This document shows, piece after piece, positions 1 through 64,000 of a stretch of DNA of 64,000 nt. Origin of the DNA: an uncultured Alphaproteobacteria bacterium (GTDB lineage Bacteria > Pseudomonadota > Alphaproteobacteria > HIMB59 > GCA-002718135). Made by a program: the position numbers and the translations under genes. Below the pieces are notes generated by a model. That model made no database searches and was not told the origin of the DNA. It worked only from the letters and a program-made list of their open reading frames with translations. How positions within the stretch are numbered: the stretch's first letter is position 1; the number at the start of each line of letters is the position of its first letter. The stretch is from the NCBI GenBank assembly GCA_902570155.1, contig CACFXU010000001.1, positions 169,360 to 233,359 on the forward strand, given 5' to 3'.

Positions 1-524
1 AATGCATGCGCAATTTCATGACCCATCACTGCAGCAATCCCGTCATCATTTTTACAAACAGGAAGTATACCAGTGTAGAAAGCAATTTTTCCACCAGGCA
101 TACACCATGCATTTTTTGTTTCAGACTCAATTAAAGCAAATTGCCAATTAAAATTTTCTACAGGATTTTTTTCACGCTTATTAAGATAAAATGTATCTAG
201 AGAGGTATAAATTTCTTTTCCAATTTCTTCAATTTTTTTAGATTCATCTGTGTTATCTAATAAAATTTTATCTTCTTTAGCTTTTGATAAAAATTTTGAA
301 TATGTTTTCTCAACTTCTTGATTTAAAGATCTTTCATTGGGATAAATTTTTGGAGTACCAAGAACACCACCTCCCATTAAAATTATAGGTAGATTGCTAT
401 CATATAAATTTAACTGACTTCGATTTGTTAATGGTACTTGTGTACAAGAAGGTAAAATCATCGAACCACATAAAGAGCAACTTGCGCCAAAAACAAAGCT
501 TCTTCTGTTTATTCTTGCTTCCAT
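1..524 (-). CDS. M48-family zinc metallopeptidase (lipoprotein-like N-terminus); C-terminal part lies beyond the window start
   Basis: Absent from the ORF track because the window edge truncates it. My reverse-strand translation from ATG (524..522) reads MEARINRRSFVFGASCSLCGSMILPSC...NAWCMPGGKIAFYTGILPVCKNDDGIAAVMGHEIAHA. The HExxH motif (HEIAH) sits at the edge and the PGGKI..YTGIL block is typical of LoiP/BepA-like M48 peptidases. The frame stays open to base 3. Confidence 0.7.
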   Translation of the reverse strand, partial: MEARINRRSFVFGASCSLCGSMILPSCTQVPLTNRSQLNLYDSNLPIILMGGGVLGTPKIYPNERSLNQEVEKTYSKFLSKAKEDKILLDNTDESKKIEEIGKEIYTSLDTFYLNKREKNPVENFNWQFALIESETKNAWCMPGGKIAFYTGILPVCKNDDGIAAVMGHEIAHA

Positions 525-553
525 ATTATTATTATATAGGTAATTTTATTTAT

Positions 554-1534
554 ATGAATATTTTTAATTCAGTTAAAAAAGCAGAAATTCATGTCCATTT
601 AGAAGCAACCATTACGCCAGATTTATGTAAGAAATTTGCCAAACGTAATAATTATGAAATACCTGAAGAAATGTTTGGCTCAAAGTATGCATACCAATGG
701 GATGATTTTTATGATTTTATAAAAAAATATGACATCGTTACTTCTGTCATACATACGCCAGAAGATTATTTTGAATTAACGTATGAATATCTAAAAGATT
801 GTGCCGCCAATAATGTTCTTTATGTTGAGGCGATGATTTCCTCTACTCATGCTAAAGAAAAAGGTATGACCTATCATTCATTTATTGAAGGAGTTTATGA
901 AGCTTCTAAAAAAGCTGAAGAGGATTTTGGTATTGTTTCACGTTACATAATGAATGGGATCAGACATTTAGGACCAGAGTCAGTACAAGGGACTGCAGAG
1001 GAAGTTTTAAATAATCCTCATCCTTGTTTAGTTGGTTTTGGTTTGGCGGGGGATGAATTGCATTTTCCTCCAAGCTTATTTGTTGAAACATTTGATATGT
1101 TAAAAAAAGAAAATTTTCCAATTACTGTTCATGCAGGTGAATGGGATGGTCCTGTAAATATAAGAAATGCTATTAACCTTCTGCATCCAACAAGATTAGG
1201 CCATGGTGTTCGATCAATAGAGGATCCTGATTTAGTTAAAGAAATAATTGATAAAGATATTATTCTAGAAACTTGTCCAACAAGTAATATTGCAACTAAA
1301 ATTTACAAAGATTTTGTAGATCATCCTGTGAAAACATTATTTGATCAAGGGGTAAAAGTAACAGTGAATTCTGATGACCCTCCTTTTTTTAATGCAACGA
1401 TAAACGGTGAATACAAAGTCATGGAAGATTTAGGCTTAAATGAAAAGGAACTAACCTCCCTTACTCATAACGCAGTTAAATATTCTTTTTGTGATGAAGA
1501 AAATAAAACTAAATTATTAGCTAAATTAAACTAG
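554..1534 (+). CDS. add: adenosine/adenine deaminase family amidohydrolase
   Basis: Metal-binding HVHLEAT near the N-terminus, HAGE, and the C-terminal VNSDDPPFF motif. I moved the start from the track's TTG at 425 to ATG at 554 (MNIFNSVKKAEIHVHLE), because the upstream extension overlaps the M48 gene on the other strand. Confidence 0.85.
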   Translation: MNIFNSVKKAEIHVHLEATITPDLCKKFAKRNNYEIPEEMFGSKYAYQWDDFYDFIKKYDIVTSVIHTPEDYFELTYEYLKDCAANNVLYVEAMISSTHAKEKGMTYHSFIEGVYEASKKAEEDFGIVSRYIMNGIRHLGPESVQGTAEEVLNNPHPCLVGFGLAGDELHFPPSLFVETFDMLKKENFPITVHAGEWDGPVNIRNAINLLHPTRLGHGVRSIEDPDLVKEIIDKDIILETCPTSNIATKIYKDFVDHPVKTLFDQGVKVTVNSDDPPFFNATINGEYKVMEDLGLNEKELTSLTHNAVKYSFCDEENKTKLLAKLN

Positions 1535-2495
1535 ACAATTTTACTAAAGGTCTTGCACCATAATGCGAAATAATTTCCGCAGCAGCAATTGATGCATAAT
1601 TACCGCATTCATCCATTGCTTTCCCTTTAGAATAACCAAATAAAAAACCAGCTGCAAATAAATCCCCAGCTCCAGTTGTATCTACAACTTTTTCTACTTT
1701 TTTTGCAGCAACTTCAGTGATGTCATTACCAGAAACAATAACTGATCCACTACTTCCTTTGGTAATAGCAGCAATTATATTTAATGATTTTGCATATTCT
1801 AGACCTTCTTCAAAACTTTCTGTTTGTGCCATTGCTTTGATTTCATCTTCATTAGCAAAAAGAATATCAACATTCTCAGTTATTAATTCTTTAAAAGAGT
1901 CTCTGTGTCTATCAACACAAAAAAGATCAGATAAAGTAAATGCAATTTTTTGATTATCGGATTTGCAAATATCTACCATTTTTTTCATAGCCTTTTTTGC
2001 ATTTTCATTGTCCCACAAGTAACCTTCCAAATATGCAATCTTATGATTTATAATATCATCCTCTTTTATATCTTCAGGTCCTATTAATGTCCCAGCACCA
2101 AGAAAAGTACACATTGTTCTTGTTCCATCTTCTTCAACAAAAATTGTACAACATCCAGTTGAAATATCAGGAGATGTAAATCCCAATGGAAATTTTAGTC
2201 CTTCCCGGATCATATCTTTTTGAAGGTATACTCCAATTTCATCATTTTTAATTTTTCCAATAAAACTTCCATTACCGCCAAAAGAGGTGATACCAAACAT
2301 GGAGTTACCAAGGGAACCTCCGCCTGCCATTTCTCTGATGGAATAACTTTCATGCAAATTATTTTTTAAGTTTTCATCAATAAGATTCATAGAATCTCTA
2401 TTAATTTCATGCTTTTCAATTTCACTTTGATTGGAAGGAATTATGGCATCTACCATAGCATTTCCAATTCCAACTACATCTAATTTATCACTCAT
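1521..2495 (-). CDS. PfkB-family carbohydrate/adenosine kinase
   Basis: N-terminal VVGIGNAMVD and C-terminal DTTGAGDLFAAGFLFG, the PfkB ATP/anion-hole signature. It is convergent with the deaminase, suggesting purine salvage. Confidence 0.8.
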   Translation of the reverse strand: MSDKLDVVGIGNAMVDAIIPSNQSEIEKHEINRDSMNLIDENLKNNLHESYSIREMAGGGSLGNSMFGITSFGGNGSFIGKIKNDEIGVYLQKDMIREGLKFPLGFTSPDISTGCCTIFVEEDGTRTMCTFLGAGTLIGPEDIKEDDIINHKIAYLEGYLWDNENAKKAMKKMVDICKSDNQKIAFTLSDLFCVDRHRDSFKELITENVDILFANEDEIKAMAQTESFEEGLEYAKSLNIIAAITKGSSGSVIVSGNDITEVAAKKVEKVVDTTGAGDLFAAGFLFGYSKGKAMDECGNYASIAAAEIISHYGARPLVKLSSLI

Positions 2496-3376
2496 TTTTG
2501 TTTAATTATTATAGGTACTAATTGTACTATAATGACTCCAACAAATATTGCAAGGCATCCAAGTATTTTTTGTGTGTCTAAAATTTGATTTAAAAGTATC
2601 CAACCTGCTATTGCAGCAAAGACTGACTCCATTGATAAAATAATAGCAGCAGGAGCAGGATTAGCTTTATGTTGAGCAATAATTTGAAGTGTATATCCAA
2701 TGCCAGCAGAAAAAATACCTGCATATAAAATTTCAAACCATTCAATTTGCATATTTGACAGCTTTGGTTCTTCCCACATAAAAGCTAAGATCATAGATAA
2801 AATAAAAACAATGAAGTACTGAATACTTCCAAATAAAAAAGGACTGTTAAGTTCTTTCATAAAAATATCGATACAAATAATATGTAAGGCAAAAAATAAA
2901 GCAGCAATAAACAAGAGTGAATCTGATTGTTGAATTTCAACTGATTGATTAGAGGACAAAAGATATGATCCATACAAACAAAGTAAAATGGCAATCCAGA
3001 TAATCCAGTGTACCTGTTTTTTAATTATGAATCTTGAAATTATACCAACAAAGGGAACGTAAAGAGTGCTAAGAAAAGCAGCATTTGATATTAATGATTT
3101 TTGTAAAGCGTATTGTTGAAGACCCATACCACCAAAAAGAAAAAAACCTGTAGCTAAACAAAGATAAACTTTTTTTCTATCACTTAATATTTTAACAATA
3201 TTTTGTTGTTCTAGATAAATCGCAAATGGAATTACTGTTAAAAAAGCAAAAAAGAATCTTCCAAAGCTAAAAGTAAAAGGACCTATGGCTCCCATTCCAG
3301 TAGTTTGACTGACAAAAGCTGTTCCCCATATAAGTGAGGCAATTAACATGAGTATGTTAGCTCTTGTATGACTCAT
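2492..3376 (-). CDS. DMT superfamily (EamA-like) transporter
   Basis: 294 aa and about 10 hydrophobic segments, with the duplicated EamA-type organisation. Confidence 0.75.
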   Translation of the reverse strand: MSHTRANILMLIASLIWGTAFVSQTTGMGAIGPFTFSFGRFFFAFLTVIPFAIYLEQQNIVKILSDRKKVYLCLATGFFLFGGMGLQQYALQKSLISNAAFLSTLYVPFVGIISRFIIKKQVHWIIWIAILLCLYGSYLLSSNQSVEIQQSDSLLFIAALFFALHIICIDIFMKELNSPFLFGSIQYFIVFILSMILAFMWEEPKLSNMQIEWFEILYAGIFSAGIGYTLQIIAQHKANPAPAAIILSMESVFAAIAGWILLNQILDTQKILGCLAIFVGVIIVQLVPIIIKQK

Positions 3377-3397
3377 AAAAATATTTGATTACTTATT

Positions 3398-5188
3398 TTA
3401 TTGTTTATCTTTATTAATCCACCAAGACTCAATTACAATTCCGTAAAGTGGAATTTCATCTGGGTATTCAAAAAAATCCCAATAAGCAATTCTGTCTTTG
3501 TTGCTATGATAAAGAGGAACAACATAGTGACCCCATAACAATACTCTATCAAGTGCGTGGATCGCCGTTGTCAATTCTTCTCTATTTGTTGCACTAATTA
3601 GTTTTTCAATTAATGCATCAACTGCTGGACTATTGATACCAGGATAATTTCTGCTTCCATCTTTTTGACCAACTTCTGATCCCCAATAAAATTGTTGCTC
3701 ATTTCCTGGACTTAAACTGACTCCCCAATATCTTTTAATCATATCAAAATCATAACTTAACAAACGCTCTTGATACTGTGATGAATCAACAGTTCTTACA
3801 TCCATTGTAATGCCAAGTTTTTTTAAATTACTTTGATAGGCTAAGGCAATTTTCTCATCAGATGGACTGACAATCAAGAACTCAAACTTGAATTCTTTTC
3901 CATCTTTTACCAGTTTTCCATTTTCAACAAACCATCCCTCTTTTTCAAGTATTTCTTTTGCTTTCAATAAATTTTTACGGTCATTACCACTTCCATCCGT
4001 AATAGGTGGCGTAAATGATTCGGTAAATACCTCTGCTGGAATTTCATCTTTCCATACATTCAGTAATTCTAACTCATTTTTTGACGGTAAGCCTGAAGAG
4101 GCTAATGGTGAATTATCAAAATAACTATCTGTTCTCACATAAGCATTTTGATATATTGTTTTATTAATCCATTCATGATCATAGGCATAACTTAAAGCAA
4201 GTCTTACATTTCTATTATTAAATATGTCACGTCTTGTATTCATCACAAGACCATTCATTCCAACAGGTCTATCGTTATTCATTTCTGTCAGTATTACCTC
4301 TCCATTCTGAACAGCTTTGAAATCATATTCTGATAACCAACGTTTAACATTGTACTCTCTTCTAAAGTCGTATTCACCAACCTTAAATGCTTCAACTAAG
4401 ACATTTGAGTCTTTGTAATAATCATAAATAATTGTATCAAAATTATAGAGACCTTTATTTACTGGTAAATCTTTTGCCCAATAATTTTCAACGCGTTTGT
4501 ATTTTATTTGACGGCCTGGATCGAGACTATCAACTTGGTATGGACCACTGCCTAGAGGGATATCTAAAAATGTTTTTGTAACATCAAGATTTTCATAAAA
4601 CTTTTTTGGAATGATAGGAAGAAAGCCCGCAATAATAAGAGGCAATTCTTTATCTTCATTATTTTCAAAAATCATTTTTATTCCATCATTTCCAATCAAT
4701 TGAGTTTCAACAACTTTGCCATATGTTTTTTTCTGATTTGGAGTACCTTTTGTTTGAAATGTTTCTAGACTAAACAATACATCATCGCGTGTTATTGGTG
4801 AGCCATCATGAAAGGTTGCATTTGCATTTAAATAAAAAGTTATAGATGATCTATCTTCAGGCAGTTCTACTTTTTCAGCTATTAAACCATAGAGAGAGAA
4901 TGCTTCATCCCATACTCTTCTCATTAACGTATCATTAACATACCCAAGTCCAGCAGCTTTAGAACCTTTAAATGCTACTCTATTAAGATTATCAAAAGAA
5001 CCATATGATCCAAATTTTACCGTTCCACCTTTAGGTGCATTTGGGTTTACATAATCTAGATTTTCAAAATCACTGGCATACTTTGGTGTTCCATGCATTG
5101 CAATTCCGTGAATTTTTTCACTGTAAGCATGTTTGTTAAGTGCAATTATTGAAGTTAAAATGGCAAATGCGATTAGAAATTTTTTCAT
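3398..5188 (-). CDS. ABC transporter substrate-binding protein, family 5 (peptide/opine, YejA-like)
   Basis: 596 aa with a signal peptide (MKKFLIAFAILTSIIALNKHAYS). Length and blocks (TFHDGSPITRDDV, GSGPY) are typical of SBP_bac_5. No cognate permease lies nearby. Confidence 0.8.
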   Translation of the reverse strand: MKKFLIAFAILTSIIALNKHAYSEKIHGIAMHGTPKYASDFENLDYVNPNAPKGGTVKFGSYGSFDNLNRVAFKGSKAAGLGYVNDTLMRRVWDEAFSLYGLIAEKVELPEDRSSITFYLNANATFHDGSPITRDDVLFSLETFQTKGTPNQKKTYGKVVETQLIGNDGIKMIFENNEDKELPLIIAGFLPIIPKKFYENLDVTKTFLDIPLGSGPYQVDSLDPGRQIKYKRVENYWAKDLPVNKGLYNFDTIIYDYYKDSNVLVEAFKVGEYDFRREYNVKRWLSEYDFKAVQNGEVILTEMNNDRPVGMNGLVMNTRRDIFNNRNVRLALSYAYDHEWINKTIYQNAYVRTDSYFDNSPLASSGLPSKNELELLNVWKDEIPAEVFTESFTPPITDGSGNDRKNLLKAKEILEKEGWFVENGKLVKDGKEFKFEFLIVSPSDEKIALAYQSNLKKLGITMDVRTVDSSQYQERLLSYDFDMIKRYWGVSLSPGNEQQFYWGSEVGQKDGSRNYPGINSPAVDALIEKLISATNREELTTAIHALDRVLLWGHYVVPLYHSNKDRIAYWDFFEYPDEIPLYGIVIESWWINKDKQ

Positions 5189-5257
5189 AGATATATCCTA
5201 TCAAAAAAAAAGACAGATTTGTAATGAAATATAAATTTAAAAAATTATATAAATAGA

Positions 5258-5665
5258 ATGCAAACCCTTAAATTAATTTCGGTACTTATAATATTATGTA
5301 TTGGACATAGTATTCATGCAGCAGAAGTTGATATTTTTAAAGGTATGAAACTATATGCTGAAAATTGTGCAGGGTGTCATATGGGTAATTTAGCAGGTCA
5401 TGAAGAGTGGGATAAATCGTTAGATGAAGATGGCCATAGAAGAGCACCTCCTCTTAATGGCACTGGGCATACTTGGCACCACTCTCCTGCACAATTATTT
5501 CATGTCATTAAATATGGTTTTAAAAAATCAAATCCTGATTATGAAGGTAAAATGCTTGGTAATGATGCGTTATCAGATGACGATGTTTGGTCTATTCTTG
5601 AATTTATCAAAAGTACATGGCCAGAAAAAATACTAAATAAATATAACTCCCATTTTAAAAGCTAA
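5258..5665 (+). CDS. monohaem c-type cytochrome
   Basis: Signal peptide plus a single CxxCH haem-binding motif (CAGCH). Confidence 0.8.
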   Translation: MQTLKLISVLIILCIGHSIHAAEVDIFKGMKLYAENCAGCHMGNLAGHEEWDKSLDEDGHRRAPPLNGTGHTWHHSPAQLFHVIKYGFKKSNPDYEGKMLGNDALSDDDVWSILEFIKSTWPEKILNKYNSHFKS

Positions 5666-5669
5666 GATT

Positions 5670-5688
5670 ATTGAAGCAAATCTTCAAT
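5670..5688 (+). terminator. weak hairpin after the cytochrome c gene (possible attenuator)
   Basis: attgaag-caaat-cttcaat forms a 7-bp stem, followed by tttaatattt. The stem is AT-rich and therefore weak. Confidence 0.2.
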
Positions 5689-5716
5689 TTTAATATTTAA
5701 GATATATATTATTATT

Positions 5717-6634
5717 ATGAAAATTTTAGGATCTGAAATCACACCCTATAAGACATATTTAAATAGACGTAAGTTTATAAAGGGATCTTTAGCTAGCACC
5801 ATGCTAGCAACGGTTACCTCATCAGCATTTGCAAACCACGATAGTGATCTTTCTATTTATACTAAAAATCTAAATGAAAACGACAAACTTAATTCTTACG
5901 AAGAAATCACAACGTACAATAATTTTTATGAGTTTGGGACTCATAAAAAACATCCCCATTTAAATTCTGGAAATTTTAAACCTAGGCCATGGACAATAAA
6001 AATAGATGGTCTTGTGAAAAAGCCTCAAACATTTGACTTAGAAAAAATTTTATCAAATGTAACAATAGAAGATAGGGTTTATAGATTAAGATGTGTTGAA
6101 GCATGGTCCATGGTTATTCCTTGGCAAGGTTTTCAGTTATCTGAACTTATAAAAATGGCCGAACCTCTAAGTTCAGCAAAGTATGTTCAATTTGTAACTG
6201 TGTTCAGGCCGGAAGAAATGCCAGGTCAGCAAAAGAGAACAATTATTTGGCCATATAGAGAAGGACTTCGAATGGATGAAGCAATGAATCCTCTAACAAT
6301 ATTAGCAACTGGATTGTATGGTCATGAAATGCCTAATCAAAATGGTGCACCCATCAGATTAGTAGTTCCATGGAAGTATGGTTTCAAATCAATTAAATCA
6401 ATTGTGGAAATTAGATTTTTAGATACTCAACCTGAAACATCTTGGGAAACTTTAGCTCCTTGGGAATATGGTTTTTATGCTAATGTTAATCCTAATGTTA
6501 ATCATCCAAGATGGAGTCAAGGAACAGAGAGACGAATTGGAGAGTTTAAAAGAAGAGAAACACTTATGTTTAATGGCTATGAAGAAGAAGTAGCACATCT
6601 CTATAAAGATTTAGATTTGACTAAATTTTATTAA
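5717..6634 (+). CDS. msrP: protein-methionine-sulfoxide reductase catalytic subunit MsrP (YedY, molybdopterin)
   Basis: Tat-type signal (NRRKFIKGSLAS). Blocks YNNFYEFGT, RPW, YRLRCVEAWSMVIPWQGF and APIRLVVPWKYGFKSIK match the YedY family. Confidence 0.9.
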   Translation: MKILGSEITPYKTYLNRRKFIKGSLASTMLATVTSSAFANHDSDLSIYTKNLNENDKLNSYEEITTYNNFYEFGTHKKHPHLNSGNFKPRPWTIKIDGLVKKPQTFDLEKILSNVTIEDRVYRLRCVEAWSMVIPWQGFQLSELIKMAEPLSSAKYVQFVTVFRPEEMPGQQKRTIIWPYREGLRMDEAMNPLTILATGLYGHEMPNQNGAPIRLVVPWKYGFKSIKSIVEIRFLDTQPETSWETLAPWEYGFYANVNPNVNHPRWSQGTERRIGEFKRRETLMFNGYEEEVAHLYKDLDLTKFY

Positions 6635-6637
6635 TGA

Positions 6638-7243
6638 ATGTTTTCAACAAGAAATTTTAATCGCAGTAAACCTGTCTTATTTATTTTAATTTTATTTCCT
6701 AGTCTACTCTGGGCTTACCAATTTGTTACTGGAAATCTTGGAGTAAATCCAATTGAAAAACTAATGGATGAGTTAGGTCTAATGGCACTTAGATTAATAA
6801 TAATAACTCTTATGATTACTACTCTATCAAATATTAAACCTTTAAAATCGATAGTTGTATTACGAAGAATGATTGGACTTTTTGCGTTCTATTATGTCTG
6901 TTTGCATTTCTCCACTTACATAGTTTTAGATCATTTTTTAGATATGCAATTTATCATACAAGATATTATAAAAAGACCATTTATAACTTTTGGTTTTATA
7001 AGTTTTCTTTTTTTAATCCCACTTGCTAGCACTTCAACAAACAATATGATTAAACGATTAGGTTTTAAATTATGGAAGAAAATTCATTATTTAATTTACC
7101 CAGTAGCCATTCTGGCTTGTATGCATTTTTATGTTTTAGTTCGCGCTGATAAAACCGAACCAGTCATTTATATGGGAATAATTATTCTCTTATTACTTCA
7201 TAGAATATTTAAAAGACTTACTCGTCCTCAGTTGGCTCAGTAA
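6638..7243 (+). CDS. msrQ: MsrQ (YedZ) haem-b membrane subunit
   Basis: 201 aa with about 6 TM segments, starting 3 nt after msrP. GVNPIEKL..G..AL and the conserved His positions are typical of YedZ. Confidence 0.85.
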   Translation: MFSTRNFNRSKPVLFILILFPSLLWAYQFVTGNLGVNPIEKLMDELGLMALRLIIITLMITTLSNIKPLKSIVVLRRMIGLFAFYYVCLHFSTYIVLDHFLDMQFIIQDIIKRPFITFGFISFLFLIPLASTSTNNMIKRLGFKLWKKIHYLIYPVAILACMHFYVLVRADKTEPVIYMGIIILLLLHRIFKRLTRPQLAQ

Positions 7244-8456
7244 CGGGGTTCATTTCCATACCGGCAGGACTAATATTTCGTGGTAAAGGGTTGTATTGTG
7301 ATTCAAGATCACGTGGTTTAGTTCTTTGTGTCATTCTATACAAACCAAACAGTCCTAGCAGTCCATGTATTAAAAATAAATAGATGTAAAAACCTACCGC
7401 TCCCATAATTTCCATGAATCCAGAAACAAACAAAGGTCCGATAATTGATCCAATACCAATAAGTATACCAAAGGTTGCACTTGCCGATACAATCTCATTA
7501 GGTTGTAAGAAGTCATTTGTATGAGCAACCGTAAGTGAATACATTGGTAAACATGCAACTGAAAAAAGACCAGTAAAAATTAAGAATAATGTTAGCGGCA
7601 TAAAGTTTGCAAAAACAAAAAATAAACTCAAACCTGATGCCATAAAAGAAACACCAATAAGAATAACACGTCTATCAATTCTATCTGACAAATATCCAAT
7701 AGGCCATTGAGATAGGGCGCCAGCTGATGTTATAATCATCATATACAGAGAAATTTCAAATAAGCTTAAATTAATAGATGATGCATAAATTGCACCGTAG
7801 CCAAAAACTGCACTATGCGATAAACCAGTTGCTAACGCGCCAACAAAACCTAACGGTGAAACAGTATAAAATTCTCTTAAAGAAAAAAATTTAGGACTTT
7901 CTGTACTAGGTTGTTCTGTTGAAGAGAGAAGAATAGGAAGAAGTGCGAATGATAATAAGATTGATACTAAAATAAATAAATCAACTTTAGCTGGATCGCC
8001 TAAATTTAATAAAAATTGTCCTGCCCCAACAAATACAAAAGTAATAATCATGTAAACTGAAAGTAATTGACCGCGAGTTTGATTAGTTGATTTTTCATTT
8101 AACCAACTCTCCATGATTACATAAATCCCAGCAAGACTTAAACCAGTTAATATTCGTATAAACATCCATGAATAGGGATGAACAAACACTGAGTGCAATA
8201 ATATAGCGATAGAAGCAAGCGACGCTAGAGCTGCAAAAACTCTTATGTGACCAACACGTTGTAAAAAAATTGGAATTGTTAATGCGCCCGTTAAGTATCC
8301 AACGTAATATCCAGCTATAATAAGTCCTGATGCAAAAAAACTAAAACCCTCTAAAACAGAACGAACACCGATTAGTGTTCCTTGCAAACCATGACCAAGA
8401 CTAATTAATGCAAAGCCAAAAAAAAGAGCCCAAGTATTTTGTAGTACCTTAAACAT
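7218..8456 (-). CDS. MFS transporter (YcaD-like)
   Basis: 412 aa, 12 predicted TM segments, and MFS-type loop motifs (ESWLNEKSTNQTRGQLLS). Confidence 0.8.
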   Translation of the reverse strand: MFKVLQNTWALFFGFALISLGHGLQGTLIGVRSVLEGFSFFASGLIIAGYYVGYLTGALTIPIFLQRVGHIRVFAALASLASIAILLHSVFVHPYSWMFIRILTGLSLAGIYVIMESWLNEKSTNQTRGQLLSVYMIITFVFVGAGQFLLNLGDPAKVDLFILVSILLSFALLPILLSSTEQPSTESPKFFSLREFYTVSPLGFVGALATGLSHSAVFGYGAIYASSINLSLFEISLYMMIITSAGALSQWPIGYLSDRIDRRVILIGVSFMASGLSLFFVFANFMPLTLFLIFTGLFSVACLPMYSLTVAHTNDFLQPNEIVSASATFGILIGIGSIIGPLFVSGFMEIMGAVGFYIYLFLIHGLLGLFGLYRMTQRTKPRDLESQYNPLPRNISPAGMEMNPVTEPTEDE

Positions 8457-8478
8457 CTTCTAAATTTATATTAAAATT

Positions 8479-8832
8479 TTAGTATTCTTCTTCGCCGTCT
8501 TCTTTAGGCTTAATACCTTCGGCTATTGGATCAATTTCTGTTTCATCTTCTAATAAAACAGTATCATCCTCAAGATTGTCTTCATTATTATCTAAATCCA
8601 AATTATCGATATCAAGATCATCATCTTTTTCTTTTGGTTTTGGAGGAATTGGGTTTGCGAGTGGTGCAGCGTTTGTACTTCCTGGCTTTCTCCCTCTGCG
8701 CGGTCTAGATAGTGTTGTTACTTCAATTTCTTTACCACACTCAGGACAATCCATTTTATCTAAATTAAGATCATAATATTGTATCTTATTACACGGACAC
8801 GTTCTTTTATTACCCCAGGATTCTTTATACAT
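8479..8832 (-). CDS. FYDLN_acid-type zinc-ribbon protein with acidic tail (TIGR02300-like)
   Basis: N-terminal C-x-C...YYDLN...CPECG zinc ribbon, a basic linker (RPRRGRKPG), and an extremely acidic D/E-rich C-terminus. Confidence 0.7.
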   Translation of the reverse strand: MYKESWGNKRTCPCNKIQYYDLNLDKMDCPECGKEIEVTTLSRPRRGRKPGSTNAAPLANPIPPKPKEKDDDLDIDNLDLDNNEDNLEDDTVLLEDETEIDPIAEGIKPKEDGEEEY

Positions 8833-8833
8833 T

Positions 8834-9004
8834 TTATTCTTCTTTTCTTATAAATATTTTACCACAATAACCACAGACAATTTTGTTCTCATTATTAAAG
8901 GTATAATAAACTGCGGGATGTCCTAAACCATCTTCACCACCATCGCAAGAGATAGTTTCAGTTTTAGGATCAACTTCAACAATATCATCTGCCATAAAAC
9001 TCAT
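8834..9004 (-). CDS. small zinc-finger protein (zf-CHCC type), 56 aa; missing from the ORF track
   Basis: My translation is MSFMADDIVEVDPKTETISCDGGEDGLGHPAVYYTFNNENKIVCGYCGKIFIRKEE. The C...GHP...CxYC pattern matches the zf-CHCC domain common in alphaproteobacteria. It fills an otherwise empty 200-nt gap. Confidence 0.65.
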   Translation of the reverse strand: MSFMADDIVEVDPKTETISCDGGEDGLGHPAVYYTFNNENKIVCGYCGKIFIRKEE

Positions 9005-9039
9005 ATAAAATTTTAACCCAAAATGTCTATGTTTTTTAA

Positions 9040-9888
9040 CTAAAGAATTTGAAAATAAACAACCGAAATACCACTCACTATTAAAATAGATGGTATTATT
9101 CGAGATTTTGCATTCTTCTCAAATAAGAAAAGCATTCCAATAATTGCAGCAAACACAATGCTTATTTCTCTAATACTAGAGACATAAGCTATTTCTATAA
9201 ATTGCATACTCCAAACAACAATTGCGTAACTACTTGTTGCAAACACACCAGCAGCAATCCCAGATCTAAAAGTGTATGTTTCTCTTTTTCGTAAACCATC
9301 TTTAGAGATCAAACCGATAATTAGTAAAGGTATTCCATTAAGTGTGAAGAGCCAGTAAATATAGGAAAAACCATTTTCAGAAAGTCTAACCCCGACCCCG
9401 TCAACTAAAGTGTAAGCAGTAATTAGAATAGCCGTTGATATTGCGAGAGCAAAACCTCTAAAGTTAAAAGATAAATTTTTAGAATAAGAAATTAAAAATA
9501 AACCAATACAAACAATTAATATTCCCACAAAACCAGCAACACTAATATCAGAACTTAAAAATAAAATACTAATGATCGCTACAAACAAACATGAACTTCC
9601 TCTAGAAATTGGATATATGTACGAGAGATCTCCGTACCTATATGAGTAGATAACATTTAGTCTGTAGAACACATGAATGATTACGGTTGCAATTAAAAAA
9701 TACCAAACCTCTAAAGTTGGAAATGGAACAGTAAATGTTAAAGGTAAAAAAATAGTAACTTCCAAGACAGACGTTATACCCATTAACGATAAAGGGTTCT
9801 TGCTTGATTTTATTATTGCACTCCAAACTGCATGACATAGAGCAGAAACAAGAATTAAGATAAAAATAAAATTTACTGACAATGTCAT
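9040..9888 (-). CDS. DMT/EamA-like integral membrane transporter
   Basis: 282 aa with about 10 TM segments and no soluble domain. Confidence 0.65.
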   Translation of the reverse strand: MTLSVNFIFILILVSALCHAVWSAIIKSSKNPLSLMGITSVLEVTIFLPLTFTVPFPTLEVWYFLIATVIIHVFYRLNVIYSYRYGDLSYIYPISRGSSCLFVAIISILFLSSDISVAGFVGILIVCIGLFLISYSKNLSFNFRGFALAISTAILITAYTLVDGVGVRLSENGFSYIYWLFTLNGIPLLIIGLISKDGLRKRETYTFRSGIAAGVFATSSYAIVVWSMQFIEIAYVSSIREISIVFAAIIGMLFLFEKNAKSRIIPSILIVSGISVVYFQIL

Positions 9889-9902
9889 CAGTAGATAAGA
9901 AT

Positions 9903-10796
9903 TTACTTCATGCCTGTCAAAGTAATTCCTTCAATAAATCGTTTTTGTGCGATTATAAAAGCAACAATAAGAGGAACAGTTACAGTAACTATTGAAGCCA
10001 TCATAGGACCAAATTCGTCACTATCAATCCCACCTCTAAATTCTCTTATACCAAGTGGTGGAGTAAAGAGATCTCTATTTCCTGTTATTACCATACGAGG
10101 CCAGAAATAATCATTCCAGTGCGCAACAACTGAGAATATTGCAAAAGCAAGTAACGCTGGTATTGCAGTTGGAAGCATTACCTTCCATACGATTGCGTAC
10201 TCTCCCATGCCATCCATCCTGGCGGCATCAATTAATTCATCTGGAACAGTCATAAAGAATTGCCGCATTAAAAAAATTCCAAACACCGATATGGTCCAGG
10301 GGAGTATTAAGGCGGAATAAGTGTCAACTAATCCTGCCTGGGCCAACATAACATATAATGGAAGTGCAATTCCGTGAACAGGAATCAGTAAGCAAAATAA
10401 AACCATCGAGAAAACAAATTCTCGTCCGTAAAACCGTAACTTGGCGAGTGCATATGCGCACGGTAAGGCAACTAAAACCTGAATAATGAAAATTGATAAA
10501 GTAACAATGACACCATTCATTAAGTATCTAGGAATAGGGGCTTTTTCAAATGCAAACCAATAGTTGTATTGATATGGCTTCATTGTACATGTTTCTTCTG
10601 AATAACCAGTTTTAACACATACGGGAAACGTTTGAGTTTCTTGCGCACCAATAAGACCACCAGAAATTGATTGGATTTCTTGCTGAGATTTTAATGACAT
10701 AGAAACCATCATATAAAAAGGGAGCATTACTACGATAGCACCAATAATTAAGATTGCATGTTTCCAACCTTCTCCAATATATTGTTTAGCTTCCAT
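9903..10796 (-). CDS. CUT1-type ABC transporter permease (UgpE/MalG-like)
   Basis: 6 TM segments and an EAA loop (DELIDAARMDGMGEYAIVWKVMLP). Confidence 0.9.
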   Translation of the reverse strand: MEAKQYIGEGWKHAILIIGAIVVMLPFYMMVSMSLKSQQEIQSISGGLIGAQETQTFPVCVKTGYSEETCTMKPYQYNYWFAFEKAPIPRYLMNGVIVTLSIFIIQVLVALPCAYALAKLRFYGREFVFSMVLFCLLIPVHGIALPLYVMLAQAGLVDTYSALILPWTISVFGIFLMRQFFMTVPDELIDAARMDGMGEYAIVWKVMLPTAIPALLAFAIFSVVAHWNDYFWPRMVITGNRDLFTPPLGIREFRGGIDSDEFGPMMASIVTVTVPLIVAFIIAQKRFIEGITLTGMK

Positions 10797-11752
10797 TAAT
10801 AATGAACCCTCTTCTCAATGACATATCTTTGGAAAAACGTTAACACAAGAATAAATCCAATAAAGACAACAGTGATTGCTGCACCAATACTGGTTAAGTT
10901 TTGTTGAATAGCTTTTTCAAAGATTGCATACATCATGACATACGTTGTTTTTGATGGACCACCTTTAGTAAGTATCTCAATGGTATCAAATACTTGAAAT
11001 GTTCTAATGGTAGTAATAGTGACAACAAACAACGTTGTTGGACCAAGCATTGGCCATGTAACAAGTTTAAATTGCTCCCATGTAGATTTAGCCCCATCCA
11101 TTTCTGCAGCTTGGTATAACTCTCTTGGTATGCTTGTTAAGCCAGCTAAATATAAAACCATGTTAAAACCAAAAGCTTGCCAAATTCCTATGAAACATAC
11201 TGTCCAAATCGCAGTATTTTTTTGTTTTAACCAATATGGAAAATCCATGTTGTTTGCACATGCTACAGCGTACCAGCTTTCTTGTGAGTCTACCCACGGC
11301 AACCAATGAAAACCAAGAATGAATTCCCTAACTCCTCCACACCCATTTGCTAAAAAACTATTTACAATTCCTAATGTTGGATGAAGAGTAAATTCCCATG
11401 CAATTGCCATTGCAAGAAGAGTTGCCATAACTGGAAGAAAGAAAATTGTTTTATATATATCAGCGCCAAACCTTAGTGAATTTAAGAGCATAGCAGCACA
11501 TAATCCAAGTACAACAGAAATTGGAACGACAACAATAACATACGTCGCTGTGGCCCAAATCATTTTGACATAAGTTTTGCGATTGAACATCTTGTCATAA
11601 TTTTCTAGTCCAACCCACTCGAATGTTTTGTTTCCTAAATTATAGTCAGTAAAAGAAATTCCTCCTGCAAGAAAAAGAGGAAAAATTAAAATAATTATCA
11701 TCAGTATGATTGCTGGTGCAATAAACCATATGTGAGCTTTTGAATTATGCAT
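10796..11752 (-). CDS. CUT1-type ABC transporter permease (UgpA/MalF-like)
   Basis: EAA loop (ELYQAAEMDGAKSTWEQFKLVTWPML). Its stop overlaps the downstream permease start. Confidence 0.9.
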   Translation of the reverse strand: MHNSKAHIWFIAPAIILMIIILIFPLFLAGGISFTDYNLGNKTFEWVGLENYDKMFNRKTYVKMIWATATYVIVVVPISVVLGLCAAMLLNSLRFGADIYKTIFFLPVMATLLAMAIAWEFTLHPTLGIVNSFLANGCGGVREFILGFHWLPWVDSQESWYAVACANNMDFPYWLKQKNTAIWTVCFIGIWQAFGFNMVLYLAGLTSIPRELYQAAEMDGAKSTWEQFKLVTWPMLGPTTLFVVTITTIRTFQVFDTIEILTKGGPSKTTYVMMYAIFEKAIQQNLTSIGAAITVVFIGFILVLTFFQRYVIEKRVHY

Positions 11753-12878
11753 TAGTAAATTGAACTCTCATTCCTGCTTGATTAAATAGTAATGCTTTAT
11801 CTGAAACTCTTTTTATATTTACACTAGAACCGTTTGAAATTTGGTGTGTAAATTGTGGTAAGCCTCTTACAATTATTTTATTTGAACCGTCTTCAATATT
11901 TACATGAAAGAAAATATCTGAACCTAAATTTTCTCTATATGCAACGGTTCCACTAAATGTATTTTCATTACTTTCATTTGTAATTTCTAAATGTTCTGGT
12001 CGAATACCAATATGTAAATCTGTGTTACTTTCAGAACTTTTTCTTTTTAGATTAACGTTGAGAAAACTTATCATCCCACTAGAGTCCGCAGTTCCTTTAA
12101 ATATATTTATTTTTGGACTTCCAACAAATTGAGCCACACTTAATGAGGAAGGATTGTCATATACTTCTTGAGGCTTATCTAGTTGTAATAAATTTCCATC
12201 AATCATAACAGCCATTCTAGAGGACATAGTTAATGCTTCTGCTTGATCATGTGTTACGTAAACAAAAGTAGTTTTAAGTGAATTATGAAGCTCAGATAGT
12301 TCAGATCGCATGTGAACTCTCAGAGCCGCATCTAAATTTGAAAGAGGTTCATCCATTAAAAAGGCAACAGGCTCTCTAACCATAGCACGACCAAGAGCAA
12401 CTCTTTGTCTTTGACCACCTGACAATTGTCCTGGTTTTCTATCCAATAGTTCTGAAATTTTTAGAGTTTCAGAAGTTTTATTTACTAATTGATTTATAGA
12501 TTCTGTTTTCTCTTTTTTGCTTGGAGAAAAATTACCAATCAAGGGCAGTCTTTCAAATGCATTATAATCCCTTAGTCTTAATGGGGTTTCTAAATTTCTT
12601 CTTACTGTGAGATGAGGATAAAGAGCATATGACTGGAATACCATTGCCAAATCTCTTTCACTGGCTCTAACTCTATTTACATTTTTATTATCTATTAATA
12701 CATCACCTGAAGTCTGTTGTTCCAATCCTGCAATTATTCTAAGTAATGTAGATTTACCACAACCAGATGGACCAACTAATGTTAAGAATTCTCCATCGTT
12801 TATATCAACATTCAAATTATTAAGTACTTGTGTAGACCCAAATGACTTTGAAATATTTTTAAGTGATATTGTCCCCAC
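11745..12878 (-). CDS. CUT1-type ABC transporter ATPase (UgpC/MalK-like)
   Basis: Walker [10 protein letters not shown], signature LSGGQRQR, Walker B FLMDEPLSNLD, and a C-terminal MalK-like regulatory domain. GTG start is preceded by AGGGGGAA. Confidence 0.9.
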   Translation of the reverse strand: MGTISLKNISKSFGSTQVLNNLNVDINDGEFLTLVGPSGCGKSTLLRIIAGLEQQTSGDVLIDNKNVNRVRASERDLAMVFQSYALYPHLTVRRNLETPLRLRDYNAFERLPLIGNFSPSKKEKTESINQLVNKTSETLKISELLDRKPGQLSGGQRQRVALGRAMVREPVAFLMDEPLSNLDAALRVHMRSELSELHNSLKTTFVYVTHDQAEALTMSSRMAVMIDGNLLQLDKPQEVYDNPSSLSVAQFVGSPKINIFKGTADSSGMISFLNVNLKRKSSESNTDLHIGIRPEHLEITNESNENTFSGTVAYRENLGSDIFFHVNIEDGSNKIIVRGLPQFTHQISNGSSVNIKRVSDKALLFNQAGMRVQFTNA

Positions 12879-12887
12879 TCATTCCCC

Positions 12888-12905
12888 CTGTATCTTAACT
12901 TTAAT
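12888..12905 (+). promoter_or_regulatory. Pho-box-like direct repeat (CTGTATC-TTAA-CTTTAAT)
   Basis: 7+4+7 architecture resembling the enterobacterial Pho box CTGTCAT-N4-CTGTCAT, in the divergent ABC/phnA spacer. Chance occurrence is likely in AT-rich DNA. Confidence 0.15.
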
Positions 12906-12944
12906 CTACAAAATTTTATTAAATTTGAGAATATTTTAAATCTA

Positions 12945-12977
12945 TTTATTTCAGTTTTATTTCAATTTTATTAACAA
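12945..12977 (-). promoter_or_regulatory. three tandem 11-bp units, candidate PhoB site for the ABC operon
   Basis: Plus strand reads tttatttcagt/tttatttcaat/tttattaacaa. Minus strand reads TGTTAAT-AAAA-TTGAAAT-AAAA-CTGAAAT-AAAT, followed about 9 nt later by TAAAAT. It lies 67-99 nt upstream of the GTG at 12878. Confidence 0.3.
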
Positions 12978-13054
12978 ATATTCAAATTATGATTGAGTTT
13001 AACTAGCAGATAACTATAAATTCGTATTTTTAATAATATATATTAGTTGAATTC

Positions 13055-14296
13055 GTGTCCGATAATTTAGAAATTAATAAAAGAGAATATCCAAGCTCTT
13101 TCTCAAAAACTGCTATTGTTATATGCCTTGATGGTAGTCAAAAAGAGTATCTCGAAGAAGCATCAAAATCTAATCTTACACCAAATCTTGATAAATTAAT
13201 TGCAAGTGGTGAAAACCTACTTGTTCACAGCGCTATTCCAAGTTTTACAAATCCAAATAACATTTCGATTGTAACAGGCCAACCAAGTTCTGTTCACGGT
13301 ATATGCGGAAACTTCTTTTATACACCTGAGACGGGCGAAGAAGTAATGATGAATGATCCAAAATATATGCGAGCACCAACTATTTTTGAAAAATTTTACA
13401 ATTCTGGTTCTAAAATTGCTCTTGTTACTGCAAAAGACAAGTTGAGAACACTTTTAGGAAACGGATTAAGTTTTGATGATGAGAGAGCTATTTGTTTTTC
13501 TGCTGAAAAATCTGATCAAGCAACAAAAGATCTCAATGGTATAGATAATGTAAACGATTGGTTGGGGATGCCAGTGCCAGAAGTATATTCTGAAGGACTC
13601 TCTGAATTTGTAATGGCTGCAGGTGTAAAACTTCTTGAAGAGTTTAAACCAAATATTATGTATTTATCGACTACGGATTATATTCAACACAAATATGCAC
13701 CGGGAAATGAAACAGCAAATAAATTTTATGCAATGTTTGATAAATATATTGGTCTTTTAAATAAGGAGAATGTTTCTATAATCATCACAGCAGATCACGG
13801 AATGAAACCAAAATCAAAAGAAGATGGTTCACCTAATGCAATATTTTTACAAGATTATTTAGATAAAAAATTTGATCCAAACATGGCTAAAGTCATCCTA
13901 CCAATTACAGATCCATATGTTGTTCATCATGGTTCACTTGGTTCTTTTGCAACAATTTATTTAGAAGACAAGAGCAAGATAGATTCAGTTGTAAATGCTA
14001 TTAAAGAAATAAAAGATATAGAAGTTGTTTTAACAAAAGATGAAGGATGCTCTACTTACAATTTACCTCCTGATAGAATGGGAGATATTATATGTATGTC
14101 TTCAGAATTTATGACTATTGGTTCATCGGAAGATAAACACAATCTTTCTGGATTAAATGAACCTTTACGTTCTCATGGAGGACTCCATGAAAGAGAAGTG
14201 CCATTCATATCAAATTTAAAATTACAAAACTTAGATACTAGCAAACAATTATATAACTATGATGCATTTTATTATGCAATAAATGGAGCCCTATGA
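13055..14296 (+). CDS. phnA: phosphonoacetate hydrolase (alkaline-phosphatase superfamily)
   Basis: 413 aa. The nucleophile block [15 protein letters not shown] and metal-site TADHGM are typical of NPP/PhnA-type enzymes. It is translationally coupled (ATGA overlap) to the aldehyde dehydrogenase. GTG start. Confidence 0.75.
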
Positions 14297-15735
14297 TGCA
14301 CAAAAAAATGATTAATGAAGCAATGCGTATTGCTGGAGAAAAAGTTACTTCAGATAAAACAATAAATGTTGAGTACCCTTTTACAGGTGAAGTAATCGGA
14401 ACGGTTCCAGCCGGTACTGCAGAGCATGCAAGAAAGGCTTTAGATATTGCTGCAAATTATCAGCCTAAACTTACAAGATATGAGAGACAAAAAATTCTAC
14501 AAACTGCTGCAGAAGTACTTGTTAAAAGAAAAGAAGAAATTTCTGATATTATTACTTTAGAACTTGGTATCTCAAAACAAGATTCTTTATACGAAGTAGG
14601 AAGAGCTTTCGATGTATTTTCATTAACGGCTCAACTTTGTATTCATGATGATGGAGAAATATTTTCTTGTGATTTAACTCCGCATGGAAAAGCCAGAAAA
14701 ATATTTACCATAAGAGAACCTTTAACGGCAATCTCAGCAATCACCCCATTTAATCATCCTTTGAATATGGTAGCGCATAAAATTGCACCTTCAATTGCAA
14801 CTAATAATTGTACTGTATGTAAACAAACAGAATTAACACCTTTAACAGCAATGGTACTCGCCGATGTTTTATATGAAGCAGGTTTACCACCCGAAATGTT
14901 TTCAGTTGTAACTGGATGGCCTCAAGACATTGGATCAGAAATGATCAAAAATCCAAACATTGATCTAATTACTTTTACAGGCAGTGTGGGTGTAGGAAAA
15001 TTAATTGCTGAACAAGCTGGATACAAAAGAACAGTACTAGAGCTTGGCGGTAATGATCCATTAATTGTTTTAAATGACTTAGATGGTGATGATCTTAAAA
15101 AAGCTGTTGAACTAGCTGTTACTGGAGCAACGAAAAATTCTGGTCAACGTTGTACAGCTGTTAAAAGAATATTGGTTCAAGAATCCATTGCAGATCAATT
15201 TGTTGAAATGGCTCTTGAGCGTGCTAAGAAAATTAAATTTGGTGATCCTATGAATATGGAAACAGACTTAGGTACTGTTGTTAATGCTCAAGCTGCAGAA
15301 CTTTTTGATAAAAGAGTTTCTATGGCTGAAGAAGACGGTGCAAAAATTTTATATCACCCTGGAAGAAAGGGTGCTTTGTTACCTCCAATAGTTGTAGATC
15401 ATGTTGATCCTAAAAGTGAATTAGTTTTAGAAGAAACATTTGGTCCAGTTATACCAATCATTCGTGTGCCTAATGACGATGAAGCTGTAATGAAAATATC
15501 TAATTCAACCGCATTCGGATTATCATCTGGTGTATGCACAAATAACTTCATGAGAGCAAAAAAATATATTCAAGGCTTAAATGTTGGCACTGTAAATATT
15601 TGGGAAGTTCCAGGCTATAGAATTGAAATGTCTCCTTTTGGAGGAATTAAAGATTCAGGTCTTGGTTATAAAGAAGGTGTAATTGAAGCAATGAAAAGCT
15701 TTACTAATGTAAAAACCTTCTCACTACCCTGGTAA
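14293..15735 (+). CDS. phnY: aldehyde dehydrogenase, probable phosphonoacetaldehyde dehydrogenase
   Basis: ALDH catalytic blocks ELGGNDP and GQRCTAVKR. It overlaps the phnA stop, and phnW lies in the same locus. Confidence 0.7.
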
Positions 15736-15870
15736 AAATCATTTTTTCTCTAATTTTTCTTATTGCTGTGGAAAAATAAGCTTATTTTTTAGTAATATTT
15801 TCGTAATAAAATTGTAACCCTTTGGGGCTACATGTTAGATTAAATTATTATATTCAATCGGGAGGATTAA

Positions 15871-17124
15871 ATGAAAAAATTAATTACAGGATTGGCAGCC
15901 GTATTAGCTTTCGGTTTTTATGGTTCTGTTAATTCAGCTAAGTCTATTGAAATAGAAGTAGCTTATCCTTATTCAGGATTATTCGATGTTACGTTTCAAG
16001 CTATTATGCCAGAGTTTGAAAAAGCACATCCAGATATTCAAGTTAAATTTAGAGCAACTTATGAAAACTATGAGGATGCAACTGCAACAATCTTCAGAGA
16101 GTCTACTTCAGGTAATTTACCAGATGTAACAATGCAAGGTCTTAACAGACAGGCACCTCTAGTTGACAAAGGTATTGCTAAGTCTTTAGAGCCATTTATC
16201 GCAAAAGAAGCAGCTTTTGAAAAAGATGGTTACCATTCTGCTATGTTAAGTCTTTCAACATTCGGTGGTGAAGTTTATGGATTACCATTTTCTGTATCAA
16301 CACCAGTTGGATATTATAACATGGATTTATTAGCTGAAGCAGGTGTAGATAGTATTCCAACTAACTGGGACGAAGTTATTGCAGCATGTAATAAATTAGA
16401 AGCAGCAGGTAAAGGAACTCTATACTTTGGTTGGAACATTACAGGTAACTGGTTCCACCAAGCATTAATGCATACTCAGAATGTTCCAATGGTTAAAGAT
16501 GGAGCTGTAAATATGGGTGGAGATGCAGGACTTGCAACGTTAGAGCAAATGAAATCAATCATGAGCGGATGTAATATGCCAAACTATTCAATTGCTGATG
16601 GTCAAGCTGCGTTTAACGCAGGTACTATTGGTATGATGTTCTGGTCTACTTCAAGCTTGGGTTCAGTTAATGCTGCAAAGGCAGACTTTGTTTTAAAAAC
16701 TGCACCATTCCCTGGAATGGCTGGAGTAAACAATGGAACACCAGCAAGATTACCAGCAGGTGGAAACGCTGCAATGTTAGTGTCTACATCTGATGATCCA
16801 GCAAGAGTTGATGCTGCATGGACTTTCTTAAAGTTCATTACATCAGGTATCGGTGCTGCATTAGTTGCTGAAACAACTGGATATGTTCCACCAAACAAAG
16901 CAGCGAATGATTTATTAGGTGACTTCTATAGTCAAAACCCTAATAAACTTACTGCAGTTGAACAACTTCCACTTCTAGCTGATTGGTTTGCGTATCCTGG
17001 AGAAAATGGATTAGCTGTTACACAGGTAATCTATGATTTCACGGAAGAAATTGCTACAGGCGACGCTGATGATATGGCAGATCTTCAAGAAGAAATGATG
17101 GAAGAAATAAACGATCTTATGTAA
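15871..17124 (+). CDS. ABC transporter substrate-binding protein, family 1 (UgpB-like)
   Basis: Signal peptide, 417 aa, and strong SD (GGGAGGA). It has a CUT1-type SBP layout (GNLPDV, GLPFS.STPV.YYN). It is the only SBP available to the permease/ATPase operon at 9903-12878. Confidence 0.8.
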   Translation: MKKLITGLAAVLAFGFYGSVNSAKSIEIEVAYPYSGLFDVTFQAIMPEFEKAHPDIQVKFRATYENYEDATATIFRESTSGNLPDVTMQGLNRQAPLVDKGIAKSLEPFIAKEAAFEKDGYHSAMLSLSTFGGEVYGLPFSVSTPVGYYNMDLLAEAGVDSIPTNWDEVIAACNKLEAAGKGTLYFGWNITGNWFHQALMHTQNVPMVKDGAVNMGGDAGLATLEQMKSIMSGCNMPNYSIADGQAAFNAGTIGMMFWSTSSLGSVNAAKADFVLKTAPFPGMAGVNNGTPARLPAGGNAAMLVSTSDDPARVDAAWTFLKFITSGIGAALVAETTGYVPPNKAANDLLGDFYSQNPNKLTAVEQLPLLADWFAYPGENGLAVTQVIYDFTEEIATGDADDMADLQEEMMEEINDLM

Positions 17125-17154
17125 TTTGAGATTATTTATTATTAACTTTTTATT

Positions 17155-17187
17155 ACAGCGGCTTTATAAAAGCCGCTGTTTTATTTT
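17155..17187 (+). terminator. rho-independent terminator after the SBP gene
   Basis: acagcggcttt-ata-aaagccgctgt forms an 11-bp stem, followed by tttatttt. Confidence 0.75.
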
Positions 17188-17211
17188 AAATTTAAATGGG
17201 AGTAAAAATAG

Positions 17212-18291
17212 ATGCCTCTTACAACAACTACAATAGGTGCTTATCCAAAACCTAAACAAACACCCATTCAAGATTGGTTTTTAGGGACAAAATCAGAAGA
17301 AGAGAAAAAAGCATCAAAAGGATTATTATCAAATTGGTCACCTGGCGCATATGAAAAAGCATTAGAGTCTGCAGGTGCGGATGCTGAAAAATTATTTTTA
17401 GCAGCAATTAAAGAAGTTATAACTGATCAAGTAAGTGCGGGTATTGATGTTCCAACAGATGGGGAAGTTAGGCGCGAGAGTTATGTATTATATCAATGTC
17501 GATTTTTAAATGGTGTAAGTTTTAAGGAAGTTACACATAAGTCAGTAAGACAGGGTGCGTTCGAAGCTGACCTTCCAACTATTGTTGCACCAATTTCAAG
17601 TAAAGAAATACGTATGCATTTAGACTGGAAGAGTGCACAACAATTTACAAAAAACCCAGTTAAAATTACGCTACCTGGACCAATGACAATTACAGATTCA
17701 ATTGCCAACAATTACTATGATGACATGAAAAAACTTGGTTTTGATTTAGCATTAGCCCTCAATAAAGAAGTTAAAGCACTTGTAGATGCAGGTTGTCAGT
17801 ATATTCAAATTGATGAACCAGTATTTGCTAGAAAGCCCGATGAAGCTCATTCTTACGGTATGGAAAATTTAGAAAGAATGATGCATGGTATTCCTAAAGA
17901 AGTGCAACGCGTTTGCCATATTTGTTGTGGTTATCCTAACTCATTAGATTCAGAAGGGTATAAAAAGGCTGATCTAGATGCTTATGATAGAATTGCATCA
18001 CTTGTAGATGATTCAACTATTGATGAAGTATCTTTAGAAGATTCACATAGGCATAATGATTTAAATCTTTTAGAAAAATTTACTAAAACAAAAGTAATTT
18101 TTGGATTTATTGATATTGCAAAAAGCAGAATGGAATCTGTTGAAGAAGTAAGAGTTCGTATCAAAGATTCACTTGAACATATTGATGAACACCGTTTAAT
18201 AGCTGCACCAGATTGTGGTTTAGGTTTCTTTACACGAGAACAAGCAATTGAGAAAATGACAATTTTAACTAAAGCGGCAAAATCAATTTAA
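17212..18291 (+). CDS. single-domain MetE-like (cobalamin-independent methionine synthase C-terminal domain family) Zn-dependent alkyltransferase
   Basis: 359 aa, starting TTTIGAYPKP. The IDEP block is present, and the Zn ligand pattern is preserved: H-x-C in CHICCGY, E in SLEDS, C in APDCGLG. Confidence 0.7.
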   Translation: MPLTTTTIGAYPKPKQTPIQDWFLGTKSEEEKKASKGLLSNWSPGAYEKALESAGADAEKLFLAAIKEVITDQVSAGIDVPTDGEVRRESYVLYQCRFLNGVSFKEVTHKSVRQGAFEADLPTIVAPISSKEIRMHLDWKSAQQFTKNPVKITLPGPMTITDSIANNYYDDMKKLGFDLALALNKEVKALVDAGCQYIQIDEPVFARKPDEAHSYGMENLERMMHGIPKEVQRVCHICCGYPNSLDSEGYKKADLDAYDRIASLVDDSTIDEVSLEDSHRHNDLNLLEKFTKTKVIFGFIDIAKSRMESVEEVRVRIKDSLEHIDEHRLIAAPDCGLGFFTREQAIEKMTILTKAAKSI

Positions 18292-18295
18292 GGTA

Positions 18296-19408
18296 ATGTG
18301 GAATTATTTTAACCCTGTTGAAATTATCTTTGGAAAAAATAGATTTACAGAAGTACATGATGCTCTTAAAAATAAGAACTACATCATAATCACTCATCCA
18401 GAAGAAATTTTTAAAAAATATAGCGATGAATTAAAATCTTCTTCAAATCCACCTTTATCCATTATGACGGATGTTCAGCCTAATCCAGATTATAAGGATA
18501 TTTTAGAGCTACAAAATAAATTTTCTTCAATCAATGAATCGGTAGATTATATTTTAGCTATAGGTGGTGGCTCTGTTACAGACACAGCTAAAGCAATTGC
18601 TGCATTTAAAGATAAACAAGAATATCTAACAGATTTCGTTCGTAATAAGCAAAATCCAAGAGTCGAAAATCCAATCAAGATTATTGCAATACCTACAACT
18701 TCAGGAACATCAAGTGAGCTTACGTGTTGGGCCACAATATGGGATAAAGAAAAAAATAATAAATTATCTTTGGCGCATAAATCACTTTATGCAGAAAAAG
18801 CAATTATCGATCCATCTATTATGGTTGATAAGCCTTTAGGTTTGACCATTTCAACTGGTTTAGATGCTCTCTCCCATTCAATGGAAAGTATTTGGAATAT
18901 TAATGCGAACCCAATTTCTGCTTCACATGCAATACAAGCATCAAAATTAGTATTAGAAAATTTACCACTTCTCACTAAAGATTTAAGAAATGTTGAATTA
19001 CGCTCAAACATTGCACTGGCATGCGTTCATGCTGGCTTAGCGTTTTCCAATACAAAAACTGCTATTGCGCACAATCTATCATACCCTGTGACGCTCAATT
19101 ACGGCATTCAACATGGTATTGCTTGCTCATTTACATTACCCATGATTACTAAAAGTATGGTTGGAATTGATAGTGTAGCTGAAGAAAGACTAAAACTAAT
19201 TTTTAACGATAACCTAGAGAATGCTGCAAATCATCTGAGTGAATTTATGCGTTCTTTAGAGGTTCCTCTTAACTTAAATGAAATAAAAGTTCCTGTTCAA
19301 GAATGGAATAATATAGTAGATGATGCGTTTTTAGGGGAACGAGGTAAAAACTTTATTGGCAATAAAGAAGCCTTCATCTCTTCTGCTAAATCAATGGGAC
19401 TTTATTAG
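18296..19408 (+). CDS. group III iron-containing alcohol dehydrogenase (phosphonoacetaldehyde-reductase-like)
   Basis: AIGGGSVTDTAK, IPTTSGTSSE, and His-rich metal motifs (DALSHSMES, AHNLSYP, QHGIA). The N-terminus MWNYFNPVEIIFG resembles PhpC/FomC-type enzymes. The family call is solid; the substrate is inferred. Confidence 0.75.
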   Translation: MWNYFNPVEIIFGKNRFTEVHDALKNKNYIIITHPEEIFKKYSDELKSSSNPPLSIMTDVQPNPDYKDILELQNKFSSINESVDYILAIGGGSVTDTAKAIAAFKDKQEYLTDFVRNKQNPRVENPIKIIAIPTTSGTSSELTCWATIWDKEKNNKLSLAHKSLYAEKAIIDPSIMVDKPLGLTISTGLDALSHSMESIWNINANPISASHAIQASKLVLENLPLLTKDLRNVELRSNIALACVHAGLAFSNTKTAIAHNLSYPVTLNYGIQHGIACSFTLPMITKSMVGIDSVAEERLKLIFNDNLENAANHLSEFMRSLEVPLNLNEIKVPVQEWNNIVDDAFLGERGKNFIGNKEAFISSAKSMGLY

Positions 19409-19410
19409 TA

Positions 19411-20517
19411 ATGAAAAAAAATTTCAGGTTTTATGATAACAGACAAAAATACTTATTATTTGTCACAACAACAAATGAAAAAAATCAAATTGCTGATGCG
19501 ATACGCCCTCACGTAAATAAAATTAAACCTCAAAAACCTGGTATAAAAATATTTGATGCTGGTATGGGTGATGGTTCCTTACTTATGAATGTTATGCGTC
19601 AGTGCCACGAGGCTAAGCCTAACGTACCTTTATTAGTTTGCACAAAAGAAATAAGCATAGAAGATGTAAGATTAGGTTTAGAAAAATTACCCGACAGGTT
19701 TGTTGAACATAAGAATACGGTTTTTGTCATTTCAAATCTACACTACGCTGAAGCTGCAAACCTAAAATCAAAAAATGAAGTTAAACAGAAAAAAATTAAT
19801 TGGAATATTATTAAATTAAAAGGAGATACCTCTCTTGAATTTGCCCAACAATTAAGAAAACAAAATGAATTTTTAGAAAAAAAATGGAATATAGAAATTA
19901 ATAAAAAGTCAGGTAACCATACTTATAAAGAGCCTTCAGTCATGGTTATCTACCGCGAAGATCAAGAATTTAATGTAAATGAATTAATACCTACCAAAAA
20001 AAAATCAGATAATAAATTTGATCTTATAATTGCTTCACAGCCTTATCGTTCAAGAATCACAGCAGAAAAGAAATCAAAATATGTCATCGAACCAATGATT
20101 AGAGCGTTAAAATCAAAAGGGAAATTATTAACTATTCATGCTTCAGGAAAAGATCCTGCTAATGAAATAATTCGTAAAATTTGGCCAAAAGAGGACCCAT
20201 TTCCTTCTCTTGGAAATAGTATCATTTCTTATCTTAAGAAAAATTTAGATAAAGATTTATTAAGAAGATTATCTTTTGGAGAAAAAAGAATTATTAAATG
20301 TAAATTGAGAGCTCTACCAACAGAAATCAGCGGAGGTATAGCGACATCATTAGTTTTTTCTGCTTGGAATGCCTCCATATATGTCAATCAAATGGATGAC
20401 GACAAAGTAATGAAAGTAGAAAAAACTAAAAACTATGAAAAAATTGTTCAAAACATTGTTGCTAAAAATAAAGGTCTTTATTTTAACAATGAAATATTTG
20501 TAATCGAAAAAAAATAA
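19411..20517 (+). CDS. hypothetical protein with class-I methyltransferase-like Rossmann motifs
   Basis: IKIFDAGMGDGSLL looks like SAM motif I, followed by an acidic residue after strand 2 and a DLIIASQPY block. I cannot recognise a family. It starts 2 nt after the ADH stop. Confidence 0.35.
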   Translation: MKKNFRFYDNRQKYLLFVTTTNEKNQIADAIRPHVNKIKPQKPGIKIFDAGMGDGSLLMNVMRQCHEAKPNVPLLVCTKEISIEDVRLGLEKLPDRFVEHKNTVFVISNLHYAEAANLKSKNEVKQKKINWNIIKLKGDTSLEFAQQLRKQNEFLEKKWNIEINKKSGNHTYKEPSVMVIYREDQEFNVNELIPTKKKSDNKFDLIIASQPYRSRITAEKKSKYVIEPMIRALKSKGKLLTIHASGKDPANEIIRKIWPKEDPFPSLGNSIISYLKKNLDKDLLRRLSFGEKRIIKCKLRALPTEISGGIATSLVFSAWNASIYVNQMDDDKVMKVEKTKNYEKIVQNIVAKNKGLYFNNEIFVIEKK

Positions 20518-20521
20518 TTTT

Positions 20522-21310
20522 TTATTTAAACCAATTAACTTCTGTTTTTAAAAAATCCTCTGTATGAATAATTAAGGCGTCAGATCGAATTATTGCAACA
20601 TTATAATTTGTATCTGTATTAGCCGTTCCTAAACGATATTCATTTGAAAAGTTAGGTATTAGAGGAGACCAAGTACTTCTTGGGGAAGAAAAAGTAATAC
20701 CACAATAAGAGCCAGAACTTGTAATATGTTGATGACCAAAAAAAATATGTTTTATTATCTTATTATTTTTCGTTAAAATTTTTTGAAACTCTTTTTTTTG
20801 TTGTAATCCTATTCCATCACTTTCCTCTTTTACTAATGCCAGTGGATTATGATGCATAAAGATATACGTATCTGTATTAGTCTTACTTAAAATATTATTT
20901 AACCATTCTTGCCTCTCTTCACAGTAATGTCCTTGGTGAGTATTAATTAGATTAGTATCTATAAAAATTAAACGTTTATTATCTATATCCTTAAAGTATT
21001 GAATAAATCCATTTGGATCGGTTTCAATATTAGGAAAGTTTATTTTAAACTCATCTCTGTTATCATGATTACCTATAATTAACTGAGGACTCAAATTCTT
21101 TGGCAGGTCTGCTTCATCAATTATTTTTAAAAATAACTGATAAGAATCTTTATCACCTAAGTCTGTAATATCACCAGTGATGGCAAATAAATCTGCATCA
21201 CCATGATTATTTTTTATATGAGTTAATGCTTTTTTAAATTTACTGACAGGATCTATGCCATGAATCTTATCTATATAAATATGAGGGTCTGAAAGGTGAA
21301 TAATTTTCAT
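20522..21310 (-). CDS. calcineurin-like metallophosphoesterase, CpdA/GpdQ-type phosphodiesterase
   Basis: The full motif set is present: HLSDPH, TGDITDLGD, IGNHDNR, FMHHNP, FGHQHI. Confidence 0.8.
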   Translation of the reverse strand: MKIIHLSDPHIYIDKIHGIDPVSKFKKALTHIKNNHGDADLFAITGDITDLGDKDSYQLFLKIIDEADLPKNLSPQLIIGNHDNRDEFKINFPNIETDPNGFIQYFKDIDNKRLIFIDTNLINTHQGHYCEERQEWLNNILSKTNTDTYIFMHHNPLALVKEESDGIGLQQKKEFQKILTKNNKIIKHIFFGHQHITSSGSYCGITFSSPRSTWSPLIPNFSNEYRLGTANTDTNYNVAIIRSDALIIHTEDFLKTEVNWFK

Positions 21311-21330
21311 TATTAAATATAAATTTATAA

Positions 21331-21963
21331 TTAGATCGCAGTTTTAAAATAAATATACTTATTAAATTCCTCTTTTAAGTCGATGCTAACTCTTGCATGT
21401 ACTTTACCTTGTTTTCCTTGAAACGATTGTTTTTCTGTAACTGGAAACACCCCTTCATGCCAAATATTTGGATGAATATACAAACCTTTTGATCCGTCAC
21501 AATAAAATGCTTTAAAATGTTCTGGTTCAATGTCGTCTGTCGGTAAGGCTAAAGGGCAAATAAATGGTTTATTTTCTTCAGGAAAGAAAAGCTGACCTCC
21601 ATCAGGATGATAATTTGCATGCCATAAAAAAATTTTTGTTGGATCTGAATATTTATCTTTTTGTAATTCTTGATCAGGATTATTGGCATAACCCAGTATA
21701 TATTTTCCATCTACTTCATAATCGCTCTTATGTTGAACAGCATTATTTTGCCCATAAAGCACGTCACCTTGCCACCAGGTATCAAAAGAACCTTCGGTAG
21801 TTCCACCTTCATTACCAGTTCCCTCTTCTATGTCGCGCCATCCTTGTTTTGGCCAAGTAACAATTTCAATATCGCTATTTTCAAAACTATCGATTAAATA
21901 CCCATATCCTGTAAGATTTTCATTTGTTGCTTTAACTAATGGTATTTCAATTTCTTTTGTCAT
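21331..21963 (-). CDS. ureidoglycolate-lyase (AllA)-like cupin-fold protein, function unknown
   Basis: The C-terminal half (YHPDGGQLFFP...FKAFYCDGSKGLYIHPNIWHEGVFP) parallels my recollection of E. coli AllA (ERHPLGTQAFIP...[24 protein letters not shown]). It has a longer N-terminal half than AllA. Confidence 0.5.
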   Translation of the reverse strand: MTKEIEIPLVKATNENLTGYGYLIDSFENSDIEIVTWPKQGWRDIEEGTGNEGGTTEGSFDTWWQGDVLYGQNNAVQHKSDYEVDGKYILGYANNPDQELQKDKYSDPTKIFLWHANYHPDGGQLFFPEENKPFICPLALPTDDIEPEHFKAFYCDGSKGLYIHPNIWHEGVFPVTEKQSFQGKQGKVHARVSIDLKEEFNKYIYFKTAI

Positions 21964-21970
21964 TGTTTTG

Positions 21971-23068
21971 TTAGTTTAATGTTAATCCCAATTCAGTAAC
22001 AACTTCTTTTACTGCCTCTATAGTATCTATCATGTCTTGTTCATCTAAATTACCAATACACCCAATTCTAAAAGTTTCTGCCACTGTTAGTTTTCCAGGA
22101 TAAATTAAAAAATCTTTTTCACTAAGAGCATTATAAAATTTCTCAAAATTAAATTTAGGATCATTAGGTTGTTTAAACGTAATAATAATTGGTGCCTGCA
22201 AATTATCAGGAAGTAATTGCTCAAATCCTAACTCTTTCATTCCATTACAAATAATTTCACAATTTTTTTTATATCTTTTGCCCCGTCCCTCTACACCGCC
22301 TTGTTCTTTATGTTCTTCAATAGCTTGGTTGAATGCAGCCAATACGTGTGTTGGAGGTGTAAATCGCCATTGTTTATTTTTTTCCATTGCTTGCCATTGA
22401 TCATATAAGTCTAGACTTAGTGAGTGACTATTGCCTTTTGCATTTTGAATAACTTCATTTTTAACAAGAATGAAACCAACACCTGGCACACCTTCTAAGC
22501 ATTTGTTTGATGAAGCGGCTACAGCATCAAAAGTAATTGTTTTAGAACTTAAGGGTAATGCACCAAAGGCACTCATTGCATCGATGAATAACGATAAATT
22601 TTTCCCTTCAACCAATTTTGCAATGTCTTCAATAGGATTTAAAATACCCGATGTTGTTTCACAATATACAGCAAAGACGTGTGTTAAGTTGTTGCTATCA
22701 ATTAACTCTTCAATTTTATTGATGTCATGTACTTCATGTTCAGCAACTTCATATTCAATAAAATCTCTCCCTAAATATGTGCACATTTTTTTCATTCTTT
22801 GTCCGTAAGCACCATTGATCAGAATCAGAATTTTAGAATCTTTTTGAGTAAGAGAGCTCACCATCGACTCTACAGCAAAAGTCCCACTTCCCTGCATTGG
22901 AACACATTGATATTTATCTTCACCATCTATTAATTTAACAAGGGAATCTCTAATTGATGCATTGAGATCAATAAATTTTGTATCTCTCGAACCCCAATCA
23001 TGAAGCATTGCCTCTTTTGTTGACATCGATGTCGTGAGAGGCCCAGGGGTTAATAATTTTTTATCCAT
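21971..23068 (-). CDS. phnW: 2-aminoethylphosphonate--pyruvate transaminase
   Basis: 365 aa class-V aminotransferase with N-terminal LLTPGPLTTS and PLP-lysine block SSNKCLEGVPGVGF. Confidence 0.8.
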   Translation of the reverse strand: MDKKLLTPGPLTTSMSTKEAMLHDWGSRDTKFIDLNASIRDSLVKLIDGEDKYQCVPMQGSGTFAVESMVSSLTQKDSKILILINGAYGQRMKKMCTYLGRDFIEYEVAEHEVHDINKIEELIDSNNLTHVFAVYCETTSGILNPIEDIAKLVEGKNLSLFIDAMSAFGALPLSSKTITFDAVAASSNKCLEGVPGVGFILVKNEVIQNAKGNSHSLSLDLYDQWQAMEKNKQWRFTPPTHVLAAFNQAIEEHKEQGGVEGRGKRYKKNCEIICNGMKELGFEQLLPDNLQAPIIITFKQPNDPKFNFEKFYNALSEKDFLIYPGKLTVAETFRIGCIGNLDEQDMIDTIEAVKEVVTELGLTLN

Positions 23069-23156
23069 TAAATATTTACTTAATAAATATTATTATAAAT
23101 TTGATCAATCTTATTAAAGTTGGAATTGAATTTATTTTCTAATAAGTTAATTATAA

Positions 23157-23732
23157 ATGAGAATGGAAGAAAATATCGTAGATTATCTCTTAGATCTTTT
23201 GAAAACAAAAGGTGCTGATATTCAATATGGTAATGAGGATGTCACACAGCTTGAGCACGCACTCCAATGCGCTGAACTTGCTGAAAAAAATAAATTACCA
23301 GGACCAACAATTGCTGCAGCATTACTGCATGATGTTGGTCACCTTATCTATGAGGACGGCGATCCCATTCATGAAGGCAAAGATGGTCATCATGAAAATT
23401 TAGGTGCTGATTTTTTAAAAAAATATTTTGGTGAGGATGTTATTTTACCAATTAGAGCACATGTTGACTCAAAAAGATATTTATCAAGTGTTGAAGAGGG
23501 TTATTATGATAGCCTATCAGAAGCATCGAAACTTTCATTAAAAGTTCAAGGCGGTCCTTTCACAAAAGAAGAAGCAGATGCATTTATAAGTAAACCTTTT
23601 ATGGATGAAGCAATAGAGCTTAGGAGATTTGATGATTTAGCAAAAGTTCTAGATAAAAAAACTCCCGATGTTGAACATTTCCGTCCCTATTTAGAAGAAG
23701 CAAGAGAGTCTTTTTTAGCTAAACAAGCGTAA
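23157..23732 (+). CDS. HD-domain protein of the PhnZ/TmpB type (mixed-valent di-iron C-P cleaving oxygenase family)
   Basis: 191 aa. The pattern QLEHALQCAELA...AALLHDVGH...HHENLGADFL...RAHVDSKRYL...LSEASKLSLKVQGGP follows the PhnZ layout as I recall it. Confidence 0.65.
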   Translation: MRMEENIVDYLLDLLKTKGADIQYGNEDVTQLEHALQCAELAEKNKLPGPTIAAALLHDVGHLIYEDGDPIHEGKDGHHENLGADFLKKYFGEDVILPIRAHVDSKRYLSSVEEGYYDSLSEASKLSLKVQGGPFTKEEADAFISKPFMDEAIELRRFDDLAKVLDKKTPDVEHFRPYLEEARESFLAKQA

Positions 23733-24257
23733 ATGCAATTTAGCAATTATGATTTTATTGACTCTAAGTCATTTGCAGGAAAAATTATATTAACTTCTTT
23801 CCCAGGTCTTAACTCTAATGGTTTATTTGAAGAAACAATTTTAGCAAACGAATTAGAAATATTTAAAAATAATAATTGTAGTTCTATTACTTCTTTTGTT
23901 GAAGATAGCGAATTTGAAAAATTGTGTGATAAAACTTTGTTTGTCAAAAATATTTATGAACATAAATTACATTGGTACCATTTACCCATTTATGACATGG
24001 GAGCACCAGATAAAGATTTTAAATATAAATGGGAAACAACAAAAGTTTTATTAAAGAACGAATTGATAGATGGTAAAAATATAGTCTTACATTGTCGTGG
24101 AGGAAAAGGAAGAGCTGGCACTATAGCTGCTATTTTACTTGTTGAATTTAATTATGAAAAACAAGAAGCTATTAATCTTGTACGATCAAGAAGAAAAGGA
24201 GCTATTGAGTCAAAAATCCAAGAAGATTTTATTTTTTCTTATCGAGCAGTTAATTAA
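23733..24257 (+). CDS. Cys-based (dual-specificity/PTP-fold) phosphatase
   Basis: HCX5R(S/T) P-loop (LHCRGGKGRAGT) with an upstream Asp loop (IYDMGAPD). Its ATG directly abuts the stop of the HD gene (TAAATG). Confidence 0.75.
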   Translation: MQFSNYDFIDSKSFAGKIILTSFPGLNSNGLFEETILANELEIFKNNNCSSITSFVEDSEFEKLCDKTLFVKNIYEHKLHWYHLPIYDMGAPDKDFKYKWETTKVLLKNELIDGKNIVLHCRGGKGRAGTIAAILLVEFNYEKQEAINLVRSRRKGAIESKIQEDFIFSYRAVN

Positions 24258-25306
24258 AAAGAGACCGTTAAATTAAAAATATTTTCTAGAATAAATAAAA
24301 CAATTAAAGAAATTAAAGCTGCAATTATAGGTAGCGTCATCCAACCCAAAGAAATTCTACCCGCAATTGACCATTGAACCTCTTTTCCTCCTTTTAAAAG
24401 ACCAATTCCAATTACGCCGCCAACAACAGCTTGGGAACTTGATACTGGTACCAAAGGTATAGAGGGAAGATTTATAGATTGTAAAAAAGCACTTATACCC
24501 TGAGATGCAAATAAAAATAAAACAATAGAATGCGATATAACAACAATAAATGCTGCCACTGGTGTCATTTTTAAAAGATCATTACCCACGGTAAACATAA
24601 CTCTTTTCGAATAAGTAAAAACACCAACAGCTATTGCTAAACCACCCAGCAGAAATAATTGTTCTTTTGAGGAAAAGACAAATAAATTTCCAATAGTAAC
24701 ATCAGTAAACGGTGATATAGGTACGAAGACACCCATTACGTTAGCAATATTGTTTGCGCCTAAACTATAAGCACCAAAAGCACCCGCTAAAAGTAAAGCT
24801 GTTCTTGTATAGGCATCAAGTCTGAGAATATGTAACTTTCTATTGAGTATAACTCTTTTTGTAAAAGTAAATAAACCCATTGCAATAACTCCTGCAATGA
24901 TAGGACAGAGTATCCATGTTCCTAAAATAGTAATTAAAACTTGAAGGTTAGTTGAAGATCCCGTGTATAAATTCCAACCAACAATTGCTCCAACGATCGC
25001 TTGCGTTGTTGAAACAGGCAAGCCAACTTTGGTCATTAAATAAACGGATATGCCTGCAGCCACACATGCTGCAAAGGCACCAGGTAATGCATTAATAGCA
25101 CCTAACTTACCTAAAGTTTCTGTTGTACCTGCTCCGCTAATTATTGCACCTAGAATAACAAAGAGACTACAGATTATTGCTGCACTTGTGAAACTAACCA
25201 TTCGTGTTCCAACTGCAGTTCCAAAAACATTTGCTGCATCATTGGCGCCAAGTGACCAACCTAAAAAAAGACCACCAAATAAAAAAATTAGAATTGTAAT
25301 TTCCAT
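24254..25306 (-). CDS. inorganic phosphate transporter, PiT family
   Basis: 350 aa polytopic protein with the duplicated PiT signature GANDAANVFGTAVG / GANNIANVMG. Confidence 0.9.
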   Translation of the reverse strand: MEITILIFLFGGLFLGWSLGANDAANVFGTAVGTRMVSFTSAAIICSLFVILGAIISGAGTTETLGKLGAINALPGAFAACVAAGISVYLMTKVGLPVSTTQAIVGAIVGWNLYTGSSTNLQVLITILGTWILCPIIAGVIAMGLFTFTKRVILNRKLHILRLDAYTRTALLLAGAFGAYSLGANNIANVMGVFVPISPFTDVTIGNLFVFSSKEQLFLLGGLAIAVGVFTYSKRVMFTVGNDLLKMTPVAAFIVVISHSIVLFLFASQGISAFLQSINLPSIPLVPVSSSQAVVGGVIGIGLLKGGKEVQWSIAGRISLGWMTLPIIAALISLIVLFILENIFNLTVSF

Positions 25307-25312
25307 TGAAAA

Positions 25313-25975
25313 TTAAACGGAGCGTTTAATAGCGTAAATTTGAACCTCGTCAGCTATGTCTTCTGCTTGATCACAAATACGATCAATCTTCTCTACAAAA
25401 TATCGAAGATGCATTTTTTGATCTAGAGGTAATTCAGAATCAAAAATTCTTCTTGCAAGTGCACTAAATTTTATATCAGATTCTTTTTCGTAAAATGTAA
25501 CTTTATGTGCATTATCTCTAACAGATTTAATATCTCTAAAAAATGATCTTACAGTTAAACATAATGATTCAACACAATTTACAACAGTCTCTGTTAACTC
25601 AATTAAATCTTGGTGAAACTCTTTTGGAAAATTAGGTTTTTGAATAGAGAAGTGATAACAATTCCCTTGGTACATTCCAATTAATTCGTCGATGTGTTCT
25701 AGAAGTCGTAACACATCACTTCTTGCATCTGGGATTAGTGTTTCTTCATAAAGAGTATGCTCAACATCTTTCGTAATTTTGTCGGCCTTACTTTCCATTT
25801 CTTTTACTTTTTCAACCATTTCCTCAAATTTACCATTGGCGGAATGATTGAGATAAGTTGGAACTATCGATTTAAATACTAAGCCCACTTCAGAGACAAT
25901 ATCAACAAACTCATCAATTTCTCTTTCAAGCTTTTTGGTATCACCAAATAATGATGCACTTTTTAATCCAAACAT
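25313..25975 (-). CDS. DUF47 / PhoU-like Pit accessory protein
   Basis: 220 aa helical protein sitting directly upstream of the PiT gene, which is the classic DUF47-PiT pair. Confidence 0.8.
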   Translation of the reverse strand: MFGLKSASLFGDTKKLEREIDEFVDIVSEVGLVFKSIVPTYLNHSANGKFEEMVEKVKEMESKADKITKDVEHTLYEETLIPDARSDVLRLLEHIDELIGMYQGNCYHFSIQKPNFPKEFHQDLIELTETVVNCVESLCLTVRSFFRDIKSVRDNAHKVTFYEKESDIKFSALARRIFDSELPLDQKMHLRYFVEKIDRICDQAEDIADEVQIYAIKRSV

Positions 25976-26013
25976 GGCGTGCTTATAGAACTTTTCAAAA
26001 AAAAAGAAAGAAA

Positions 26014-26035
26014 TGTTAAATTTTTGTTACAATTT
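26014..26035. promoter_or_regulatory. Pho-box-like 11-bp-phased direct repeat (TGTTAAA-TTTT-TGTTACA-ATTT)
   Basis: The two 7-mers match at 6/7 positions and are spaced exactly 11 bp apart. The site lies in the divergent spacer between DUF47-PiT and the small-membrane-protein/arsC pair. Confidence 0.3.
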
Positions 26036-26098
26036 GATTAATATCTTTATCTTTAAGTAAAGTGTAATATTCGCAATCTATAGAATTTAGGAGAAGAT

Positions 26099-26326
26099 AT
26101 GACAGATTTATCAATTAATAGAATTAAGTGGTTTAGCACCGCGTTAATTTTATCGGGAATATTATTAACCAATTTAAATGCCTATCCAATTAACATAATT
26201 ATTCACGGCACAGGAGCTGTTGGTTGGTCAATTGTTGGCTATATGACAAAAGATAGAGCTCTTCTTACAAACTTTGGTTTACAACTTCCACTATTTATTT
26301 TTGGATATATTTATTTGCTTTCATGA
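26099..26326 (+). CDS. small hydrophobic protein (2-3 TM), unknown function
   Basis: 75 aa, SD GGAGAAG upstream, and its stop overlaps the arsC start (ATGA). Confidence 0.5.
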   Translation: MTDLSINRIKWFSTALILSGILLTNLNAYPINIIIHGTGAVGWSIVGYMTKDRALLTNFGLQLPLFIFGYIYLLS

Positions 26327-26742
26327 AAAATAAAAATATTCTTTTTATGTGTGTTGCTAATTCAGCAAGAAGTCAAATGGCTGAAGGAATTGCAAAAAAA
26401 TTATATCCTAATTGTATAATTCAAAGTGCAGGATCAGTGCCCAAAGAAGTTAATCCCAATGCTATCGAGGTTATGGGTGAAATCGATATTGATATATCAA
26501 AACATTATTCAAAAGATTTTGAAAGTTTAGACAAAAAATTTAGAGATGAATTAAATACCGTTTTTACGCTTTGTAAAGAAGAGGTATGTCCAGTTTTAAA
26601 TTCCAAAGCTCAGATATTTTCAATACCATTTGATGATCCAGCATCAGATCATTTTAGTTCAAACCAATTAGATAAATTTAGAGAAGTAAGAGACTCAATT
26701 TTTATTAAATTGAAAGAACTAAAAAATTTATTTGAAAACTAA
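26323..26742 (+). CDS. arsC: arsenate reductase, LMW-PTP (thioredoxin-coupled) type
   Basis: P-loop CVANSARS (CX5R-S) at the N-terminus and a downstream Cys pair in TLCKEEVCP, as in the pI258/Bacillus ArsC family. Confidence 0.75.
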   Translation: MKNKNILFMCVANSARSQMAEGIAKKLYPNCIIQSAGSVPKEVNPNAIEVMGEIDIDISKHYSKDFESLDKKFRDELNTVFTLCKEEVCPVLNSKAQIFSIPFDDPASDHFSSNQLDKFREVRDSIFIKLKELKNLFEN

Positions 26743-26824
26743 TAAATTTAAATATTAGTTTAATTTATAAAAATTTAATATTCTATTAATACGTCTGTAA
26801 AAAATAAAATTTAAATACTTTTTA

Positions 26825-26873
26825 CCACTCACAGTATTATTTCTTCCTGCTTATGTCCAATTATTGTGAGTGG
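26825..26873. other. inverted repeat between convergent arsC and ppk (possible bidirectional terminator or RNA element)
   Basis: ccactcaca ...31 nt... tgtgagtgg gives a perfect 9-bp stem. It stands out as unusually GC-containing for this spacer. Confidence 0.3.
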
Positions 26874-26882
26874 GATTAAATT

Positions 26883-28988
26883 CTATTTTCCAATTTTTAA
26901 ATTAGACTTAGCTCTAGATTTGAGTTTTGCTGAACCCCTCCCAGACAAGCTTGGATTTTTGATAAAAAAATTGTGAGAGGAAAATTTTTTCTCTTTGCTT
27001 GATATTTCTTTTTTCTGATAATTGCCATTACTTAACATTTGCCAAGAATTTGTATTATCTGTCATACTGGCAATTAAGATCTGATTTAATATTTGTTCAT
27101 GTACAGTTTCATTTTCAATAGGAATAAATGTTTCAACCCGCCTATCTAGATTTCTTTGCATTAAATCGGCAGAAGAAATAAACAAGATATTTTTTCTATG
27201 AGGGAATTTATGACCGTTATAAAAACAATATATTCTCGTATGTTCTAAAAAACGACCAATTATACTTTTAACAACTATATTTTCCGATAGATTTTCTTTA
27301 CCAGGTATTAGAGAGCAAATTCCTCTTATTAACAATTCAATTTTTACATTTTTTTGAGATGCTTTATAAAATTCATCAATAATTTGTTTATCAACAAGAG
27401 AATTACACTTACAAACTATTCCAGATGGTTTATTTTTTCCAGCATTTGTAATTTCATTTCTAATTAGTTCATTTAATTTGTTTCTTGCAGTTATTGGAGA
27501 ATATACTATTTTTTTTATTGTGGTTGGTTCTGAATAACTAGTTAAATAATTAAACATTTTTGCAGCATCATTTGTTAATGTTTTGTCACAGGTGAAGTAA
27601 GATAAATCCATATAAACTCTTGCATTTCTCGGGTGATAATTACCTGTTCCATAATGTGCGTAATTTACAACAGAATTCATTTGCTTCCTTGTTACAAGTG
27701 TAATTTTTGCATGAGTTTTCATATCAATATTGCCAAAAACAACTTGCGCTCCAGCTAATTCTAATTCTTTTGCCCATTTTAAGTTACGCTCTTCATCAAA
27801 ACGTGCTTGCAACTCTATAATGACAGTTACTAATTTTCCTTTTTGTGCTGCTCTAACTAAACTTGCTTCTATTGGTGAGTCATCAGTAGTTCGATATAAA
27901 GTATGTTTTATTGATAAGACTTTTGGATCATCTGCAGCTTGATCAATAAACTGAGTCACTACTTCAAAAGATTCAAAAGGGTGATGAATAACAATATCTT
28001 TATTTGCTATAGCTTTAAAATAATCATTTTTAAAATCTTTAATTCTTTCAGGAAACCGTACCTTAAATTTTGGAAAAAATAATTTTTTAAAATCTTTCAA
28101 GAAAATTGACTCTATACTCGAAAGATTAACGGGTATTGGCAGTTTATATGTATTTACATCCTTATAGTTAAGTTTTTTATTTATGAATTTAATTAAGTGA
28201 CTAGATATACTTTCATCAAAATCAATTCTTATTACCTCTTGTCTTCTTCTCTCAAAAATAGCTTTTTGAAATACTAAAAATAAATCTTCTCCTTCACCTC
28301 CTAATTCTAATTCACTATTCCTAATTGGTCTAAAAACACCTTTATCCAAAACCCTATCACACTGGAAAATTTCTTTTAAAGAAATAAGTAGGGCTGTCTC
28401 CATAGATACAAAACGTGTTTTTTTACCAGGTAATTTAATAAATTTTTCTAATCCCTCTGGCACTCTCAGTATTCCATAAAAAGTTTTTTTATTATTTATT
28501 AAACGACATACTAAGGTTGTTTCTTTATTTGGTATAAAAGGAAATGGGTGAGATGGATCAATAATAATTGGCGTTAAAACCCCCCAATTATTTTCTTCTA
28601 AATAATTTTTAATAAATGTTTTATCTTTTGTTTTCAGTGTTTTTTCTACATCTATATGGATTTTGTTTTCTGAAAGCTCTCTTAGTAAATCTATCCATAT
28701 TGATTTTATATTTGAAATCATCTTCGATGTTTCTTTATCTATCAGCTTGAGTTGTTGTTGTGGTGTTAATCCATCAAAACTTTTATTTCGTGAAAATTTT
28801 TGAACATTCAATCCTGCTACTCTAACCATAAAAAATTCATCTAAATTAGAGAATGCTATTGATAAAAATCTAACCCTTTCTAAAAGTGGAATTTTACTAT
28901 CAGATGTCTGACTTAAGACTCTTTCATTGAATTTTAGCCAAGACAATTCCCTGTTTGCATAGTTATAAGCAGTATTTTTTTTTAACAT
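26883..28988 (-). CDS. ppk: polyphosphate kinase 1
   Basis: 701 aa, N-terminal NRELSWLKFNERVL, an autophosphorylation His block (KTHAKITLV), and tandem PLD-like C-terminal domains. Confidence 0.95.
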   Translation of the reverse strand: MLKKNTAYNYANRELSWLKFNERVLSQTSDSKIPLLERVRFLSIAFSNLDEFFMVRVAGLNVQKFSRNKSFDGLTPQQQLKLIDKETSKMISNIKSIWIDLLRELSENKIHIDVEKTLKTKDKTFIKNYLEENNWGVLTPIIIDPSHPFPFIPNKETTLVCRLINNKKTFYGILRVPEGLEKFIKLPGKKTRFVSMETALLISLKEIFQCDRVLDKGVFRPIRNSELELGGEGEDLFLVFQKAIFERRRQEVIRIDFDESISSHLIKFINKKLNYKDVNTYKLPIPVNLSSIESIFLKDFKKLFFPKFKVRFPERIKDFKNDYFKAIANKDIVIHHPFESFEVVTQFIDQAADDPKVLSIKHTLYRTTDDSPIEASLVRAAQKGKLVTVIIELQARFDEERNLKWAKELELAGAQVVFGNIDMKTHAKITLVTRKQMNSVVNYAHYGTGNYHPRNARVYMDLSYFTCDKTLTNDAAKMFNYLTSYSEPTTIKKIVYSPITARNKLNELIRNEITNAGKNKPSGIVCKCNSLVDKQIIDEFYKASQKNVKIELLIRGICSLIPGKENLSENIVVKSIIGRFLEHTRIYCFYNGHKFPHRKNILFISSADLMQRNLDRRVETFIPIENETVHEQILNQILIASMTDNTNSWQMLSNGNYQKKEISSKEKKFSSHNFFIKNPSLSGRGSAKLKSRAKSNLKIGK

Positions 28989-29048
28989 AATTTTTTTTTA
29001 TATTTTTTAGGTATAAAAAAAACATGTTCATAAAAAATTCATATTTCT

Positions 29049-29507
29049 TTAATAATTTTTATTTTTTGGTTTTAAAATTTTATCAATAATCCAGTTATTT
29101 TTAAAGGATATTATAGCAAAAGCACAGGTTGGAAAATGTTCAATATTTGAATTACATAAAATATTAATTGAATCTATCAAACTAGGGTTGTGTCCAATGA
29201 TAAGAGTATTTTTTTTTAATTTTTTAATTTTGCTTACAAGTATATTTGGTGGGCATTCATAAATATCGTTATCAATTGTAAATTTTACTGAGCGATCAAA
29301 TGAATTAGAAATTATATCATATGTGCTAGTTGTTCTTTTAGAAGGAGAACATATTATCTGACCAATTTGAAATTTTCTTTTATCTAATATTTTAGAAAAT
29401 TGTTTTGCGTTTCTCACACCTCTTTTATTCAGTGGCCTATCAATGTCATCAAGTTCTAAATTATCCCAACTAGATTTGGCGTGACGTAATAAATAGACTT
29501 GTAGCAT
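29049..29507 (-). CDS. histidine phosphatase superfamily protein, SixA-like
   Basis: 152 aa with LLRHAKS (RH catalytic motif), SPSKRTTST and IGHNPS blocks that parallel SixA. Confidence 0.7.
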   Translation of the reverse strand: MLQVYLLRHAKSSWDNLELDDIDRPLNKRGVRNAKQFSKILDKRKFQIGQIICSPSKRTTSTYDIISNSFDRSVKFTIDNDIYECPPNILVSKIKKLKKNTLIIGHNPSLIDSINILCNSNIEHFPTCAFAIISFKNNWIIDKILKPKNKNY

Positions 29508-29539
29508 TCGAGTTTAATACTTTAGATGTATACATTTCC

Positions 29540-30445
29540 ATGGCTAAAAAGAAAAATAAAAATCCCATAACAGTGATTGATCTAGGCTCTAACACATTTA
29601 GACTAGTTATATATGCGCAAGCTATTCATCCTTTTCCAATACTTTATCAAAAAAGAGAATTCTTAAAATTAGGTGAAAGTATTAAAATAGGTAAACTCCC
29701 ATCGATAAAAATAAAAGAAGCTATAAAATGCTTAGAAGAATATATTAAGATTGCAAAAGATTATGAGTCCTTAGATATTCATATAATTGCAACGGCCGCA
29801 ATTCGTGAAACAATAAATGGAAAAGAAATTATTGAACCCTTCAAGAAAAAAAAGTCAGTTAGAGTAGAAGTGCTCTCACCAAAAAATGAAGCTAAATGCG
29901 GATCTCTAGGTGTAATTAGTTCAATAAAAAATCCAATCGGTTTAGTTGCTGATTTGGGAGGTGGAAGTTTAGAACTTAGTACTATAAAAAATGAAAACAT
30001 ACTTGAAACTAAAAGTTTAAAAATTGGCATCTTAAGAAGTGAATCTGAGATGTACAAAACTACTAAAATTAAATTTGGTAATTTTTTATTTTCTAAATTT
30101 AAAAACCAATCTCTTAAATTTTCTAAAAACGTAGGAAATATTTATGTTATTGGAGGCATGTGGCGCAACCTTGCAAAACTTCATTTGCACCTAAATGGAA
30201 TCAAGAAAAATAAATTACATGGGTACATGATACGATTTTCAGAGTTAGAAATATTTTATCACAAATTATACTCTATGGAAAAAAAACAAATTCAAAAATT
30301 GAATGTTGTCCAACCCAATCGATTAGATAAATTAAAATTATCTACATATATTTTATTTAGCCTTGCTTCATTTTATAACATTAAAAATATTATTTTTGTA
30401 AGATATGGAATCCGTGAAGGCTACTTGTACGATATGTTGAACTAA
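29540..30445 (+). CDS. ppx: Ppx/GppA-family exopolyphosphatase (short, N-terminal catalytic domains only)
   Basis: VIDLGSNTFRLVIY and DLGGGSLEL actin-like ATPase-fold motifs. 301 aa. Confidence 0.8.
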   Translation: MAKKKNKNPITVIDLGSNTFRLVIYAQAIHPFPILYQKREFLKLGESIKIGKLPSIKIKEAIKCLEEYIKIAKDYESLDIHIIATAAIRETINGKEIIEPFKKKKSVRVEVLSPKNEAKCGSLGVISSIKNPIGLVADLGGGSLELSTIKNENILETKSLKIGILRSESEMYKTTKIKFGNFLFSKFKNQSLKFSKNVGNIYVIGGMWRNLAKLHLHLNGIKKNKLHGYMIRFSELEIFYHKLYSMEKKQIQKLNVVQPNRLDKLKLSTYILFSLASFYNIKNIIFVRYGIREGYLYDMLN

Positions 30446-31098
30446 TTTTTAAAAAACAATCTAACAATAAATGTAGCAATAAGAGCACCAATAATCTGAG
30501 CTAAAATAAAACCTAGAACACTTGATGGACTTATTCCACTAAAACTATCTGTAAACATTCTTCCTATTGTTACTGCTGGATTTGCAAAACTTGTTGATGA
30601 AGTAAACCAATATCCTGCGGTAATAAATAGAGCTACACCAATAGCAATTCTTTCCTTGTTTACTTCTTTTAATATAAAAATAGTTAATAATAATCCAACA
30701 GTTGCAATTATTTCTGAAAAGAATTTAAATACACCAACTCTTTCATTGAGTGACCATTCAATTATAGGATATTCAAAATACCAATTTGCAGTTAAACAAC
30801 CAAATATACCAGCAATAATCTGAGTAAAAATAAAAATTATTCCGTAATTAATAGGAATATTTTTTTGGATAATATCACTTAATACAACAGCAGGATTAAA
30901 GTACGCTCCTGAGATATTAATAAACATAGAAATAATTACATATAAAATGGCACCTGTTGCGATAGTGTTTCCTAGTAATATTATACCAAGGTCATTTGAC
31001 ATTAACTCTCCCATAATTCCACTACCTACAACTGTTAGTACAAGAAAATATGTCCCAATAAATTCTGCTAGTATTTTTTGTCTTAAAGAAAATGTCAC
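30442..31098 (-). CDS. MIP-family channel (aquaporin/aquaglyceroporin)
   Basis: Two NPA boxes (FNPAVV, ANPAVT) and 6 TM segments. 218 aa. Confidence 0.9.
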   Translation of the reverse strand: MTFSLRQKILAEFIGTYFLVLTVVGSGIMGELMSNDLGIILLGNTIATGAILYVIISMFINISGAYFNPAVVLSDIIQKNIPINYGIIFIFTQIIAGIFGCLTANWYFEYPIIEWSLNERVGVFKFFSEIIATVGLLLTIFILKEVNKERIAIGVALFITAGYWFTSSTSFANPAVTIGRMFTDSFSGISPSSVLGFILAQIIGALIATFIVRLFFKN

Positions 31099-31118
31099 TA
31101 TAAAATTACCTTAAATAA

Positions 31119-32147
31119 CTAAACTTTTACCATGAATTCTAAAAATTCATTCACACATTTGTCCCAAGTTAATTTAAGAGAAAAATTTCTACAATCAACT
31201 CTTTTTACTTTAAGTGCCTTCTTAACTGATTGTAACAAGTCATTATCTAAAGTGTTAATCTTTTCATCTGTTAATACATCTATGGGCCCGGTTACTGGAT
31301 ATGCAGCAATTGGTGTTCCACTAGCCAATGCTTCAAGTATTACATTTCCTAAAGTGTCTGTTTTAGAAGGAAAGACAAATACATCTGCGTTTGCATAATA
31401 TTTCGCTAGTTCATCTCCAGTTTTTACACCGACAAAATTTATTTCAGGATATTTATTAATATATTTTTGTAATTCGGGACCATCACCCACAACAGTTTTA
31501 TTATAATTTCCTTTAAGTTTTAAAAATTCTTCAATATTTTTTTCAATTGCTACTCTACCAACATAAGTCAGTTGTCTATCTTTACTGTTTGTGTCTCTTT
31601 TATTTGGATTAAATAATTCTGTATCAACACCTCTATTCCAAACTACTAAATTTTTAAAATTATATTTTTTTAACTCATTTAGCATTGAAACTGATGGAAC
31701 AAGAACTCTTTCTGAATCACTATGTAGTCTTCTTAATATGGAGTATGTAAATCTCTTTGGGATAAAAGCTCTTTGCTTAATGTAGTCAGGAAAACGGGTG
31801 TGAAAGGAAGAAGTGTATTGTAGTTTATTTTTAAGACAGTACTTACGACCAGCAAAACCTACCGGACCTTCAGTCATTATATGAACAATATCTGGATTAA
31901 ATTCTTTAAAAAATTTTTCAGTAACTTTTTTAGTATTGTAAGAAATTTTTATTTCTTTGTACCAAGGATAACTAAAATTATTAAACATCTCAGGATGTAA
32001 TATTTTAATTTCAAAACCTTTTTTTTCTAGAATAGGTATAACGCTTTGAAATGTCGTAACTACGCCATTTACCTGAGGAACCCACGCATCACTAATTAAC
32101 GCGATTTTTTTAGGCTGCATCCTCTTTAATTTTTCGTCTTTCTTCAA
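31119..32147 (-). CDS. agt: GT4-family glycosyltransferase, probable glycolipid synthase of the PlcP-Agt lipid-remodelling pair
   Basis: It has a GT-B fold and the E-x7-E region (ETLGNVILEALASGTPIAAY). It lies immediately downstream of and overlapping plcP. The start could be the second Met (32120). Confidence 0.7.
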   Translation of the reverse strand: MKKDEKLKRMQPKKIALISDAWVPQVNGVVTTFQSVIPILEKKGFEIKILHPEMFNNFSYPWYKEIKISYNTKKVTEKFFKEFNPDIVHIMTEGPVGFAGRKYCLKNKLQYTSSFHTRFPDYIKQRAFIPKRFTYSILRRLHSDSERVLVPSVSMLNELKKYNFKNLVVWNRGVDTELFNPNKRDTNSKDRQLTYVGRVAIEKNIEEFLKLKGNYNKTVVGDGPELQKYINKYPEINFVGVKTGDELAKYYANADVFVFPSKTDTLGNVILEALASGTPIAAYPVTGPIDVLTDEKINTLDNDLLQSVKKALKVKRVDCRNFSLKLTWDKCVNEFLEFMVKV

Positions 32148-32922
32148 AAGAAATTAATTTTAATTTTTCTCTTTCTTCGGGCCAATTAAGAATAGATAAA
32201 TTGCCAATTTCATCTTCAACGAGTGCTGTGCAACTTTCAATCCAGTCACCATCATTACAATAGAGAACACCATTTAATTCCTTTATTTCAGGTCTATGTA
32301 TATGCCCGCACACAACAACATCGGCATTTTCTCTTCTTGCCCTATCAGATACAGCAAACTCAAAATTACTAATAAAGTTTGTTGCATGCTTTGTTTTCTT
32401 TTTTAAATATTGAGACAGTGACCAATAAGATAAACCCATCTTTCGTCGAATAAAATTAAATACATTATTTAACTTTAGTAAATATTCATAAAGTGCTGAT
32501 CCCACTTTGGCTAACCATCTTGCATTAATGATCACAGCATCAAATTCATCTCCGTGTGTAATCAGTACTTTCCTTCCATCAGCTAATTGATGTGTATCTT
32601 CATTTTTGATTGAAATTTCTCCAAAGGAAAAATTTGTAAAATCTTTTAATACTTCATCATGATTTCCTGGGATAAGCACTACCCTAGTTCCATTTTTCGC
32701 TTTCTTTAAAACTTTTTGAACCACGTCGTTATGTTCTTGTGGCCAATACATTTTCTTACGCATGCGCCATCCATCAACAATGTCGCCTACTAAAAATAAA
32801 TATTCCGAATCTGTTTCTTCTAAGAATTCTAAAAGCATTTTGCTTTTACAACCACTGGTTCCTAGGTGGGTATCCGAAATCCAAATTGTGCGGTAAAATT
32901 TTTTATTACTTTCAAATTTCAT
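32110..32922 (-). CDS. plcP: LpxH-like metallophosphoesterase, probable phospholipase C PlcP
   Basis: Motifs ISDTHLG, VGDIVDGW, IPGNHDE, ITHGDEFD, VCGHIHRP. Pairing with a GT4 gene matches the P-stress lipid renovation operon described in SAR11 and other marine heterotrophs. Confidence 0.75.
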   Translation of the reverse strand: MKFESNKKFYRTIWISDTHLGTSGCKSKMLLEFLEETDSEYLFLVGDIVDGWRMRKKMYWPQEHNDVVQKVLKKAKNGTRVVLIPGNHDEVLKDFTNFSFGEISIKNEDTHQLADGRKVLITHGDEFDAVIINARWLAKVGSALYEYLLKLNNVFNFIRRKMGLSYWSLSQYLKKKTKHATNFISNFEFAVSDRARRENADVVVCGHIHRPEIKELNGVLYCNDGDWIESCTALVEDEIGNLSILNWPEEREKLKLISFEERRKIKEDAA

Positions 32923-32976
32923 TAATTAAAGATTTGTTCTTATACATAAAAGTATCATTTTATAATACAATTTATT

Positions 32977-33007
32977 ATTATATGTGTGTATTGTATAAAA
33001 ATAACAG
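32977..33007 (-). promoter_or_regulatory. candidate Pho-dependent promoter of plcP-agt
   Basis: Minus strand reads CTGTTAT-TTTT-ATACAAT-ACACACA-TATAAT. The first half-site matches CTGTCAT at 6/7, and a perfect -10 hexamer sits at 32982..32977. Confidence 0.3.
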
Positions 33008-33008
33008 T

Positions 33009-33509
33009 ATGACGCAGAAAATTTGGTTTAAAAAAAAATCACCCCTTCACGGTTCTGGATTATTTGCAAAAACTAATATTAAAAAAGGCCAGAAAGTAAT
33101 CCAATATATTGGTGATAAAGTTACTAAAAGAGAGGGTGACAAAAGAGCAGATAAACAAATCCGCAAAGCAAAAAAAGATAAAAATAACGGCATGGTCTAT
33201 GTTTTTGAACTAAACAAGCGATACGACATAGACGGTGATGTTGATTATAACTTTGCAAAATTTATTAATCACTCATGTAATCCGAATTGTGAAGTAGACA
33301 TCATAGATAATGAGATTTGGATTTCTTCTATTAAACGAATAAAAAAAGGAGACGAACTTTTCTATAACTATGGTTATCCTTTTGATACAGATTTTGTGGA
33401 TCACATTTGTAAGTGTGGTTCTAGAAATTGTGTAGGTTATATTTTAAGTGACAATGATTGGCCAAAATTAAAAAAATATGAAAAAAAAACTAAGACTAAG
33501 TCTAAGTAA
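33009..33509 (+). CDS. SET-domain protein (putative protein-lysine methyltransferase) with post-SET Cys cluster
   Basis: GSGLFA, NHSCNPNC, ELFYNYG and CKCGSRNCVG motifs. I moved the start to ATG 33009 (MTQKIWF), because the track's 32739 start overlaps plcP. Confidence 0.85.
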   Translation: MTQKIWFKKKSPLHGSGLFAKTNIKKGQKVIQYIGDKVTKREGDKRADKQIRKAKKDKNNGMVYVFELNKRYDIDGDVDYNFAKFINHSCNPNCEVDIIDNEIWISSIKRIKKGDELFYNYGYPFDTDFVDHICKCGSRNCVGYILSDNDWPKLKKYEKKTKTKSK

Positions 33510-34530
33510 GATACCTTCGATTATTATTGCAATTGATACAAATAAGGAAATAATTTTTTACAATAATGCAGCTAAACAAAAATTTTTATTTATAGATGAA
33601 GGAAGAGATCTCAATAATATTATTAGATCAACAGAGTTAAATACTTTTATTGATAAAGCCTTTAGGGAGAAAGAAGATTTTAGGTTTGAATTCACCCCAT
33701 CTAATTTTAGTGATATGTATTTTATTGCTGACTTAATATTTGTTGAAAAAGATTATGAACAATTATTAATATCACTAAACGATCAAAGTCTTCTTAAAAA
33801 CTACGAACAAATGCGAACAGATTTTGTGGCTAATGTAAGCCATGAATTGAGAACTCCTCTTTCCTCAATTCTAGGCTATGTTGAAACAATTAAAAATTCA
33901 CTCAATGAAGATAAGAACAAAGACAAAACGGTTGGTAAATTTTTAGACACAATGGAAGATCAGGCTTGGCGTATGACTAGATTAGTCGAAGATTTATTAT
34001 TACTAAGTAAATATGAGACTGAAGATAAGCCGATAGAATTTCAAGAAGCGAATATAAGGCAATTAATTGATGGCGTAGTAGATAATTTACAAAACAAGTT
34101 AATGGCAAAAAAAATTGAAGTTCAAATCAAGGATGATTTTGATAAGTCTACAATATCAGCAAACAAAGATGCTTTGATTCAAGTTTTTTTAAATCTAACT
34201 GATAATGCAATCAAATATAGCAAAGAAAATTCTACTATTGAAATTGAGCTTGAGAGTGTAATTGATGACAATACCACCTTTTGCCAAATAAGTTTTATAG
34301 ATAAGGGAGAAGGCATATCGAAAGAGCATTTAACTAGACTTACTGAAAGATTTTATAGAGTAGATAAAAATAGATCTCGAAATCAAGGCGGTACGGGTTT
34401 GGGTTTATCTATTGTTAAACATATAACTAATAGGCATAATGGTAAATTATCGATAAAAAGCAAGGTAGATAAGGGTTCAACATTTACTATTTCTTTACCA
34501 GTATTTCAGCAAACTGTAATAAATCCTTAA
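33478..34530 (+). CDS. phoR: phosphate-regulon sensor histidine kinase PhoR (no membrane anchor)
   Basis: PAS-like N-terminus (IIIAIDTNKEIIFYNNAA), H-box FVANVSHELRTPLSS, N-box LTDNAIKYS, G-boxes DKGEGI / GGTGLGLSIV. It sits directly upstream of pstS. Confidence 0.85.
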   Translation: MKKKLRLSLSKIPSIIIAIDTNKEIIFYNNAAKQKFLFIDEGRDLNNIIRSTELNTFIDKAFREKEDFRFEFTPSNFSDMYFIADLIFVEKDYEQLLISLNDQSLLKNYEQMRTDFVANVSHELRTPLSSILGYVETIKNSLNEDKNKDKTVGKFLDTMEDQAWRMTRLVEDLLLLSKYETEDKPIEFQEANIRQLIDGVVDNLQNKLMAKKIEVQIKDDFDKSTISANKDALIQVFLNLTDNAIKYSKENSTIEIELESVIDDNTTFCQISFIDKGEGISKEHLTRLTERFYRVDKNRSRNQGGTGLGLSIVKHITNRHNGKLSIKSKVDKGSTFTISLPVFQQTVINP

Positions 34531-34531
34531 T
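34514..34531 (+). promoter_or_regulatory. Pho-box-like repeat upstream of pstS (CTGTAAT-AAAT-CCTTAAT)
   Basis: The first half-site matches CTGTCAT at 6/7. It lies within the last codons of phoR, 40-60 nt upstream of the pstS start. Confidence 0.25.
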
Positions 34532-34572
34532 ATATATTCTGTAGGACAACCTTATTTTAAATGAGGCTTAAT

Positions 34573-35568
34573 ATGAAAAATGTAATCAAATTAATTGCTG
34601 TCCTTGCTTTATTTGGAACTACTTCAGTTTCAGCAAGAGACTATATTTCAATTGTAGGATCTTCTACAGTTTATCCTTTCGCTACTTTAGTTGCTGAAAA
34701 AATGGCATCTCAAGGAATGAAAGCACCCGTAATTGAATCAACTGGTTCTGGTGGAGGACACAAATTATTTTGTGCAGGTGTTGGAGTTGAACATCCAGAT
34801 ATCACTAACTCTTCAAGAGCACAAAAAGATAAAGAATTCAAACTTTGTCAAGATGGTGGTGTAACCGATATCATCGAAGTTAGAGTTGGTAATGATGGTA
34901 TAGCTTTTGCATACGCTGCAGATTATGAATGGAAATATACTAACGGTGCTACAATGAAAGGTGGCATTGATTTAACTAAAGAAGAAATCTGGCAGGCAAT
35001 GGCTAGAGATAATGCAAATGCTCCAACAACTTGGTATGAAATAGATAAAAGATTACCAAAAGTTGAAATTTCTATCATGGCACCTCCTCCAACTTCTGGA
35101 ACAAGAGATGCATTTGACTCACTTGTAATGAAAAAGGGTTGTGTTAAAGATATGTTAGTTGCTGACGGTGATTGTCAAGCGTATCGTGAAGATGGCCATG
35201 TTATTGAAGGTGGTGAAAATGATGAACTGTATGTTGAGCATATAACTAAAGAACAAGGTGCATTCGGTATCTTTGGTTATAGTTTTGTATCTAATAATTC
35301 TGATAAAGTTAAAGCGTCAATGATTAACGGTGTTGAAATCTCTATGGAAGGTATCCAAGATTATTCATATCCAATAGCAAGACCTTTATTCTTCTACATT
35401 AAAAAAGCACACATTGGTGTTATTCCTGGTTTAATGGATTATGTTAATGAGTTTGTAAGTGAAGAAGCAACAGAAGGTTACTTACTAGATGCTGGACTTG
35501 TTCAACTAAGTCCTGCGGATAGAGCAGCTGTTCTTGATGCTATTTCTAATCAAACAAATTATAAATAA
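34573..35568 (+). CDS. pstS: phosphate ABC transporter substrate-binding protein
   Basis: Signal peptide, SSTVYPF and TSGTRD phosphate-binding blocks. I prefer ATG 34573 (GAGG 6 nt upstream) to the track's 34561. Confidence 0.9.
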   Translation: MKNVIKLIAVLALFGTTSVSARDYISIVGSSTVYPFATLVAEKMASQGMKAPVIESTGSGGGHKLFCAGVGVEHPDITNSSRAQKDKEFKLCQDGGVTDIIEVRVGNDGIAFAYAADYEWKYTNGATMKGGIDLTKEEIWQAMARDNANAPTTWYEIDKRLPKVEISIMAPPPTSGTRDAFDSLVMKKGCVKDMLVADGDCQAYREDGHVIEGGENDELYVEHITKEQGAFGIFGYSFVSNNSDKVKASMINGVEISMEGIQDYSYPIARPLFFYIKKAHIGVIPGLMDYVNEFVSEEATEGYLLDAGLVQLSPADRAAVLDAISNQTNYK

Positions 35569-35590
35569 AAATCTTAAATTTTTATAAAAT

Positions 35591-35616
35591 GGGGGCATAC
35601 AAGCCCCCTTTTTTTT
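35591..35616 (+). terminator. rho-independent terminator/attenuator between pstS and pstC
   Basis: gggggc-atacaa-gccccc is a perfect GC stem, followed by T8. Confidence 0.8.
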
Positions 35617-35631
35617 AATACTAAGTTATAA

Positions 35632-37005
35632 ATGTTTTTTTGGTCTTTAGTTTTAATTGCAGTCGGAATTTTCTCATCCTTTATATACGGAAGATCAAGA
35701 ATTAAATTAAACTCTAAAAAACAAGGTACGAAAAGCAAATCTCTTCCCAATTATTACGCACAATACGTTTTAATGTGGTGTTTGTTTCCTGCACTAATTG
35801 TTTATTTTTCATGGGCTATTTTTCAAGAACAGATTATTCAAAACATAGTTATTAGTAACTTTGAATATATTGAGGGCGCAGTTTACAACGAAGGATTATT
35901 GTTAGCAGAGATTAGAAATGTTGCTAATAACCCTTCTTTTGCTGATGGTAAATCTATAGAAATAATTAATGCTGCAGCTCATTATTCTTCCTTAAGACAA
36001 ATAAGTCAAATATCTTTTTATACCTCAATAATCATTATAATGTTACTTGGAGCCTTATACGCTTCACAAAAATTAAAACCAGAATTTCATGCTCAACATA
36101 CAATTGAAAAATATATTCAATATATACTTATATTTTGTTCATCTGTTGCTATTTTCACTACAATAGGAATAGTTTTTTCACTAATATTTGAAAGCCTTCG
36201 CTTTTTTGCAGAAGTATCAATCTTCGAATTTTTATTTAGTACTGAGTGGTATCCTTTTATTCCAATTAGAGAAGGTCAAACAGCTGCAGAGGGATCCTTT
36301 GGTGCAGTACCAATATTTGCTGGAACATTTTTAGTAATGGTAGTAGCCATGTGTGTTGCGGCACCTCTTGGATTATTAACAGCAATTTATTTAGCAGAAT
36401 ACGCAAGTCAAAGAGTTAGAAAAATAGTTAAACCTCTTCTCGAAATTTTGGCAGGGATACCAACAATAGTTTACGGGTTCTTTGCTTTTGTTAGTGTTGC
36501 ACCTTTCGTTAAAGCATTTGGACAATCAATTGGAATTGATGCTTCACCAACAAGCGCTCTTGCAGCCGGCATGGTAATGGGGGTTATGATTATTCCTTTT
36601 ATTTCTTCTTTATCTGATGATGTAATAAACTCTGTCCCACAAAGTCTAAGGGAAGCATCTCTTGGTATTGGCGCTAATAAAGCAGAAACTATTAAAAAAG
36701 TAATTTTACCAGCAGCTTTACCTGGAATTGTAGGAGCATTTTTATTAGCAATATCCAGAGCGATAGGGGAGACTATGATTGTTGTAGTTGCAGCAGGCAC
36801 AGCCCCCAATCTTACGGGCAATCCTTTTGAAAACGTAACAACAGTTACAGTTCAAATTGTTGTGGCCTTAATAGGTGATCAAGAATTTGATAACCCAAGA
36901 ACATTATCAGCATTTGCTTTAGGATTAGTTTTATTTGTTATTACATTATTTCTTAACATTATAGCTCTACAAATAGTAAAGAGATACAGGGAGCGTTATG
37001 AATAA
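35632..37005 (+). CDS. pstC: phosphate ABC transporter permease PstC (long form)
   Basis: EAA-type loop (SLREASLGIGANKAETIKKVILPAALPG) and an N-terminal extension as in alphaproteobacterial PstC. Confidence 0.9.
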   Translation: MFFWSLVLIAVGIFSSFIYGRSRIKLNSKKQGTKSKSLPNYYAQYVLMWCLFPALIVYFSWAIFQEQIIQNIVISNFEYIEGAVYNEGLLLAEIRNVANNPSFADGKSIEIINAAAHYSSLRQISQISFYTSIIIIMLLGALYASQKLKPEFHAQHTIEKYIQYILIFCSSVAIFTTIGIVFSLIFESLRFFAEVSIFEFLFSTEWYPFIPIREGQTAAEGSFGAVPIFAGTFLVMVVAMCVAAPLGLLTAIYLAEYASQRVRKIVKPLLEILAGIPTIVYGFFAFVSVAPFVKAFGQSIGIDASPTSALAAGMVMGVMIIPFISSLSDDVINSVPQSLREASLGIGANKAETIKKVILPAALPGIVGAFLLAISRAIGETMIVVVAAGTAPNLTGNPFENVTTVTVQIVVALIGDQEFDNPRTLSAFALGLVLFVITLFLNIIALQIVKRYRERYE

Positions 37006-38278
37006 TTCTATTGCTAAAGAAAAAATTGTTTCTTTGAGAAAAAAGAGAAGCCTAGAAGATATGCGATTTAAGTATTACGGCTTTACAGCTATGTGTTTAT
37101 CTTTAGCAGTTTTAGTTTTTCTTTTGTATACAATATTTTCTAAAGGATACACTGCTTTTCAAAAAACAATTGTTCTCCTAGAAGTTGATTATAATCAAGA
37201 GGTTTTAAAACTAACACCTGACTCTTCAGATGAAGATATGGAAAAAGGAAAATTTTTTAGAGTTAAAAAACAGGCTATTGAAAATTTTTTCCCTGATCTC
37301 TCAAAATCAGATATTAAATTAGTAAAAAAATTATTTTCTATAAATGTAGATAAGGAAATTAAAGACTACTTCTTAGATAATCCTGAAGTTATTAATACTA
37401 AGCAACAAATTTGGGTAACCGCCCATAGTGATGTGGATCAACTATTAAAAGGTAATTCAAGAAGGGATGTGCCAGAAGATAGAAGAAAATTAAATGATAT
37501 TCAATTAAGTTATGTTGATCAATTAGTTGAAGAAAATAGAGTTAAACAAGTTTTTAATAATTTCTTTTTTACTAAAGCAGATTCAAGGCATCCTGAAATT
37601 GCTGGTGTAGCTGGTTCATTTATGGGATCATTATTTACTCTTTTTACTGTTTTTATTTTATCTTTTCCAATTGCTATAGGAGCGTCTGTTTATCTTGAGG
37701 AATTTGCTCCAAAAAATAGAATAACTGAATTAATAGAAGTAAATATTTCAAATCTAGCAGCAGTCCCATCAATAGTTTTTGGACTACTTGGGTTGGGGGT
37801 ATTGCTTAATGTTTTTGGTCTTCCAAGGAGTACACCGTTAGTTGGAGGGTCCGTATTAGCCTTAATGACGTTACCAACCATTATCATTGCCTGTCGAGCT
37901 TCATTGAAAGCTGTTCCTCCTTCAATTAAAGAAGGAGCACTTGCAGTTGGAGCAACAAAAACACAAGCGGTATTTCATCATGTCGTACCCCTTGCACTAC
38001 CAGGGACTTTAACAGGGACTATTATTGGATTAGCACAAGCATTAGGAGAAACAGCACCACTAATAATGATTGGCATGATTGCATTTATTCCTAATATTCC
38101 AACTGGTTTAACAGAACCTTCAGCAGCACTACCTGTTCAAATATATCTTTGGGTGGAAAGTGCAGAAAGAGGTTTTCAAGAAAAATCAGCCGCAGCAATA
38201 ATGGTAATTTTAATATTTTTGTTTATGATGAATGCCATTGCAGTGTTCTTAAGAAATAGATTTGAAAGGAAGTGGTAA
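36998..38278 (+). CDS. pstA: phosphate ABC transporter permease PstA (long form)
   Basis: IKEGALAVGATKTQAVFHHVVPLALPG loop. It overlaps the pstC stop. Confidence 0.9.
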   Translation: MNNSIAKEKIVSLRKKRSLEDMRFKYYGFTAMCLSLAVLVFLLYTIFSKGYTAFQKTIVLLEVDYNQEVLKLTPDSSDEDMEKGKFFRVKKQAIENFFPDLSKSDIKLVKKLFSINVDKEIKDYFLDNPEVINTKQQIWVTAHSDVDQLLKGNSRRDVPEDRRKLNDIQLSYVDQLVEENRVKQVFNNFFFTKADSRHPEIAGVAGSFMGSLFTLFTVFILSFPIAIGASVYLEEFAPKNRITELIEVNISNLAAVPSIVFGLLGLGVLLNVFGLPRSTPLVGGSVLALMTLPTIIIACRASLKAVPPSIKEGALAVGATKTQAVFHHVVPLALPGTLTGTIIGLAQALGETAPLIMIGMIAFIPNIPTGLTEPSAALPVQIYLWVESAERGFQEKSAAAIMVILIFLFMMNAIAVFLRNRFERKW

Positions 38279-38281
38279 AAC

Positions 38282-39043
38282 ATGAGTAACTCTAAAATAT
38301 TGGCAAATGGTGTAGATGTATATTATGGATCCAAACAAGCTCTTTTTGGAATCTCAATGGATATCAAGGAGAAAGAAGTTACGGCATTAATCGGTCCTTC
38401 AGGATGTGGTAAATCAACTTTCTTAAGATGTATAAACAGAATGAATGATTTAATTGAAATATGTAAAGTATCGGGATCAATAAAAGTAGATAACGAAGAA
38501 ATTATTAGTGAAAAAACCGATGTTGTAAGTCTAAGATCTAAAATTGGAATGGTATTTCAAAAACCAAATCCTTTTCCTAAATCTATTTTTGATAATGTTG
38601 CTTATGGCCCAACTATACATGGTTTAGTTGACTCAAAAAATGAATTAGAAGAAATTGTACATTCATCATTAAAAAAGGCAGGTCTATTTGATGAAGTAAA
38701 AGATCGATTAAATGAACCTGGAACAAGTTTATCAGGCGGTCAACAACAACGATTATGTATTGCAAGAGCAATTGCTGTTAATCCTGAAATAATCCTAATG
38801 GATGAACCTTGCTCTGCTTTAGATCCAATAGCAACTGCTATTATAGAAGAATTAATTGATGAGTTAAGATTAAACTATACAATTATTATAGTAACTCATT
38901 CTATGCAACAGGCAGCCAGGGTTTCGCAGAAAACATGTTTCTTCCATTTAGGAGAATTAATAGAAACGGGTGAGACAAACAAAATTTTTACAAATCCTGA
39001 TAATACAAAAACACAGGATTACATTACAGGGAGATTTGGTTAA
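38282..39043 (+). CDS. pstB: phosphate ABC transporter ATP-binding protein
   Basis: [35 protein letters not shown]. Confidence 0.95.
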
Positions 39044-39753
39044 TGAAACAAGAAGGACATATCGTAAAATCATATGATGAAGAAATTAGAGACATTAAAA
39101 ATAATATTGTTGATATGGGCAGTTTAGTTGAAAATCAACTAAAAGACTCACTTCAATGTTTAAAGGATAAAGATACAGAATTTGCAGAAAAAATTATAGA
39201 AAACGATGATGTAATTGATAAAGCATATAATACTCTTGATCAAAGCTTAGTTGAAATACTTGGCAAAAGACAACCGATGGCTGCAGACTTACGAACAATT
39301 TTTTCAGCAATTAAAATCAATAAAGATCTAGAAAGAATAGGAGATCATGCAACAAATATTGCCAAAAGAGTAGCAGTAGCAGAAATAGTTTTGCCAGAAA
39401 AACCTTCGAGAGATATTATTAATATGGGTGCACAAGTAAATATAATGATTAGTGAAGTAATAAAAGCTTTTTTAGAATTTTCAGATCAAGCCGCAAAAAA
39501 AGTTTGGTTAATGGATAGACAAATTGATGAAGAATATCTTGGAATATTAAGACAACTATTAACCTACATGATGGAAGAACCAAAAAGAATCACAGCATGT
39601 ACAAGTCTTTTATATATGGTTAAAGACCTAGAGCGAATTGGTGATTATGTACAAAATATAGCTGAAGATATTTATTATGCAGTTTCTGGTGAGCCCCTAT
39701 TTGATGGTAATCCAGACCCAACCTGGGAAGCAATTCTTCCAAAGAAAAAATAA
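39043..39753 (+). CDS. phoU: phosphate signalling complex protein PhoU
   Basis: 236 aa with two PhoU repeats, each bearing the LERIGDH/LERIGDY motif. Confidence 0.9.
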   Translation: MKQEGHIVKSYDEEIRDIKNNIVDMGSLVENQLKDSLQCLKDKDTEFAEKIIENDDVIDKAYNTLDQSLVEILGKRQPMAADLRTIFSAIKINKDLERIGDHATNIAKRVAVAEIVLPEKPSRDIINMGAQVNIMISEVIKAFLEFSDQAAKKVWLMDRQIDEEYLGILRQLLTYMMEEPKRITACTSLLYMVKDLERIGDYVQNIAEDIYYAVSGEPLFDGNPDPTWEAILPKKK

Positions 39754-39794
39754 ATTGTAATAGAATTGTAACAAAAATTTAATAGTAGAGATTC

Positions 39795-40478
39795 ATGAAA
39801 CTAAAAATGCTTATCGTCGAAGATGAAGAAGCATTACTAGATCTTCTTAAATTTAATTTTAATAAAGAAGGATATAAAATAGATACTGCAACGGACGGTG
39901 AAACTGCTTTAGAAAAAATATTATATAAACCACCTGACATAATTATTCTTGATTGGATGTTACCTAAACTATCAGGAATTGAACTTTGTAGAAGAATTAG
40001 AAAAAATAAAGAACATAAGAATATTCCTATCATAATGTTAACAGCAAAAGGCGAAGAAGAAGATAAACTTCGCGGCTTAGAAACTGGAGCAGATGATTAC
40101 ATAACAAAACCTTTTTCGGTTAACGAATTAGTGGCAAGAGTAAAAGCTGTTCTTCGACGAATTAGACCAATGTTTGTAGATGAAGTTTTAACTTATAAAG
40201 GAATAGTAATTGACCTTGTATCTCACTCAGCATCACGAGATGGAGAAACTCTTCATCTTGGTCCAACAGAATTTAATTTATTAGCTTTCTTCATGGAAAA
40301 TATTGGTCGTGTCTTTAGCCGCGAACAATTACTTAATCATGTTTGGAAAAATGAGGCCCATGTAGAACCTCGAACAGTTGATGTTCATATAAGAAGACTG
40401 CGAAAGGCCATTAATAATGACGTAAAAGAAGATTTTATAAGAACCGTGAGATCAGCAGGATATTGTTTTGGCTCGTAA
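39795..40478 (+). CDS. phoB: phosphate regulon response regulator (OmpR family)
   Basis: The receiver domain is present (VEDEE, ILDWMLP, TAKG). The winged-helix output domain is also present (VDVHIRRLRKAI, IRTVRSAGY). Confidence 0.9.
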   Translation: MKLKMLIVEDEEALLDLLKFNFNKEGYKIDTATDGETALEKILYKPPDIIILDWMLPKLSGIELCRRIRKNKEHKNIPIIMLTAKGEEEDKLRGLETGADDYITKPFSVNELVARVKAVLRRIRPMFVDEVLTYKGIVIDLVSHSASRDGETLHLGPTEFNLLAFFMENIGRVFSREQLLNHVWKNEAHVEPRTVDVHIRRLRKAINNDVKEDFIRTVRSAGYCFGS

Positions 40479-40532
40479 TTAAGCCATAAATTTCACTTAT
40501 ACAAATCACTTACCAAACTATAAAACCACCAT

Positions 40533-42080
40533 ATGAAGAGTCTTTTTAGATCATTCTTTACTGTCAGCTTCTATACATTTTTAAGTCGAGTATTAGGTTT
40601 TATCCGGGACATATTAATAGCGAGATATCTTGGATCGACAGTCATTGCTGATGCATTCTTCGTAGCATTTCGTATTCCTAATTTCTTTCGCCGTGTCCTA
40701 GCAGAAGGAGCATACAGTGCTGCATTAATCCCTGTTTTCTCAGGTGTTGTTCTTAATCCAAAAGATGAACGCGAGGCTTCTGATTTTGTTGAAAACACGA
40801 CCTCAATGTTACTATTTGCTACGGTCGTTTTAACAATCATTTTCTTCTTTGGAATGCCTTATATTATTCAAGTTTTGGCACCTGGATTTACCGATAATAA
40901 AGAGGCCTATGAACTTGCTGTGCATTTTGGAAAAATAATTTTTCCCTATATTATTTTTATTTCCTTAGCTGCTCACTTTGCTTCAATCAATAATGTTCAT
41001 GAACGTTTCGCTGCTGGTGCATTTGCTCCTGCCATTTTAAATATAAGTTTTATTCTATCATTATTCTTTCTAACACCTTTTGTGACAACTGCAGGTCACG
41101 CGTTATCGTATGGTGTATTAATAGGAGGAGTTTTACAATTTTTATATTTATACAGAGCGGTTTTAAACTTTTATCGACCACGTATTATCCTTCCAGTTTT
41201 AAACGAAAAGTTAAAAAAGTTTTTCAAATTATTTTTACCAGGTGTTGTTGGCTCAGGTGTTATTCAATTAAATATTGTCATTGGAACTATCATCGCTTCC
41301 TTTTTACCCGTTGGTGCTATCAGCCATATTTATTATGCGGATCGTCTTAACCAATTACCACTTGCGATATTTGGAATAGCACTTGGCATAGTTCTTTTAC
41401 CAAGTTTATCAAAAGCAATTAAACAAACAGATCAAGAAACAACAAATAATATTCAAAATAGATCTATTGAATTTTCCTTATTAATTTCTTTACCATCAGC
41501 CATAGGATTATTTATTTTAGCTGAACCTATTATACAAATTTTATTTGAACGAGGTGCCTTTGTAGCAGAAGATACTTTTTATACTGCTAAAGTATTAAGT
41601 TACTTTGCTTTAGGTCTACCTGCTTACATTATAATTAAAGTTTTAGTTTCCTGTTTCTTTGCAAGAGAAGATACTAAAACACCACTATACATATCCATTG
41701 TCAGTGTGATTACTAACGTTGTCTTATCGCTACTTTTAATTGGATCAATGAGAGAAATGGGTATCGCCGTTGCAACAGCAATTAGTGCATGGGTCAATGC
41801 ATTATTACTGTACCTCTTTTTAGCTATTAGGAATCATATGAAATTTGATGATCTGTTAGTAAGGAATTCTATTAAAATTTTACTAAGTTCGTCCCTATTA
41901 TTTGTAGGAATATACGTATTAAATGGACTATTCTTTACGAATATCACTGGTAATTCAGTGTTATTAAATTCAACACTTTTACTTCTGATGATCTTTTTAG
42001 CTATAATTATTTATTTTGGATTAGTAATTATGTTAAAAGTCCTATCGGTAAATCAGTTAAGAGAATATTTAAAAAAATAA
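40533..42080 (+). CDS. murJ: lipid II flippase MurJ
   Basis: 515 aa with 14 TM segments. The N-terminus has [17 protein letters not shown] and [14 protein letters not shown]. Confidence 0.9.
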
Positions 42081-42081
42081 A

Positions 42082-43089
42082 ATGGAAAAACCAACAAAAA
42101 GAATTTTATCCGGTGTTCAACCATCTGGTGATCTTCATTTAGGAAATTATCTTGGTGCTATAAAAAATTTTGTTAGTCTTCAAAAAGAATACGAATGTTT
42201 TTTTTGTGTTGTCGATTTGCATGCGATTACTGTTTGGCAAGATCCAAAAGTATTAGCAAATAAAACAAGAGAAGTAACTGCAGCTTTTATTGCTTCTGGA
42301 ATTGATCCAAATCAAAATAATATTTTTGTTCAATCACAAGTACCTCAACATGCACAACTTGGATGGTTGTTTAATTGTGTTGCGAGGATGGGATGGTTAA
42401 ACCGTATGACACAATTTAAAGATAAGGCTGGAAAGAATAGTGAAAATGTTTCTGTTGGTTTATTTTCTTATCCAACACTGATGGCTGCAGATATATTAAT
42501 TTATTTAGCAACGCATGTTCCTGTAGGTGATGATCAAAAACAACATTTGGAACTAACTAGAGATATCGCACAAAAATTTAATAATGATTTCAAGACAGAT
42601 TTTTTTCCAATTCCTGAACCATTAATTTTAGGAGAGGCTACAAGAGTGATGAGCCTTCGTGATGGGTCAAAAAAAATGAGTAAATCAGATCCTTCTGATT
42701 ATTCGAGAATAATGTTAACTGATACTGCAGAAAATATTACACAAAAAATTAAAAAGGCAAAAACAGACCCTGAACCATTACCACAAGATAAAACTGGTTT
42801 AGAAAAAAGACCAGAAGCTGAAAACTTAATCTCGATATTTGCTTCTTTACAAGATACATCAATTGAAAGTGTTATTAAGGATTATGCAGGTAAAGAATTC
42901 TCCACCTTTAAAAAAGATTTGGCAGATTTATCTGTATCTAAATTAGAGCCAATTACGAGTGAGATGAATAAACTTATGAGTGATGTTTCTTACATCGATT
43001 CTATTTTAAATCAGGGTAAAGAGAATGCTATAGCGGTAGCAGAACCTGTTTTACAAAAAACTAAAGAAATTATTGGTTTTTTATCCTAA
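42082..43089 (+). CDS. trpS: tryptophan--tRNA ligase
   Basis: [15 protein letters not shown] (HIGH-type) and KMSKS motifs. Confidence 0.95.
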
Positions 43090-43163
43090 AAAATCCCCTA
43101 AATTTTAAATTTTTTTTTAGAAAATTCATACTAAAGACATATTAATAACTATATATAGTGAAT

Positions 43164-43727
43164 ATGTTTATACAAACTGAACAAACTCCTAATCCACAAA
43201 CATTAAAATTTCTACCTGGAAAGGTTGTCATGGATGATGGAACCGCCTTTTTCCAAAACATTGGTGAAACAGCTGACTCACCATTTGCAAAACGTTTATT
43301 TGATGTCGAGGGAGTTGAAGGAGTTTTTTTTGGAAGTGATTTTATTACTATTACTAAAAATCAATCTTTAGATTGGCAAGTTATGAAACCATTGATCCTA
43401 GGTTCAATAATGGATCATTATAACTCTGGCGATACAACAATTAATAATAGTAAAAAGGGTGACGATAAATCTTTAGAGATTGATGAAAACGATACCGATA
43501 TTGTAAAACAAATTAAAGAATTACTGGATACACGAGTAAGACCAGCTGTTGCAATGGATGGTGGTGATATTATCTATGATAGTTTTAAGGATGGTGTCGT
43601 ATATCTCCACATGCAAGGTGCTTGTTCAGGCTGTCCAAGTTCAACTGCTACATTAAAAATGGGTATTGAAAATATGTTAAAACACTATGTTCCAGAGGTA
43701 CAAGAAGTAAGGCCTATTGATGGATAG
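43164..43727 (+). CDS. NifU/Nfu-type Fe-S cluster scaffold protein
   Basis: N-terminal MFIQTEQTPNPQTLKF and C-terminal CSGCPSS motif. ATG 43164 is preferred to the GTG at 43158. Confidence 0.85.
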   Translation: MFIQTEQTPNPQTLKFLPGKVVMDDGTAFFQNIGETADSPFAKRLFDVEGVEGVFFGSDFITITKNQSLDWQVMKPLILGSIMDHYNSGDTTINNSKKGDDKSLEIDENDTDIVKQIKELLDTRVRPAVAMDGGDIIYDSFKDGVVYLHMQGACSGCPSSTATLKMGIENMLKHYVPEVQEVRPIDG

Positions 43728-44700
43728 ACTTTATAATTTTTTTTGCTTTCCTCTATTACTTCTTGGGTTAATTTTTATAAGCAATGGTTTTGTTGGTTAT
43801 GTAGAATTTAATGCAGTTGATACTAAGAATACCATTCAAACTGCAAATCAAATAAACAAATTATATTCTGAAAAAGAAATTACACCATCCGAAAAAGAAA
43901 TTACCCTTAAAGGCCCTCCTATTACAGAAATAGTGAATGAAAAATTAATTGTTAAAGTAAGAATAAAGCCTATTAATCCTATAATCTCATCAAAGATTGA
44001 AGAGCAAATTAATCCTAGTATTCAGGTAACATTATCAGATAAAGATTTTGATTACCTTGATTCAAGTAAAAAAGAATTTGTAAAAAAGGTTTTACCGATA
44101 ATTATTAATGAAAATCAAAATATTTTGATGATTAGAAGCTTTGTTAGTGAACTTAAGGGTAAGTTAGAAACCTCTAGAACTCTGAACAATAAAGAAATAA
44201 GAAAACTTAATGAAATTGCTAAAAAATATAACATTAAACATAATAATAAACATAAATTAGACTTAGTTGATGAGATACTTTCAAATGTTGATATAATACC
44301 AAATTCAATAGCATTAGCCCAAGCAGCAATCGAAAGTGGTTGGGGTAAGTCTAGATTTGCAAAAGAATATAATGCACTTTTTGGTGAGTATACATATGAT
44401 AATTCTAAAGGTGTTATCCCGCTTGAAAGAGAAAATGGTGATACACATCTAATTAAAGCATTCAGTTCATATAGTAACAGTGTTGTATCGTATTTCGATA
44501 ACATAAATTCTCATAATGCCTATGAAGATTTTCGTGATATCCGAAATATAATGAGAGAACGAAATAATTTTTCAAACGTTAACTTACTTGTTAATAAGCT
44601 AAGTACTTATGCAGAAGATGAAAATTATATTAAAACAATAAGACAAGTTATTAAAAGTAATAACTTTGGTATTTTTGATCAAAAAACTATTTCTTATTAA
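43717..44700 (+). CDS. glucosaminidase-domain (FlgJ/Bax-like) peptidoglycan hydrolase
   Basis: N-terminal TM anchor and ALAQAAIESGWGKSRFAKEYNALFG catalytic block. Confidence 0.8.
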   Translation: MMDRLYNFFCFPLLLLGLIFISNGFVGYVEFNAVDTKNTIQTANQINKLYSEKEITPSEKEITLKGPPITEIVNEKLIVKVRIKPINPIISSKIEEQINPSIQVTLSDKDFDYLDSSKKEFVKKVLPIIINENQNILMIRSFVSELKGKLETSRTLNNKEIRKLNEIAKKYNIKHNNKHKLDLVDEILSNVDIIPNSIALAQAAIESGWGKSRFAKEYNALFGEYTYDNSKGVIPLERENGDTHLIKAFSSYSNSVVSYFDNINSHNAYEDFRDIRNIMRERNNFSNVNLLVNKLSTYAEDENYIKTIRQVIKSNNFGIFDQKTISY

Positions 44701-45729
44701 TTAAAGATAAAATTGGTGACCAAACCATCTCCAATTTCCCTCATCATCTTTAACAGTACAATTCATTCTAGATCTTCCAGGTGACAATTCTCGTGAAAGT
44801 CTTATTTCAATTCTTTCATTAAACTTATAAATTTCTCTATCAACTTGACCTTTGCTATCAAATATAAAACAATCTAGTGATTGAACTTTTTTATCATCCA
44901 GAAGAGAGAAACCTATGAATGGCGGGTTTTGTTTAATAGTTGGGTTTTTAGGTATAAAGTCATAAACTCCTAATCCTTTAGAAGAAGCAGCAAATTTTAC
45001 TCTATCTATTTCACCATACCTTTCATTTAATGAAAATCTTGGTAGATAATACATGTTAGAAGTTTCATTAATTATTCCTGAATGCTGTCCAAAAGCAACT
45101 TTAAATTTAAATTCTTTTACTAATTCAATTATTTCATCTGTTGTTTCACCATAAGGAAATGCAAATAAAGTTGGAATTTCCCCTAGTTCTTTTAAGAAGA
45201 TTTTATTGGATGTTTCTATTTCATCTCTTACTTCTTCAATACTAATATCTGGCATATGAGCATGTGTATGAGAGTGTGCACCAATTACCACGCCTTCTTC
45301 TTTAAGTTTTCTTATTTGATCCCAGTTAATATATTTTTTATTATTTGAGATTGTCCCCGTTGTTACAAATAAGGTAACTGGAATATTATTTTCTTTAAAT
45401 AAAGGCCACCCAACTTCTAAAAAAGACTTATCAGCATCATCTACACTTATGCCAATAGTATTTGCTGGAAGATCACCATCATTAATAATTGTATCAATAA
45501 TAAAATCTAATGATTTAATCGTATATTTTTCTTTAGTTAATTCTTCAATATGACTATTAAGTTGGTCAATAGTTACACTTGTTGAGGGATATTTAGAAAC
45601 TCCAAATTTATGATACATAAATACAGTTGCTGAGTTTTTTACTTCATTAGCAAAAGCTTCACTTACTAATAAAAAAATTAAAGTAATACTTTTTAAAAAT
45701 AGCAATAGAAGGTAGTTATGTAATTTCAT
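44701..45729 (-). CDS. polysaccharide deacetylase family protein (secreted)
   Basis: Signal peptide, NodB-type motifs (SVDDADKS, GAHSHTH) and a C-terminal extra domain. Confidence 0.75.
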   Translation of the reverse strand: MKLHNYLLLLFLKSITLIFLLVSEAFANEVKNSATVFMYHKFGVSKYPSTSVTIDQLNSHIEELTKEKYTIKSLDFIIDTIINDGDLPANTIGISVDDADKSFLEVGWPLFKENNIPVTLFVTTGTISNNKKYINWDQIRKLKEEGVVIGAHSHTHAHMPDISIEEVRDEIETSNKIFLKELGEIPTLFAFPYGETTDEIIELVKEFKFKVAFGQHSGIINETSNMYYLPRFSLNERYGEIDRVKFAASSKGLGVYDFIPKNPTIKQNPPFIGFSLLDDKKVQSLDCFIFDSKGQVDREIYKFNERIEIRLSRELSPGRSRMNCTVKDDEGNWRWFGHQFYL

Positions 45730-46341
45730 ATGTTGTTATTTCTAGATATTATATCATCAATACCAGAGTTTTGTGTAATTGATGACAACAAAATAATATT
45801 ACAACAGAAAATTACTCAATCTGAAACAGATAAGTTGAGTGATAATATAATACAATCCTATATAGAAATAGATAAAAGATTAAATTTAACTAAAAATCTC
45901 AAAAAAATTTCTACAACAATTGGTCCTGGATCTTATACAAGTTTAAGGGTTGGTTCAGCATTTATATCTGGTCTTATGATTTCTCGCAATATTCCTTATT
46001 ACCCACTAACAATTGAGGATATCTTAAATTTGAACGCAATAAAACATTCCAAAAAAAAATTGGGAGTTTTTATAACCTCTTCTAATAATCAGAAATTTTT
46101 CTGTTATAAAACTAAGGATGACAACATGGAATACTATAAAATTGAAAATAATAAATATCCAATTCCAAAAAATATCGATTTTATACTTTATAATAAAAGT
46201 AAAATTAATGAAAACAATGAATTGGAACAAATGAAGTTTTCTTTCTTTGAAGAATTTTACAACAATTACAATAATTTTACCTTTAAAAAAAATATTATTA
46301 TTGAACCAATATATATATCAAATAATCAATTACTAAATTGA
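45730..46341 (+). CDS. tsaB: tRNA t6A37 biosynthesis protein TsaB
   Basis: N-terminal LFLDI... aligns to the ILAIDT start of YeaZ. The GPGSYTSLRVG motif is present. Confidence 0.8.
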   Translation: MLLFLDIISSIPEFCVIDDNKIILQQKITQSETDKLSDNIIQSYIEIDKRLNLTKNLKKISTTIGPGSYTSLRVGSAFISGLMISRNIPYYPLTIEDILNLNAIKHSKKKLGVFITSSNNQKFFCYKTKDDNMEYYKIENNKYPIPKNIDFILYNKSKINENNELEQMKFSFFEEFYNNYNNFTFKKNIIIEPIYISNNQLLN

Positions 46342-46820
46342 ATAGAATTAGCTTAATAAATAAAGAACACCTAATATCAATAATCAATTTTATAAATGAT
46401 AATAGTGATGAATTTAATTATTTTAAAAAAATAGGATGGAATATAAAAAATATTGAAAGTCAATTCAGCAAAGATAATAATTACTCTCTTGGTTATTTTC
46501 AGGATAATAATCTTGTAGGAGTCTTAATTGGTGATACAATTAAAAATGATAAAGAATATGATTTAGAATTGCATATTTTATTTGTATTAAAAGATGAAAG
46601 AAGAAAAAAAATTGCAACAAAATTATTAAATTATATTGAAACAAATAATCTTAATTTTTCAAAGATTTTCATTGAAGTTGCTGAAGATAATGTAGAAGCA
46701 ATAAATTTTTATCAAAAAAACAACTTTGTCTTTTTAAATTTTAGACATAAATACTATAGGTATAATGACAAATATATTCATGCTAAATGCTTCATAAAAA
46801 ATATTAATAATGAGCGATAA
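46338..46820 (+). CDS. rimI: GNAT acetyltransferase, probable ribosomal-protein-alanine acetyltransferase
   Basis: GNAT fold (RRKKIATKLL, AINFYQKNNF) in the conserved tsaB-rimI position. TTG start overlaps the tsaB stop. Confidence 0.7.
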   Translation: MNRISLINKEHLISIINFINDNSDEFNYFKKIGWNIKNIESQFSKDNNYSLGYFQDNNLVGVLIGDTIKNDKEYDLELHILFVLKDERRKKIATKLLNYIETNNLNFSKIFIEVAEDNVEAINFYQKNNFVFLNFRHKYYRYNDKYIHAKCFIKNINNER

Positions 46821-48111
46821 ATATATTTATATAAAATCTTATGGTTGTCAGATGAATGTATATGACAGTAATCGTATTAAAGATTTGTTTTCAAATAAAG
46901 GATATAAAATAACAAAAGATATTTCTAAGGCAGATTTAACTGTTTTGAATACTTGTCATATTAGAGAAAAGGCAGTTGAAAAAGTTTATTCTGATATTGG
47001 CAGAGTAAAAAAAATTAAAGACAAAAAACAGAATATGAAATTAGTAGTTGCAGGTTGTGTAGCGCAAGCTGAGGGTCTTGAGATAAAAAAAAGATCTCCT
47101 TCAGTTGATTATGTTGTTGGACCTCAATCATATCACAAATTACCTGATATGATTAGTAAGGTGGATGAAATAGAAAATAGTGAGTTTTTACAAAATGAAA
47201 AATTTAAAAACTTAATTTTCAAATCTTCTAATTTATCTTCTGAGTTTTTATCTATTCAAGAAGGGTGTGATAAGTTCTGTTCTTTTTGTGTAGTGCCATA
47301 TACAAGAGGACCTGAATTTTCTAGACCAGTTGATGATATAGTAGAAGAAACAAGAAAATATGTATCAAATGGAATAAAAGAAATAATTTTACTAGGTCAA
47401 AATGTTAATGCCTATCACGGTATTGCCTCTGATGGAAAATCAAAAGATCTAGCTTATTTGATTAACAAGATAGGTGAAATTGAAGAAATTAAGAGGATTA
47501 GATATATGACATCTCATCCTATCGATATGAAAGATTCTCTTATAAATGCCCATGCTGATAATTCAAAGCTTATGCCTTTTCTTCACCTTCCTATTCAATC
47601 TGGCTCAGATAAAATTTTAAAAAAAATGAACAGAAAACACACAGTTGATGATTATTTAAGAATAGTTGAAAAAATAAGAAATGTTCGCCCCGATATTGCT
47701 CTTTCATCCGACTTTATTGTTGGTTTCCCTGAAGAAACAGATAAAGATTTTGAGGATACAATGAAATTTATTGAAAAAGTAAATTTTGTCATTGCTTATT
47801 CATTTATTTATAGTCCAAGACCAGGAACACCTGCTCAAAATAAAGATAATATTAGTTTGTCAGATAAAAAGGCACGCTTGAGCGCATTACAATCATTACT
47901 AACACAACAACAAATAAATTTTAATAAATCATTTGTTAATAAAGGAATGGAAGTATTATTTGAAAAGATAGGCAGGCATAAAGATCAATTTATAGGTCGT
48001 ACAATCTATAATCAAAGTACATTTATTAACTCGAAAAAAAATTTATTAAATCAAATTATGAATGTTAAAATTACAAACTCAACTAATTTTGCACTTGAAT
48101 GTCAGATATAG
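46810..48111 (+). CDS. miaB: tRNA-2-methylthio-N6-dimethylallyladenosine synthase
   Basis: The N-terminus has YGCQMNVYDS. The radical-SAM motif is CDKFCSFCVVPYTRG, and a TRAM domain follows. Confidence 0.9.
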   Translation: MSDKYIYIKSYGCQMNVYDSNRIKDLFSNKGYKITKDISKADLTVLNTCHIREKAVEKVYSDIGRVKKIKDKKQNMKLVVAGCVAQAEGLEIKKRSPSVDYVVGPQSYHKLPDMISKVDEIENSEFLQNEKFKNLIFKSSNLSSEFLSIQEGCDKFCSFCVVPYTRGPEFSRPVDDIVEETRKYVSNGIKEIILLGQNVNAYHGIASDGKSKDLAYLINKIGEIEEIKRIRYMTSHPIDMKDSLINAHADNSKLMPFLHLPIQSGSDKILKKMNRKHTVDDYLRIVEKIRNVRPDIALSSDFIVGFPEETDKDFEDTMKFIEKVNFVIAYSFIYSPRPGTPAQNKDNISLSDKKARLSALQSLLTQQQINFNKSFVNKGMEVLFEKIGRHKDQFIGRTIYNQSTFINSKKNLLNQIMNVKITNSTNFALECQI

Positions 48112-49058
48112 TAAATAAAAACGAAAATTTAGAATTAGAATTAAATGATAATACAATTTTAAGTAACTTATTTGGAGTCAATGATAGAAACTTGTCTCTT
48201 ATAGAACAAATTAATCAAGTTAAAATTCAATACCGTGGAAATAAAATTAAAATATCAGGTAATAAAAAATCAATCTTTGAGACCAAGAAAACTATTCTTA
48301 ATTTATTTAAAGAAGCACAAAATGGTGCTGAAATAGATGAGGATAGAATTAGAGATAATAAAAGTTTAATATCTATGAATATTAAGTCAGACAAAAAGAT
48401 GGATTTATTTATTCAAACTAAAAAAAGAAAAATTATACCAAGAACAGAAATACAAAATAAATATCTTCAACTACTAAATACTAAAAATATCACATTTGCT
48501 ATTGGTCCTGCTGGAACAGGAAAAACTTATTTGGCTGTCGCTAAAGCAGTTTCAGCATTGCAAGATGGTAAAGTAAATAAAATTATTTTATCAAGACCAG
48601 CTGTTGAAGCCGGTGAAAAGTTAGGTTTCCTCCCAGGGGATTTGAAAGAAAAAGTAGATCCTTTTTTAAGACCAATTTATGATGCTTTATATTCAATGCT
48701 ACCATACGAACAGGTAGAAAAAAAATTACTTAATAATACAATAGAAATAGCACCTATTGCATTTATGAGAGGAAGAACTCTTGAAGATTGTTTTATAATC
48801 TTAGATGAAGCTCAAAATACGACAAAAACACAAATGAAAATGTTTTTAACAAGATTAGGTAAAAATAGTCAAATGGTGGTTGTAGGAGATATTACACAAA
48901 TCGATCTAGTAAGCGAAAAAGATTCAGGACTTAAAGATGCATTAAAAAAGTTAAACAAAGTTGATGATATAGGTTTTATCGAATTATCAGAAAAAGATGT
49001 TGTACGACATGATTTAGTCAAAAAAATTATTAATGCATATGAAAAACATAAAAGTTGA
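48099..49058 (+). CDS. phoH: PhoH-like ATPase (YbeZ)
   Basis: Walker A GPAGTGKTYLAV, Walker B ILDEAQN. Confidence 0.9.
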   Translation: MSDIVNKNENLELELNDNTILSNLFGVNDRNLSLIEQINQVKIQYRGNKIKISGNKKSIFETKKTILNLFKEAQNGAEIDEDRIRDNKSLISMNIKSDKKMDLFIQTKKRKIIPRTEIQNKYLQLLNTKNITFAIGPAGTGKTYLAVAKAVSALQDGKVNKIILSRPAVEAGEKLGFLPGDLKEKVDPFLRPIYDALYSMLPYEQVEKKLLNNTIEIAPIAFMRGRTLEDCFIILDEAQNTTKTQMKMFLTRLGKNSQMVVVGDITQIDLVSEKDSGLKDALKKLNKVDDIGFIELSEKDVVRHDLVKKIINAYEKHKS

Positions 49059-49515
49059 TTTTTTCTCTGAATCAAAAAAATGGCCAAGAAGAATACCCAA
49101 AATTAAGATTATAACAAAAAAAACAGTAAATAAGATGAGTTCTTATTTTAAAAATGATCATTCATATGAATTAAATATAATACTAACAGATAAATCTAAG
49201 ATGATAAAACTTAATAAAATCTATAAAAATAAACAATCCGATACAGATGTTCTTACTTTTATTTCAAAGAATTCAAATAAAAATGTTGGAAAAATTTTAT
49301 ATTGTGATATTTTTTTCTCTATAGATACCATTGAGAAATTTATACGTAGAAATAAAGTTAGCATATATGATCATTTTAACCATCTATTAATTCATAGTTT
49401 TTTGCATATTAATGGATACGATCACAAAAAAAATTTAGATTTTAAAAAAATGAAAAAAGAGGAGATAAAAATTTTAGGATTACGTGGAATAAAAAATCCT
49501 TATAAAATTCAATGA
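49033..49515 (+). CDS. ybeY: rRNA maturation endoribonuclease YbeY
   Basis: Zn motif HSFLHINGYDH (HxxxHxxGxxH). Confidence 0.85.
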   Translation: MHMKNIKVDFFSESKKWPRRIPKIKIITKKTVNKMSSYFKNDHSYELNIILTDKSKMIKLNKIYKNKQSDTDVLTFISKNSNKNVGKILYCDIFFSIDTIEKFIRRNKVSIYDHFNHLLIHSFLHINGYDHKKNLDFKKMKKEEIKILGLRGIKNPYKIQ

Positions 49516-50360
49516 ACACAAATAACGCTGATAAAACATCTAGCTGGAAAAATTGGATAATTAAAAAATTGCTATCTAATGATTCAACAAAAGAAGATAT
49601 TTTAAATTTTATAGCTAATGATGAAGATGATAAAGATCTAGAAGATCTTAATGACAATAACGAAAAAAATTTAATTAAGAACATTGTAAATTTGAACGAA
49701 AAAAGTGTTGAAGATTTAATGATACCTAGAAGTGAAATAATAGCTCTAGATCAAGATAAATCTTATAATGAAATTTTAGAAGTCATTAAAGAGGAGGGGC
49801 ACTCTAGATTTCCAGTATACAAAAAAAATATTGATAATGTAATGGGTTTTTTTCACATAAAAGATTTTATTAAATCATCTCAAGATACATTTCAAATGAG
49901 TGAAATTATTAGGGATGTTTTATATGTTGCACCAAAATCACCAATTTTAGACTTACTAAAAACAATGAGATCATCGAGAATTCATATAGGACTTGTCGTG
50001 GATGGAGTTGGAGGTGTAGATGGATTGGTTACGATAGAAGACTTAGTTGAAGAAATTGTTGGTGAGATTGAAGATGAACATGACGCAGAAGATGATGAAG
50101 AATTAGTTTATAAAAAATCAGATAATTCAATAACTGTAGATGCTAGTTATAGAGTGGAAGATTTAGAAGAATTTTTTTCAATTAATATTCCAAGAAATGA
50201 AGATGATGAAACTTCTTCTGTAGGCGGTCTTGTATATGAAAAAATAAATAGGATACCAAAAAATAATGAAGTAATTGATTTTAATGATGAACTTAGAATC
50301 AAGATCGTTAAATCAAACAATAGAAAAATTGAAATTGTTGAAGTAAATAAAAATAATTGA
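49512..50360 (+). CDS. corC: CBS-pair/CorC_HlyC domain protein (CorC/TlyC family)
   Basis: CBS pair (MIPRSEI..., HSRFPVY) and a C-terminal transporter-associated domain, in the conserved position after ybeY. Confidence 0.85.
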   Translation: MNTNNADKTSSWKNWIIKKLLSNDSTKEDILNFIANDEDDKDLEDLNDNNEKNLIKNIVNLNEKSVEDLMIPRSEIIALDQDKSYNEILEVIKEEGHSRFPVYKKNIDNVMGFFHIKDFIKSSQDTFQMSEIIRDVLYVAPKSPILDLLKTMRSSRIHIGLVVDGVGGVDGLVTIEDLVEEIVGEIEDEHDAEDDEELVYKKSDNSITVDASYRVEDLEEFFSINIPRNEDDETSSVGGLVYEKINRIPKNNEVIDFNDELRIKIVKSNNRKIEIVEVNKNN

Positions 50361-51808
50361 GTATTTTAATTTATTTTTTCTTAGGACTTCTAACCTCACT
50401 TTTATTTCCTCCATATTTTTTTTTACCACTAGGTTTTATTATTTTTCCATCCCTTTGTTTTTTATTAGAATCAAATAAAGAAAATTATAGTGATAAAAAT
50501 ATTTTTAATACATTCTCAATATTTGGGTTTGGTTTTTTTATTAGTTATTTATTTTGGATCAAAAATCCTTTTTTTGTTTTTGAAGAAACTAAAAATTTTT
50601 TTTTAGTTTTTTTATTACTGATAATATTCTTATCTGTAATTTTAGGTTTAATCTTTACAATAATTTTTAAAGTAGGAAAAAAAATTCCAATAATTATTCT
50701 TATTCCACTAATGTTTACATCTAGTGAATATATAATATCAATATTTTTTTATGGATTTCCTTGGTTTACATTTTCGTTATTACTTTCTAGTAATGAATAT
50801 TTACTATTTTTAATAAAATTATTTGGAACATTATTTTCGAGTTATTTAATTATTCAGATTTTTTGTATACCTTTTATTTTTTTAACAAAAGAAAACTTCA
50901 AACAAGAATTGAAATATCTGTCATTATTTATTTCTTTGCCAATCATTACTTTAATGATTACAAATTTTAATAAAGAAGAAAATAATTTTAAAATTAAAAC
51001 AATTAATTTGGAAATTTTCCAATTAAATTTTAAAAATAATGACAAATTTTTAACTTCTGAGAAAAAACTTCAAAGAATAATCAAACATATAGATGAAAGT
51101 AATGCAGATTTGCTTATATTTGGAGAAAATAATTTTCCTTATCTTTTAGATGATCTTGAACTAAATATCATAAAAGATTCTTTAAAAGAAAATCAAACAT
51201 TAGTTATTGGAGCTACAAGATATGAAAATAATAAATATTATAATAGTTTAGTAAATATTAATTTAGTAGATGTAACTTACTTTGATAAAAAAATTCTTGT
51301 TCCTTTTGGAGAGTTTCTACCTTTAAGAAATTCACTAACTTTTTTAGAGAGTATCGTTGGTCAAAATGATTATTCAAAAGGTAAAGTTGAAAGAATAATT
51401 AACCTATCTGATAATATAAGTTTTATTCCTGTAATTTGTTATGAGATTGTTTTTTATTGGAAGCTTTTAAACAAATTAAATCACAATAGTAATTTCATTA
51501 TAAATATTACGAATGATTTTTGGTTTGGTGATTATTTAGGTCCTTATCAACATTTTTATCTCACTAAAATCAGAGCCGCAGAGTTTAATAAACCAATTAT
51601 TCGTGTTTCAAATAACGGCATATCTGCAGTGATAAATAATAATGGTGCGGTGCTAAATAAAACCGAATTTAATAAAACTGAAAATTTTAAACATAAATTA
51701 TTTTTTAAAGAAAATAATAATTTTGTATATTTTCATTTAACATTTAAAATTTATCTCTTTATTATTTTTATACTAACTACTTTCTATTATTTAAGAAAAA
51801 ATGATTAG
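50357..51808 (+). CDS. lnt: apolipoprotein N-acyltransferase
   Basis: Polytopic N-terminus plus a CN-hydrolase domain (LIFGENNFP, KKILVPFGEFLP, ICYEIVF). TTG start. Confidence 0.85.
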   Translation: MSILIYFFLGLLTSLLFPPYFFLPLGFIIFPSLCFLLESNKENYSDKNIFNTFSIFGFGFFISYLFWIKNPFFVFEETKNFFLVFLLLIIFLSVILGLIFTIIFKVGKKIPIIILIPLMFTSSEYIISIFFYGFPWFTFSLLLSSNEYLLFLIKLFGTLFSSYLIIQIFCIPFIFLTKENFKQELKYLSLFISLPIITLMITNFNKEENNFKIKTINLEIFQLNFKNNDKFLTSEKKLQRIIKHIDESNADLLIFGENNFPYLLDDLELNIIKDSLKENQTLVIGATRYENNKYYNSLVNINLVDVTYFDKKILVPFGEFLPLRNSLTFLESIVGQNDYSKGKVERIINLSDNISFIPVICYEIVFYWKLLNKLNHNSNFIINITNDFWFGDYLGPYQHFYLTKIRAAEFNKPIIRVSNNGISAVINNNGAVLNKTEFNKTENFKHKLFFKENNNFVYFHLTFKIYLFIIFILTTFYYLRKND

Positions 51809-52457
51809 TAATAATTATAGCAATCGCTTATTTGGGAGAACAAGAGGAAGAAGCAAGAAAAAAATTGATTTAAAAAAATATCATCAAATAGTTGACAAAT
51901 ACAAGTTTCAAAATTGTGATAAAAAAATAAATTATATTTTAGATATTGGTACTGGATATGGTGAAACCAGTATATTTCTTGCAAACCAATTTTTAGACAA
52001 AGTGATTATATCTTGTGAAAAATATATTGATGGAAATATAATTTTACTTAAAAATATTGAAAAGAATGAAATAAAAAATATTCTATTACATAACGGAAAT
52101 GTATATGATGTATTAGAATGTGCACATAGGGAATGTTTTGACCTTGTATGGATATTTTTTCCTGACCCATGGCCAAAAAATAGACACGCAAAGCGTAGAT
52201 TGATAACTAGTGATTTCTTAATAAAACTTCACAATACTTTAAAAGAGAATAGCGAGATACATATAGCTACAGACTCCACAATATATTTAAGATTTATTTT
52301 AAACTCAATTTATAATTGTAAGGATTATTTTGTCTGGATGAACCAATCTGAAATGAATCTGCATATAAAAGATTATTTCGATATTGAGACAAAATATTAT
52401 AAAAAAGCAATTAATTCTCAAAGAAAACCATCTTTATTCATTTTGAGAAAATTATAG
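51801..52457 (+). CDS. trmB: tRNA (guanine-N7)-methyltransferase
   Basis: DIGTGYGE SAM motif and FPDPWPKNRHAKRRL signature. Confidence 0.9.
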   Translation: MISNNYSNRLFGRTRGRSKKKIDLKKYHQIVDKYKFQNCDKKINYILDIGTGYGETSIFLANQFLDKVIISCEKYIDGNIILLKNIEKNEIKNILLHNGNVYDVLECAHRECFDLVWIFFPDPWPKNRHAKRRLITSDFLIKLHNTLKENSEIHIATDSTIYLRFILNSIYNCKDYFVWMNQSEMNLHIKDYFDIETKYYKKAINSQRKPSLFILRKL

Positions 52458-52497
52458 GCTTGAAATTCTGCAAAATATTAATATACGCAGTATTATT

Positions 52498-52523
52498 AAG
52501 GTGGGTTATCCCACCTTTTTTTT
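52498..52523 (+). terminator. rho-independent terminator after trmB
   Basis: aaggtggg-ttat-cccacctt forms the stem, running into a T8 tract. Confidence 0.75.
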
Positions 52524-52529
52524 ATAAAT

Positions 52530-54068
52530 ATGGCTAAAAAAAAATATAATGTAATAAGAGAAGAGATGCTTCAAGTTGCATCTAATGTAGCACAAGAAAA
52601 AAATATTGATCAAGATTCAGTTTTTTCTGCAATGGAACAAGCATTAGAAAAAGCTGCAAGAGTAAAATATGGCCAAGAGATTGATATAAGAATATCTATT
52701 GATAGAAGCACAGGGGATATTAAGCTTAATTCATATTTGGAAGTTGTTGCAGAAATTGAAGAAGAGTTTCAGTCTAGGCAAATTCTTTTAGAAGATGCAA
52801 AAAAAACAAATCCAGATATCGCTTTAGGAGAGTACATAACTAAAGAACTGCCACCTATTGAATTAGGAAGAGTTGCAGCTCAAAATGCTAAAGGAGTAAT
52901 AATTCAAAAAGTAAGAGAAGCTGATAAATCTAATCAATATGAAGAATATAAAGATAAAGTTGGTGAAATAGCAGTTGGTATAGTCAAAAGAACTGAATTC
53001 GGAAATTTAATAATAGATTTAGGTAAGAGTGAAGCCATAATTAAAAGAGAAGAACTTATTCCAAGAGAAACATTTAAGAATGGAGATAGGGTTAGAGCTT
53101 ACATTTACGAAGTAAAGAATGATGTAAAAGGTTACCAAGTTTTTTTATCAAGAACACATCCTCAATTTTTATCAAAATTATTTTTTCAAGAAGTACCAGA
53201 AATATACGAAGGAGTTATTACTGTTAAAAGTGTTGCAAGAGATCCTGGTTCGAGAGCAAAGATTAGTGTTTTTACAGAAGACTCAACTATAGATCCAGTA
53301 GGAGCTTGTGTTGGTATGAGAGGTTCAAGAGTACAAGCTGTTGTAAACGAATTGCAAGGAGAGAAAATAGACATTGTTACATGGTCAGATAATCAAGCTA
53401 CTTTTTTAGCCAATGCTCTTGCTCCTGCAGAAGTTAGTAAGATTTTCTTGTATGAAGAAAAAAATAAAGTTGAAGTTGTAATACCTGATGATCAACTAAG
53501 TTTAGCAATTGGAAGAAAAGGTCAAAATGTAAAATTAGCTTCTAACTTAACTAGTTTAGAAATAGATATCTTAACTGAAGATGAAGAATCTGAAAGAAGA
53601 CAACAAGAATTTAAAGAAAAAAGTATTTTATTAGCTGAGATACTTGATGTTGAAGACGTTATTGCTCAACTACTTGTTACTGATGGTTATACAACTGTTG
53701 AGTCCATAGCTACTGAAACTTTAGATAATTTAGAAAAAATAGAAGGTTTTGACACTACTTTAGCTCAAGAAATAATTGATAGATCTACAAACTTTGTGAA
53801 GGAAAAAGCTGAGTCAGACAAAAAACTCATAGATGAAAATATTAGTGATGAAAAATTAAAAAATTTGAAGGGTATGAATAACAGTATTTTAGCAAAATTA
53901 GCAAAATCAAATATTCTCAATGTTAATGATTTTGCCGATTTAGCTACATTCGAACTTATAGACAAAGAAGAAGGTATCTTAAGAGAATTAGATCTTGATG
54001 AAGAAATAGCTAACAATATGATAATGGAAGCACGAAGTTTCTGGTCTGAAGAAAAAAATAAGGATTAA
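52530..54068 (+). CDS. nusA: transcription termination/antitermination factor NusA
   Basis: The S1 and two KH domains are present (GACVGMRGSRVQAV, LAIGRKGQNVKLAS), and an acidic C-terminal repeat region follows. Confidence 0.95.
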   Translation: MAKKKYNVIREEMLQVASNVAQEKNIDQDSVFSAMEQALEKAARVKYGQEIDIRISIDRSTGDIKLNSYLEVVAEIEEEFQSRQILLEDAKKTNPDIALGEYITKELPPIELGRVAAQNAKGVIIQKVREADKSNQYEEYKDKVGEIAVGIVKRTEFGNLIIDLGKSEAIIKREELIPRETFKNGDRVRAYIYEVKNDVKGYQVFLSRTHPQFLSKLFFQEVPEIYEGVITVKSVARDPGSRAKISVFTEDSTIDPVGACVGMRGSRVQAVVNELQGEKIDIVTWSDNQATFLANALAPAEVSKIFLYEEKNKVEVVIPDDQLSLAIGRKGQNVKLASNLTSLEIDILTEDEESERRQQEFKEKSILLAEILDVEDVIAQLLVTDGYTTVESIATETLDNLEKIEGFDTTLAQEIIDRSTNFVKEKAESDKKLIDENISDEKLKNLKGMNNSILAKLAKSNILNVNDFADLATFELIDKEEGILRELDLDEEIANNMIMEARSFWSEEKNKD

Positions 54069-54070
54069 AA

Positions 54071-56311
54071 TTGGATAAAGATAAAGGTAATAAAAAAAAG
54101 CCATTAAAACTATCCTCATCAGGAAGACTTCAAATAAGAAAAAATCTTGGTCCAGCAGGTGATAAAGCAAGAACTAGTGGTAGTAAAAAAACAATACAAA
54201 TTGTTTTTAAAAATAAAAATAATCAACAGAAAAGTTCATCTACAACCCAATCTAATTTCAGAGGATCATCTAGCCTAAGAACACCTAGGCCAGGAATTAA
54301 TTCATCACCACAACCAAACTTTTCCTCACCTAATAAAACTAGAAACTTTGATAATAAAAATAAAAAAACTGTTGATAAAAAAACACAACAAAAAAAATCA
54401 ACTCTTAGACCACTTGAAGATGATTTTAGTAAATCTGATGCTAAAAAAATCCTAGAACAAGAAGAACAAGAATTTGATAAATTTCCCAGTTTAGCTAAAA
54501 TAAAAAGAGCGAGAGAAAAAGAAAGACTTAAATCAGCAACTGACGAAGATGACGCTAAAATCTCTAGAGAAGTTTCTATTCCTGATTTTATTACTGTTCA
54601 AGATTTAGCCAACAGAATGGCTGAGAAAACAGCAGACGTAGTTAAAGCCCTAATGAAAATGGGTGTCATGGCAAATGCTACTCAATCTTTGGAGTCTGAT
54701 ACAGCTCAACTAGTTGCAGAAGAATTGGGCCACAAAGTAACAGTAGTTAAAGATGATGATGTTTTAAATGACATTAAAGATTATGAAGATCCAGATGGAA
54801 GTCTTATTCAAAGAGCTCCTGTTGTAACGATCATGGGTCATGTTGACCATGGCAAAACCTCTTTACTTGATGCATTCAGACAAAGTAATGTAGTGTCTGG
54901 TGAAGCTGGAGGCATTACACAGCATATTGGTGCTTATCAAACAAACAATAATAACAAAAAAATTACATTTATTGATACTCCTGGTCATGCTGCCTTCTCG
55001 AATATGAGAGCTAGAGGTTCTAAAACAACTGATATAATTATACTTGTTGTGGCTGCAGATGACGGAATTAAACCTCAGACAATTGAGTCAATTGCCCACG
55101 CAAAAACTGCAGAGGTTCCAATAATAGTTGCTATTAATAAAATTGATCTCCCTGGAGCCGATCCTGATAAAGTTAGAAATGAATTACTTAGTCATGAAGT
55201 AATTGTTGAAAAACTAAGTGGGGAAGTTTTAGATATAGAAGTATCGGCTACTAAAGGAACAAATTTAGATAAATTAGAAGAAGCTATTCATTTACAAGCA
55301 GACCTTCTTAATCTCAAAGCTAATCCTGATAGAAAAGCTAGAGGATCTGTAATTGAATCTAAACTTGAAAAGGGTAGAGGTTCAGTTGCAACAGTTTTAG
55401 TGCAAAAAGGAACATTAAAAGTAAGTGACATATTTGTATCTGGATCTGAGTGGGGTAAGGTCAAAGCTTTAATTGATGATAAGGGTAAAAATATAAAACA
55501 AGCTGAACCATCTGTTCCAGTTGAAGTTTTAGGATTTGACTCCAACCCTTTAGCTGGTGATGATTTTATTGTGGTTGAAAGTGAGGCTATCGCTCGAAAA
55601 ATTTCAGAATTTAGAGCAAGTAAACTTCAAATTCAAAAAAATACGGTTGCAAAATCTAATGTTGAAGAAATGTTTGCTCAAATTAACAAAGGTGAAGCAA
55701 CTAGTCTTCCAGTAGTAATTAAAACAGATGTACAAGGCTCAGCAGAAGCTATTGAAAATTCAATAACTAAACTCTCAACCGATGAAGTTAAGGTTAATGT
55801 TATTTACAAAGGTGTAGGTGCAATTACTGAGAGTGATGTTACATTAGCTAGTTCCGGAAAAGGTTTTATTGTTGGTTTTAATGTTAGAGCACTACCTCAT
55901 GCAAGAGATATAGCAAAAAGAGATGGCGTAGATATTAAATATTATTCAATTATCTATGAGCTTATTGATGATGTAAAAAATCTTTTAACTGGTTTATTAA
56001 AACCAGATATCTCTGAAAATATCACAGGAAATGTAGAGATTAGAGAGGTATTTAATATCTCCAAAGTTGGAAATATAGCAGGTTGTATGGTTAAAGATGG
56101 TCTTATTTCAAGAAAATCACAGATTAGAATTCTTAGAGACAATATCGTAATTCACAAAGGACAAATTAGTAGTCTAAAAAGATTTAAAGAAGAAGTATCT
56201 GAGGTCAAATCAGGTTTTGAGTGTGGTGTAATGCTAGACAATTATAGTGATATAAAAGTAGGTGATATTATTGAAACATTTGAAGAAATTTCTACAAGTA
56301 GAAAGTTATAA
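54071..56311 (+). CDS. infB: translation initiation factor IF-2
   Basis: G-domain GHVDHGKTSLLD, DTPGH, NKID. TTG start 2 nt after the nusA stop. Confidence 0.95.
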   Translation: MDKDKGNKKKPLKLSSSGRLQIRKNLGPAGDKARTSGSKKTIQIVFKNKNNQQKSSSTTQSNFRGSSSLRTPRPGINSSPQPNFSSPNKTRNFDNKNKKTVDKKTQQKKSTLRPLEDDFSKSDAKKILEQEEQEFDKFPSLAKIKRAREKERLKSATDEDDAKISREVSIPDFITVQDLANRMAEKTADVVKALMKMGVMANATQSLESDTAQLVAEELGHKVTVVKDDDVLNDIKDYEDPDGSLIQRAPVVTIMGHVDHGKTSLLDAFRQSNVVSGEAGGITQHIGAYQTNNNNKKITFIDTPGHAAFSNMRARGSKTTDIIILVVAADDGIKPQTIESIAHAKTAEVPIIVAINKIDLPGADPDKVRNELLSHEVIVEKLSGEVLDIEVSATKGTNLDKLEEAIHLQADLLNLKANPDRKARGSVIESKLEKGRGSVATVLVQKGTLKVSDIFVSGSEWGKVKALIDDKGKNIKQAEPSVPVEVLGFDSNPLAGDDFIVVESEAIARKISEFRASKLQIQKNTVAKSNVEEMFAQINKGEATSLPVVIKTDVQGSAEAIENSITKLSTDEVKVNVIYKGVGAITESDVTLASSGKGFIVGFNVRALPHARDIAKRDGVDIKYYSIIYELIDDVKNLLTGLLKPDISENITGNVEIREVFNISKVGNIAGCMVKDGLISRKSQIRILRDNIVIHKGQISSLKRFKEEVSEVKSGFECGVMLDNYSDIKVGDIIETFEEISTSRKL

Positions 56312-56323
56312 TGTTTTTTTACA

Positions 56324-56689
56324 ATGGATACGCAGAGGCAAATTAGATTTGGTGAACTAGTAAGGTCATTATTAAGTGATTGTTTACTAAAAGAAGATTT
56401 TTTTGATACAAATATTAACTCTTCATCCATTACAATATCATTTGTTAGAATGTCCAAGGATTTAAAAATAGCAAATGTATATTTTATGCCTCTTGGTGGT
56501 AAAGACAAAACACAAATTTTAGAAGTTTTAAAAGATAAAAAATATATTTTTCAAAAATTTCTATCAAAAGCAAAAATTAATTCAAAATTTACACCAAAGC
56601 TCTCTTTTTATTTAGATGATACATTTGATGAGGCAGAAAAAATTGAAAATCTATTATTAAACAAAAATGTCCTTAGAGATATTAAGTAA
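56324..56689 (+). CDS. rbfA: ribosome-binding factor A
   Basis: 121 aa in the conserved infB-rbfA-truB position, with a KH-like core (ITISFVRMSKDLKIANVYF). Confidence 0.85.
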   Translation: MDTQRQIRFGELVRSLLSDCLLKEDFFDTNINSSSITISFVRMSKDLKIANVYFMPLGGKDKTQILEVLKDKKYIFQKFLSKAKINSKFTPKLSFYLDDTFDEAEKIENLLLNKNVLRDIK

Positions 56690-57594
56690 TGATTTCAAAA
56701 CAAGGTTGGATAAATTTATATAAACCCAAAAATATTACATCTTTTAAAGCCGTTAATTCTATCAAAAAAAAATTTTTAATCAGAAAAATTGGTCATGCGG
56801 GTACTTTAGACCCTATGGCAGAAGGTGTGTTACCAATTGCTATAGGAAAAGCAACAAAACTAATTCCATATATTAGTAATATGAATAAAGAATATGAGTT
56901 TACAGTAAATTGGGGAATTCAAACAACAACAGATGATGCTGAGGGTAAAATTTTATTTGAATCAAATTATCTCCCTAAAAGAAAAGAAATAGAAAAAAAA
57001 ATTATTAAATACATTGGTTATATAAGTCAGATACCTCCAAAAGTTTCAGCAGTTAAAATTAATGGTAAAAGAGCTTATAAATTATTTAGAGAAAATAAAA
57101 AATTTACAATTCAACCAAAAAAAGTTTTTATCGAAGATTTGTATATTACTGACCATAGTATAAACAAAACATCATTTAAAATTTTATGTAGTAAGGGCTT
57201 TTATGTTAGAAGCCTAGCTCGTGATTTAGCCATAGATCTTAAAACATATGGACACATTTCTTCATTGAAAAGGTCAAAAGTGGGTAAATTCACCGAAAAA
57301 AATTCGATTTTACTGGACGATCTTCTAAAAATAGGACAAACGCACGAAGAAATTAATTGTATCTCCACTACAATTTCTATGCTGGACGACATCTTGGCTT
57401 ATGAAATTGAAGAAAAACTAGATATTGAAAATTTATCTTTTGGAAGATCTATTAAAATTGATGAAAGAAAAATTATAAATCCTTCGTCAATAAACTTAGA
57501 TAAAAAAAATATTTTTTTATGTAAGAAAGGAGACATTGTCTCAATAGGCAAATTAGATGGTAATTTGTTTAAACCAAATAAAATATTAATATAG
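56689..57594 (+). CDS. truB: tRNA pseudouridine-55 synthase
   Basis: [23 protein letters not shown] catalytic-Asp motif. Confidence 0.95.
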
Positions 57595-57602
57595 GAGAAC
57601 CG

Positions 57603-57872
57603 ATGTCGATAACAAAAGAAAATAAAAAAAATCTTATTAATGAATTTTCTAAAAATGAAAAAGATACTGGATCAGCAAGTGTTCAGATAGCAGTTTTAAC
57701 AGAAAGAATAAAAAATTTAACTGAACATTTTAAGACTCACAATAAAGATAATCATTCAAAAAGAGGGCTAGTATCATTAGTTAATAAAAGAAAAAAATTA
57801 TTAAACTACTTATCTAAAAAAAATAAATCTGAATATTCAGATTTAATAAAAAAATTAAATATTAGAGGTTAA
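57603..57872 (+). CDS. rpsO: 30S ribosomal protein S15
   Basis: 89 aa with [16 protein letters not shown] and HSKRGL motifs. Confidence 0.95.
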
Positions 57873-57894
57873 AAAAAGAGGATAAATAAAAATT

Positions 57895-59988
57895 ATGTTT
57901 GATGTGAAAAATGTAGAAATTGATTGGGCTGGAAGAACACTTAAGTTAGAAACTGGAAAAATAGCAAGACAAGCTGACTCAACAGTTATAGCCACTTATG
58001 GTGGTACGACTGTTATGTGTAATGTAGTTGCTGCAAAAGAAGCAAATCCTGATATGGATTTTTTTCCCTTAACAGTAAATTATCAAGAAAAATATTATTC
58101 TGTAGGAAAAATACCTGGCGGTTTTTTTAAAAGAGAGGCTAGACCAACTGAAAAAGAAACATTAGTTTCTCGATTAATTGATAGGCCAGTAAGACCTTTA
58201 TTTCATAAAGATTTTAAAAATGAGACCCAAGTTACTTGTACTGTATTATCACATGATCAAGAAAATGACTCAGATGTTGTAGCAATGGTAGCAGCAAGTG
58301 CCGCATTAACTTTATCTGGTTTGCCATTTTTAGGTCCACTCGGAGCAATTAAGATTGGTTTTATAGACGATGAGTTTGTTGTTAACCCAAGTAAGAGTCA
58401 ATTATCAAATTCTAAACTAGAATTAGTATTAGCAGGTACTAAGGAAGGTGTACTAATGATCGAGTCTGAAGCTCACGAGCTTTCAGAAAAACAAATGCTA
58501 GATGCAGTAGTTCTAGGTCAAGAAAATTATAAAATAGTGATTGAAGCAATAATTTCCTTAGCTAAAAAAGCGGCAAAAAAACCCTGGGAACTTAAAGAAA
58601 AAGATGAAGAAATTAAAAATCTACCATTTAAGATCAACGAAGACTTTGGTAAAGATTTTATAGATGCTTACAAAATAACTGAAAAACAAAAAAGATCAGA
58701 AAAATTATCTTCGTTACGTAATGAAATTTCTGAAAAATTTGTAAGTGAAACACTCTCACCAGTATTGGTTTCAGATGCAATAAAAAATGTAGAAAAAGAT
58801 ATAGTTAGAGGAGAATTAATTAATACTGGTAATAGAATTGATGGAAGAGATACTAAAACAGTCCGTCCAATTGTGTGTGAAACTGGAGTTTTAGAAAGAA
58901 CTCACGGTTCTGCATTATTTACCAGAGGAGAAACACAAGCTCTTGTAGTTTCAACTTTGGGAACTGGACAAGACGAGCAAAGAATAGATGCAATTGATGG
59001 TGAATATACAGAGAATTTTATGCTTCATTACAATTTTCCACCTTACTCTGTTGGAGAAGTTGGAAGAATAGGTTCTACCAGTAGAAGAGAAATAGGACAT
59101 GGAAAATTAGCCTGGAGAGCTATTCATCCAATGTTACCCTCAAAAGAAAAGTTTCCTTACACTTATAGAGTTGTTTCTGAAATTACAGAATCTAATGGAT
59201 CTAGCTCTATGGCAACTGTTTGTGGTTCCTCAATGTCTTTAATGGATGCAGGAGTGCCTTTAGAAAGACCAGTAGCAGGTATCGCGATGGGCTTAATTAA
59301 AGAGAATGATAAATATGTGATATTATCAGACATACTTGGTGATGAAGATCATCTTGGTGATATGGATTTTAAAGTTGCAGGAACTTCTGAAGGAATAACT
59401 TCATTACAAATGGATATTAAAATAACTAGTATCACAGCTGAAATTATGGAAGAAGCATTAGCGCAAGCTAAAGATGGACGCTTTCATATACTTGGTGAAA
59501 TGGCTAAAGCAATTGATAAACCTAATCAATCGATTTCTCAATACGCGCCAACAATAACCAATCTACAAATAAACAAAGATAAAATTAGAGAAGTTATTGG
59601 TAAAGGAGGAGCAGTTATTAGAGAAATATCTGAAACAACTGGAGCTAAAATTGAAATTAATGATGAAGGTTTAGTGAGTATTGCAGCTGTAGATCAAAAA
59701 TCTGGAAATGATGCATTAGAATGGATCAAAGGTATTGTCGAAGAGCCAGAGATTGGGAAAATTTATGATGGTAAAGTTATAAAGATAATGGACTTTGGTG
59801 CTTTTGTTAATTTCATGGGATCTACAGATGGTCTTGTTCATATTAGTCAATTAAAAAATGAAAGAGTAGAGAAAGTTGAAGATGTTATTAGTGAAGGAGA
59901 TATCGTAAAAGTAAAAGTATTGGATATCGACTCAAGAGGAAAAATAAAACTTTCTATGAAAGCAGTTGACGCAGAAGAAAACGCTTAA
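57895..59988 (+). CDS. pnp: polyribonucleotide nucleotidyltransferase (PNPase)
   Basis: Two RNase PH domains (NRIDGR, REIGHG), a KH domain ([12 protein letters not shown]) and an S1 domain (FGAFVNF). Confidence 0.95.
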
Positions 59989-60721
59989 ATTACCTAAATT
60001 AATTGGGCACAGAGGTGTAAAAGATCTGTGTCCAGAAAACACTTTAGAATCTATCTTAAAGGCATTCGATTTAGGTTTAAGTTTTGTAGAAATAGATGTT
60101 AAGATTTCTAAAGACAGAATCCCAATTTTATTACATGATGATACTCTTGATAGAACTACTAATGGAAGTGGGCTTGCAATTGATTATGATTATGAAAACA
60201 TAAAAAAACTTGATGCGGGAAAATTTTTTTATAAAGAAAATACAAATATTTTTGTTCCAAAGTTAGAAGATATTCTTAGTTTGTGTACTAATTATAATGG
60301 TAATTTAAATATCGAATTAAAACCCAATAAAAAATTTGAAAAAGAAAATGTTTATCAAATATATAAAATTATAAAAAATATTAATCAAATAGATATTTTT
60401 TTCTCCTCATTTGATATGATTTCTATTTTAGAAATTTCAAAACTTTACCCTCAATCTACACGTAGTTTTTTATTAGATGATTTTAAAGAATATAATATTG
60501 ATGATTTGATTAGTATATCAATTAATCATGATTTAAAAATTTGTGGATTAAATATAGATCTTGTTACTGTTGATATTATAAAAAAAATTAAAGAATCCAA
60601 TATGGCAATAACTGTTTATTCAGATAAAAATATAAATTTATCTAGTGCTAATGATATTTTCTCCATAGGTGTTGATAGTATTTTTGTTGATAATCCTTTA
60701 GATTTATTGGGAAAATTTTAG
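59966..60721 (+). CDS. glycerophosphodiester phosphodiesterase (GDPD family)
   Basis: IGHRGV...PENT, VEIDV and [13 protein letters not shown] motifs. TTG start overlaps the pnp 3' end by 23 nt. Confidence 0.8.
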
Positions 60722-61491
60722 AACTTATTGGGCATTCCAATAATATTGTAACCACAGTCAACATAATGCACTTCACCAGTAACTGCAGAAGATAAATCAC
60801 TAACAAAGTATAAAGCAGATTTACCAATTTCATCTAGTTTTGCATTTCGTTTCAATGCTGAATGTTCTTCTGTAAATTTAAACACCTCCCTAGCATTATT
60901 TATGGCTGCACCAGCAATTGTTCTCATAGGTCCTGCTGAGATTGCATTAACACGAATATTTTTTGTGCCTAAATCCACACTTAAGTATTTTATACTTGTT
61001 TCTAAAGCAGCTTTTGCAATTCCCATTAAATTGTAATTTGGTATTACTTTATTTGACCCATAAAAAGTAAGTGTGAGAATACTTCCTCCATCATTCATTA
61101 TAGGTTCAAAATTTCTTGCGAGACTAGTTAAAGAAAAACATGATATTTCCAAACAATTAATAAAATTATCCTTCGTAGTATCAACATATCTACCATTTAA
61201 CTCTGACTTATCTGCAAAAGCAACAGCATGAATTATAAAATCAATTGTGCCCCATTCTTTTTTTATAATTTCTACAGATTTGTTTATTGAGTCATGATTA
61301 TTAAAATCACATTCTATTAATATTTTTGAATTAATTTCTTCAGAAAGCGGTTTTACTCTCTTCAATAATATTTCATTTTGATAACCAATGGCTATTTCAG
61401 CACCATTTTCAGCTAGTTGTTTTGCTATTCCCCATGCTATTGAATGATTATTTGCAATACCAAATACTAAACCTTTTTTATTTTTAAGCAT
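60718..61491 (-). CDS. fabI: enoyl-ACP reductase (NADH)
   Basis: [13 protein letters not shown] cofactor motif and a Y-x6-K region ([12 protein letters not shown]). Confidence 0.9.
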
Positions 61492-62701
61492 AATATTTTG
61501 AAAATACTAATGTTGCATTTGTACCACCAAAACCAAAACTATTCGACATAACATGCTCAATTTCAACGTCATTTTCCGTTTTTAAAAGAATATTACAATC
61601 TATGGCATTATCATCGAGATTTTCAATATTAGCAGAACCACTAATAAAATTATTTTTCATCATCAATAAACTATAAATTGCTTCATGCACACCAGTTGCC
61701 CCTAAAGAATGACCAGTCAAAGATTTTGTTGAGCTCATTTTTGGAATATTTGAACCAAAAACATTTTTGATTGCTTCCAATTCTTTTATATCTCCTATTG
61801 GAGTGCTTGTTCCATGTGTATTTATATAATCAATTTTACCATCAATATTTTTTAATGCTTGCTTCATACATCTTTCTGCTCCCTCTCCAGAAGGCTGTAC
61901 CATATCGAATCCATCTGAGGTTGCTCCATATCCTGTTATTTCACCATATATTTTAGCACCTCTAGCTTTTGCATGTTCTAATTCTTCAAGTACTAAAGTT
62001 CCACCCCCTCCAGCAATTACAAATCCATCTCTATTTGCATCATATGCTCTTGAAGATTTATTTGGAGTAGAATTATATTTTGAAGACAAAGCACCCATTG
62101 CATCAAATAAAATTGATAAAGTCCAATGGAGCTCTTCACCTCCTCCAGCAAAAACAATGTTTTGTTTTCCCATCTGAATTAGTTCGTACGCATTACCAAT
62201 ACAATGTGAACTTGTAGAACATGCTGAAGTAATTGAATAGTTAACTCCTTTAATTTTAAAAGGAGTTGCAAGAGTTGCAGAATTTGTACTAGACATTGCT
62301 CTTGGCACCATAAATGGTCCAATTTTTTTTGAACCTGAACTCTTCCCAATTTCAGAAGACTTAAATAAATTTTGTGTAGATGGACCACCTGAACCAACAA
62401 TTATACCAGTCATTTCATTTGAAATATCACTATCCTCCAGCCCTGAGTCTTCTATAGCATCTTTCATCGCAATATAGTTGTAGGCAGCTCCATCACCCAT
62501 AAACCTTAGTAATCTTCTATCAATTTCGTTACTAATATCTATATTTGGTTTACCGTGTACAAGACTTCTAAAAGAAAACTCTTCATACTCTTCTGCATTT
62601 GTTATACCAGATTTCAAATTTCTAAGACTGTCTATAACATCCGATTGATTATTACCAATACATGATACTATACCTAAACCTGTTACTACTACTCTATTCA
62701 T
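61484..62701 (-). CDS. fabB: 3-oxoacyl-ACP synthase I
   Basis: Active-site ACSTSSH plus HGTSTP / GHSLGA His motifs. It lies downstream of fabA, which supports FabB rather than FabF. Confidence 0.85.
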
Positions 62702-62704
62702 TAC

Positions 62705-63211
62705 TTATTTCTCAGGCGAAAATAAACCAACTTTCATATCTTTAGCTTCATAAATTGTTTCACCATCAGCTTTTAAAACCCCATCTCCAACTCCTAAAAT
62801 CAATTTTCTTAGTATAAGTCTTTTAAGAGATATATGATAAGTTACTTTTTTGACTTTTTGTAATACTTGACCAGTAAACTTAACTTCACCAACTCCTAAA
62901 GCTCTCCCCCTTCCTGGTTGACCAAGCCATCCTAAATAAAAACCGAGTAATTGCCACATAGCATCCAAACCTAAACAACCTGGCATTACTGGATCATCTT
63001 TGAAATGACATTCAAAAAACCATAAGTCTTCTTTAATATCTAATTCCGCAATAATCTCACCTTTAGCGAATACCCCTCCATTCTCATTTATTGAGGTAAT
63101 TCTGTCAAACATTAACATAGGAGGCATTGGAAGTTGTGCATTCCCTTTTCCAAAAAGAACACCTTTTGCACAATCAATTAATTGCTCGTAGGTAAATGAA
63201 TTTTGTTTCAT
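62705..63211 (-). CDS. fabA: 3-hydroxydecanoyl-ACP dehydratase/isomerase
   Basis: [24 protein letters not shown] active-site block. Confidence 0.9.
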
Positions 63212-63250
63212 AATTTTAATTAAACTTTTTTTATGTATTTTTCAATTAAC

Positions 63251-64000
63251 TTAAACTGATTTTAAATAACAATCATGTTTACTTTTAATAAGAATATTAT
63301 CAATGCTTAATTTTTTTCCATCAGAAATTGTCATTATATTAGTTTCATCCTTTAAATTTAAATAGAAGTTAATTATTTTTTGAGCAGCAATCAAACCTGC
63401 TAACCCTGCAGAAATACCAGAAATACCTACTACATCACATCTTGGAAGATTAACATCATCTTTGTTAGGAAAGATACAATTTAAACATAGATGATTATTT
63501 TTATTTGAATTATTGAAAAGAATTATTTGTAAATCGTGTCTTAATGCAGAGGAATATAAAAAATTGATTGAATTTTTAAGACAATACTCATTTAATAATT
63601 TAGAACTTACCCAATCATCAGTTGCATCAACAATTATAGAACATCCATTTAAAGAATTTAAATTTAAAGAACTAATATTTTCATCAATAGAATGAATTTT
63701 ACATTCAGTATTGATTAATTGTAATTTATTTTTTGCTACATCAACCTTTTTTCTTCCAATATCATTTAAATTGAACAAAATTTGTCTATTAAGATTACTT
63801 TTTTCAACAATGTCTCCATCTACTATTAACAATTCTTTTATTCCAGAGTTGACTAAATATTGACTTAAAGGACATCCTATACCCCCCATACCCACGATAC
63901 CAATTTTTATATTTGATAATTTTTTTAGGTTTTCTTCAGAAAATTCTTTTAAAATAAATAATCTGCTGAAAATTTTATATTCTTCTTCAGAGTAATTATT
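63251..64000 (-). CDS. ThiF/MoeB-family adenylyltransferase; N-terminus lies beyond the window end
   Basis: GMGGIG nucleotide loop and Cys pairs (CLNC, PRC). The reading frame stays open upstream of the track's GTG at 63895 through to base 64000 (..YSEEEYKIFSRLFILKEFSEENLKKLSNIKIGIVGMGG). Confidence 0.8.
   Translation of the reverse strand, partial: NNYSEEEYKIFSRLFILKEFSEENLKKLSNIKIGIVGMGGIGCPLSQYLVNSGIKELLIVDGDIVEKSNLNRQILFNLNDIGRKKVDVAKNKLQLINTECKIHSIDENISSLNLNSLNGCSIIVDATDDWVSSKLLNEYCLKNSINFLYSSALRHDLQIILFNNSNKNNHLCLNCIFPNKDDVNLPRCDVVGISGISAGLAGLIAAQKIINFYLNLKDETNIMTISDGKKLSIDNILIKSKHDCYLKSV

Follow-up and report, generated by a model that had tools for sequence, protein, structure and literature searches.

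A UgpB-related ABC importer split around phnA-phnY in SAR11 phosphonate islands, a candidate importer of non-glycerol phosph(on)ate esters

Introduction

The closest described relatives of the importer analysed here are the UgpBAEC systems with their partner UgpQ, known from E. coli, Phaeobacter sp. MED193 (UgpB structures 9LFF and 9LFJ) and M. tuberculosis (UgpB with GPC, 6R1B). They share with it the CUT1 architecture of an SBP, two permeases and a MalK-type ATPase. The gene for GpdQ lies within a ugp-like operon, and phosphonate monoesters are among the substrates of this enzyme. The known phosphonate importers, AepXVW/AepSTU and PhnSTUV (PF13343 SBPs), PhnCDE (PF12974 SBP) and AepP (MFS), resemble the present system in their placement beside phnW/phnA/phnY or C-P lyase genes, but the SBP described here belongs to an unrelated family (PF01547/PF13416, CUT1).

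Two further systems bear on the enzymes encoded around the importer. A PhpC-type alcohol dehydrogenase (ADH) together with PhnY-PhnA is a published type of cluster for the degradation of 2-hydroxyethylphosphonate (HEP), to which the describing paper assigns no transporter (Piazza et al. 2026, PMC13576164). The 'core' methionine synthase MesD (PDB 3RPD) represents a family whose members were delimited as scoring 390 bits or more against ACIAD3523 (Price et al. 2021, PMC7857596). Our literature search found no paper describing a Ugp-like importer within the SAR11 phosphonate island.

Results

Organization of the importer locus

The window, a stretch of 64,000 nucleotides from an uncultured marine alphaproteobacterium of SAR11, carries on its minus strand an ABC ATPase gene with a GTG start (11745..12878; PF00005 and TOBE_2, a TOBE/MalK-type C-terminal domain; UgpC, 386 bits against a cut-off of 432), ABC permease 1 (UgpA/MalF-like, CUT1; 10796..11752) and ABC permease 2 (UgpE/MalG-like, CUT1; 9903..10796). 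Both permeases match PF00528, with UgpA (103 bits) and UgpE (128 bits) as respective top NCBIfam matches, each below its cut-off. An EamA/DMT membrane transporter gene of phn_DUF6-like type (9040..9888, minus strand; PF00892; TIGR03340, 143 bits against a cut-off of 288) lies 14 nt downstream of permease 2. The plus strand encodes PhnA, phosphonoacetate hydrolase (13055..14296; TIGR02335, 469.5 bits, above the cut-off of 407.6), PhnY, phosphonoacetaldehyde dehydrogenase (14293..15735; TIGR03250, 798.7 bits, above the cut-off of 635.7), and a periplasmic SBP with a signal peptide (15871..17124; SBP_bac_1 and SBP_bac_8 matches). The first-pass annotation had described the ATPase and two permeases (12878 to 9903) as divergent from phnA-phnY, and the open reading frames were found as described. 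Its very strong Shine-Dalgarno sequence of the SBP gene is GGGAGGA at 15860-15866, upstream of the ATG at 15871. This SBP, encoded after phnY, is indeed the only matching family-1 SBP; three other weak matches to the UgpB model in the genome lie on other contigs.

The gene phnW, for 2-AEP:pyruvate transaminase (21971..23068, minus strand; NF010006, 511 bits, and TIGR02326, 459 bits, both above cut-off), completes with phnY and phnA the route of 2-aminoethylphosphonate (AEP) catabolism that had been proposed. The reported lack of a known phosphonate transporter also held at the scale of the genome (89% complete), where AepX, AepS, PhnS and PhnD were not found and the three PF13343 proteins are FbpA, PotF-like and ThiB.

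Outside SAR11, the orthologous ATPase, permease, permease and SBP genes are contiguous in all loci with enough flank (permease 2 orthologues, 57-73% identity), which indicates that the four proteins form one transporter. In SAR11, the order permease 2-permease 1-ATPase, then divergently phnA-phnY-SBP, was kept in 80 of 80 loci with enough flank, with SBP identities of 76-100%, so the split is not due to chance. The ATPase, two permeases and SBP thus constitute one CUT1 ABC importer, whose genes in SAR11 flank phnA-phnY on both sides and are linked to that of a MesD-like enzyme, a difference from Ugp. Throughout the SAR11 loci fetched, the SBP gene was always within the phn island and never outside the phnA-phnY context.

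The divergent intergenic region (12879..13054) contains a run of three direct repeats (7 bp each, 11-bp phase; 12945-12977), reading TGTTAAT AAAA TTGAAAT AAAA CTGAAAT on the minus strand. The strict motif occurs once in the genome and the phased pattern is partly retained in divergent SAR11 loci; the repeats are possibly a response-regulator site. An intrinsic-terminator-like hairpin with an 11-bp stem and a T tail (17155..17179, plus strand) lies directly 3' of the SBP gene. Ocean metatranscriptome assemblies of four studies contain the locus; RNA contig depth drops past ~17280, and the top word depth in the locus, a weak, contig-based measure, is that of SBP contigs. The SBP would be expressed from a strongly translated, terminator-bounded unit of its own.

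The SBP is related to, but distinct from, UgpB

The top PDB sequence matches of the SBP were a T. thermophilus dinucleotide binder, Phaeobacter UgpB (9LFF) and M. tuberculosis UgpB, and its top fold matches were M. tuberculosis UgpB with GPC, E. coli UgpB and 9LFF (TM 0.78-0.85). While the SBP shares with UgpB the fold (TM about 0.8) and a Tyr/Ser phosphoryl site, it is about 20-26% identical and far below family cut-offs (UgpB model NF008211, 66 bits against 411). Phaeobacter and Roseibium encode a canonical UgpB (345-367 bits) alongside the SBP family in the same genomes, and a long branch separates the two in the tree. Judged by these comparisons, the SBP family is a distinct, highly conserved UgpB paralogue, not an orthologue.

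The pocket was compared with the UgpB residues of Wang et al. 2025 (PMC12718374) in MAFFT and hhalign alignments; the reading depends on alignments at 22-26% identity, and MAFFT and hhalign differ over the columns of Tyr64 and Glu88 and over the Trp-clamp region. UgpB phosphoryl-site residues Ser143, Ser266, Gly303 and Tyr342 are retained as S143, S259, G297/G298 and Y338, and Tyr64 as Y64 or Y67 depending on the alignment. Arg393 is replaced by T384 and Glu88 by M88 (MAFFT) or L91 (hhalign), and the Trp clamp is altered. The retained residues and T384 are invariant in 58 of 58 family members from any context, with M, F or L at position 88. By alignment, the phosphoryl-binding residues (two Tyr, two Ser, Gly-Gly) are thus invariant in the family, whereas of those that bind the glycerol hydroxyls (Glu/Asp and Arg in UgpB) the acidic one has given way to Met or Leu and the Arg to Thr. 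The glycerol-hydroxyl-binding Glu and Arg are present even in the GPC-binding M. tuberculosis UgpB (PMC12718374). Also invariant are the aromatics W188, W194, F195 and W258 in the pocket region and Arg93; an acidic residue is absent near the tail site. Since the phosphate contacts are kept and the glycerol contacts lost, the ligand is probably not glycerol-3-phosphate but a phosph(on)ate that is esterified or modified in another way. The first-pass annotation had doubted a glycerol-3-phosphate-type Ugp and suggested this pocket comparison; the doubt is borne out by the pocket, the scores and the coexistence with canonical UgpB.

An optional SAR11 cassette in the phosphonate island

The gene after the SBP encodes a MesD-related MetE-fold 'core' zinc methyltransferase (17212..18291, plus strand; PF01717; closest PDB 3RPD, E 5e-44), a co-varying partner that the first-pass annotation overlooked. 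It has the fold of MesD, the HxC...C zinc motif and the homocysteine/methionine-binding Glu, Asp and Tyr, but scores 154 bits to 3RPD, lacks the MesX/DUF1852 partner and is linked instead to an organophosphorus importer. Among 115 related genomes, 100 have phnA, 69 the SBP and 68 the MetE-like copy of the island; the last two co-occur in 67 of the 69 SBP-bearing genomes. The ABC genes, the SBP and the MesD-like zinc methyltransferase thus form an optional cassette in SAR11, set within an island whose other genes encode EamA, PhnA-PhnY, PhnW and, often, a PhpC-type Fe-ADH. Several gammaproteobacterial MAGs also have a MesD/MetE-like gene after the SBP. The MesD-like enzyme may simply be a methionine synthase.

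Next on the plus strand are a PhpC-type Fe-ADH (18296..19408; TIGR03405, 365 bits against a cut-off of 424), likely a 2-hydroxyethylphosphonate dehydrogenase, and a 368-residue protein with a weak methyltransferase-like match (19411..20517). They face an array on the minus strand in which phnW is followed by an AllA-like cupin gene (21331..21963; PF04115), always adjacent to phnW, and ends with a GpdQ/SpdA-like metallophosphoesterase (20522..21310). A PhnZ-type HD oxygenase gene (23157..23732, plus strand; TIGR03276, 202 bits against a cut-off of 215) follows, and pst-phoU-phoB-phoR lie 17 kb from the importer. The metallophosphoesterase has all the motifs of its class, as GpdQ does, and is a predicted cytoplasmic diesterase. 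GpdQ of Enterobacter aerogenes (PDB 2DXL/3D03) is its nearest solved structure, at only E 4e-13, and it shares 35% identity with the diesterase encoded directly 3' of the SBP in other bacteria. Its SAR11 gene, placed in the phnW-cupin array and not after the SBP, is uncoupled from the cassette: it occurs in the cassette-less islands L185 and L189, and in the cassette-bearing L060-L078 subclade no copy was detected within 10 kb.

In about 30 related genomes, some of them 92-96% complete, phnA is present and the SBP is not. Five islands of this set were examined, and all contain EamA divergent from phnA-phnY, plus cupin-phnW; some also retain the Fe-ADH (L189), the 368-residue protein or the metallophosphoesterase. 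EamA is thus the constant transporter neighbour in SAR11 islands that lack the ABC cassette.

The importer outside SAR11

A GpdQ-like metallophosphoesterase gene lies directly after the SBP gene in 36 of 55 non-SAR11 loci, a divergent LysR gene is present in 41 of 56, and 13 encode a MetE-like or URO-D-fold protein. The importer thus resembles Ugp in having a cytoplasmic diesterase partner, but this partner is a metallophosphoesterase and not a GDPD enzyme as UgpQ is; it fits the earlier idea of an ester ligand. Phosphonate genes (C-P lyase, PhnCDE or PhnS2) lie within 10 kb in nine of 55 loci and none in the other 46, so the family as a whole might share an ordinary phosphodiester as ligand, and its proximity to phn genes might stem from islands for phosphorus scavenging in general. 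The first-pass annotation suggested that the transporter supplies the phosphonate pathway, a proposal that would fail if orthologues were normally unlinked to phn genes. Linkage to phn genes is constant in SAR11 and is missing from most other loci; the nine linked loci are few, yet come from several independent lineages. In Roseovarius, one strand reads ABC-SBP-metallophosphoesterase-metallophosphoesterase-PhnF-GHIJKLM-PhnC-PhnD beside a divergent LysR gene, and Nisaea has SBP-metallophosphoesterase-PhyH...PhnZ-PhnMLKJI. SBP-MetE-like genes adjoin PhnS2-type and PhnCDE transporters in a gammaproteobacterial MAG. Such coexistence with PhnCDE or PhnS2 suggests a different substrate. Separately, a roseobacter subclade carries GABA-aminotransferase-like and Zn-ADH genes, for which the importer reading does not account.

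Discussion

We consider it an even chance that the importer takes a non-glycerol phosph(on)ate ester or derivative, which would be trimmed in the cytoplasm and fed to Fe-ADH/PhnW-PhnY-PhnA. The ligand would be an organophosph(on)ate with a moiety other than glycerol as its non-phosphorus part, and most likely an ester or other derivatised form of a C1/C2 phosphonate (for example HEP, AEP or MPn) or of phosphate; a paper cites HEP and MPn as esters on marine polysaccharides (PMC9381506). It would be taken up intact and trimmed by the GpdQ-like diesterase, the MesD-like enzyme, or both. In SAR11, the Fe-ADH would convert released HEP, and PhnW would convert AEP, to phosphonoacetaldehyde, from which PhnY and then PhnA would yield acetate and phosphate. 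Phosphonoacetate, among the substrates first suggested, would leave the partner enzymes without a role, and glycero-AEP (deacylated phosphonolipid) is disfavoured because the glycerol-binding residues of the SBP are lost.

Import of free HEP for the Fe-ADH/PhnY/PhnA route is unlikely. One SAR11 subclade without phnW nearby still has the ABC-phnA-phnY-SBP-MetE-like-FeADH core, which agrees with the published HEP cluster type, and such a small hydroxy-phosphonate might fit a trimmed UgpB pocket. However, the ADH is separable from the cassette, as in L189, the strict cassette partner is the MesD-like enzyme, and the diesterase after the SBP in non-SAR11 loci would have no task if free HEP were the substrate, though pocket residues are identical across contexts.

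We give little credence to an ordinary Ugp for sn-glycerol-3-phosphate or glycerophosphodiesters, brought into the island only by clustering of phosphorus-scavenging genes. Its top family and fold matches are UgpB, UgpA, UgpE and UgpC, canonical UgpB is absent from SAR11, the GpdQ-like partner elsewhere parallels Ugp-UgpQ, and pst-phoU-phoB-phoR is in the window. Every Ugp model nevertheless scores far below its cut-off, both glycerol-hydroxyl ligands are replaced in all family members, canonical UgpB occurs beside the family, and the SAR11 gene never leaves phnA-phnY.

An N-methylated aminoethyl phosph(on)ate (trimethyl-AEP, phosphocholine), from which the MesD-like enzyme would move a methyl to homocysteine, is distinctly improbable. 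The strict co-occurrence with an enzyme retaining the homocysteine/methionine-binding residues and the abundant pocket aromatics speak for it, but trimethyl-AEP leaves the diesterase without a role, Arg93 and the missing acidic residue disfavour a cationic tail, and further demethylases are absent from the island.

That this is the genome's missing AEP importer, as first suggested, is highly improbable, even though phnW-phnY-phnA and phnZ are present without AepX, AepS, PhnS or PhnD. Free AEP is unlikely because the five cassette-less islands examined contain EamA-phnA-phnY and cupin-phnW; in addition, a bona fide PhnS2-type AEP transporter adjoins the gammaproteobacterial SBP locus, and Met or Leu stands in place of the acidic residue with which an amine could have paired.

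Least probable is scavenging of nucleotide-derived phosphodiesters (dinucleotides, 2',3'-cyclic NMPs): the SBP's top PDB match, the T. thermophilus uridylyl-3'-5'-phosphoguanosine binder (E 1e-17), and the diesterase's top NCBIfam match, the 2',3'-cNMP phosphodiesterase SpdA (174 bits against a cut-off of 400), are both weak, and the MesD-like partner and repeated placement in phosphonate operons would go unexplained.

Gene content of the phosphonate island

The source genome belongs to SAR11 (Pelagibacterales) and comprises 1.5 Mb with 31% G+C at 89% completeness. On the minus strand, the phosphonate island encodes an EamA transporter (9040-9888), two BPD_transp_1 permeases whose best matches are UgpE (9903-10796) and UgpA (10796-11752), and a MalK/UgpC-like ATPase with a TOBE domain (11745-12878). 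On the plus strand, phnA (13055-14296) and phnY (14293-15735) precede the gene for a family-1 solute-binding protein (SBP) with a signal peptide (15871-17124), which has a GGGAGGA Shine-Dalgarno sequence five bases 5' of its ATG. The coordinates of the ABC genes, phnA-phnY and the SBP match those of the first-pass annotation exactly. A MetE-fold protein (17212-18291) and a PhpC-type Fe-ADH (18296-19408; a near miss, with 365 bits against a cut-off of 424) come next. Further island genes encode a 368-residue protein without family assignment, a GpdQ/SpdA-like metallophosphoesterase (MPE; 20522-21310, minus strand), an AllA-like cupin, PhnW (21971-23068, minus strand), PhnZ, a 174-residue dual-specificity/PTP-type phosphatase (PF22784; 23733-24257) that begins one base past the phnZ stop, and, both on the minus strand, Pit (24254-25306) and DUF47 (25313-25975).

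PhnA, PhnY and PhnW all score above their curated cut-offs and, with the adjoining PhpC-type Fe-ADH, are predicted to form a hydrolytic route from 2-aminoethylphosphonate (AEP) or 2-hydroxyethylphosphonate (HEP) via phosphonoacetate. None of the described phosphonate importers PhnCDE, PhnSTUV, AepXVW, AepSTU and AepP was found in this 89%-complete genome. The PhnD domain PF12974 has no match anywhere in it, and PF13343 (SBP_bac_6, the fold of AepX, AepS and PhnS) does not match the SBP. The genome's three PF13343 proteins, one of them 3 kb upstream of the window, were considered as AepX or PhnS and rejected, as they correspond to FbpA, a PotF-like protein and ThiB. The earlier remark that the window has no PhnSTUV- or PhnCDE-type transporter is thus borne out.

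A single importer split around phnA and phnY

The ATPase, the two permeases and the SBP constitute one CUT1 importer (TC 3.A.1.1), with PF01547/PF13416 in the SBP, two copies of PF00528, and PF00005 with TOBE_2/OB_MalK in the ATPase. The four genes have orthologues outside SAR11 that lie side by side as ATPase-perm1-perm2-SBP, and the SAR11 SBP thus belongs to the divergently transcribed ABC genes. These non-SAR11 SBPs are 57-68% identical to that of the window, where no other CUT1 SBP was found, as the first-pass annotation had noted. The arrangement of perm2-perm1-ATPase divergent from phnA-phnY-SBP-MetE-like(-FeADH) was observed in all 80 SAR11 loci with enough flank, and is kept even in subclades whose phnA is only 70-76% identical.

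The binding protein is a UgpB paralogue with an altered pocket

Sequence comparison identifies the SBP as a paralogue, and not an orthologue, of UgpB, in which the phosphoryl site is intact and the glycerol site is replaced. Its nearest solved proteins by sequence are a Thermus thermophilus dinucleotide binder, Phaeobacter UgpB (9LFF), and the Mtb and E. coli UgpB proteins (E values of 1e-12 to 1e-18). The best fold matches of its AlphaFold model (pLDDT 81) are Mtb UgpB with glycerophosphocholine, E. coli UgpB and 9LFF (TM 0.78-0.85). The SBP scores 66 bits on the UgpB equivalog model NF008211, which has a curated cut-off of 411. A true UgpB (345-367 bits on this model) coexists with a member of the SBP family in Phaeobacter and Roseibium genomes, and a very long branch separates the two groups in a quick IQ-TREE tree.

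In Phaeobacter UgpB, the phosphate is held by Tyr64, Ser143, Ser266 and Tyr342, which are strictly conserved in relatives that bind glycerol-3-phosphate (G3P), GPC or dinucleotides, and not in sugar binders (Wang et al. 2025, PMC12718374). The glycerol hydroxyls are held by Glu88, Gly303 and Arg393, and Trp188 and Trp191 form the glycerol clamp (PMC12718374). We mapped these positions by MAFFT alignment and by independent profile-profile alignment (hhalign), at 22-26% identity and with two ambiguous columns. The phosphate-binding residues correspond to Y64 or Y67, S143, S259 and Y338, a set recovered in both alignments. At the glycerol site, Gly303 corresponds to G297/G298, Arg393 to T384, and Glu88 to M88 or L91, never to an acidic residue. 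One Trp of the clamp aligns securely (W188), while the second is deleted or shifted in an ambiguous region. Replacement of the glycerol-binding acid and Arg speaks against G3P, as first proposed. All 58 family members, from every genomic context, share the mapped residues, with M, F or L at position 88, and the whole family therefore probably has one ligand specificity.

Position 88 opens the motif M-Q-G-L-N-R-Q (residues 88-94), in which Q89 to Q94 are invariant across 11 aligned members. The motif is located where, in MalE and UgpB, the strand bearing the sugar- or glycerol-binding acid ends, and its invariant Arg93 may contact the tail of the ligand.

Partners of the importer outside SAR11

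We compared 55-56 non-SAR11 loci from Roseobacteraceae, Stappiaceae, Kiloniellaceae, SAR116, Hyphomicrobiales, Nisaea, Fodinicurvata, Veronia and several gammaproteobacteria. The contexts of the Roseobacter sinensis and Roseibium SBPs were read directly from the loci; exact-sequence look-up of these two proteins returned no record. The importer is usually accompanied by a diesterase and a LysR regulator: GpdQ-like MPEs, singly or in pairs, lie directly 3' of the SBP in 36 loci, and a divergent LysR gene is present in 41. The window MPE is 35% identical to these partners; it has all metallophosphoesterase motifs, no signal peptide, and GpdQ as its nearest solved structure.

In a roseobacter variant (comparison loci L086, L089, L090, L095-L103 and L157), a LysR gene is divergent from the ABC genes, which are followed by the SBP, a GABA-aminotransferase-like protein, a class-III-like Zn-ADH and a hydroxypyruvate-isomerase-like protein. 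A URO-D-fold protein of about 440 residues is also present, often with Pit and DUF47, a pair that thus flanks these clusters as well as occurring in the window. The roseobacter protein of 439 residues is URO-D by Pfam, and BLASTP detected no similarity between it and the MetE-like and 368-residue proteins of the window. In four or five gammaproteobacterial loci, a MetE-like gene (54-59% identical) lies immediately 3' of the SBP. On the quick IQ-TREE tree of the SBPs, the diesterase-linked state is widespread and basal, and the link to MetE-like genes arises in at least three places.

The importer has repeatedly and independently been placed beside phosphonate genes. Recognisable phosphonate genes occur within 10 kb in 9 of 55 non-SAR11 loci, some in operon-like arrangements. 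A Roseovarius locus (L115:5852-21173) has, on one strand and next to a divergent LysR gene, ATPase-perm-perm-SBP-MPE-MPE-PhnF-PhnGHIJKLM-PhnC-PhnD, so that the importer and tandem diesterases form an add-on to a complete C-P lyase cluster with its own PhnCDE. In Nisaea, SBP-MPE-PhyH is followed by PhnZ-PhnMLKJI, and in a gammaproteobacterial MAG the SBP-MetE-like pair adjoins a PhnS2-type AEP transporter (516 bits, above cut-off) and PhnCDE. In loci that also encode classical phosphonate importers, this one presumably transports something other than their substrates. The first-pass annotation had counted orthologues normally unlinked to phn genes as evidence against its proposal; linkage is the minority state outside SAR11, and the split layout is kept in all 80 SAR11 loci with enough flank.

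An optional cassette in SAR11

We surveyed 115 species-representative genomes from the family to which the window belongs: 69 have the SBP, 100 have phnA, and 68 carry the MetE-like gene in its island copy, at 81% identity or more. The SBP and this copy occur together in 67 genomes, with exceptions at contig ends. About 30 of the genomes have phnA without the SBP, some of them 92-96% complete. Five SBP-less islands were examined: they have MFS-h117-EamA divergent from phnA-phnY, plus cupin-phnW, and all five lack the ABC genes, the SBP and the MetE-like gene. The Fe-ADH, the 368-residue protein, the MPE and phnZ vary, each occurring in some of these islands but not in all. Together with the co-occurrence, these islands indicate that the importer and the MetE-like gene form an optional cassette, whose absence leaves the AEP route in place and EamA as the transporter neighbour throughout. 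Neither the Fe-ADH nor the SAR11 diesterase is bound to the cassette.

The closest match of the MetE-like protein is MesD (3RPD; E value 5e-44), with a score far below the published threshold of the MesD family. It keeps the HxC...C zinc motif and Glu73, Asp188 and Tyr226 (3RPD numbering), which bind homocysteine or methionine in MesD; the zinc-ligand Glu and Ser22 of MesD were left unaligned. Unlike MesD, which is expected to have a MesX (DUF1852) partner, the MetE-like gene has no adjacent MesX gene.

Nearly all genomes of this SAR11 family have a second MetE-like paralogue (about 50% identical, about 350 residues; G000:C23:1497-2540 in one of them). Its context was examined in one genome (G082; contig C2, locus L191:4100-6692), where it lies directly 3' of a PehA-like "phosphoric/sulfuric ester hydrolase", a phosphonate-monoester hydrolase homologue scoring 411 bits on NF045661, below the cut-off, with a family-5 SBP next door. 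Both SAR11 MetE-like paralogues may thus be paired with ester-handling genes.

Candidate substrates

We propose that the importer would take up a non-glycerol phosph(on)ate ester or derivative as a whole molecule, which either the diesterase or the MesD-like enzyme, or the two together, would then trim in the cytoplasm. The resulting HEP or AEP would in SAR11 pass through the Fe-ADH or PhnW to PhnY and then PhnA, in line with published HEP and AEP routes (PMC13576164, PMC8316502). HEP and methylphosphonate (MPn) esterified on dissolved marine polysaccharides, as cited in PMC9381506, would provide a plausible source pool. We give this mechanism as a whole an even chance of being correct. Its weak points include the SAR11 diesterase, which is not tied to the cassette, and the roseobacter aminotransferase/ADH variant, for which it does not account. 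Moreover, since most orthologous loci have no phn genes nearby, the common ligand of the family may be a plain phosphodiester. This rarity also weakens the original proposal of a phosphonate-ester importer, whose rejection of G3P agrees with the replaced glycerol-binding residues and whose inclusion of free AEP is disfavoured.

A narrower version, doubtful but worth stating, is that the ligands are methyl or small alkyl esters of phosphonates or phosphate, such as O-methyl HEP or MPn, de-esterified by hydrolysis or homocysteine methyl transfer. The GpdQ-like diesterase would hydrolyse the ester, and in SAR11 and some gammaproteobacteria the MesD-like zinc enzyme would move the ester methyl onto homocysteine. 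This version is compatible with the hydrophobic Met, Phe or Leu in place of the glycerol-binding acid, with the alternation of diesterase and MetE/URO-D-fold partners on the SBP tree, with the class-III/NDMA-type (methanol/formaldehyde-like) Zn-ADH of the roseobacter variant, and with the second SAR11 MetE-like paralogue beside the PehA-like homologue in the one genome examined. Natural phosphonate methyl esters exist, and DhpI is a phosphonate O-methyltransferase. With methyl transfer, a single imported ester would supply methionine as well as phosphate, the latter released by way of PhnY-PhnA or C-P lyase.

Uptake of free HEP, which would enter directly at the Fe-ADH, is unlikely. Ordinary uptake of G3P or glycerophosphodiesters, which the UgpB-like fold might suggest, is a little less probable still, given 66 bits against 411 on the UgpB model and the substitution of Arg393 by T384 and of Glu88 by M88 or L91. 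We consider an N-methylated aminophosph(on)ate very unlikely as the ligand. Free AEP, for which the island has a predicted route, is highly improbable, as that route is present in the five examined islands without the importer, where EamA is the constant transporter neighbour. A nucleotide diester, the kind of ligand bound by the T. thermophilus relative, is hardly to be expected.

Under the preferred reading of an imported ester or derivative, the importer would be a Ugp-type system with a new, phosphonate-associated specificity, and we found no paper that assigns it. The AEP transporters listed by Murphy et al. 2021 are all of the PF13343 or MFS type, and Piazza et al. 2026 leave the transporters of HEP-degradation clusters unassigned. 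Our searches of the literature on SAR11, phnA and ugpB found no description of this importer, and those on GpdQ with ABC transporters found nothing relevant. No bacterial group is more abundant in the surface ocean than SAR11, and phnA ranks with the most common phosphonate genes in the sea. A Ugp-derived importer family linked to phosphonate breakdown in SAR11, roseobacters, Nisaea and gammaproteobacteria would suggest that esterified or otherwise derivatised phosph(on)ates are a genuine class of substrates within the marine phosphorus cycle. It may also place a MesD-like core methionine synthase in a physiological context for the first time; no methyl donor is known for that family. Orthologues with identical pocket residues occur in culturable Roseibium, Phaeobacter, Roseovarius, Tritonibacter and Salipiger strains, which offer an experimentally tractable entry point.

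Regulation, expression and surroundings

The divergent promoter between the ABC genes and phnA contains three 7-bp direct repeats with an 11-bp phase (12945-12977; TGTTAAT AAAA TTGAAAT AAAA CTGAAAT on the minus strand), which may be an OmpR/PhoB-type site. The strict motif was found nowhere else in the genome, including upstream of pst, and looser three-unit patterns matched only two unrelated places. A phased pattern that includes CTGTAAC recurs in divergent SAR11 loci.

Metatranscriptome assemblies from four ocean studies cover the whole locus, with RNA contigs spanning the phnY-SBP and SBP-MetE-like junctions. In three runs, SBP contigs have 153-1216x word depth compared with about 1-140x for their neighbours, values from assemblies that give no rigorous ranking of genes or transcript ends. 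A strong terminator-like hairpin lies right 3' of the SBP gene (17155-17179). Depth and hairpin are suggestive of an abundant SBP with read-through into the downstream genes. A palindromic hairpin is also present in the phnY-SBP spacer (15813-15832).

The phoR-pstS-pstC-pstA-pstB-phoU-phoB genes (33478-40478) lie 17 kb downstream of the island, with a SET-domain-like ORF (about 33010-33509) just 5' of phoR. Between the island and the pst genes (30442-32922) are an aquaporin-like MIP gene, a glycosyltransferase and an LpxH-like metallophosphoesterase, which may constitute a lipid-remodelling set for phosphorus stress.

Follow-up and report, generated by a model that had tools for sequence, protein, structure and literature searches.

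Few phosphonate genes are as widespread in the ocean as those for AEP-specific catabolism, phnA, phnW, phnY and phnZ, of which Pelagibacterales hold a large share (PMC9381506). The Pbf set of AEP catabolism comprises the lyase PbfA, the FAD oxidoreductases PbfB/C/D, the racemase PbfF and the dehydrogenases PbfG/PhpC (PMC8154272, PMC10590968, PMC12366243, PMC13576164). PbfD-type enzymes lead to phosphonoacetaldehyde via imines that are said to hydrolyse spontaneously (PMC10590968), and the function of degradative PhpC enzymes has likewise been described (PMC13576164). AllA, the ureidoglycolate lyase, has been described as a metalloenzyme that uses Ni2+ in an elimination reaction, whereas a related DUF4867 protein binds Fe via two His and two Glu residues (PMC11968277).

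Here, we compare these systems with a phnW operon that encodes an AllA-superfamily cupin and a metallophosphoesterase; the window is the whole 64-kb stretch of DNA analysed. We tentatively favour, short of real confidence, the reading that this operon lies within a SAR11 island for phosphonate and phosphorus scavenging, and that cupin and esterase act as ancillary enzymes, which would broaden what enters the phosphonate pathway.

The phnW operon and its island

The operon and the adjacent intergenic region are composed as follows.

21971..23068, minus strand: phnW, 2-aminoethylphosphonate:pyruvate transaminase (365 aa), first operon gene, ends TAA
21331..21963, minus strand: AllA-superfamily cupin (210 aa), second gene, ends TAA, PF04115
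20522..21310, minus strand: class III GpdQ/SpdA/Rv0805-like metallophosphoesterase (262 aa), third gene, PF00149
23069..23156, no strand: intergenic region (88 bp) separating the divergent phnW and PhnZ-like genes

The three genes are arranged head to tail on the minus strand, with a spacer of 7 nt (CAAAACA on the coding strand) between phnW and the cupin gene and one of 20 nt between the cupin and esterase genes; rechecking of the ORFs and their spacing returned exactly the layout given in an earlier sequence-only reading of this DNA. That reading had also claimed a single operon. Since the spacers are tiny, a terminator scan found no terminator-like site between the genes and the gene order is conserved in SAR11-type loci, the three genes indeed look like a single transcription unit. 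Moreover, because dN/dS ranges from 0.04 to 0.10 against SAR11 orthologues (80-96% amino-acid identity) and the AF2 model of the cupin has a mean pLDDT of 93.4, all three are, on sequence evidence, real and constrained genes. Both divergent promoters, of phnW and of the PhnZ-like gene, are presumably located within the 88-bp region, where comparison across SAR11 lineages reveals the partly conserved blocks TTAACTTAT(A/T)AG and TTGAT. Promoter-like matches in this region were not above chance, the promoter and terminator scans performing no better than shuffles, and no Rfam family was found at 9-27 kb of the window.

The surrounding island encodes the following features.

9903..12878, minus strand: Ugp-like ABC transporter (permeases 9903-10796 and 10796-11752; UgpC-like ATPase 11745-12878)
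13055..14296, plus strand: phnA, phosphonoacetate hydrolase, the C-P cleaving enzyme downstream of PhnW (TIGR02335, 469.5 bits, cut-off 407.55)
14293..15735, plus strand: phnY, phosphonoacetaldehyde dehydrogenase (TIGR03250, 798.7 bits, cut-off 635.65)
15871..17124, plus strand: UgpB-like ABC substrate-binding protein (best match NCBIfam UgpB, 66 bits, far under the cut-off of 411)
17212..18291, plus strand: MetE catalytic-domain-like methyltransferase (359 aa; PF01717, 121.9 bits)
18296..19408, plus strand: PhpC-type Fe-alcohol dehydrogenase (TIGR03405, 364.6 bits, cut-off 423.7)
19411..20517, plus strand: conserved protein (368 aa; class I SAM-methyltransferase fold), 4-nt gap to the convergent esterase gene
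23157..23732, plus strand: putative PhnZ/TmpB-family HD-domain diiron oxygenase (191 aa), divergent from phnW
23733..24257, plus strand: Cys-based dual-specificity-phosphatase-like protein (174 aa; PF22784, 49 bits; PF22785, 33.3 bits; HCx5R at 120-127)

PhnW exceeds three NCBIfam PhnW equivalog cut-offs (NF010006, 510.8 bits against 296; TIGR03301, 466.4 bits; TIGR02326, 458.7 bits), and with PhnY and PhnA likewise above theirs the hydrolytic AEP pathway is complete within 13055-23068. PhnW would generate phosphonoacetaldehyde, which PhnY and PhnA, whose genes lie 5-10 kb off within the island, would convert to acetate and phosphate; as judged from this gene set, C-P bond cleavage is shown to be independent of the cupin and the esterase. 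Neither a HAD-type phosphonatase (PhnX) nor C-P lyase genes were found among the scanned ORFs of at least 120-150 aa across the whole 64 kb, as the earlier reading had noted. Its wording that the two proteins stand "instead of phnX" is nevertheless misleading, because the same island carries the alternative cleavage route of PhnY and PhnA plus a PhnZ-like oxygenase; these three genes and that of the PhpC-type dehydrogenase had been overlooked.

The PhnZ-like protein scored 202.3 bits with TIGR03276 (cut-off 214.6), 157.5 with the TmpB model and 153.5 with the PhnZ1 model. It has the HD motif and the substrate loop Y24xxE27 (YGNE, residues 24-27), so that the putative HD oxygenase beside phnW shares the YxxE loop with the TmpA/TmpB and PhnY*/PhnZ pathways. 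In contrast to these pathways, the SAR11 island is devoid of a partner hydroxylase: a tblastn search with genuine TmpA for a TmpA/PhnY*-type hydroxylase (TauD/BBOX family) gave a best E of 0.65 in the window and nothing in the SAR11 loci. The dual-specificity-phosphatase-like ORF starts at the base following the end of the PhnZ-like ORF, and its position next to PhnZ is conserved in SAR11 loci.

The PhpC-type enzyme is a probable 2-hydroxyethylphosphonate dehydrogenase. For the 368-aa protein no Pfam or NCBIfam profile was above cut-off; its AF2 model (pLDDT 77.4) has histamine N-methyltransferase as top Foldseek match (E 2.2e-9), and in locus L084 a PF02574 S-methyltransferase occupies its position. 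Both Ugp-like permeases match PF00528, and the ATPase matches the UgpC model best (386.4 bits). The window also encodes pstSCAB-phoU-phoB, phoR, ppk1, ppx, a GDPD enzyme and, together with a glycosyltransferase, a PlcP-like esterase; it represents a SAR11 region for phosphorus scavenging.

The cupin and its relation to AllA

The cupin, currently annotated as a purine-catabolism enzyme, matches PF04115 with 39.6 bits (cut-off 23), although over residues 119-182 only, that is 64 of its 210 residues. The likeness to AllA (PF04115 / IPR007247; PDB 1XSQ, 1YQC, 2BDR) extends to a homologous beta-barrel fold: Foldseek matched the model to AllA structures 2bdr (E 2.5e-9) and 1xsq (E 1.6e-8), and profile comparison with AllA in the PDB gave an E of 1e-13. 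The clade-specific motifs of the cupin are N117-YHPDGGQ-124, W168-H169 and K184-QGKVHA-190, and a signal peptide is absent. In the HMM alignment NYHPDGGQ pairs with ERHPLGTQ of AllA, and WHQ with WHH; H-P-x-G-x-Q-x-F-x-P and W-H motifs are common to both. The cupin probably binds a metal, and a metal-assisted, lyase-type active site is a probable further likeness.

The differences are equally marked. All eight AllA NCBIfam models gave 22-33 bits (best 32.8), over residues ~108-182 only, against cut-offs of 160-315, and with the equivalogs PRK03606 and PRK13395 no full-length match above cut-off was obtained (best 32.8 bits, cut-off 230); the cupin scores about ten-fold under the AllA equivalog cut-offs. 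Only its C-terminal third aligns with AllA, whereas the N-terminal half differs, the protein is ~50 aa longer and it carries the clade-specific residues D121, K184-Q185 and H189. These comparisons place the cupin in the AllA (ureidoglycolate lyase) superfamily as a homologue, but not an orthologue, of AllA.

Nor do its surroundings resemble those of AllA, as its recurrent neighbours are phosphonate genes: no allantoin or purine-catabolic gene neighbourhood was found in the window or among the scanned neighbours of 97 fetched loci. That the protein is an ordinary ureidoglycolate lyase for purine or nitrogen scavenging, placed beside phnW by chance, is in our view highly improbable. The Pfam match, the fold, the shared motifs and an adenosine deaminase gene at 425-1534 in the window would fit such an enzyme; the low model scores, the short aligned region and the lack of allantoin-pathway families among the neighbours do not, and chance would not be expected to bring the cupin gene together with tmpAB, phnW, pbfD and pbfA repeatedly in separate lineages.

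Cupin neighbourhoods and candidate reactions

Loci were scanned with a 12-sequence cupin subset, the 32-sequence alignment being too diverse. PhnW is encoded directly upstream of the cupin in 39 of 39 SAR11-type loci, at a spacing of -17 to +15 nt. Outside SAR11, 16 of 46 loci with cupin homologues (51-58% identity) are phosphonate clusters, found in Alpha-, Beta- and Gammaproteobacteria, in which the cupin is either the last gene of tmpA-tmpB operons or adjoins phnW, pbfD or pbfA. The former arrangement, with an associated LysR gene, was observed in Leisingera, Ruegeria, Amylibacter, Hoeflea and a Rhodobacteraceae MAG (TmpA 600 bits, TmpB 362 bits); here the cupin is the third gene of genuine tmpA-tmpB operons, whereas the pathways as described run on two enzymes without a third. 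The cupin gene adjoins phnW in L039, L041, L051, L062 and L082, and it directly precedes a TIGR03364 (PbfD-type) oxidoreductase gene in L050 (465 bits) and L051 (412 bits). The L062 cluster contains, in addition, PbfA (670 bits) and phn_lysR, and that of L041 PhnS2. Genes for DMGDH-like FAD enzymes neighbour the cupin gene in L058, L062, L080 and L082; in L084-L087 they lie close upstream of phnW-cupin.

The remaining 30 of the 46 loci showed no phosphonate linkage, and a pooled Pfam census of their 113 neighbours revealed no recurrent partner (most common were EamA with 7, DAO with 3 and M20 with 3). The cupin tree follows taxonomy, with phosphonate-linked and unlinked proteins interspersed. 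None of the more distant homologues examined (up to 46% identity, one of them eukaryotic) was phosphonate-linked, and the PF02826 dehydrogenases adjoining cupin homologues in L055 and L092, checked for PbfF, gave generic NCBIfam 2-hydroxyacid dehydrogenase matches only. A restriction of this clade to phn neighbourhoods, raised in the sequence-only reading, does not hold, since only about a third of the loci outside SAR11 are phosphonate clusters.

Like the Pbf ancillary enzymes, the cupin recurs in phnW/phnX/phnYA-type clusters of several lineages under an unrelated annotation, and in L050, L051 and L062 it adjoins pbfD or pbfA itself. Unlike the described Pbf enzymes, it has an unrelated fold and occurs in oxidative tmpA-tmpB operons as well. 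Recurrence of the "phosphonate breakdown factor" type in independent lineages was seen for the cupin, and the esterase was confined to SAR11. The Peracchi-group Pbf papers (PMC8154272, PMC10590968, PMC12366243, PMC13576164) do not mention the cupin; "PbfE", the one name left unused in their PbfA-G series, is absent from them and from a review, and a search for it gave materials-science papers only. In line with the earlier statement that an AllA-like protein has no known precedent in phosphonate metabolism, the phosphonate literature searched, which did not extend to the TmpA/TmpB discovery paper (PMC6503667), contained no paper linking the cupin or the esterase to phosphonates. Its presence in phosphonate-degradation clusters of several unrelated bacteria as well makes the cupin a good candidate for a helper enzyme that has yet to be described.

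Since the cupin turns up repeatedly in hydrolytic clusters (phnW, pbfD, pbfA) as well as in oxidative ones (tmpA-tmpB), its substrate would most likely be a compound of the AEP type or the N-methylated AEP type. The most parsimonious reaction would be an AllA-like base- and metal-assisted breakdown of C(OH)-N species, for example of carbinolamine or imine intermediates that amine oxidoreductases form en route to phosphonoacetaldehyde. As the window encodes no FAD amine oxidoreductase and we know of no free carbinolamine in tmpA-tmpB chemistry, this reaction leaves some contexts unexplained. The N-carbamoyl substrate suggested before gained no support, because the cupin is also encoded in tmpA-tmpB operons, which act on a quaternary amine, a substrate that cannot be N-acylated. 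Retro-Abramov C-P cleavage of 1-hydroxyphosphonates, Hofmann-type elimination of trimethylamine and sugar ring-opening of phosphonoglycan fragments were set aside for want of supporting evidence.

Alternatively, the cupin could be an O2-dependent non-haem-iron enzyme that makes a 1-hydroxy-phosphonate for the neighbouring PhnZ/TmpB-type oxygenase and replaces PhnY*/TmpA in SAR11. Most SAR11 loci and 10 Rhodobacterales/Hoeflea loci have an adjacent PhnZ/TmpB-like gene, a TmpA/PhnY*-type gene is absent from the window and, within 10 kb, from all SAR11 loci, and two TmpB-cupin loci (L059, L083) likewise lack TmpA. Moreover, the clade shows the pattern H119-x-D121 ... H169 ... K184, with a putative triad; AllA lacks this pattern and has H-P-L. 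Cupin-fold mononuclear iron enzymes acting on phosphonates, namely HEPD, MPnS and HppE, provide a precedent. We nevertheless consider this alternative unlikely: the phnW-cupin-esterase trio is kept in SAR11 islands without PhnZ (L084-L091), the cupin occurs with phnW, pbfD or pbfA but no HD oxygenase in L036, L039, L050, L051, L062 and L082, a functional-looking TmpA is present alongside it in 8 loci, and the one relative with a characterised function acts as a lyase rather than an oxygenase. That the cupin is a new kind of phosphonate-transforming metalloenzyme, in the most striking version the missing initial enzyme of the oxidative SAR11 PhnZ route and thereby an AEP or N-methyl-AEP 1-hydroxylase unrelated to PhnY*/TmpA, is a long shot.

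The diesterase and the proposed place of both proteins in phosphonate use

In the 262-aa esterase all five metallophosphoesterase motifs (D8xH10, G46D47xxD50, G80N81H82D83, H153H154 and G192H193xH195) were confirmed by residue position, as previously claimed, and the metal ligands D8, H10, D47, N81, H153/H154, H193 and H195 are present (PF00149, 64 bits). The earlier GpdQ/CpdA-class assignment finds support in profile comparison with the PDB, where GpdQ (E 4.4e-13, 52.6 bits) and Rv0805 (E 1.3e-12) are the best solved relatives. Among NCBIfam models, SpdA gave 174.3 bits over the full length (cut-off 400) and CpdA 63.5 bits (cut-off 225), both short of equivalog level. The protein has all seven metal-ligand positions of GpdQ of Enterobacter aerogenes (PDB 2DXL, 2ZO9, 3D03), SpdA, CpdA and Rv0805, is similar to them in length and, lacking a signal peptide, is predicted to be cytoplasmic as they are. 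It also has Ugp-type transport genes nearby, such as presumably accompany the GpdQ gene. Unlike GpdQ and SpdA, to which it is only remotely related, it forms a SAR11-restricted clade within a phnW operon. No significant similarity beyond the GNHD motif was found to the PlcP-like esterase (32110-32922), considered as a paralogue.

The esterase gene directly follows the cupin gene in 34 of 45 SAR11-type loci, and in 7 SAR11 variants Ugp-like transporter genes are inserted exactly between the two, in L022 together with a GDPD glycerophosphodiesterase gene. Because it is absent from 4 SAR11-type loci and from every non-SAR11 cupin locus, the esterase is not functionally tied to the cupin. As a binuclear-metal cytoplasmic diesterase of the GpdQ/SpdA class, it would most likely hydrolyse esters imported by the Ugp-like transporter of the island, either glycerol esters of AEP or ordinary glycerophosphodiesters, and free an AEP-type phosphonate or a phosphomonoester. 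The release of AEP from esters, as first suggested, gains indirect support since the esterase sits beside Ugp-like transporter genes, with UgpB/A/E/C-like components in the island and the Ugp-like insertions elsewhere.

A role unspecific to phosphonates, as a cyclic-nucleotide (2',3'- or 3',5'-cNMP) or general Pho-regulon phosphate-scavenging diesterase, seems to us doubtful, though worth serious consideration, and the same weight attaches to its corollary that the gene stands in the phnW operon only since the whole region is a phosphorus-stress island. SpdA, a 2',3'-cyclic-nucleotide diesterase, is the best named family, ahead of CpdA, the window is rich in the phosphorus genes listed above, and outside SAR11 the esterase is unlinked to the cupin or phnW. 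Against this stand the scores far under the SpdA and CpdA cut-offs, the place after phnW-cupin, which is kept across SAR11 lineages despite divergence of the esterase to 53-61% identity, and the nature of the displacing inserts, which are Ugp-like transporter genes (and GDPD in L022) rather than nucleotide genes.

Taken together, the cupin is probably part of natural phosphonate use in SAR11 and other carriers, because it appears translationally coupled to phnW in all examined SAR11 islands and recurs in tmpAB, pbfD and pbfA clusters. The cupin and the diesterase are testable new accessory-gene candidates of phosphonate catabolism; as both proteins are small and soluble and have homologues in cultivable, genetically tractable Roseobacters, the question can be addressed directly. 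Knowing what the cupin catalyses would extend a well-studied pathway by a step or a substrate and put right a systematic misannotation; knowing the diesterase substrate would bear on how cells liberate AEP from lipid head groups and glycans, the esterified forms in which it mainly occurs. Should the cupin prove to be the missing 1-hydroxylase, much of the AEP turnover in the sea would proceed via an undescribed reaction.

Organization of the phnW-cupin-esterase unit and its surroundings

Three genes lie head to tail on the minus strand, separated by 7 nt (phnW/cupin) and 20 nt (cupin/esterase).

23068 to 21971, minus strand: phnW, 365 aa, ending in TAA; the pyruvate transaminase of 2-aminoethylphosphonate (AEP), identified by three NCBIfam equivalog models (510.8 bits versus a cut-off of 296)
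21963 to 21331, minus strand: the cupin, 210 aa, ending in TAA; Pfam Ureidogly_lyase PF04115, matching residues 119-182 only (39.6 bits)
21310 to 20522, minus strand: the esterase, 262 aa, ending in TAA; calcineurin-like metallophosphoesterase

The esterase contains five of the five metallophosphoesterase motifs (D8xH10, GD47xxD50, GN81H82D, H153H154 and GH193xH195). The sequence-only reading had described this order, the spacing, the protein families and the five motifs, all of which are borne out by the ORF coordinates and profile scores. No terminator-like site was found between the three genes, promoter-like matches in this region were no more frequent than in shuffled sequences, and no Rfam family was found in the 9-27 kb part of the window. 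phnW, cupin and esterase are all under strong purifying selection: dN/dS was 0.04-0.10 in pairs with an amino-acid identity of 80-96%. In the phnZ-phnW intergenic region (23069-23156), the blocks TTAACTTAT(A/T)AG and TTGAT(A/C)A are kept across SAR11 lineages in which the flanking genes are only 70-85% identical; they may represent a regulator site.

The window, with a G+C content of 30%, stems from a SAR11-type genome. Its cupin sequence recurs with 100% identity in several single-cell genomes filed as 'uncultured Alphaproteobacteria', AG-893-E11 among them, and somewhat more divergent homologues belong to records labelled Pelagibacteraceae. The unit is embedded in a phosphonate island, which also comprises UgpC-like and UgpA/E-like transporter parts, and the rest of the window encodes phosphorus-stress functions, among them PhoU_div/PHO4, ppk1, ppx, phoR and pstSCAB-phoU-phoB.

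13055-14296, plus strand: PhnA, phosphonoacetate hydrolase (469.5 bits)
14293-15735, plus strand: PhnY, phosphonoacetaldehyde dehydrogenase (798.7 bits)
15871-17124, plus strand: UgpB-like binding protein
within 15871-19408, plus strand: MetE-like protein with the MetE catalytic domain
18296-19408, plus strand: PhpC-type Fe-alcohol dehydrogenase
23157-23732, plus strand: PhnZ/TmpB-family HD oxygenase with the Y24xxE27 loop of the family, divergent from phnW across 88 bp
up to 24257, plus strand: Cys-based DSP/PTP-like phosphatase (HCx5R), directly after the HD oxygenase
31119-32922, minus strand: PlcP-like esterase and GT4 glycosyltransferase; a second metallophosphoesterase, unrelated to that of the phnW operon
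33478-40478, plus strand: phoR, pstS, pstCAB, phoU and phoB, after the PlcP-like esterase/GT4 pair
59966-60721: GDPD enzyme

We take the metallophosphoesterase and GT4 genes at 31119-32922 to resemble the PlcP-Agt lipid-remodelling pair of phosphate-starved marine bacteria. Neither phnX nor C-P lyase genes were found in the ORFs scanned across the 64-kb window, as the sequence-only reading had stated. Its wording that the operon carries the cupin and the esterase instead of phnX is misleading, since the complete PhnW-PhnY-PhnA route is encoded and PhnW thus has downstream enzymes.

Degradative PhpC-type homologues convert 2-hydroxyethylphosphonate to phosphonoacetaldehyde (PMC13576164). Presence of the module of UgpB-like, MetE-domain and PhpC-type genes (15871-19408, plus strand) varies among SAR11 lineages, and it is missing in three loci (L001, L028 and L031); in the non-SAR11 locus L058, too, a MetE-like gene (48% identity) is found close to the cupin. 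Convergent with the esterase, positions 19411-20517 (plus strand) encode a 'hypothetical protein' that is highly abundant in SAR11 (5157 database hits). Its model adopts a predicted class I SAM-methyltransferase fold, nearest to histamine N-methyltransferase, with an FDAGMGDGS motif. In the island variant L084 a PF02574 homocysteine S-methyltransferase takes its place.

Island variants in SAR11 and the possible role of the esterase

The SAR11 set comprised 45 SAR11-type loci, many of them from near-identical single-cell genomes, and covered several lineages (cupin 71-89%, esterase 53-93% identity). Wherever the upstream side of the cupin was present (39 loci), PhnW directly preceded it at a spacing of -17 to +15 nt. 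The esterase followed the cupin after 15-109 nt in 34 of the 45 loci, was displaced by 3.2-6.3 kb in seven and absent in four. In the displaced loci (L015, L017, L018, L022, L024, L026 and L035) a UgpB/UgpA/UgpE-like ABC transporter is inserted exactly between cupin and esterase, the latter being a 61-68% identical form. The insert of L022 combines a GDPD glycerophosphodiesterase (481 aa, two GDPD segments) with a UgpC-like ATPase, permeases and a binding protein.

Other SAR11 variants lack PhnZ and show the order OpuAC, permease, (DMGDH-like flavoenzyme), PhnW, cupin, esterase, with PhnY-PhnA convergent. Thus, the constant core is phnW-cupin, usually together with the esterase. Among them, L084-L091 (SAR11 metagenome and SAG contigs) encode an OpuAC-type quaternary-amine binding protein and a fused permease beside phnW-cupin-esterase, in L084-L087 phnW is preceded by a DMGDH-like flavoenzyme of 811 aa, and in L088-L089 a choline-kinase-like gene is nearby. 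This hints at N-methylated AEP, e.g. trimethyl-AEP, as substrate of the island.

Among proteins of solved structure, GpdQ (E 4.4e-13) and Rv0805 (E 1.3e-12) match the esterase best. The homologues found (177 hits) are almost all marine and SAR11-like, and none lay beside the cupin in the fetched non-SAR11 loci. The protein has no signal peptide, and therefore its substrates must be imported. Because Ugp-like transporter genes repeatedly adjoin it, accompanied in L022 by the GDPD enzyme, a glycerophospho(no)diester or a phosphonate monoester is a plausible substrate. The earlier proposal that the enzyme may release phosphonates from esters stands as to its GpdQ/CpdA-like class, and the company of Ugp-like transporters renders an ester substrate plausible from context. 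A general phosphate-scavenging or cyclic-nucleotide role appears less probable to us; among named families, the 2',3'-cNMP diesterase SpdA scored highest, with 174 bits versus a cut-off of 400.

Occurrence of the cupin outside SAR11

The cupin family comprises a modest 704 clusters (50% identity, E<=1e-3) and shares the motifs NYHPDGGQ, WH(Q/E) and KQGxVHA. A scan of one genome per species yielded at least 566 relatives, the best 80 of which were fetched; 46 of these 80 are not Pelagibacteraceae and show 51-58% identity. In 10 of the 46 loci (Leisingera, Ruegeria, Amylibacter, Hoeflea and a Rhodobacteraceae MAG) the cupin is the gene immediately after a TmpB-type HD oxygenase, in eight of them with the dioxygenase gene tmpA before tmpB and a divergent LysR gene. 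Both NCBIfam scores exceed the cut-off (TmpA 600 bits, TmpB 362 bits). One further locus retains a tmpB remnant. phnW is adjacent or nearby in 5 of the 46; L041 additionally encodes the AEP transporter PhnS2 and PhnA/Y/Z. L062 harbors PbfA (670 bits) and phn_lysR, and a DMGDH-like enzyme immediately precedes its cupin; in L050 and L051 the cupin is followed by a TIGR03364 FAD oxidoreductase of the PbfD type (465 and 412 bits), which oxidizes N-methyl-AEP or AEP to phosphonoacetaldehyde (PMC10590968).

Altogether, 16 of the 46 loci, from several separate lineages and in three kinds of cluster, are linked to phosphonate genes, versus about 1% by our rough estimate for a random gene to lie within 10 kb of one; the association is therefore strong. 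It is not exclusive: the cupin clade is not restricted to phn neighbourhoods, a question the sequence-only reading had posed, as the other 30 loci revealed no recurrent partner among 113 neighbours (EamA 7, DAO 3, M20 3). In a neighbour-joining tree, which follows taxonomy, phosphonate-linked cupins are intermixed with unlinked ones. More distant homologues (<=46% identity) occur in unrelated contexts. One of them, P0135 (45% identity, NYHPDGGQ motif), is encoded on a compact eukaryotic contig with TBP, HMG-box and XPG genes (L096/L097), and thus the family reaches marine picoeukaryotes.

In two unrelated loci (L055, 10622-11557; L092, 6674-7723) a gene of the PF02826 2-hydroxyacid dehydrogenase family, to which the HAEP racemase PbfF belongs, directly follows the cupin, overlapping it by 8 nt in L092; a choline-sulfatase-like gene comes next in L055. 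In the Hoeflea locus L074 (10641-11477) tmpA-tmpB-cupin is followed by a small alkaline-phosphatase-superfamily protein with weak PafA and iPGM matches; a phosphoesterase of another type occupies the place taken in SAR11 by the metallophosphoesterase.

Putative function of the cupin

A PDB profile search with the cupin returned AllA (ureidoglycolate lyase) structures only (E 1e-13), and its model (pLDDT 93.4) matched AllA best (E 2.5e-9), followed by an Fe-binding DUF4867 protein. Judged by profile and predicted fold, the cupin is homologous to AllA. Assignment as an AllA orthologue was rejected: eight AllA equivalog models gave 22-33 bits versus cut-offs of 160-315, roughly ten-fold short. 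The alignment with AllA covers only the C-terminal third, the cupin clade has D121 where AllA has Leu, and it possesses K184, Q185 and H189, which AllA lacks. No allantoin genes were found among the neighbours scanned in the fetched loci.

AllA has been described as a Ni2+ metalloenzyme catalysing urea elimination at a C(OH)-N centre, and for related cupins the same bond changes are proposed in hemiacetal opening (PMC11968277). In the simplest transfer of this chemistry, the cupin would break the carbinolamine or imine made when flavoenzymes oxidize N-methylated AEP to phosphonoacetaldehyde, a step currently assumed to be spontaneous (PMC10590968). Such a reaction would be in line with PhnY-PhnA being encoded and with neighbours of the pbfD and DMGDH-like types. 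As it fails to explain the minimal SAR11 island and the tmpAB operons, we consider this specific reaction unlikely. The main rival, an iron oxygenase replacing the hydroxylase that the SAR11 PhnZ lacks, would agree with the H-x-D...H pattern of the cupin and with the absence of a PhnY*/TmpA-type hydroxylase from the window and within 10 kb in every SAR11 locus examined; however, some islands keep phnW-cupin without PhnZ and some cupin operons already contain TmpA, which makes it quite improbable. That the cupin acts on some compound of the AEP family at all is, by our estimate, reasonably probable.

In the phosphonate catabolism literature covered (PbfA, PbfB-D, PbfF, PbfG/PhpC, a 2023 review, marine surveys and the AEP transporter; the TmpA/TmpB paper is outside this scope), neither a PF04115/cupin protein nor a metallophosphoesterase is reported in AEP clusters, in agreement with the earlier remark that an AllA-like protein has no precedent in phosphonate metabolism. 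PbfE is missing from the Pbf name series in these papers, and therefore an unpublished or inaccessible report may exist. Taken together, phnA, phnW, phnY and phnZ were already known as an island of Pelagibacterales; new are a recurrent, misannotated accessory gene, the cupin, and a lineage-specific diesterase.

Follow-up and report, generated by a model that had tools for sequence, protein, structure and literature searches.

A PhnZ-type HD oxygenase gene abuts the gene for a conserved Cys-based phosphatase in a SAR11 phosphate-stress and phosphonate island

Within the window, by which we mean the whole 64,000-nucleotide stretch of DNA that was analysed, the gene for an HD-domain protein runs directly into the gene for a Cys-based phosphatase. 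The window is SAR11 (Pelagibacterales) DNA, and the pair sits in its phosphate-stress island, the features of which are listed below.

9040-9888, minus strand: phn_DUF6/EamA membrane protein
9903-12878, minus strand: UgpE/A/C-like ABC transporter genes
13055-14296, plus strand: PhnA, phosphonoacetate hydrolase (TIGR02335, 469.5 bits, cut-off 407.55)
14293-15735, plus strand: PhnY, phosphonoacetaldehyde dehydrogenase (TIGR03250, 798.7 bits, cut-off 635.65)
15871-17124, plus strand: UgpB-like binding protein
17212-18291, plus strand: MetE-like protein
18296-19408, plus strand: PhpC/PsrA-type Fe-alcohol dehydrogenase
19411-20517, plus strand: 368-aa protein without an assigned family
20522-21310, minus strand: SpdA-like metallophosphoesterase
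21331-21963, minus strand: AllA-like (ureidoglycolate-lyase family) cupin (PF04115, 39.6 bits, C-terminal part only)
21971-23068, minus strand: PhnW, 2-aminoethylphosphonate-pyruvate transaminase (NF010006, 510.8 bits, cut-off 296)
23157-23732, plus strand: HD gene reading frame, 191 aa
23163-23732, plus strand: PhnZ-family HD-domain mixed-valent di-iron oxygenase within that frame (TIGR03276, TmpB/PhnZ structure matches, aligned ligands)
23733-24257, plus strand: Cys-based phosphatase with a small VHZ/SsoPTP/PRL/KAP-like fold, 174 aa (HCX5R P-loop at residues 120-127, general acid D88)
24254-25306, minus strand: PiT-family phosphate transporter (PF01384, 206.4 bits)
25313-25975, minus strand: PhoU_div/DUF47 partner of PiT (PF01865, 80.2 bits)
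26323-26742: thioredoxin-type ArsC, 2 kb downstream of the phosphatase gene

The stop codon of the HD gene is followed immediately by the ATG of the phosphatase gene (TAAATG; junction sequence gcgTAAATGcaa), and both the reading frames and the junction bear out an earlier note on this DNA, which had described an HD gene and an HCX5R phosphatase gene with zero spacing. The HD frame is readable from 23157, and this first ATG is not kept in related SAR11 loci (L062, L063, and L067); the start codon that is conserved, ATG at 23163, gives 189 aa, the length of most homologues. Upstream, the HD gene is divergent from phnW across an 88-bp spacer, and phnY and phnA lie 8 kb away. Downstream, the PiT gene is convergent with the phosphatase gene, and the two stop codons overlap (TTAA). 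The cassette at 15871-21310 is a variable part of the island, its presence or absence differing among SAR11 loci.

An HD gene followed directly by the phosphatase gene was found in 85 fetched SAR11 loci, or 86 with the window. TAAATG was present in all seven lineages checked, in which the phosphatase is 86-93% identical. Purifying selection is strong on both genes: dN/dS lies at 0.03-0.05 in the HD gene and at 0.04-0.15 in the phosphatase gene. The pair is retained where PiT has been lost (L050, L052, L053, and L059-L061) and in loci that lack PhnW and the AllA-like gene (L068 and L071).

The HD protein matched Pfam HD at 32.2 bits and, among solved structures, TmpB best (6npa, 2.6e-33), with PhnZ also matched (4mlm, 1.7e-29). 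It covered the full length of the NCBIfam model TIGR03276 (Phn-HD) at 202.3 bits, just under the cut-off of 214.6, and its SAR11 and non-SAR11 HD relatives score 202.7-207.2. That threshold is a hypothetical-equivalog one, narrowly missed here, and the shortfall is no sign of another fold. Against the equivalog models NF049941 and NF052439 (TmpB, GmPhnZ1), the protein reached 157.5 and 153.5 bits, with cut-offs of 300, and is therefore a member of neither equivalog. The di-iron ligand set H...HD...H...H...D is complete (H34, H58-D59, H79, H102, and D159) and aligns to H34, H58, D59, H80, H104, and D161 of PhnZ, numbered as in an HD-superfamily review. The substrate-gating YxxE loop is Y24/E27 in PhnZ and Y30/E33 in TmpB (PMC8177086, which also defines the ligand motif); the HD protein has it as Y24-G-N-E27 in the aligned position, and its H62 also aligns to PhnZ. 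With every ligand and the loop conserved, the PhnZ/TmpB-like identity first proposed for the protein stands, and it is not an ordinary phosphohydrolase.

PhnZ of the uncultured bacterium HF130_AEPn_1 (4MLM/4MLN), an (R)-1-hydroxy-2-aminoethylphosphonate oxygenase, is of a similar length class and aligns with the HD protein over residues 8-182, sharing the six di-iron ligands, Y24, E27, and H62. However, it is encoded beside the hydroxylase PhnY*, whereas the HD gene lies beside phnW with no hydroxylase among the scanned window open reading frames (ORFs), and the HD protein falls in a separate subclade. Such subclades of phnZ differ in substrate (Murphy et al., PMC8316502). TmpB (6NPA) and Gimesia maris PhnZ1 likewise have the fold and ligands in common with the HD protein, but no TmpA- or GmPhnY*-like gene occurs among the scanned ORFs. 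Judged by its sequence, the HD protein is predicted to be an ordinary PhnZ-type C-P-bond-cleaving enzyme inside a known SAR11 phosphonate-use island.

The phosphatase carries the P-loop HCRGGKGRAGT (H120, C121, and R127), and its general-acid motif PIYDMGAP (D88) aligns to PIPDGGVP of SsoPTP, which it matches at 2.5e-09. D88, H120, C121, R127, and Q163 are invariant among relatives down to 31% identity, and the protein appears to be a catalytically complete, active Cys-based enzyme. Its AF2 model (pLDDT 92.5) had PRL-1, KAP, and SsoPTP as top Foldseek matches (TM 0.7-0.8, probability 1.00). More broadly, SsoPTP, Tk-PTP, VHZ/DUSP23, PRL-1/2/3, and KAP/CDKN3 have the same fold (TM 0.65-0.84) and share the HCX5R loop, an IPD-type general acid, and a GAIExxxQE motif with it; they serve as protein phosphatases or regulators in archaea or eukaryotes, whereas the window phosphatase belongs to a bacterial, importer-linked clade at 20-30% identity. 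Pfam PTP-SAK was matched at 49 bits (cut-off 27), and the scan at E <= 0.01 otherwise returned only Tc-R-P, DSPc, Y_phosphatase, CDKN3, and Y_phosphatase3. The suggestion that the fold might act as in PTP-like phytases found no match to the phytase family in that scan; such phytases are about twice as long as the 174 aa here. We also set aside a PTEN-like reading of the P-loop. The PTEN loop, HCKAGKGRTG, resembles HCRGGKGRAG, but K125 and R122 are seen only in the SAR11 clade, and relatives have GGLGR.

Outside the window's own lineage, the neighbour of the phosphatase gene is an importer. In other SAR11 loci (L082, L083, and L088-L090), the order is HD(+) AepX(-) AepV(+) AepW(+) phosphatase(+) PiT(-), and in non-SAR11 loci of 44-47% GC (L097-L100 and L104) it is EamA, AepX, AepV, AepW, and phosphatase. 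Among the marine-GC metagenome loci of non-SAR11 origin whose upstream sequence extends for at least 600 nt, 36 of 37 have aepW directly upstream of the phosphatase gene, mostly overlapping it by 13 nt, across protein identities from 98% to 33%. None of HD, PhnW, PhnA, or PhnY is encoded within 7 kb of the phosphatase gene in these 36. Thus, across marine bacteria, the conserved partner of the phosphatase is the AepXVW (PhnS2T2U2) phosphonate importer, not the HD enzyme. A tblastn survey found AepX and AepW absent from the window, where the HD gene is the upstream neighbour; the phosphatase is still conserved there despite the absence of AepXVW. Because the phosphatase gene closes the aepXVW operon in other SAR11 lineages and in non-SAR11 loci, the HD-phosphatase junction in the window is a derived arrangement. 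The idea that the two enzymes form a P-scavenging module of their own holds in that both serve P scavenging, but not in making them each other's partner.

Relative to the published AepXVW/PhnS2T2U2 systems (Murphy et al. 2021, PMC8316502), the phosphatase gene is thus a fourth operon gene in relatives of the window, and the binding protein, ATPase, and fused permease (PhnS2, PhnT2, and PhnU2) of the non-SAR11 phosphatase-linked loci all score above their NCBIfam cut-offs. The published operons are co-located with phnWX or phnWAY (PMC8316502), whereas the phosphatase-linked versions usually have no C-P-cleaving gene within 7 kb. A term search of the same paper returned no mention of a phosphatase, and we found no description of this conserved, aepW-coupled Cys-phosphatase in the literature searched, so that it is the new part of the locus.

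We lean, with modest confidence, towards reading both genes as accessory members of the SAR11 phosphate-stress and phosphonate island rather than as a dedicated two-enzyme pathway, with the HD protein a PhnZ-type oxygenase acting on an imported hydroxy compound and the phosphatase an ancestral AepXVW partner, likely working as UgpQ does. Ancestrally, the phosphatase gene would have ended the AepXVW operon in translational coupling to the permease gene, and it would abut the HD gene in the window's SAR11 lineage because the importer genes are missing from this spot. The ugpBAEC-ugpQ operon encodes an organophosphate ABC importer and ends with a cytoplasmic phosphoesterase that acts on the cargo. 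By that analogy, the phosphatase might free cytoplasmic phosphate from a phosphate-ester cargo entering with aminophosphonates, and 2-aminoethyl phosphate (phosphoethanolamine) would be the obvious candidate. The likeness is one of operon logic only, as the UgpQ fold is unrelated (GDPD vs PTP).

A phosphate-ester cargo of the importer is our best guess for the phosphatase substrate. A Cys phosphatase cannot cleave a phosphonate. The AepX-type binding protein shares homology with P5PA (6wce), a PLP binder of solved structure, and also matches AfuA-type 4r72, which binds sugar phosphates; this homology makes ester cargoes plausible in the family. Still, Stappia AepX is described as highly specific for 2-aminoethylphosphonate (2-AEP), with a Kd of 23 nM, and the ligands tabulated for AepX in that paper are four phosphonates, with no phosphate ester among them (PMC8316502). 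More tentatively, the phosphatase may be a dedicated fourth AepXVW component in SAR11 and other abundant marine Alphaproteobacteria, either completing a self-sufficient P-scavenging module that cleaves an imported aminoalkyl phosphate ester, such as phosphoethanolamine, in the cytoplasm or gating the importer by intracellular phosphate.

It is unlikely, though worth weighing, that the phosphatase has no catabolic role and instead regulates the importer or phosphate signalling. It would then either sense phosphate or phosphonate through its P-loop or act on a component of a transporter or of the Pho regulon, such as the AepV TOBE domain, by binding or dephosphorylating it. Its closest folds (PRL, KAP, VHZ, and SsoPTP) are protein phosphatases or regulators, and besides KAP its best structural matches include PRL-1/2/3 in complex with CNNM Bateman domains. 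PRL phosphatases bind the CBS domains of CNNM Mg transporters. The coupling to the permease gene and the adjoining PiT and PhoU_div genes in SAR11 would fit such a role. PRL sequences also carry an Ala after the catalytic Arg, as does the phosphatase in SAR11 Ia, but most relatives have Ser or Thr at this position, and we rejected a PRL-like slow phosphatase because this Ala is not conserved outside SAR11 Ia. Moreover, the whole catalytic set is invariant, including the water-positioning Gln, which fits a turnover enzyme.

For the HD protein, the question is where a hydroxylated substrate would come from. The earlier note had reported no Fe/2-oxoglutarate hydroxylase in the window, and our scan agrees: no TauD/PhyH/BBOX-type family was found in 60 of the 67 window ORFs of at least 110 aa (50 scanned with Pfam and 10 with NCBIfam; the remaining seven comprise four of 121-168 aa and three that run antisense). 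However, the gene is no unexplained orphan. PhnW adjoins it upstream (21971-23068, divergent), and with PhnA and PhnY (13055-15735) would make up a complete hydrolytic phnWAY route. No PbfA-like PLP enzyme was detected in the window family scans, since the sole aminotransferase in them was PhnW. The predicted gene set matches a published pattern, that of phnWAY clusters with a PhnZ homologue and without PhnY* or PbfA. PhnZ without PhnY* was counted in 24 of 75 phnWAY clusters (32%) and 15 of 1186 phnWX clusters (PMC8154272, Table 1). That survey (Zangelmi et al. 2021), which contains the exact gene combination of the window, covered complete genomes of cultured bacteria and makes no mention of a Cys-phosphatase or AllA-like gene. 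It reads the arrangement as direct use of environmental (R)-1-hydroxy-2-aminoethylphosphonate, a natural compound that is a poor substrate for PhnW and PhnX (PMC8154272), and use of the exogenous hydroxy compound was also the first of the explanations offered for this locus.

On the accessory-gene reading, the HD protein would use O2 to oxidize the C1-H of an imported (R)-1-hydroxy-2-aminoalkylphosphonate, needing no hydroxylase because the environment supplies the hydroxylated compound. We infer that the likeliest substrate is (R)-1-hydroxy-2-aminoethylphosphonate, which would yield glycine and phosphate. This route would run parallel to PhnW-PhnY-PhnA, which would take plain 2-aminoethylphosphonate and handle the hydroxy compound poorly.

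A hydroxylase partner, whether elsewhere in the genome or as a non-canonical neighbour (the AllA-like cupin or the 368-aa protein), would instead make plain 2-AEP or another phosphonate the true starting substrate. Canonical PhnZ, TmpB, and GmPhnZ1 all pair with a 2-oxoglutarate hydroxylase (PMC8177086, PMC10574752). In addition, one non-SAR11 locus (L104) has a divergent HD and PhyH pair adjoining its aepXVW-phosphatase genes, and another (L094) has a TauD-family gene 4 kb from the HD gene, although this gene has no NCBIfam assignment and so cannot be called PhnY*. We find such a partner improbable, given the window scan above and a several-fold surplus of phnZ relative to phnY* in marine metagenomes, reported since 2010-2012 (PMC3266647). 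Marine phnZ abundance estimates themselves vary by a factor of about twenty, in part because they do not handle the subclades alike (PMC10574752). The AllA-like cupin, proposed earlier as the only nearby candidate, was rejected as a hydroxylase, given its co-occurrence with PhnW and its family. Its gene always adjoins phnW, including in L094, and several lineages lack it near the HD gene (L068, L071, L082, and L085-L088). Moreover, the PF04115 match covers only 60 residues, and AllA is a lyase rather than a member of an oxygenase family.

A true two-step pathway, in which the HD protein cleaves the C-P bond of a phosphonate monoester (for example, a lipid- or glycan-derived ester of hydroxy-AEP) and the phosphatase hydrolyzes the resulting phosphate monoester, seems decidedly improbable. 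The TAAATG coupling kept in the 86 SAR11 loci, the survival of the pair where PiT or PhnW and the AllA-like gene are missing, and an HD gene within ~5 kb of every SAR11-clade phosphatase gene with enough upstream sequence would all suit it. Yet the 36 non-SAR11 loci combine the phosphatase with AepXVW and no nearby HD gene, the HD gene of L094 occurs without a phosphatase gene, and importer genes can separate the two within SAR11. Known PhnZ enzymes also act on free phosphonic acids (PMC10574752).

We give very little credence to an arsenate role, as an arsenate reductase or arsenate-adduct hydrolase that the island retains because arsenate also enters through phosphate transporters: a CDKN3-family DSP does occur in a Pseudomonas plasmid ars operon (arsR-arsB-arsC-arsH-DSP-arsO-arsN1), HCX5R loops of other folds (Acr2 and LMW-PTP-type ArsC) support arsenate reduction, and ArsC lies 2 kb downstream of the phosphatase gene, or ~270 nt or less after it in PiT-less loci, but the plasmid relative is an outgroup member of only ~27% identity, and the conserved partner of the clade is AepXVW, with no ars gene in the L097-L100 and L104 gene tables. 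All DSPs from the plasmid collection were outgroup members, located in ars operons or else fused or next to an ADP-ribosylglycohydrolase.

The HD half of the pair adds little to what was known, as hydroxylase-less PhnZ near phnW, phnY, and phnA is documented and hydroxy-AEP scavenging has already been proposed. By some counts, the SAR11 PhnZ subclade is the most abundant marine phosphonate-cleaving gene. The phosphatase bears on the importer. AepXVW-type "phosphonate" transporters rank among the most transcribed organophosphorus transporters of the ocean, with aepX transcription reported at ~100-fold above that of phnD in the global ocean (PMC8316502). Should the phosphatase act on imported cargo, these importers would accept a broader range of substrates than thought, and their transcripts in ocean surveys would take on a wider meaning as well. 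In a regulatory role, it would instead offer a bacterial parallel to transporter control of the PRL type.

A promoter and terminator scan of 22900-24500, in AT-rich DNA, found no terminator and 9 sites where 7.8 were expected. Pho-box-type repeats numbered 89 window-wide, not above shuffles (77 +/- 8). We rejected a Pho box for the HD gene, as its spacer with phnW has only a 3-mismatch match (23126-23143). The repeat TTGTAAY-N4-TTGTAAY (Pho box) does lie upstream of phoB, PhoU_div/PiT, and the UgpB-like binding-protein gene.

Both open reading frames proposed in the earlier note were recovered: an HD gene at 23157-23732 (+, 191 aa) is followed by a Cys-phosphatase gene at 23733-24257 (+, 174 aa), the sequence reads TAAATG at their zero-spacing junction, and the second protein carries the motif HCRGGKGRAGT. 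The position of the HD gene stood, but its proposed start did not. The ATG at 23157 varies among related loci while that at 23163 is conserved, so the protein is probably 189 aa long, the length of most homologues. The phosphatase gene directly followed the HD gene in at least 85 fetched loci as well as in the window, a count that, like the other locus counts given here, is not an unbiased frequency because locus sets were seeded from the HD and phosphatase proteins (with many near-identical SAR11 loci) and counts are of the matches listed (80-120 each). The TAAATG junction was retained in 7/7 lineages checked, at 86-93% phosphatase identity, and dN/dS values of 0.03-0.05 (HD gene) and 0.04-0.15 (phosphatase gene) indicate strong purifying selection on both. 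This arrangement is not a chance juxtaposition. Our evidence throughout is sequence and gene context, from which gene identities, catalytic residues, synteny and selection are direct observations.

Flanking the pair, a conserved CT(A/T)ATAAGTTAA element lies 10-20 nt 5' of the HD start (at 23130-23150 in the window, and in the L062-L078 spacers aligned to it); it is kept in SAR11 lineages with protein identity as low as 73% and was not seen in the spacers of loci L076, L094, and L095. At the other end, the stops of the phosphatase (+) and PiT (-) genes overlap in the palindrome TTAA (24254-24257), which leaves no room for a terminator, and none was predicted at this convergent junction.

The HD protein matched solved structures of TmpB (6npa, 2.6e-33) and PhnZ (4mlm, 1.7e-29) over its whole length. 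When the PhnZ di-iron ligands were checked by alignment, as the earlier note had suggested, the full set was kept together with the YxxE loop: Y24, E27, H34, H58, D59, and H62 align to the same-numbered PhnZ residues, and H79, H102, and D159 to PhnZ H80, H104, and D161. The H...HD...H...H...D ligands and YxxE gating loop set the oxygenases apart as a subclass within the HD superfamily (PMC8177086), so that, as judged by alignment, the protein is a PhnZ-type oxygenase; the ordinary phosphohydrolase reading is ruled out by the same residues. Its best curated family was TIGR03276 (Phn-HD; 202.3 bits, just below the 214.6 cut-off), and profile scores place it in a subclade separate from the TmpB (157.5 bits) and Gimesia PhnZ1 (153.5 bits) equivalogs, for which the cut-off is 300. 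Specificity for 2-aminoethylphosphonate (2-AEP) is known only for the original PhnY*Z clade (Murphy et al., PMC8316502). By analogy with PhnZ, (R)-1-hydroxy-2-AEP or a closely related compound, once imported, would bind the di-iron site and displace Y24, O2 would be activated at Fe2 before C1-H abstraction, and cleavage of the C-P bond would release glycine and phosphate.

The pair lies midway in a large phosphorus island.

Features of the island around the HD-phosphatase pair
Upstream, 9040-12878: phn_DUF6/EamA membrane protein and UgpCAE-like transporter genes
Upstream, 13055-14296: PhnA
Upstream, 14293-15735: PhnY
Upstream, 15871-19408 (+): UgpB-like binding protein, MetE-like protein, PhpC/PsrA-type Fe-alcohol dehydrogenase
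19411-20517 (+): 368-aa protein, between the Fe-alcohol dehydrogenase and the metallophosphoesterase
Upstream: SpdA-like metallophosphoesterase
Upstream, 21331-21963 (-): AllA-like cupin, 210 aa
21971-23068: PhnW, divergent from the HD gene
Downstream: PiT and PhoU_div, convergent on the phosphatase gene, stop codons overlapping
Downstream: ArsC, Ppk, SixA, Ppx, GlpF
Downstream, 31119-32922 (-): glycosyltransferase and metallophosphoesterase, overlapping
Downstream: PhoR, PstSCAB, PhoU, PhoB

Window GC was 30.4%. The closest genomic matches (99% phosphatase identity) were single-cell genomes of uncultured Alphaproteobacteria, and somewhat more distant matches came from Pelagibacteraceae and Pelagibacterales (SAR11). 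The overlap at 31119-32922 has what we take to be the arrangement of SAR11 Agt and PlcP, phosphate-stress lipid-remodelling genes. With Agt/PlcP, Ppk, SixA, Ppx, GlpF, and Pst/Pho, the window is almost entirely a phosphorus-stress island, and flexible phosphate/phosphonate islands of this kind have already been described in SAR11 and HIMB59 (PMC7318151, PMC10734472). The cassette of UgpB-like, MetE-like, and Fe-alcohol dehydrogenase genes varies in presence among SAR11 loci, and its dehydrogenase (TIGR03405, 364.6 bits) is consistent with a route from HEP to phosphonoacetaldehyde that was described recently (PMC13576164). Its MetE-like member falls in the cobalamin-independent methionine-synthase family. 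The 368-aa protein is conserved and found in most island variants; searches of NCBIfam and PDB returned no match to it, and its only family hit was a sub-threshold one to Methyltransf_31.

The earlier note had treated the HD enzyme as an orphan. Its claim that the window lacks a hydroxylase gene was upheld, as family scans of 60 ORFs, out of 67 with 110 aa or more, found no TauD, PhyH, or BBOX-type families. The orphan framing itself was not upheld: together with PhnW, PhnY, and PhnA, the HD gene makes up a phnWAY + phnZ cluster, and three published results establish that this configuration without phnY* is already known. Among 19,425 complete genomes, Zangelmi et al. encountered phnZ but not phnY* in 24 of 75 phnWAY and 15 of 1186 phnWX clusters, never co-occurring with PbfA, and argue that such phnZ handles (R)-1-hydroxy-2-AEP, which is natural and poorly processed by PhnW/PhnX (PMC8154272). 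Marine surveys have long reported a several-fold excess of phnZ over phnY*, with 9.4% vs. 1.6% of genomes in the GOS metagenomes (PMC3266647), and one survey assigned 45% of its marine phnZ sequences to Pelagibacterales (PMC9381506). Direct use of exogenous 1-hydroxy-AEP, one of the note's proposals, is the standard published explanation for phnZ without phnY* and by analogy would apply here. The orphan-oxygenase puzzle is thus already explained in the literature.

A second proposal, that the AllA-like cupin is the partner of the HD enzyme, was contradicted by gene context. The cupin adjoins PhnW as its immediate downstream neighbor in every locus having it (window 21331-21963, -; L094 7178-7819; L095 628-1266), and it is absent around the HD gene in L068, L071, L082, and L085-L088. 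In L094, a non-SAR11 locus of 41% GC, AllA-like, PhnW, and HD genes are present with no adjacent phosphatase. The match to AllA, a lyase of the ureidoglycolate-lyase family, is confined to ~60 C-terminal cupin residues. We therefore regard the cupin as a candidate for a new accessory enzyme in the PhnW branch of aminophosphonate catabolism; a full-text search of open-access papers found nothing relevant tying such a gene to PhnW and phosphonate.

The phosphatase looks like an active enzyme, since D88, H120, C121, R127, and Q163 never vary among relatives as far out as 31% identity. Its AF2 model was confident (pLDDT 92.5), and the nearest solved folds to that prediction were PRL-1/2/3, KAP, SsoPTP, Tk-PTP, and VHZ. 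When 1.84 billion representatives were searched with a profile, the SAR11 clade proved narrow, with only 19 matches below 1e-30 within a large family of ~180-aa proteins. In more divergent SAR11 lineages, the HD gene is separated from the phosphatase gene by the 2-AEP importer genes AepX(-) AepV(+) AepW(+) (L082, L083, L088-L090, and L091, where the phosphatase gene is fragmented), and the binding protein of this set scored above the PhnS2 cut-off. The next-closest relatives, at 31-41% identity, are found on 44-47% GC contigs in the order EamA / AepX / AepV AepW phosphatase (L097-L100, L104), with the phosphatase start overlapping the permease gene end or within 18 nt of it; PhnS2, PhnT2, and PhnU2 were all above cut-offs in the non-SAR11 loci. 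Seeding a metagenome scan with a phosphatase from outside SAR11 yielded at least 80 loci, and among the 37 informative ones (marine GC of 0.36-0.48, at least 600 nt upstream) AepW lay directly upstream in all but L114 (36/37), usually with a 13-nt overlap and at protein identities from 98% down to 33%. No HD, PhnW, PhnA, or PhnY gene occurred within 7 kb of the AepW-linked phosphatase in these metagenome loci.

This synteny identifies the AepXVW importer as the conserved partner of the phosphatase clade, and the TAAATG junction to the HD gene arose secondarily, in a lineage without importer genes at that position. The third proposal, an HD/phosphatase phosphorus-scavenging module, was partly upheld: both genes would serve phosphorus scavenging, but their pairing is a lineage-specific juxtaposition. 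In marine Alphaproteobacteria, SAR11 among them, aepXVW is robustly associated with a Cys-phosphatase, and we did not find this link in the open-access papers searched.

We know of no Cys phosphatase that can cleave phosphonates. Given this and the coupling to the importer, the simplest explanation is that the phosphatase, translationally coupled to AepXVW, would act on phosphate-ester cargo, much like UgpQ, which is encoded at the end of ugpBAEC. Consistent with such cargo, C-P enzymes are usually missing from the vicinity of phosphatase-linked operons, and the importer binding protein is homologous both to the solved PLP-binding P5PA (6wce) and to the AfuA-type protein 4r72, a sugar-phosphate binder. 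The most evident choice of cargo is phosphoethanolamine, the ester counterpart of 2-AEP, but the cargo model is a guess to which we give somewhat less than even chances. A regulatory role of the PRL-CNNM type would sit with the PRL-like predicted fold and is unlikely. A true two-step pathway from HD enzyme to phosphatase via phosphonate monoesters would suit the window's junction and is improbable given the 36 importer-linked metagenome loci with no HD gene within 7 kb, and an arsenate-related role, echoed in the ars setting of one distant relative, seems highly improbable for this clade.

The high-GC, more distant relatives had no AepW beside them; they adjoin ADP-ribosylglycohydrolases, sit in mobile contexts, or lie in a Pseudomonas ars operon. 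The ADP-ribosylglycohydrolase gene overlaps or adjoins the phosphatase gene in L102 (7072-8582), L103 (80-1590), L155, L159, L163, L165, and L174, a pairing that explains the misleading name "ADP-ribosyl-[dinitrogen reductase] hydrolase" on some SAR11 homologues. On a plasmid of Pseudomonas sp. CIP-10 (L106, NZ_CP087161.1, 6010-6513), a related DSP-fold protein with a CDKN3-family annotation lies in the arsenic-resistance operon arsR-arsB-arsC-arsH-DSP-arsO-arsN1; about 10 of the 22 plasmid matches listed, mostly from Pseudomonas plasmids, are annotated CDKN3 family, with surroundings inspected for L106 only.

Three tandem TTGTAAY-like heptamers with 11-bp spacing precede phoB (39755-39783, +), the PhoU_div/PiT operon (26015-26043, -), and the UgpB-like gene (15790-15818, +), and the string TTGTAACAAAAATTTAA is common to the first two sites. 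These arrays resemble SAR11 Pho boxes, a tentative reading because the motif count across the window was not above shuffles. In one SAR11 lineage (L091-L093), a choline-kinase/APH-fold kinase replaces PhnW divergent from the HD gene (L092 5173-6048, -); its score of 153 bits against the GntI (guanitoxin kinase) model falls short of the cut-off. In L104 (44.5% GC), genes at 6507-7996 (-) beside the aepXVW-phosphatase operon encode a divergent HD protein of 208 aa that scores only 37 bits to TIGR03276, a PhyH-family protein of 283 aa, and a LysR regulator, and this HD and PhyH combination may represent another version of the pathway that pairs a hydroxylase with an HD oxygenase.
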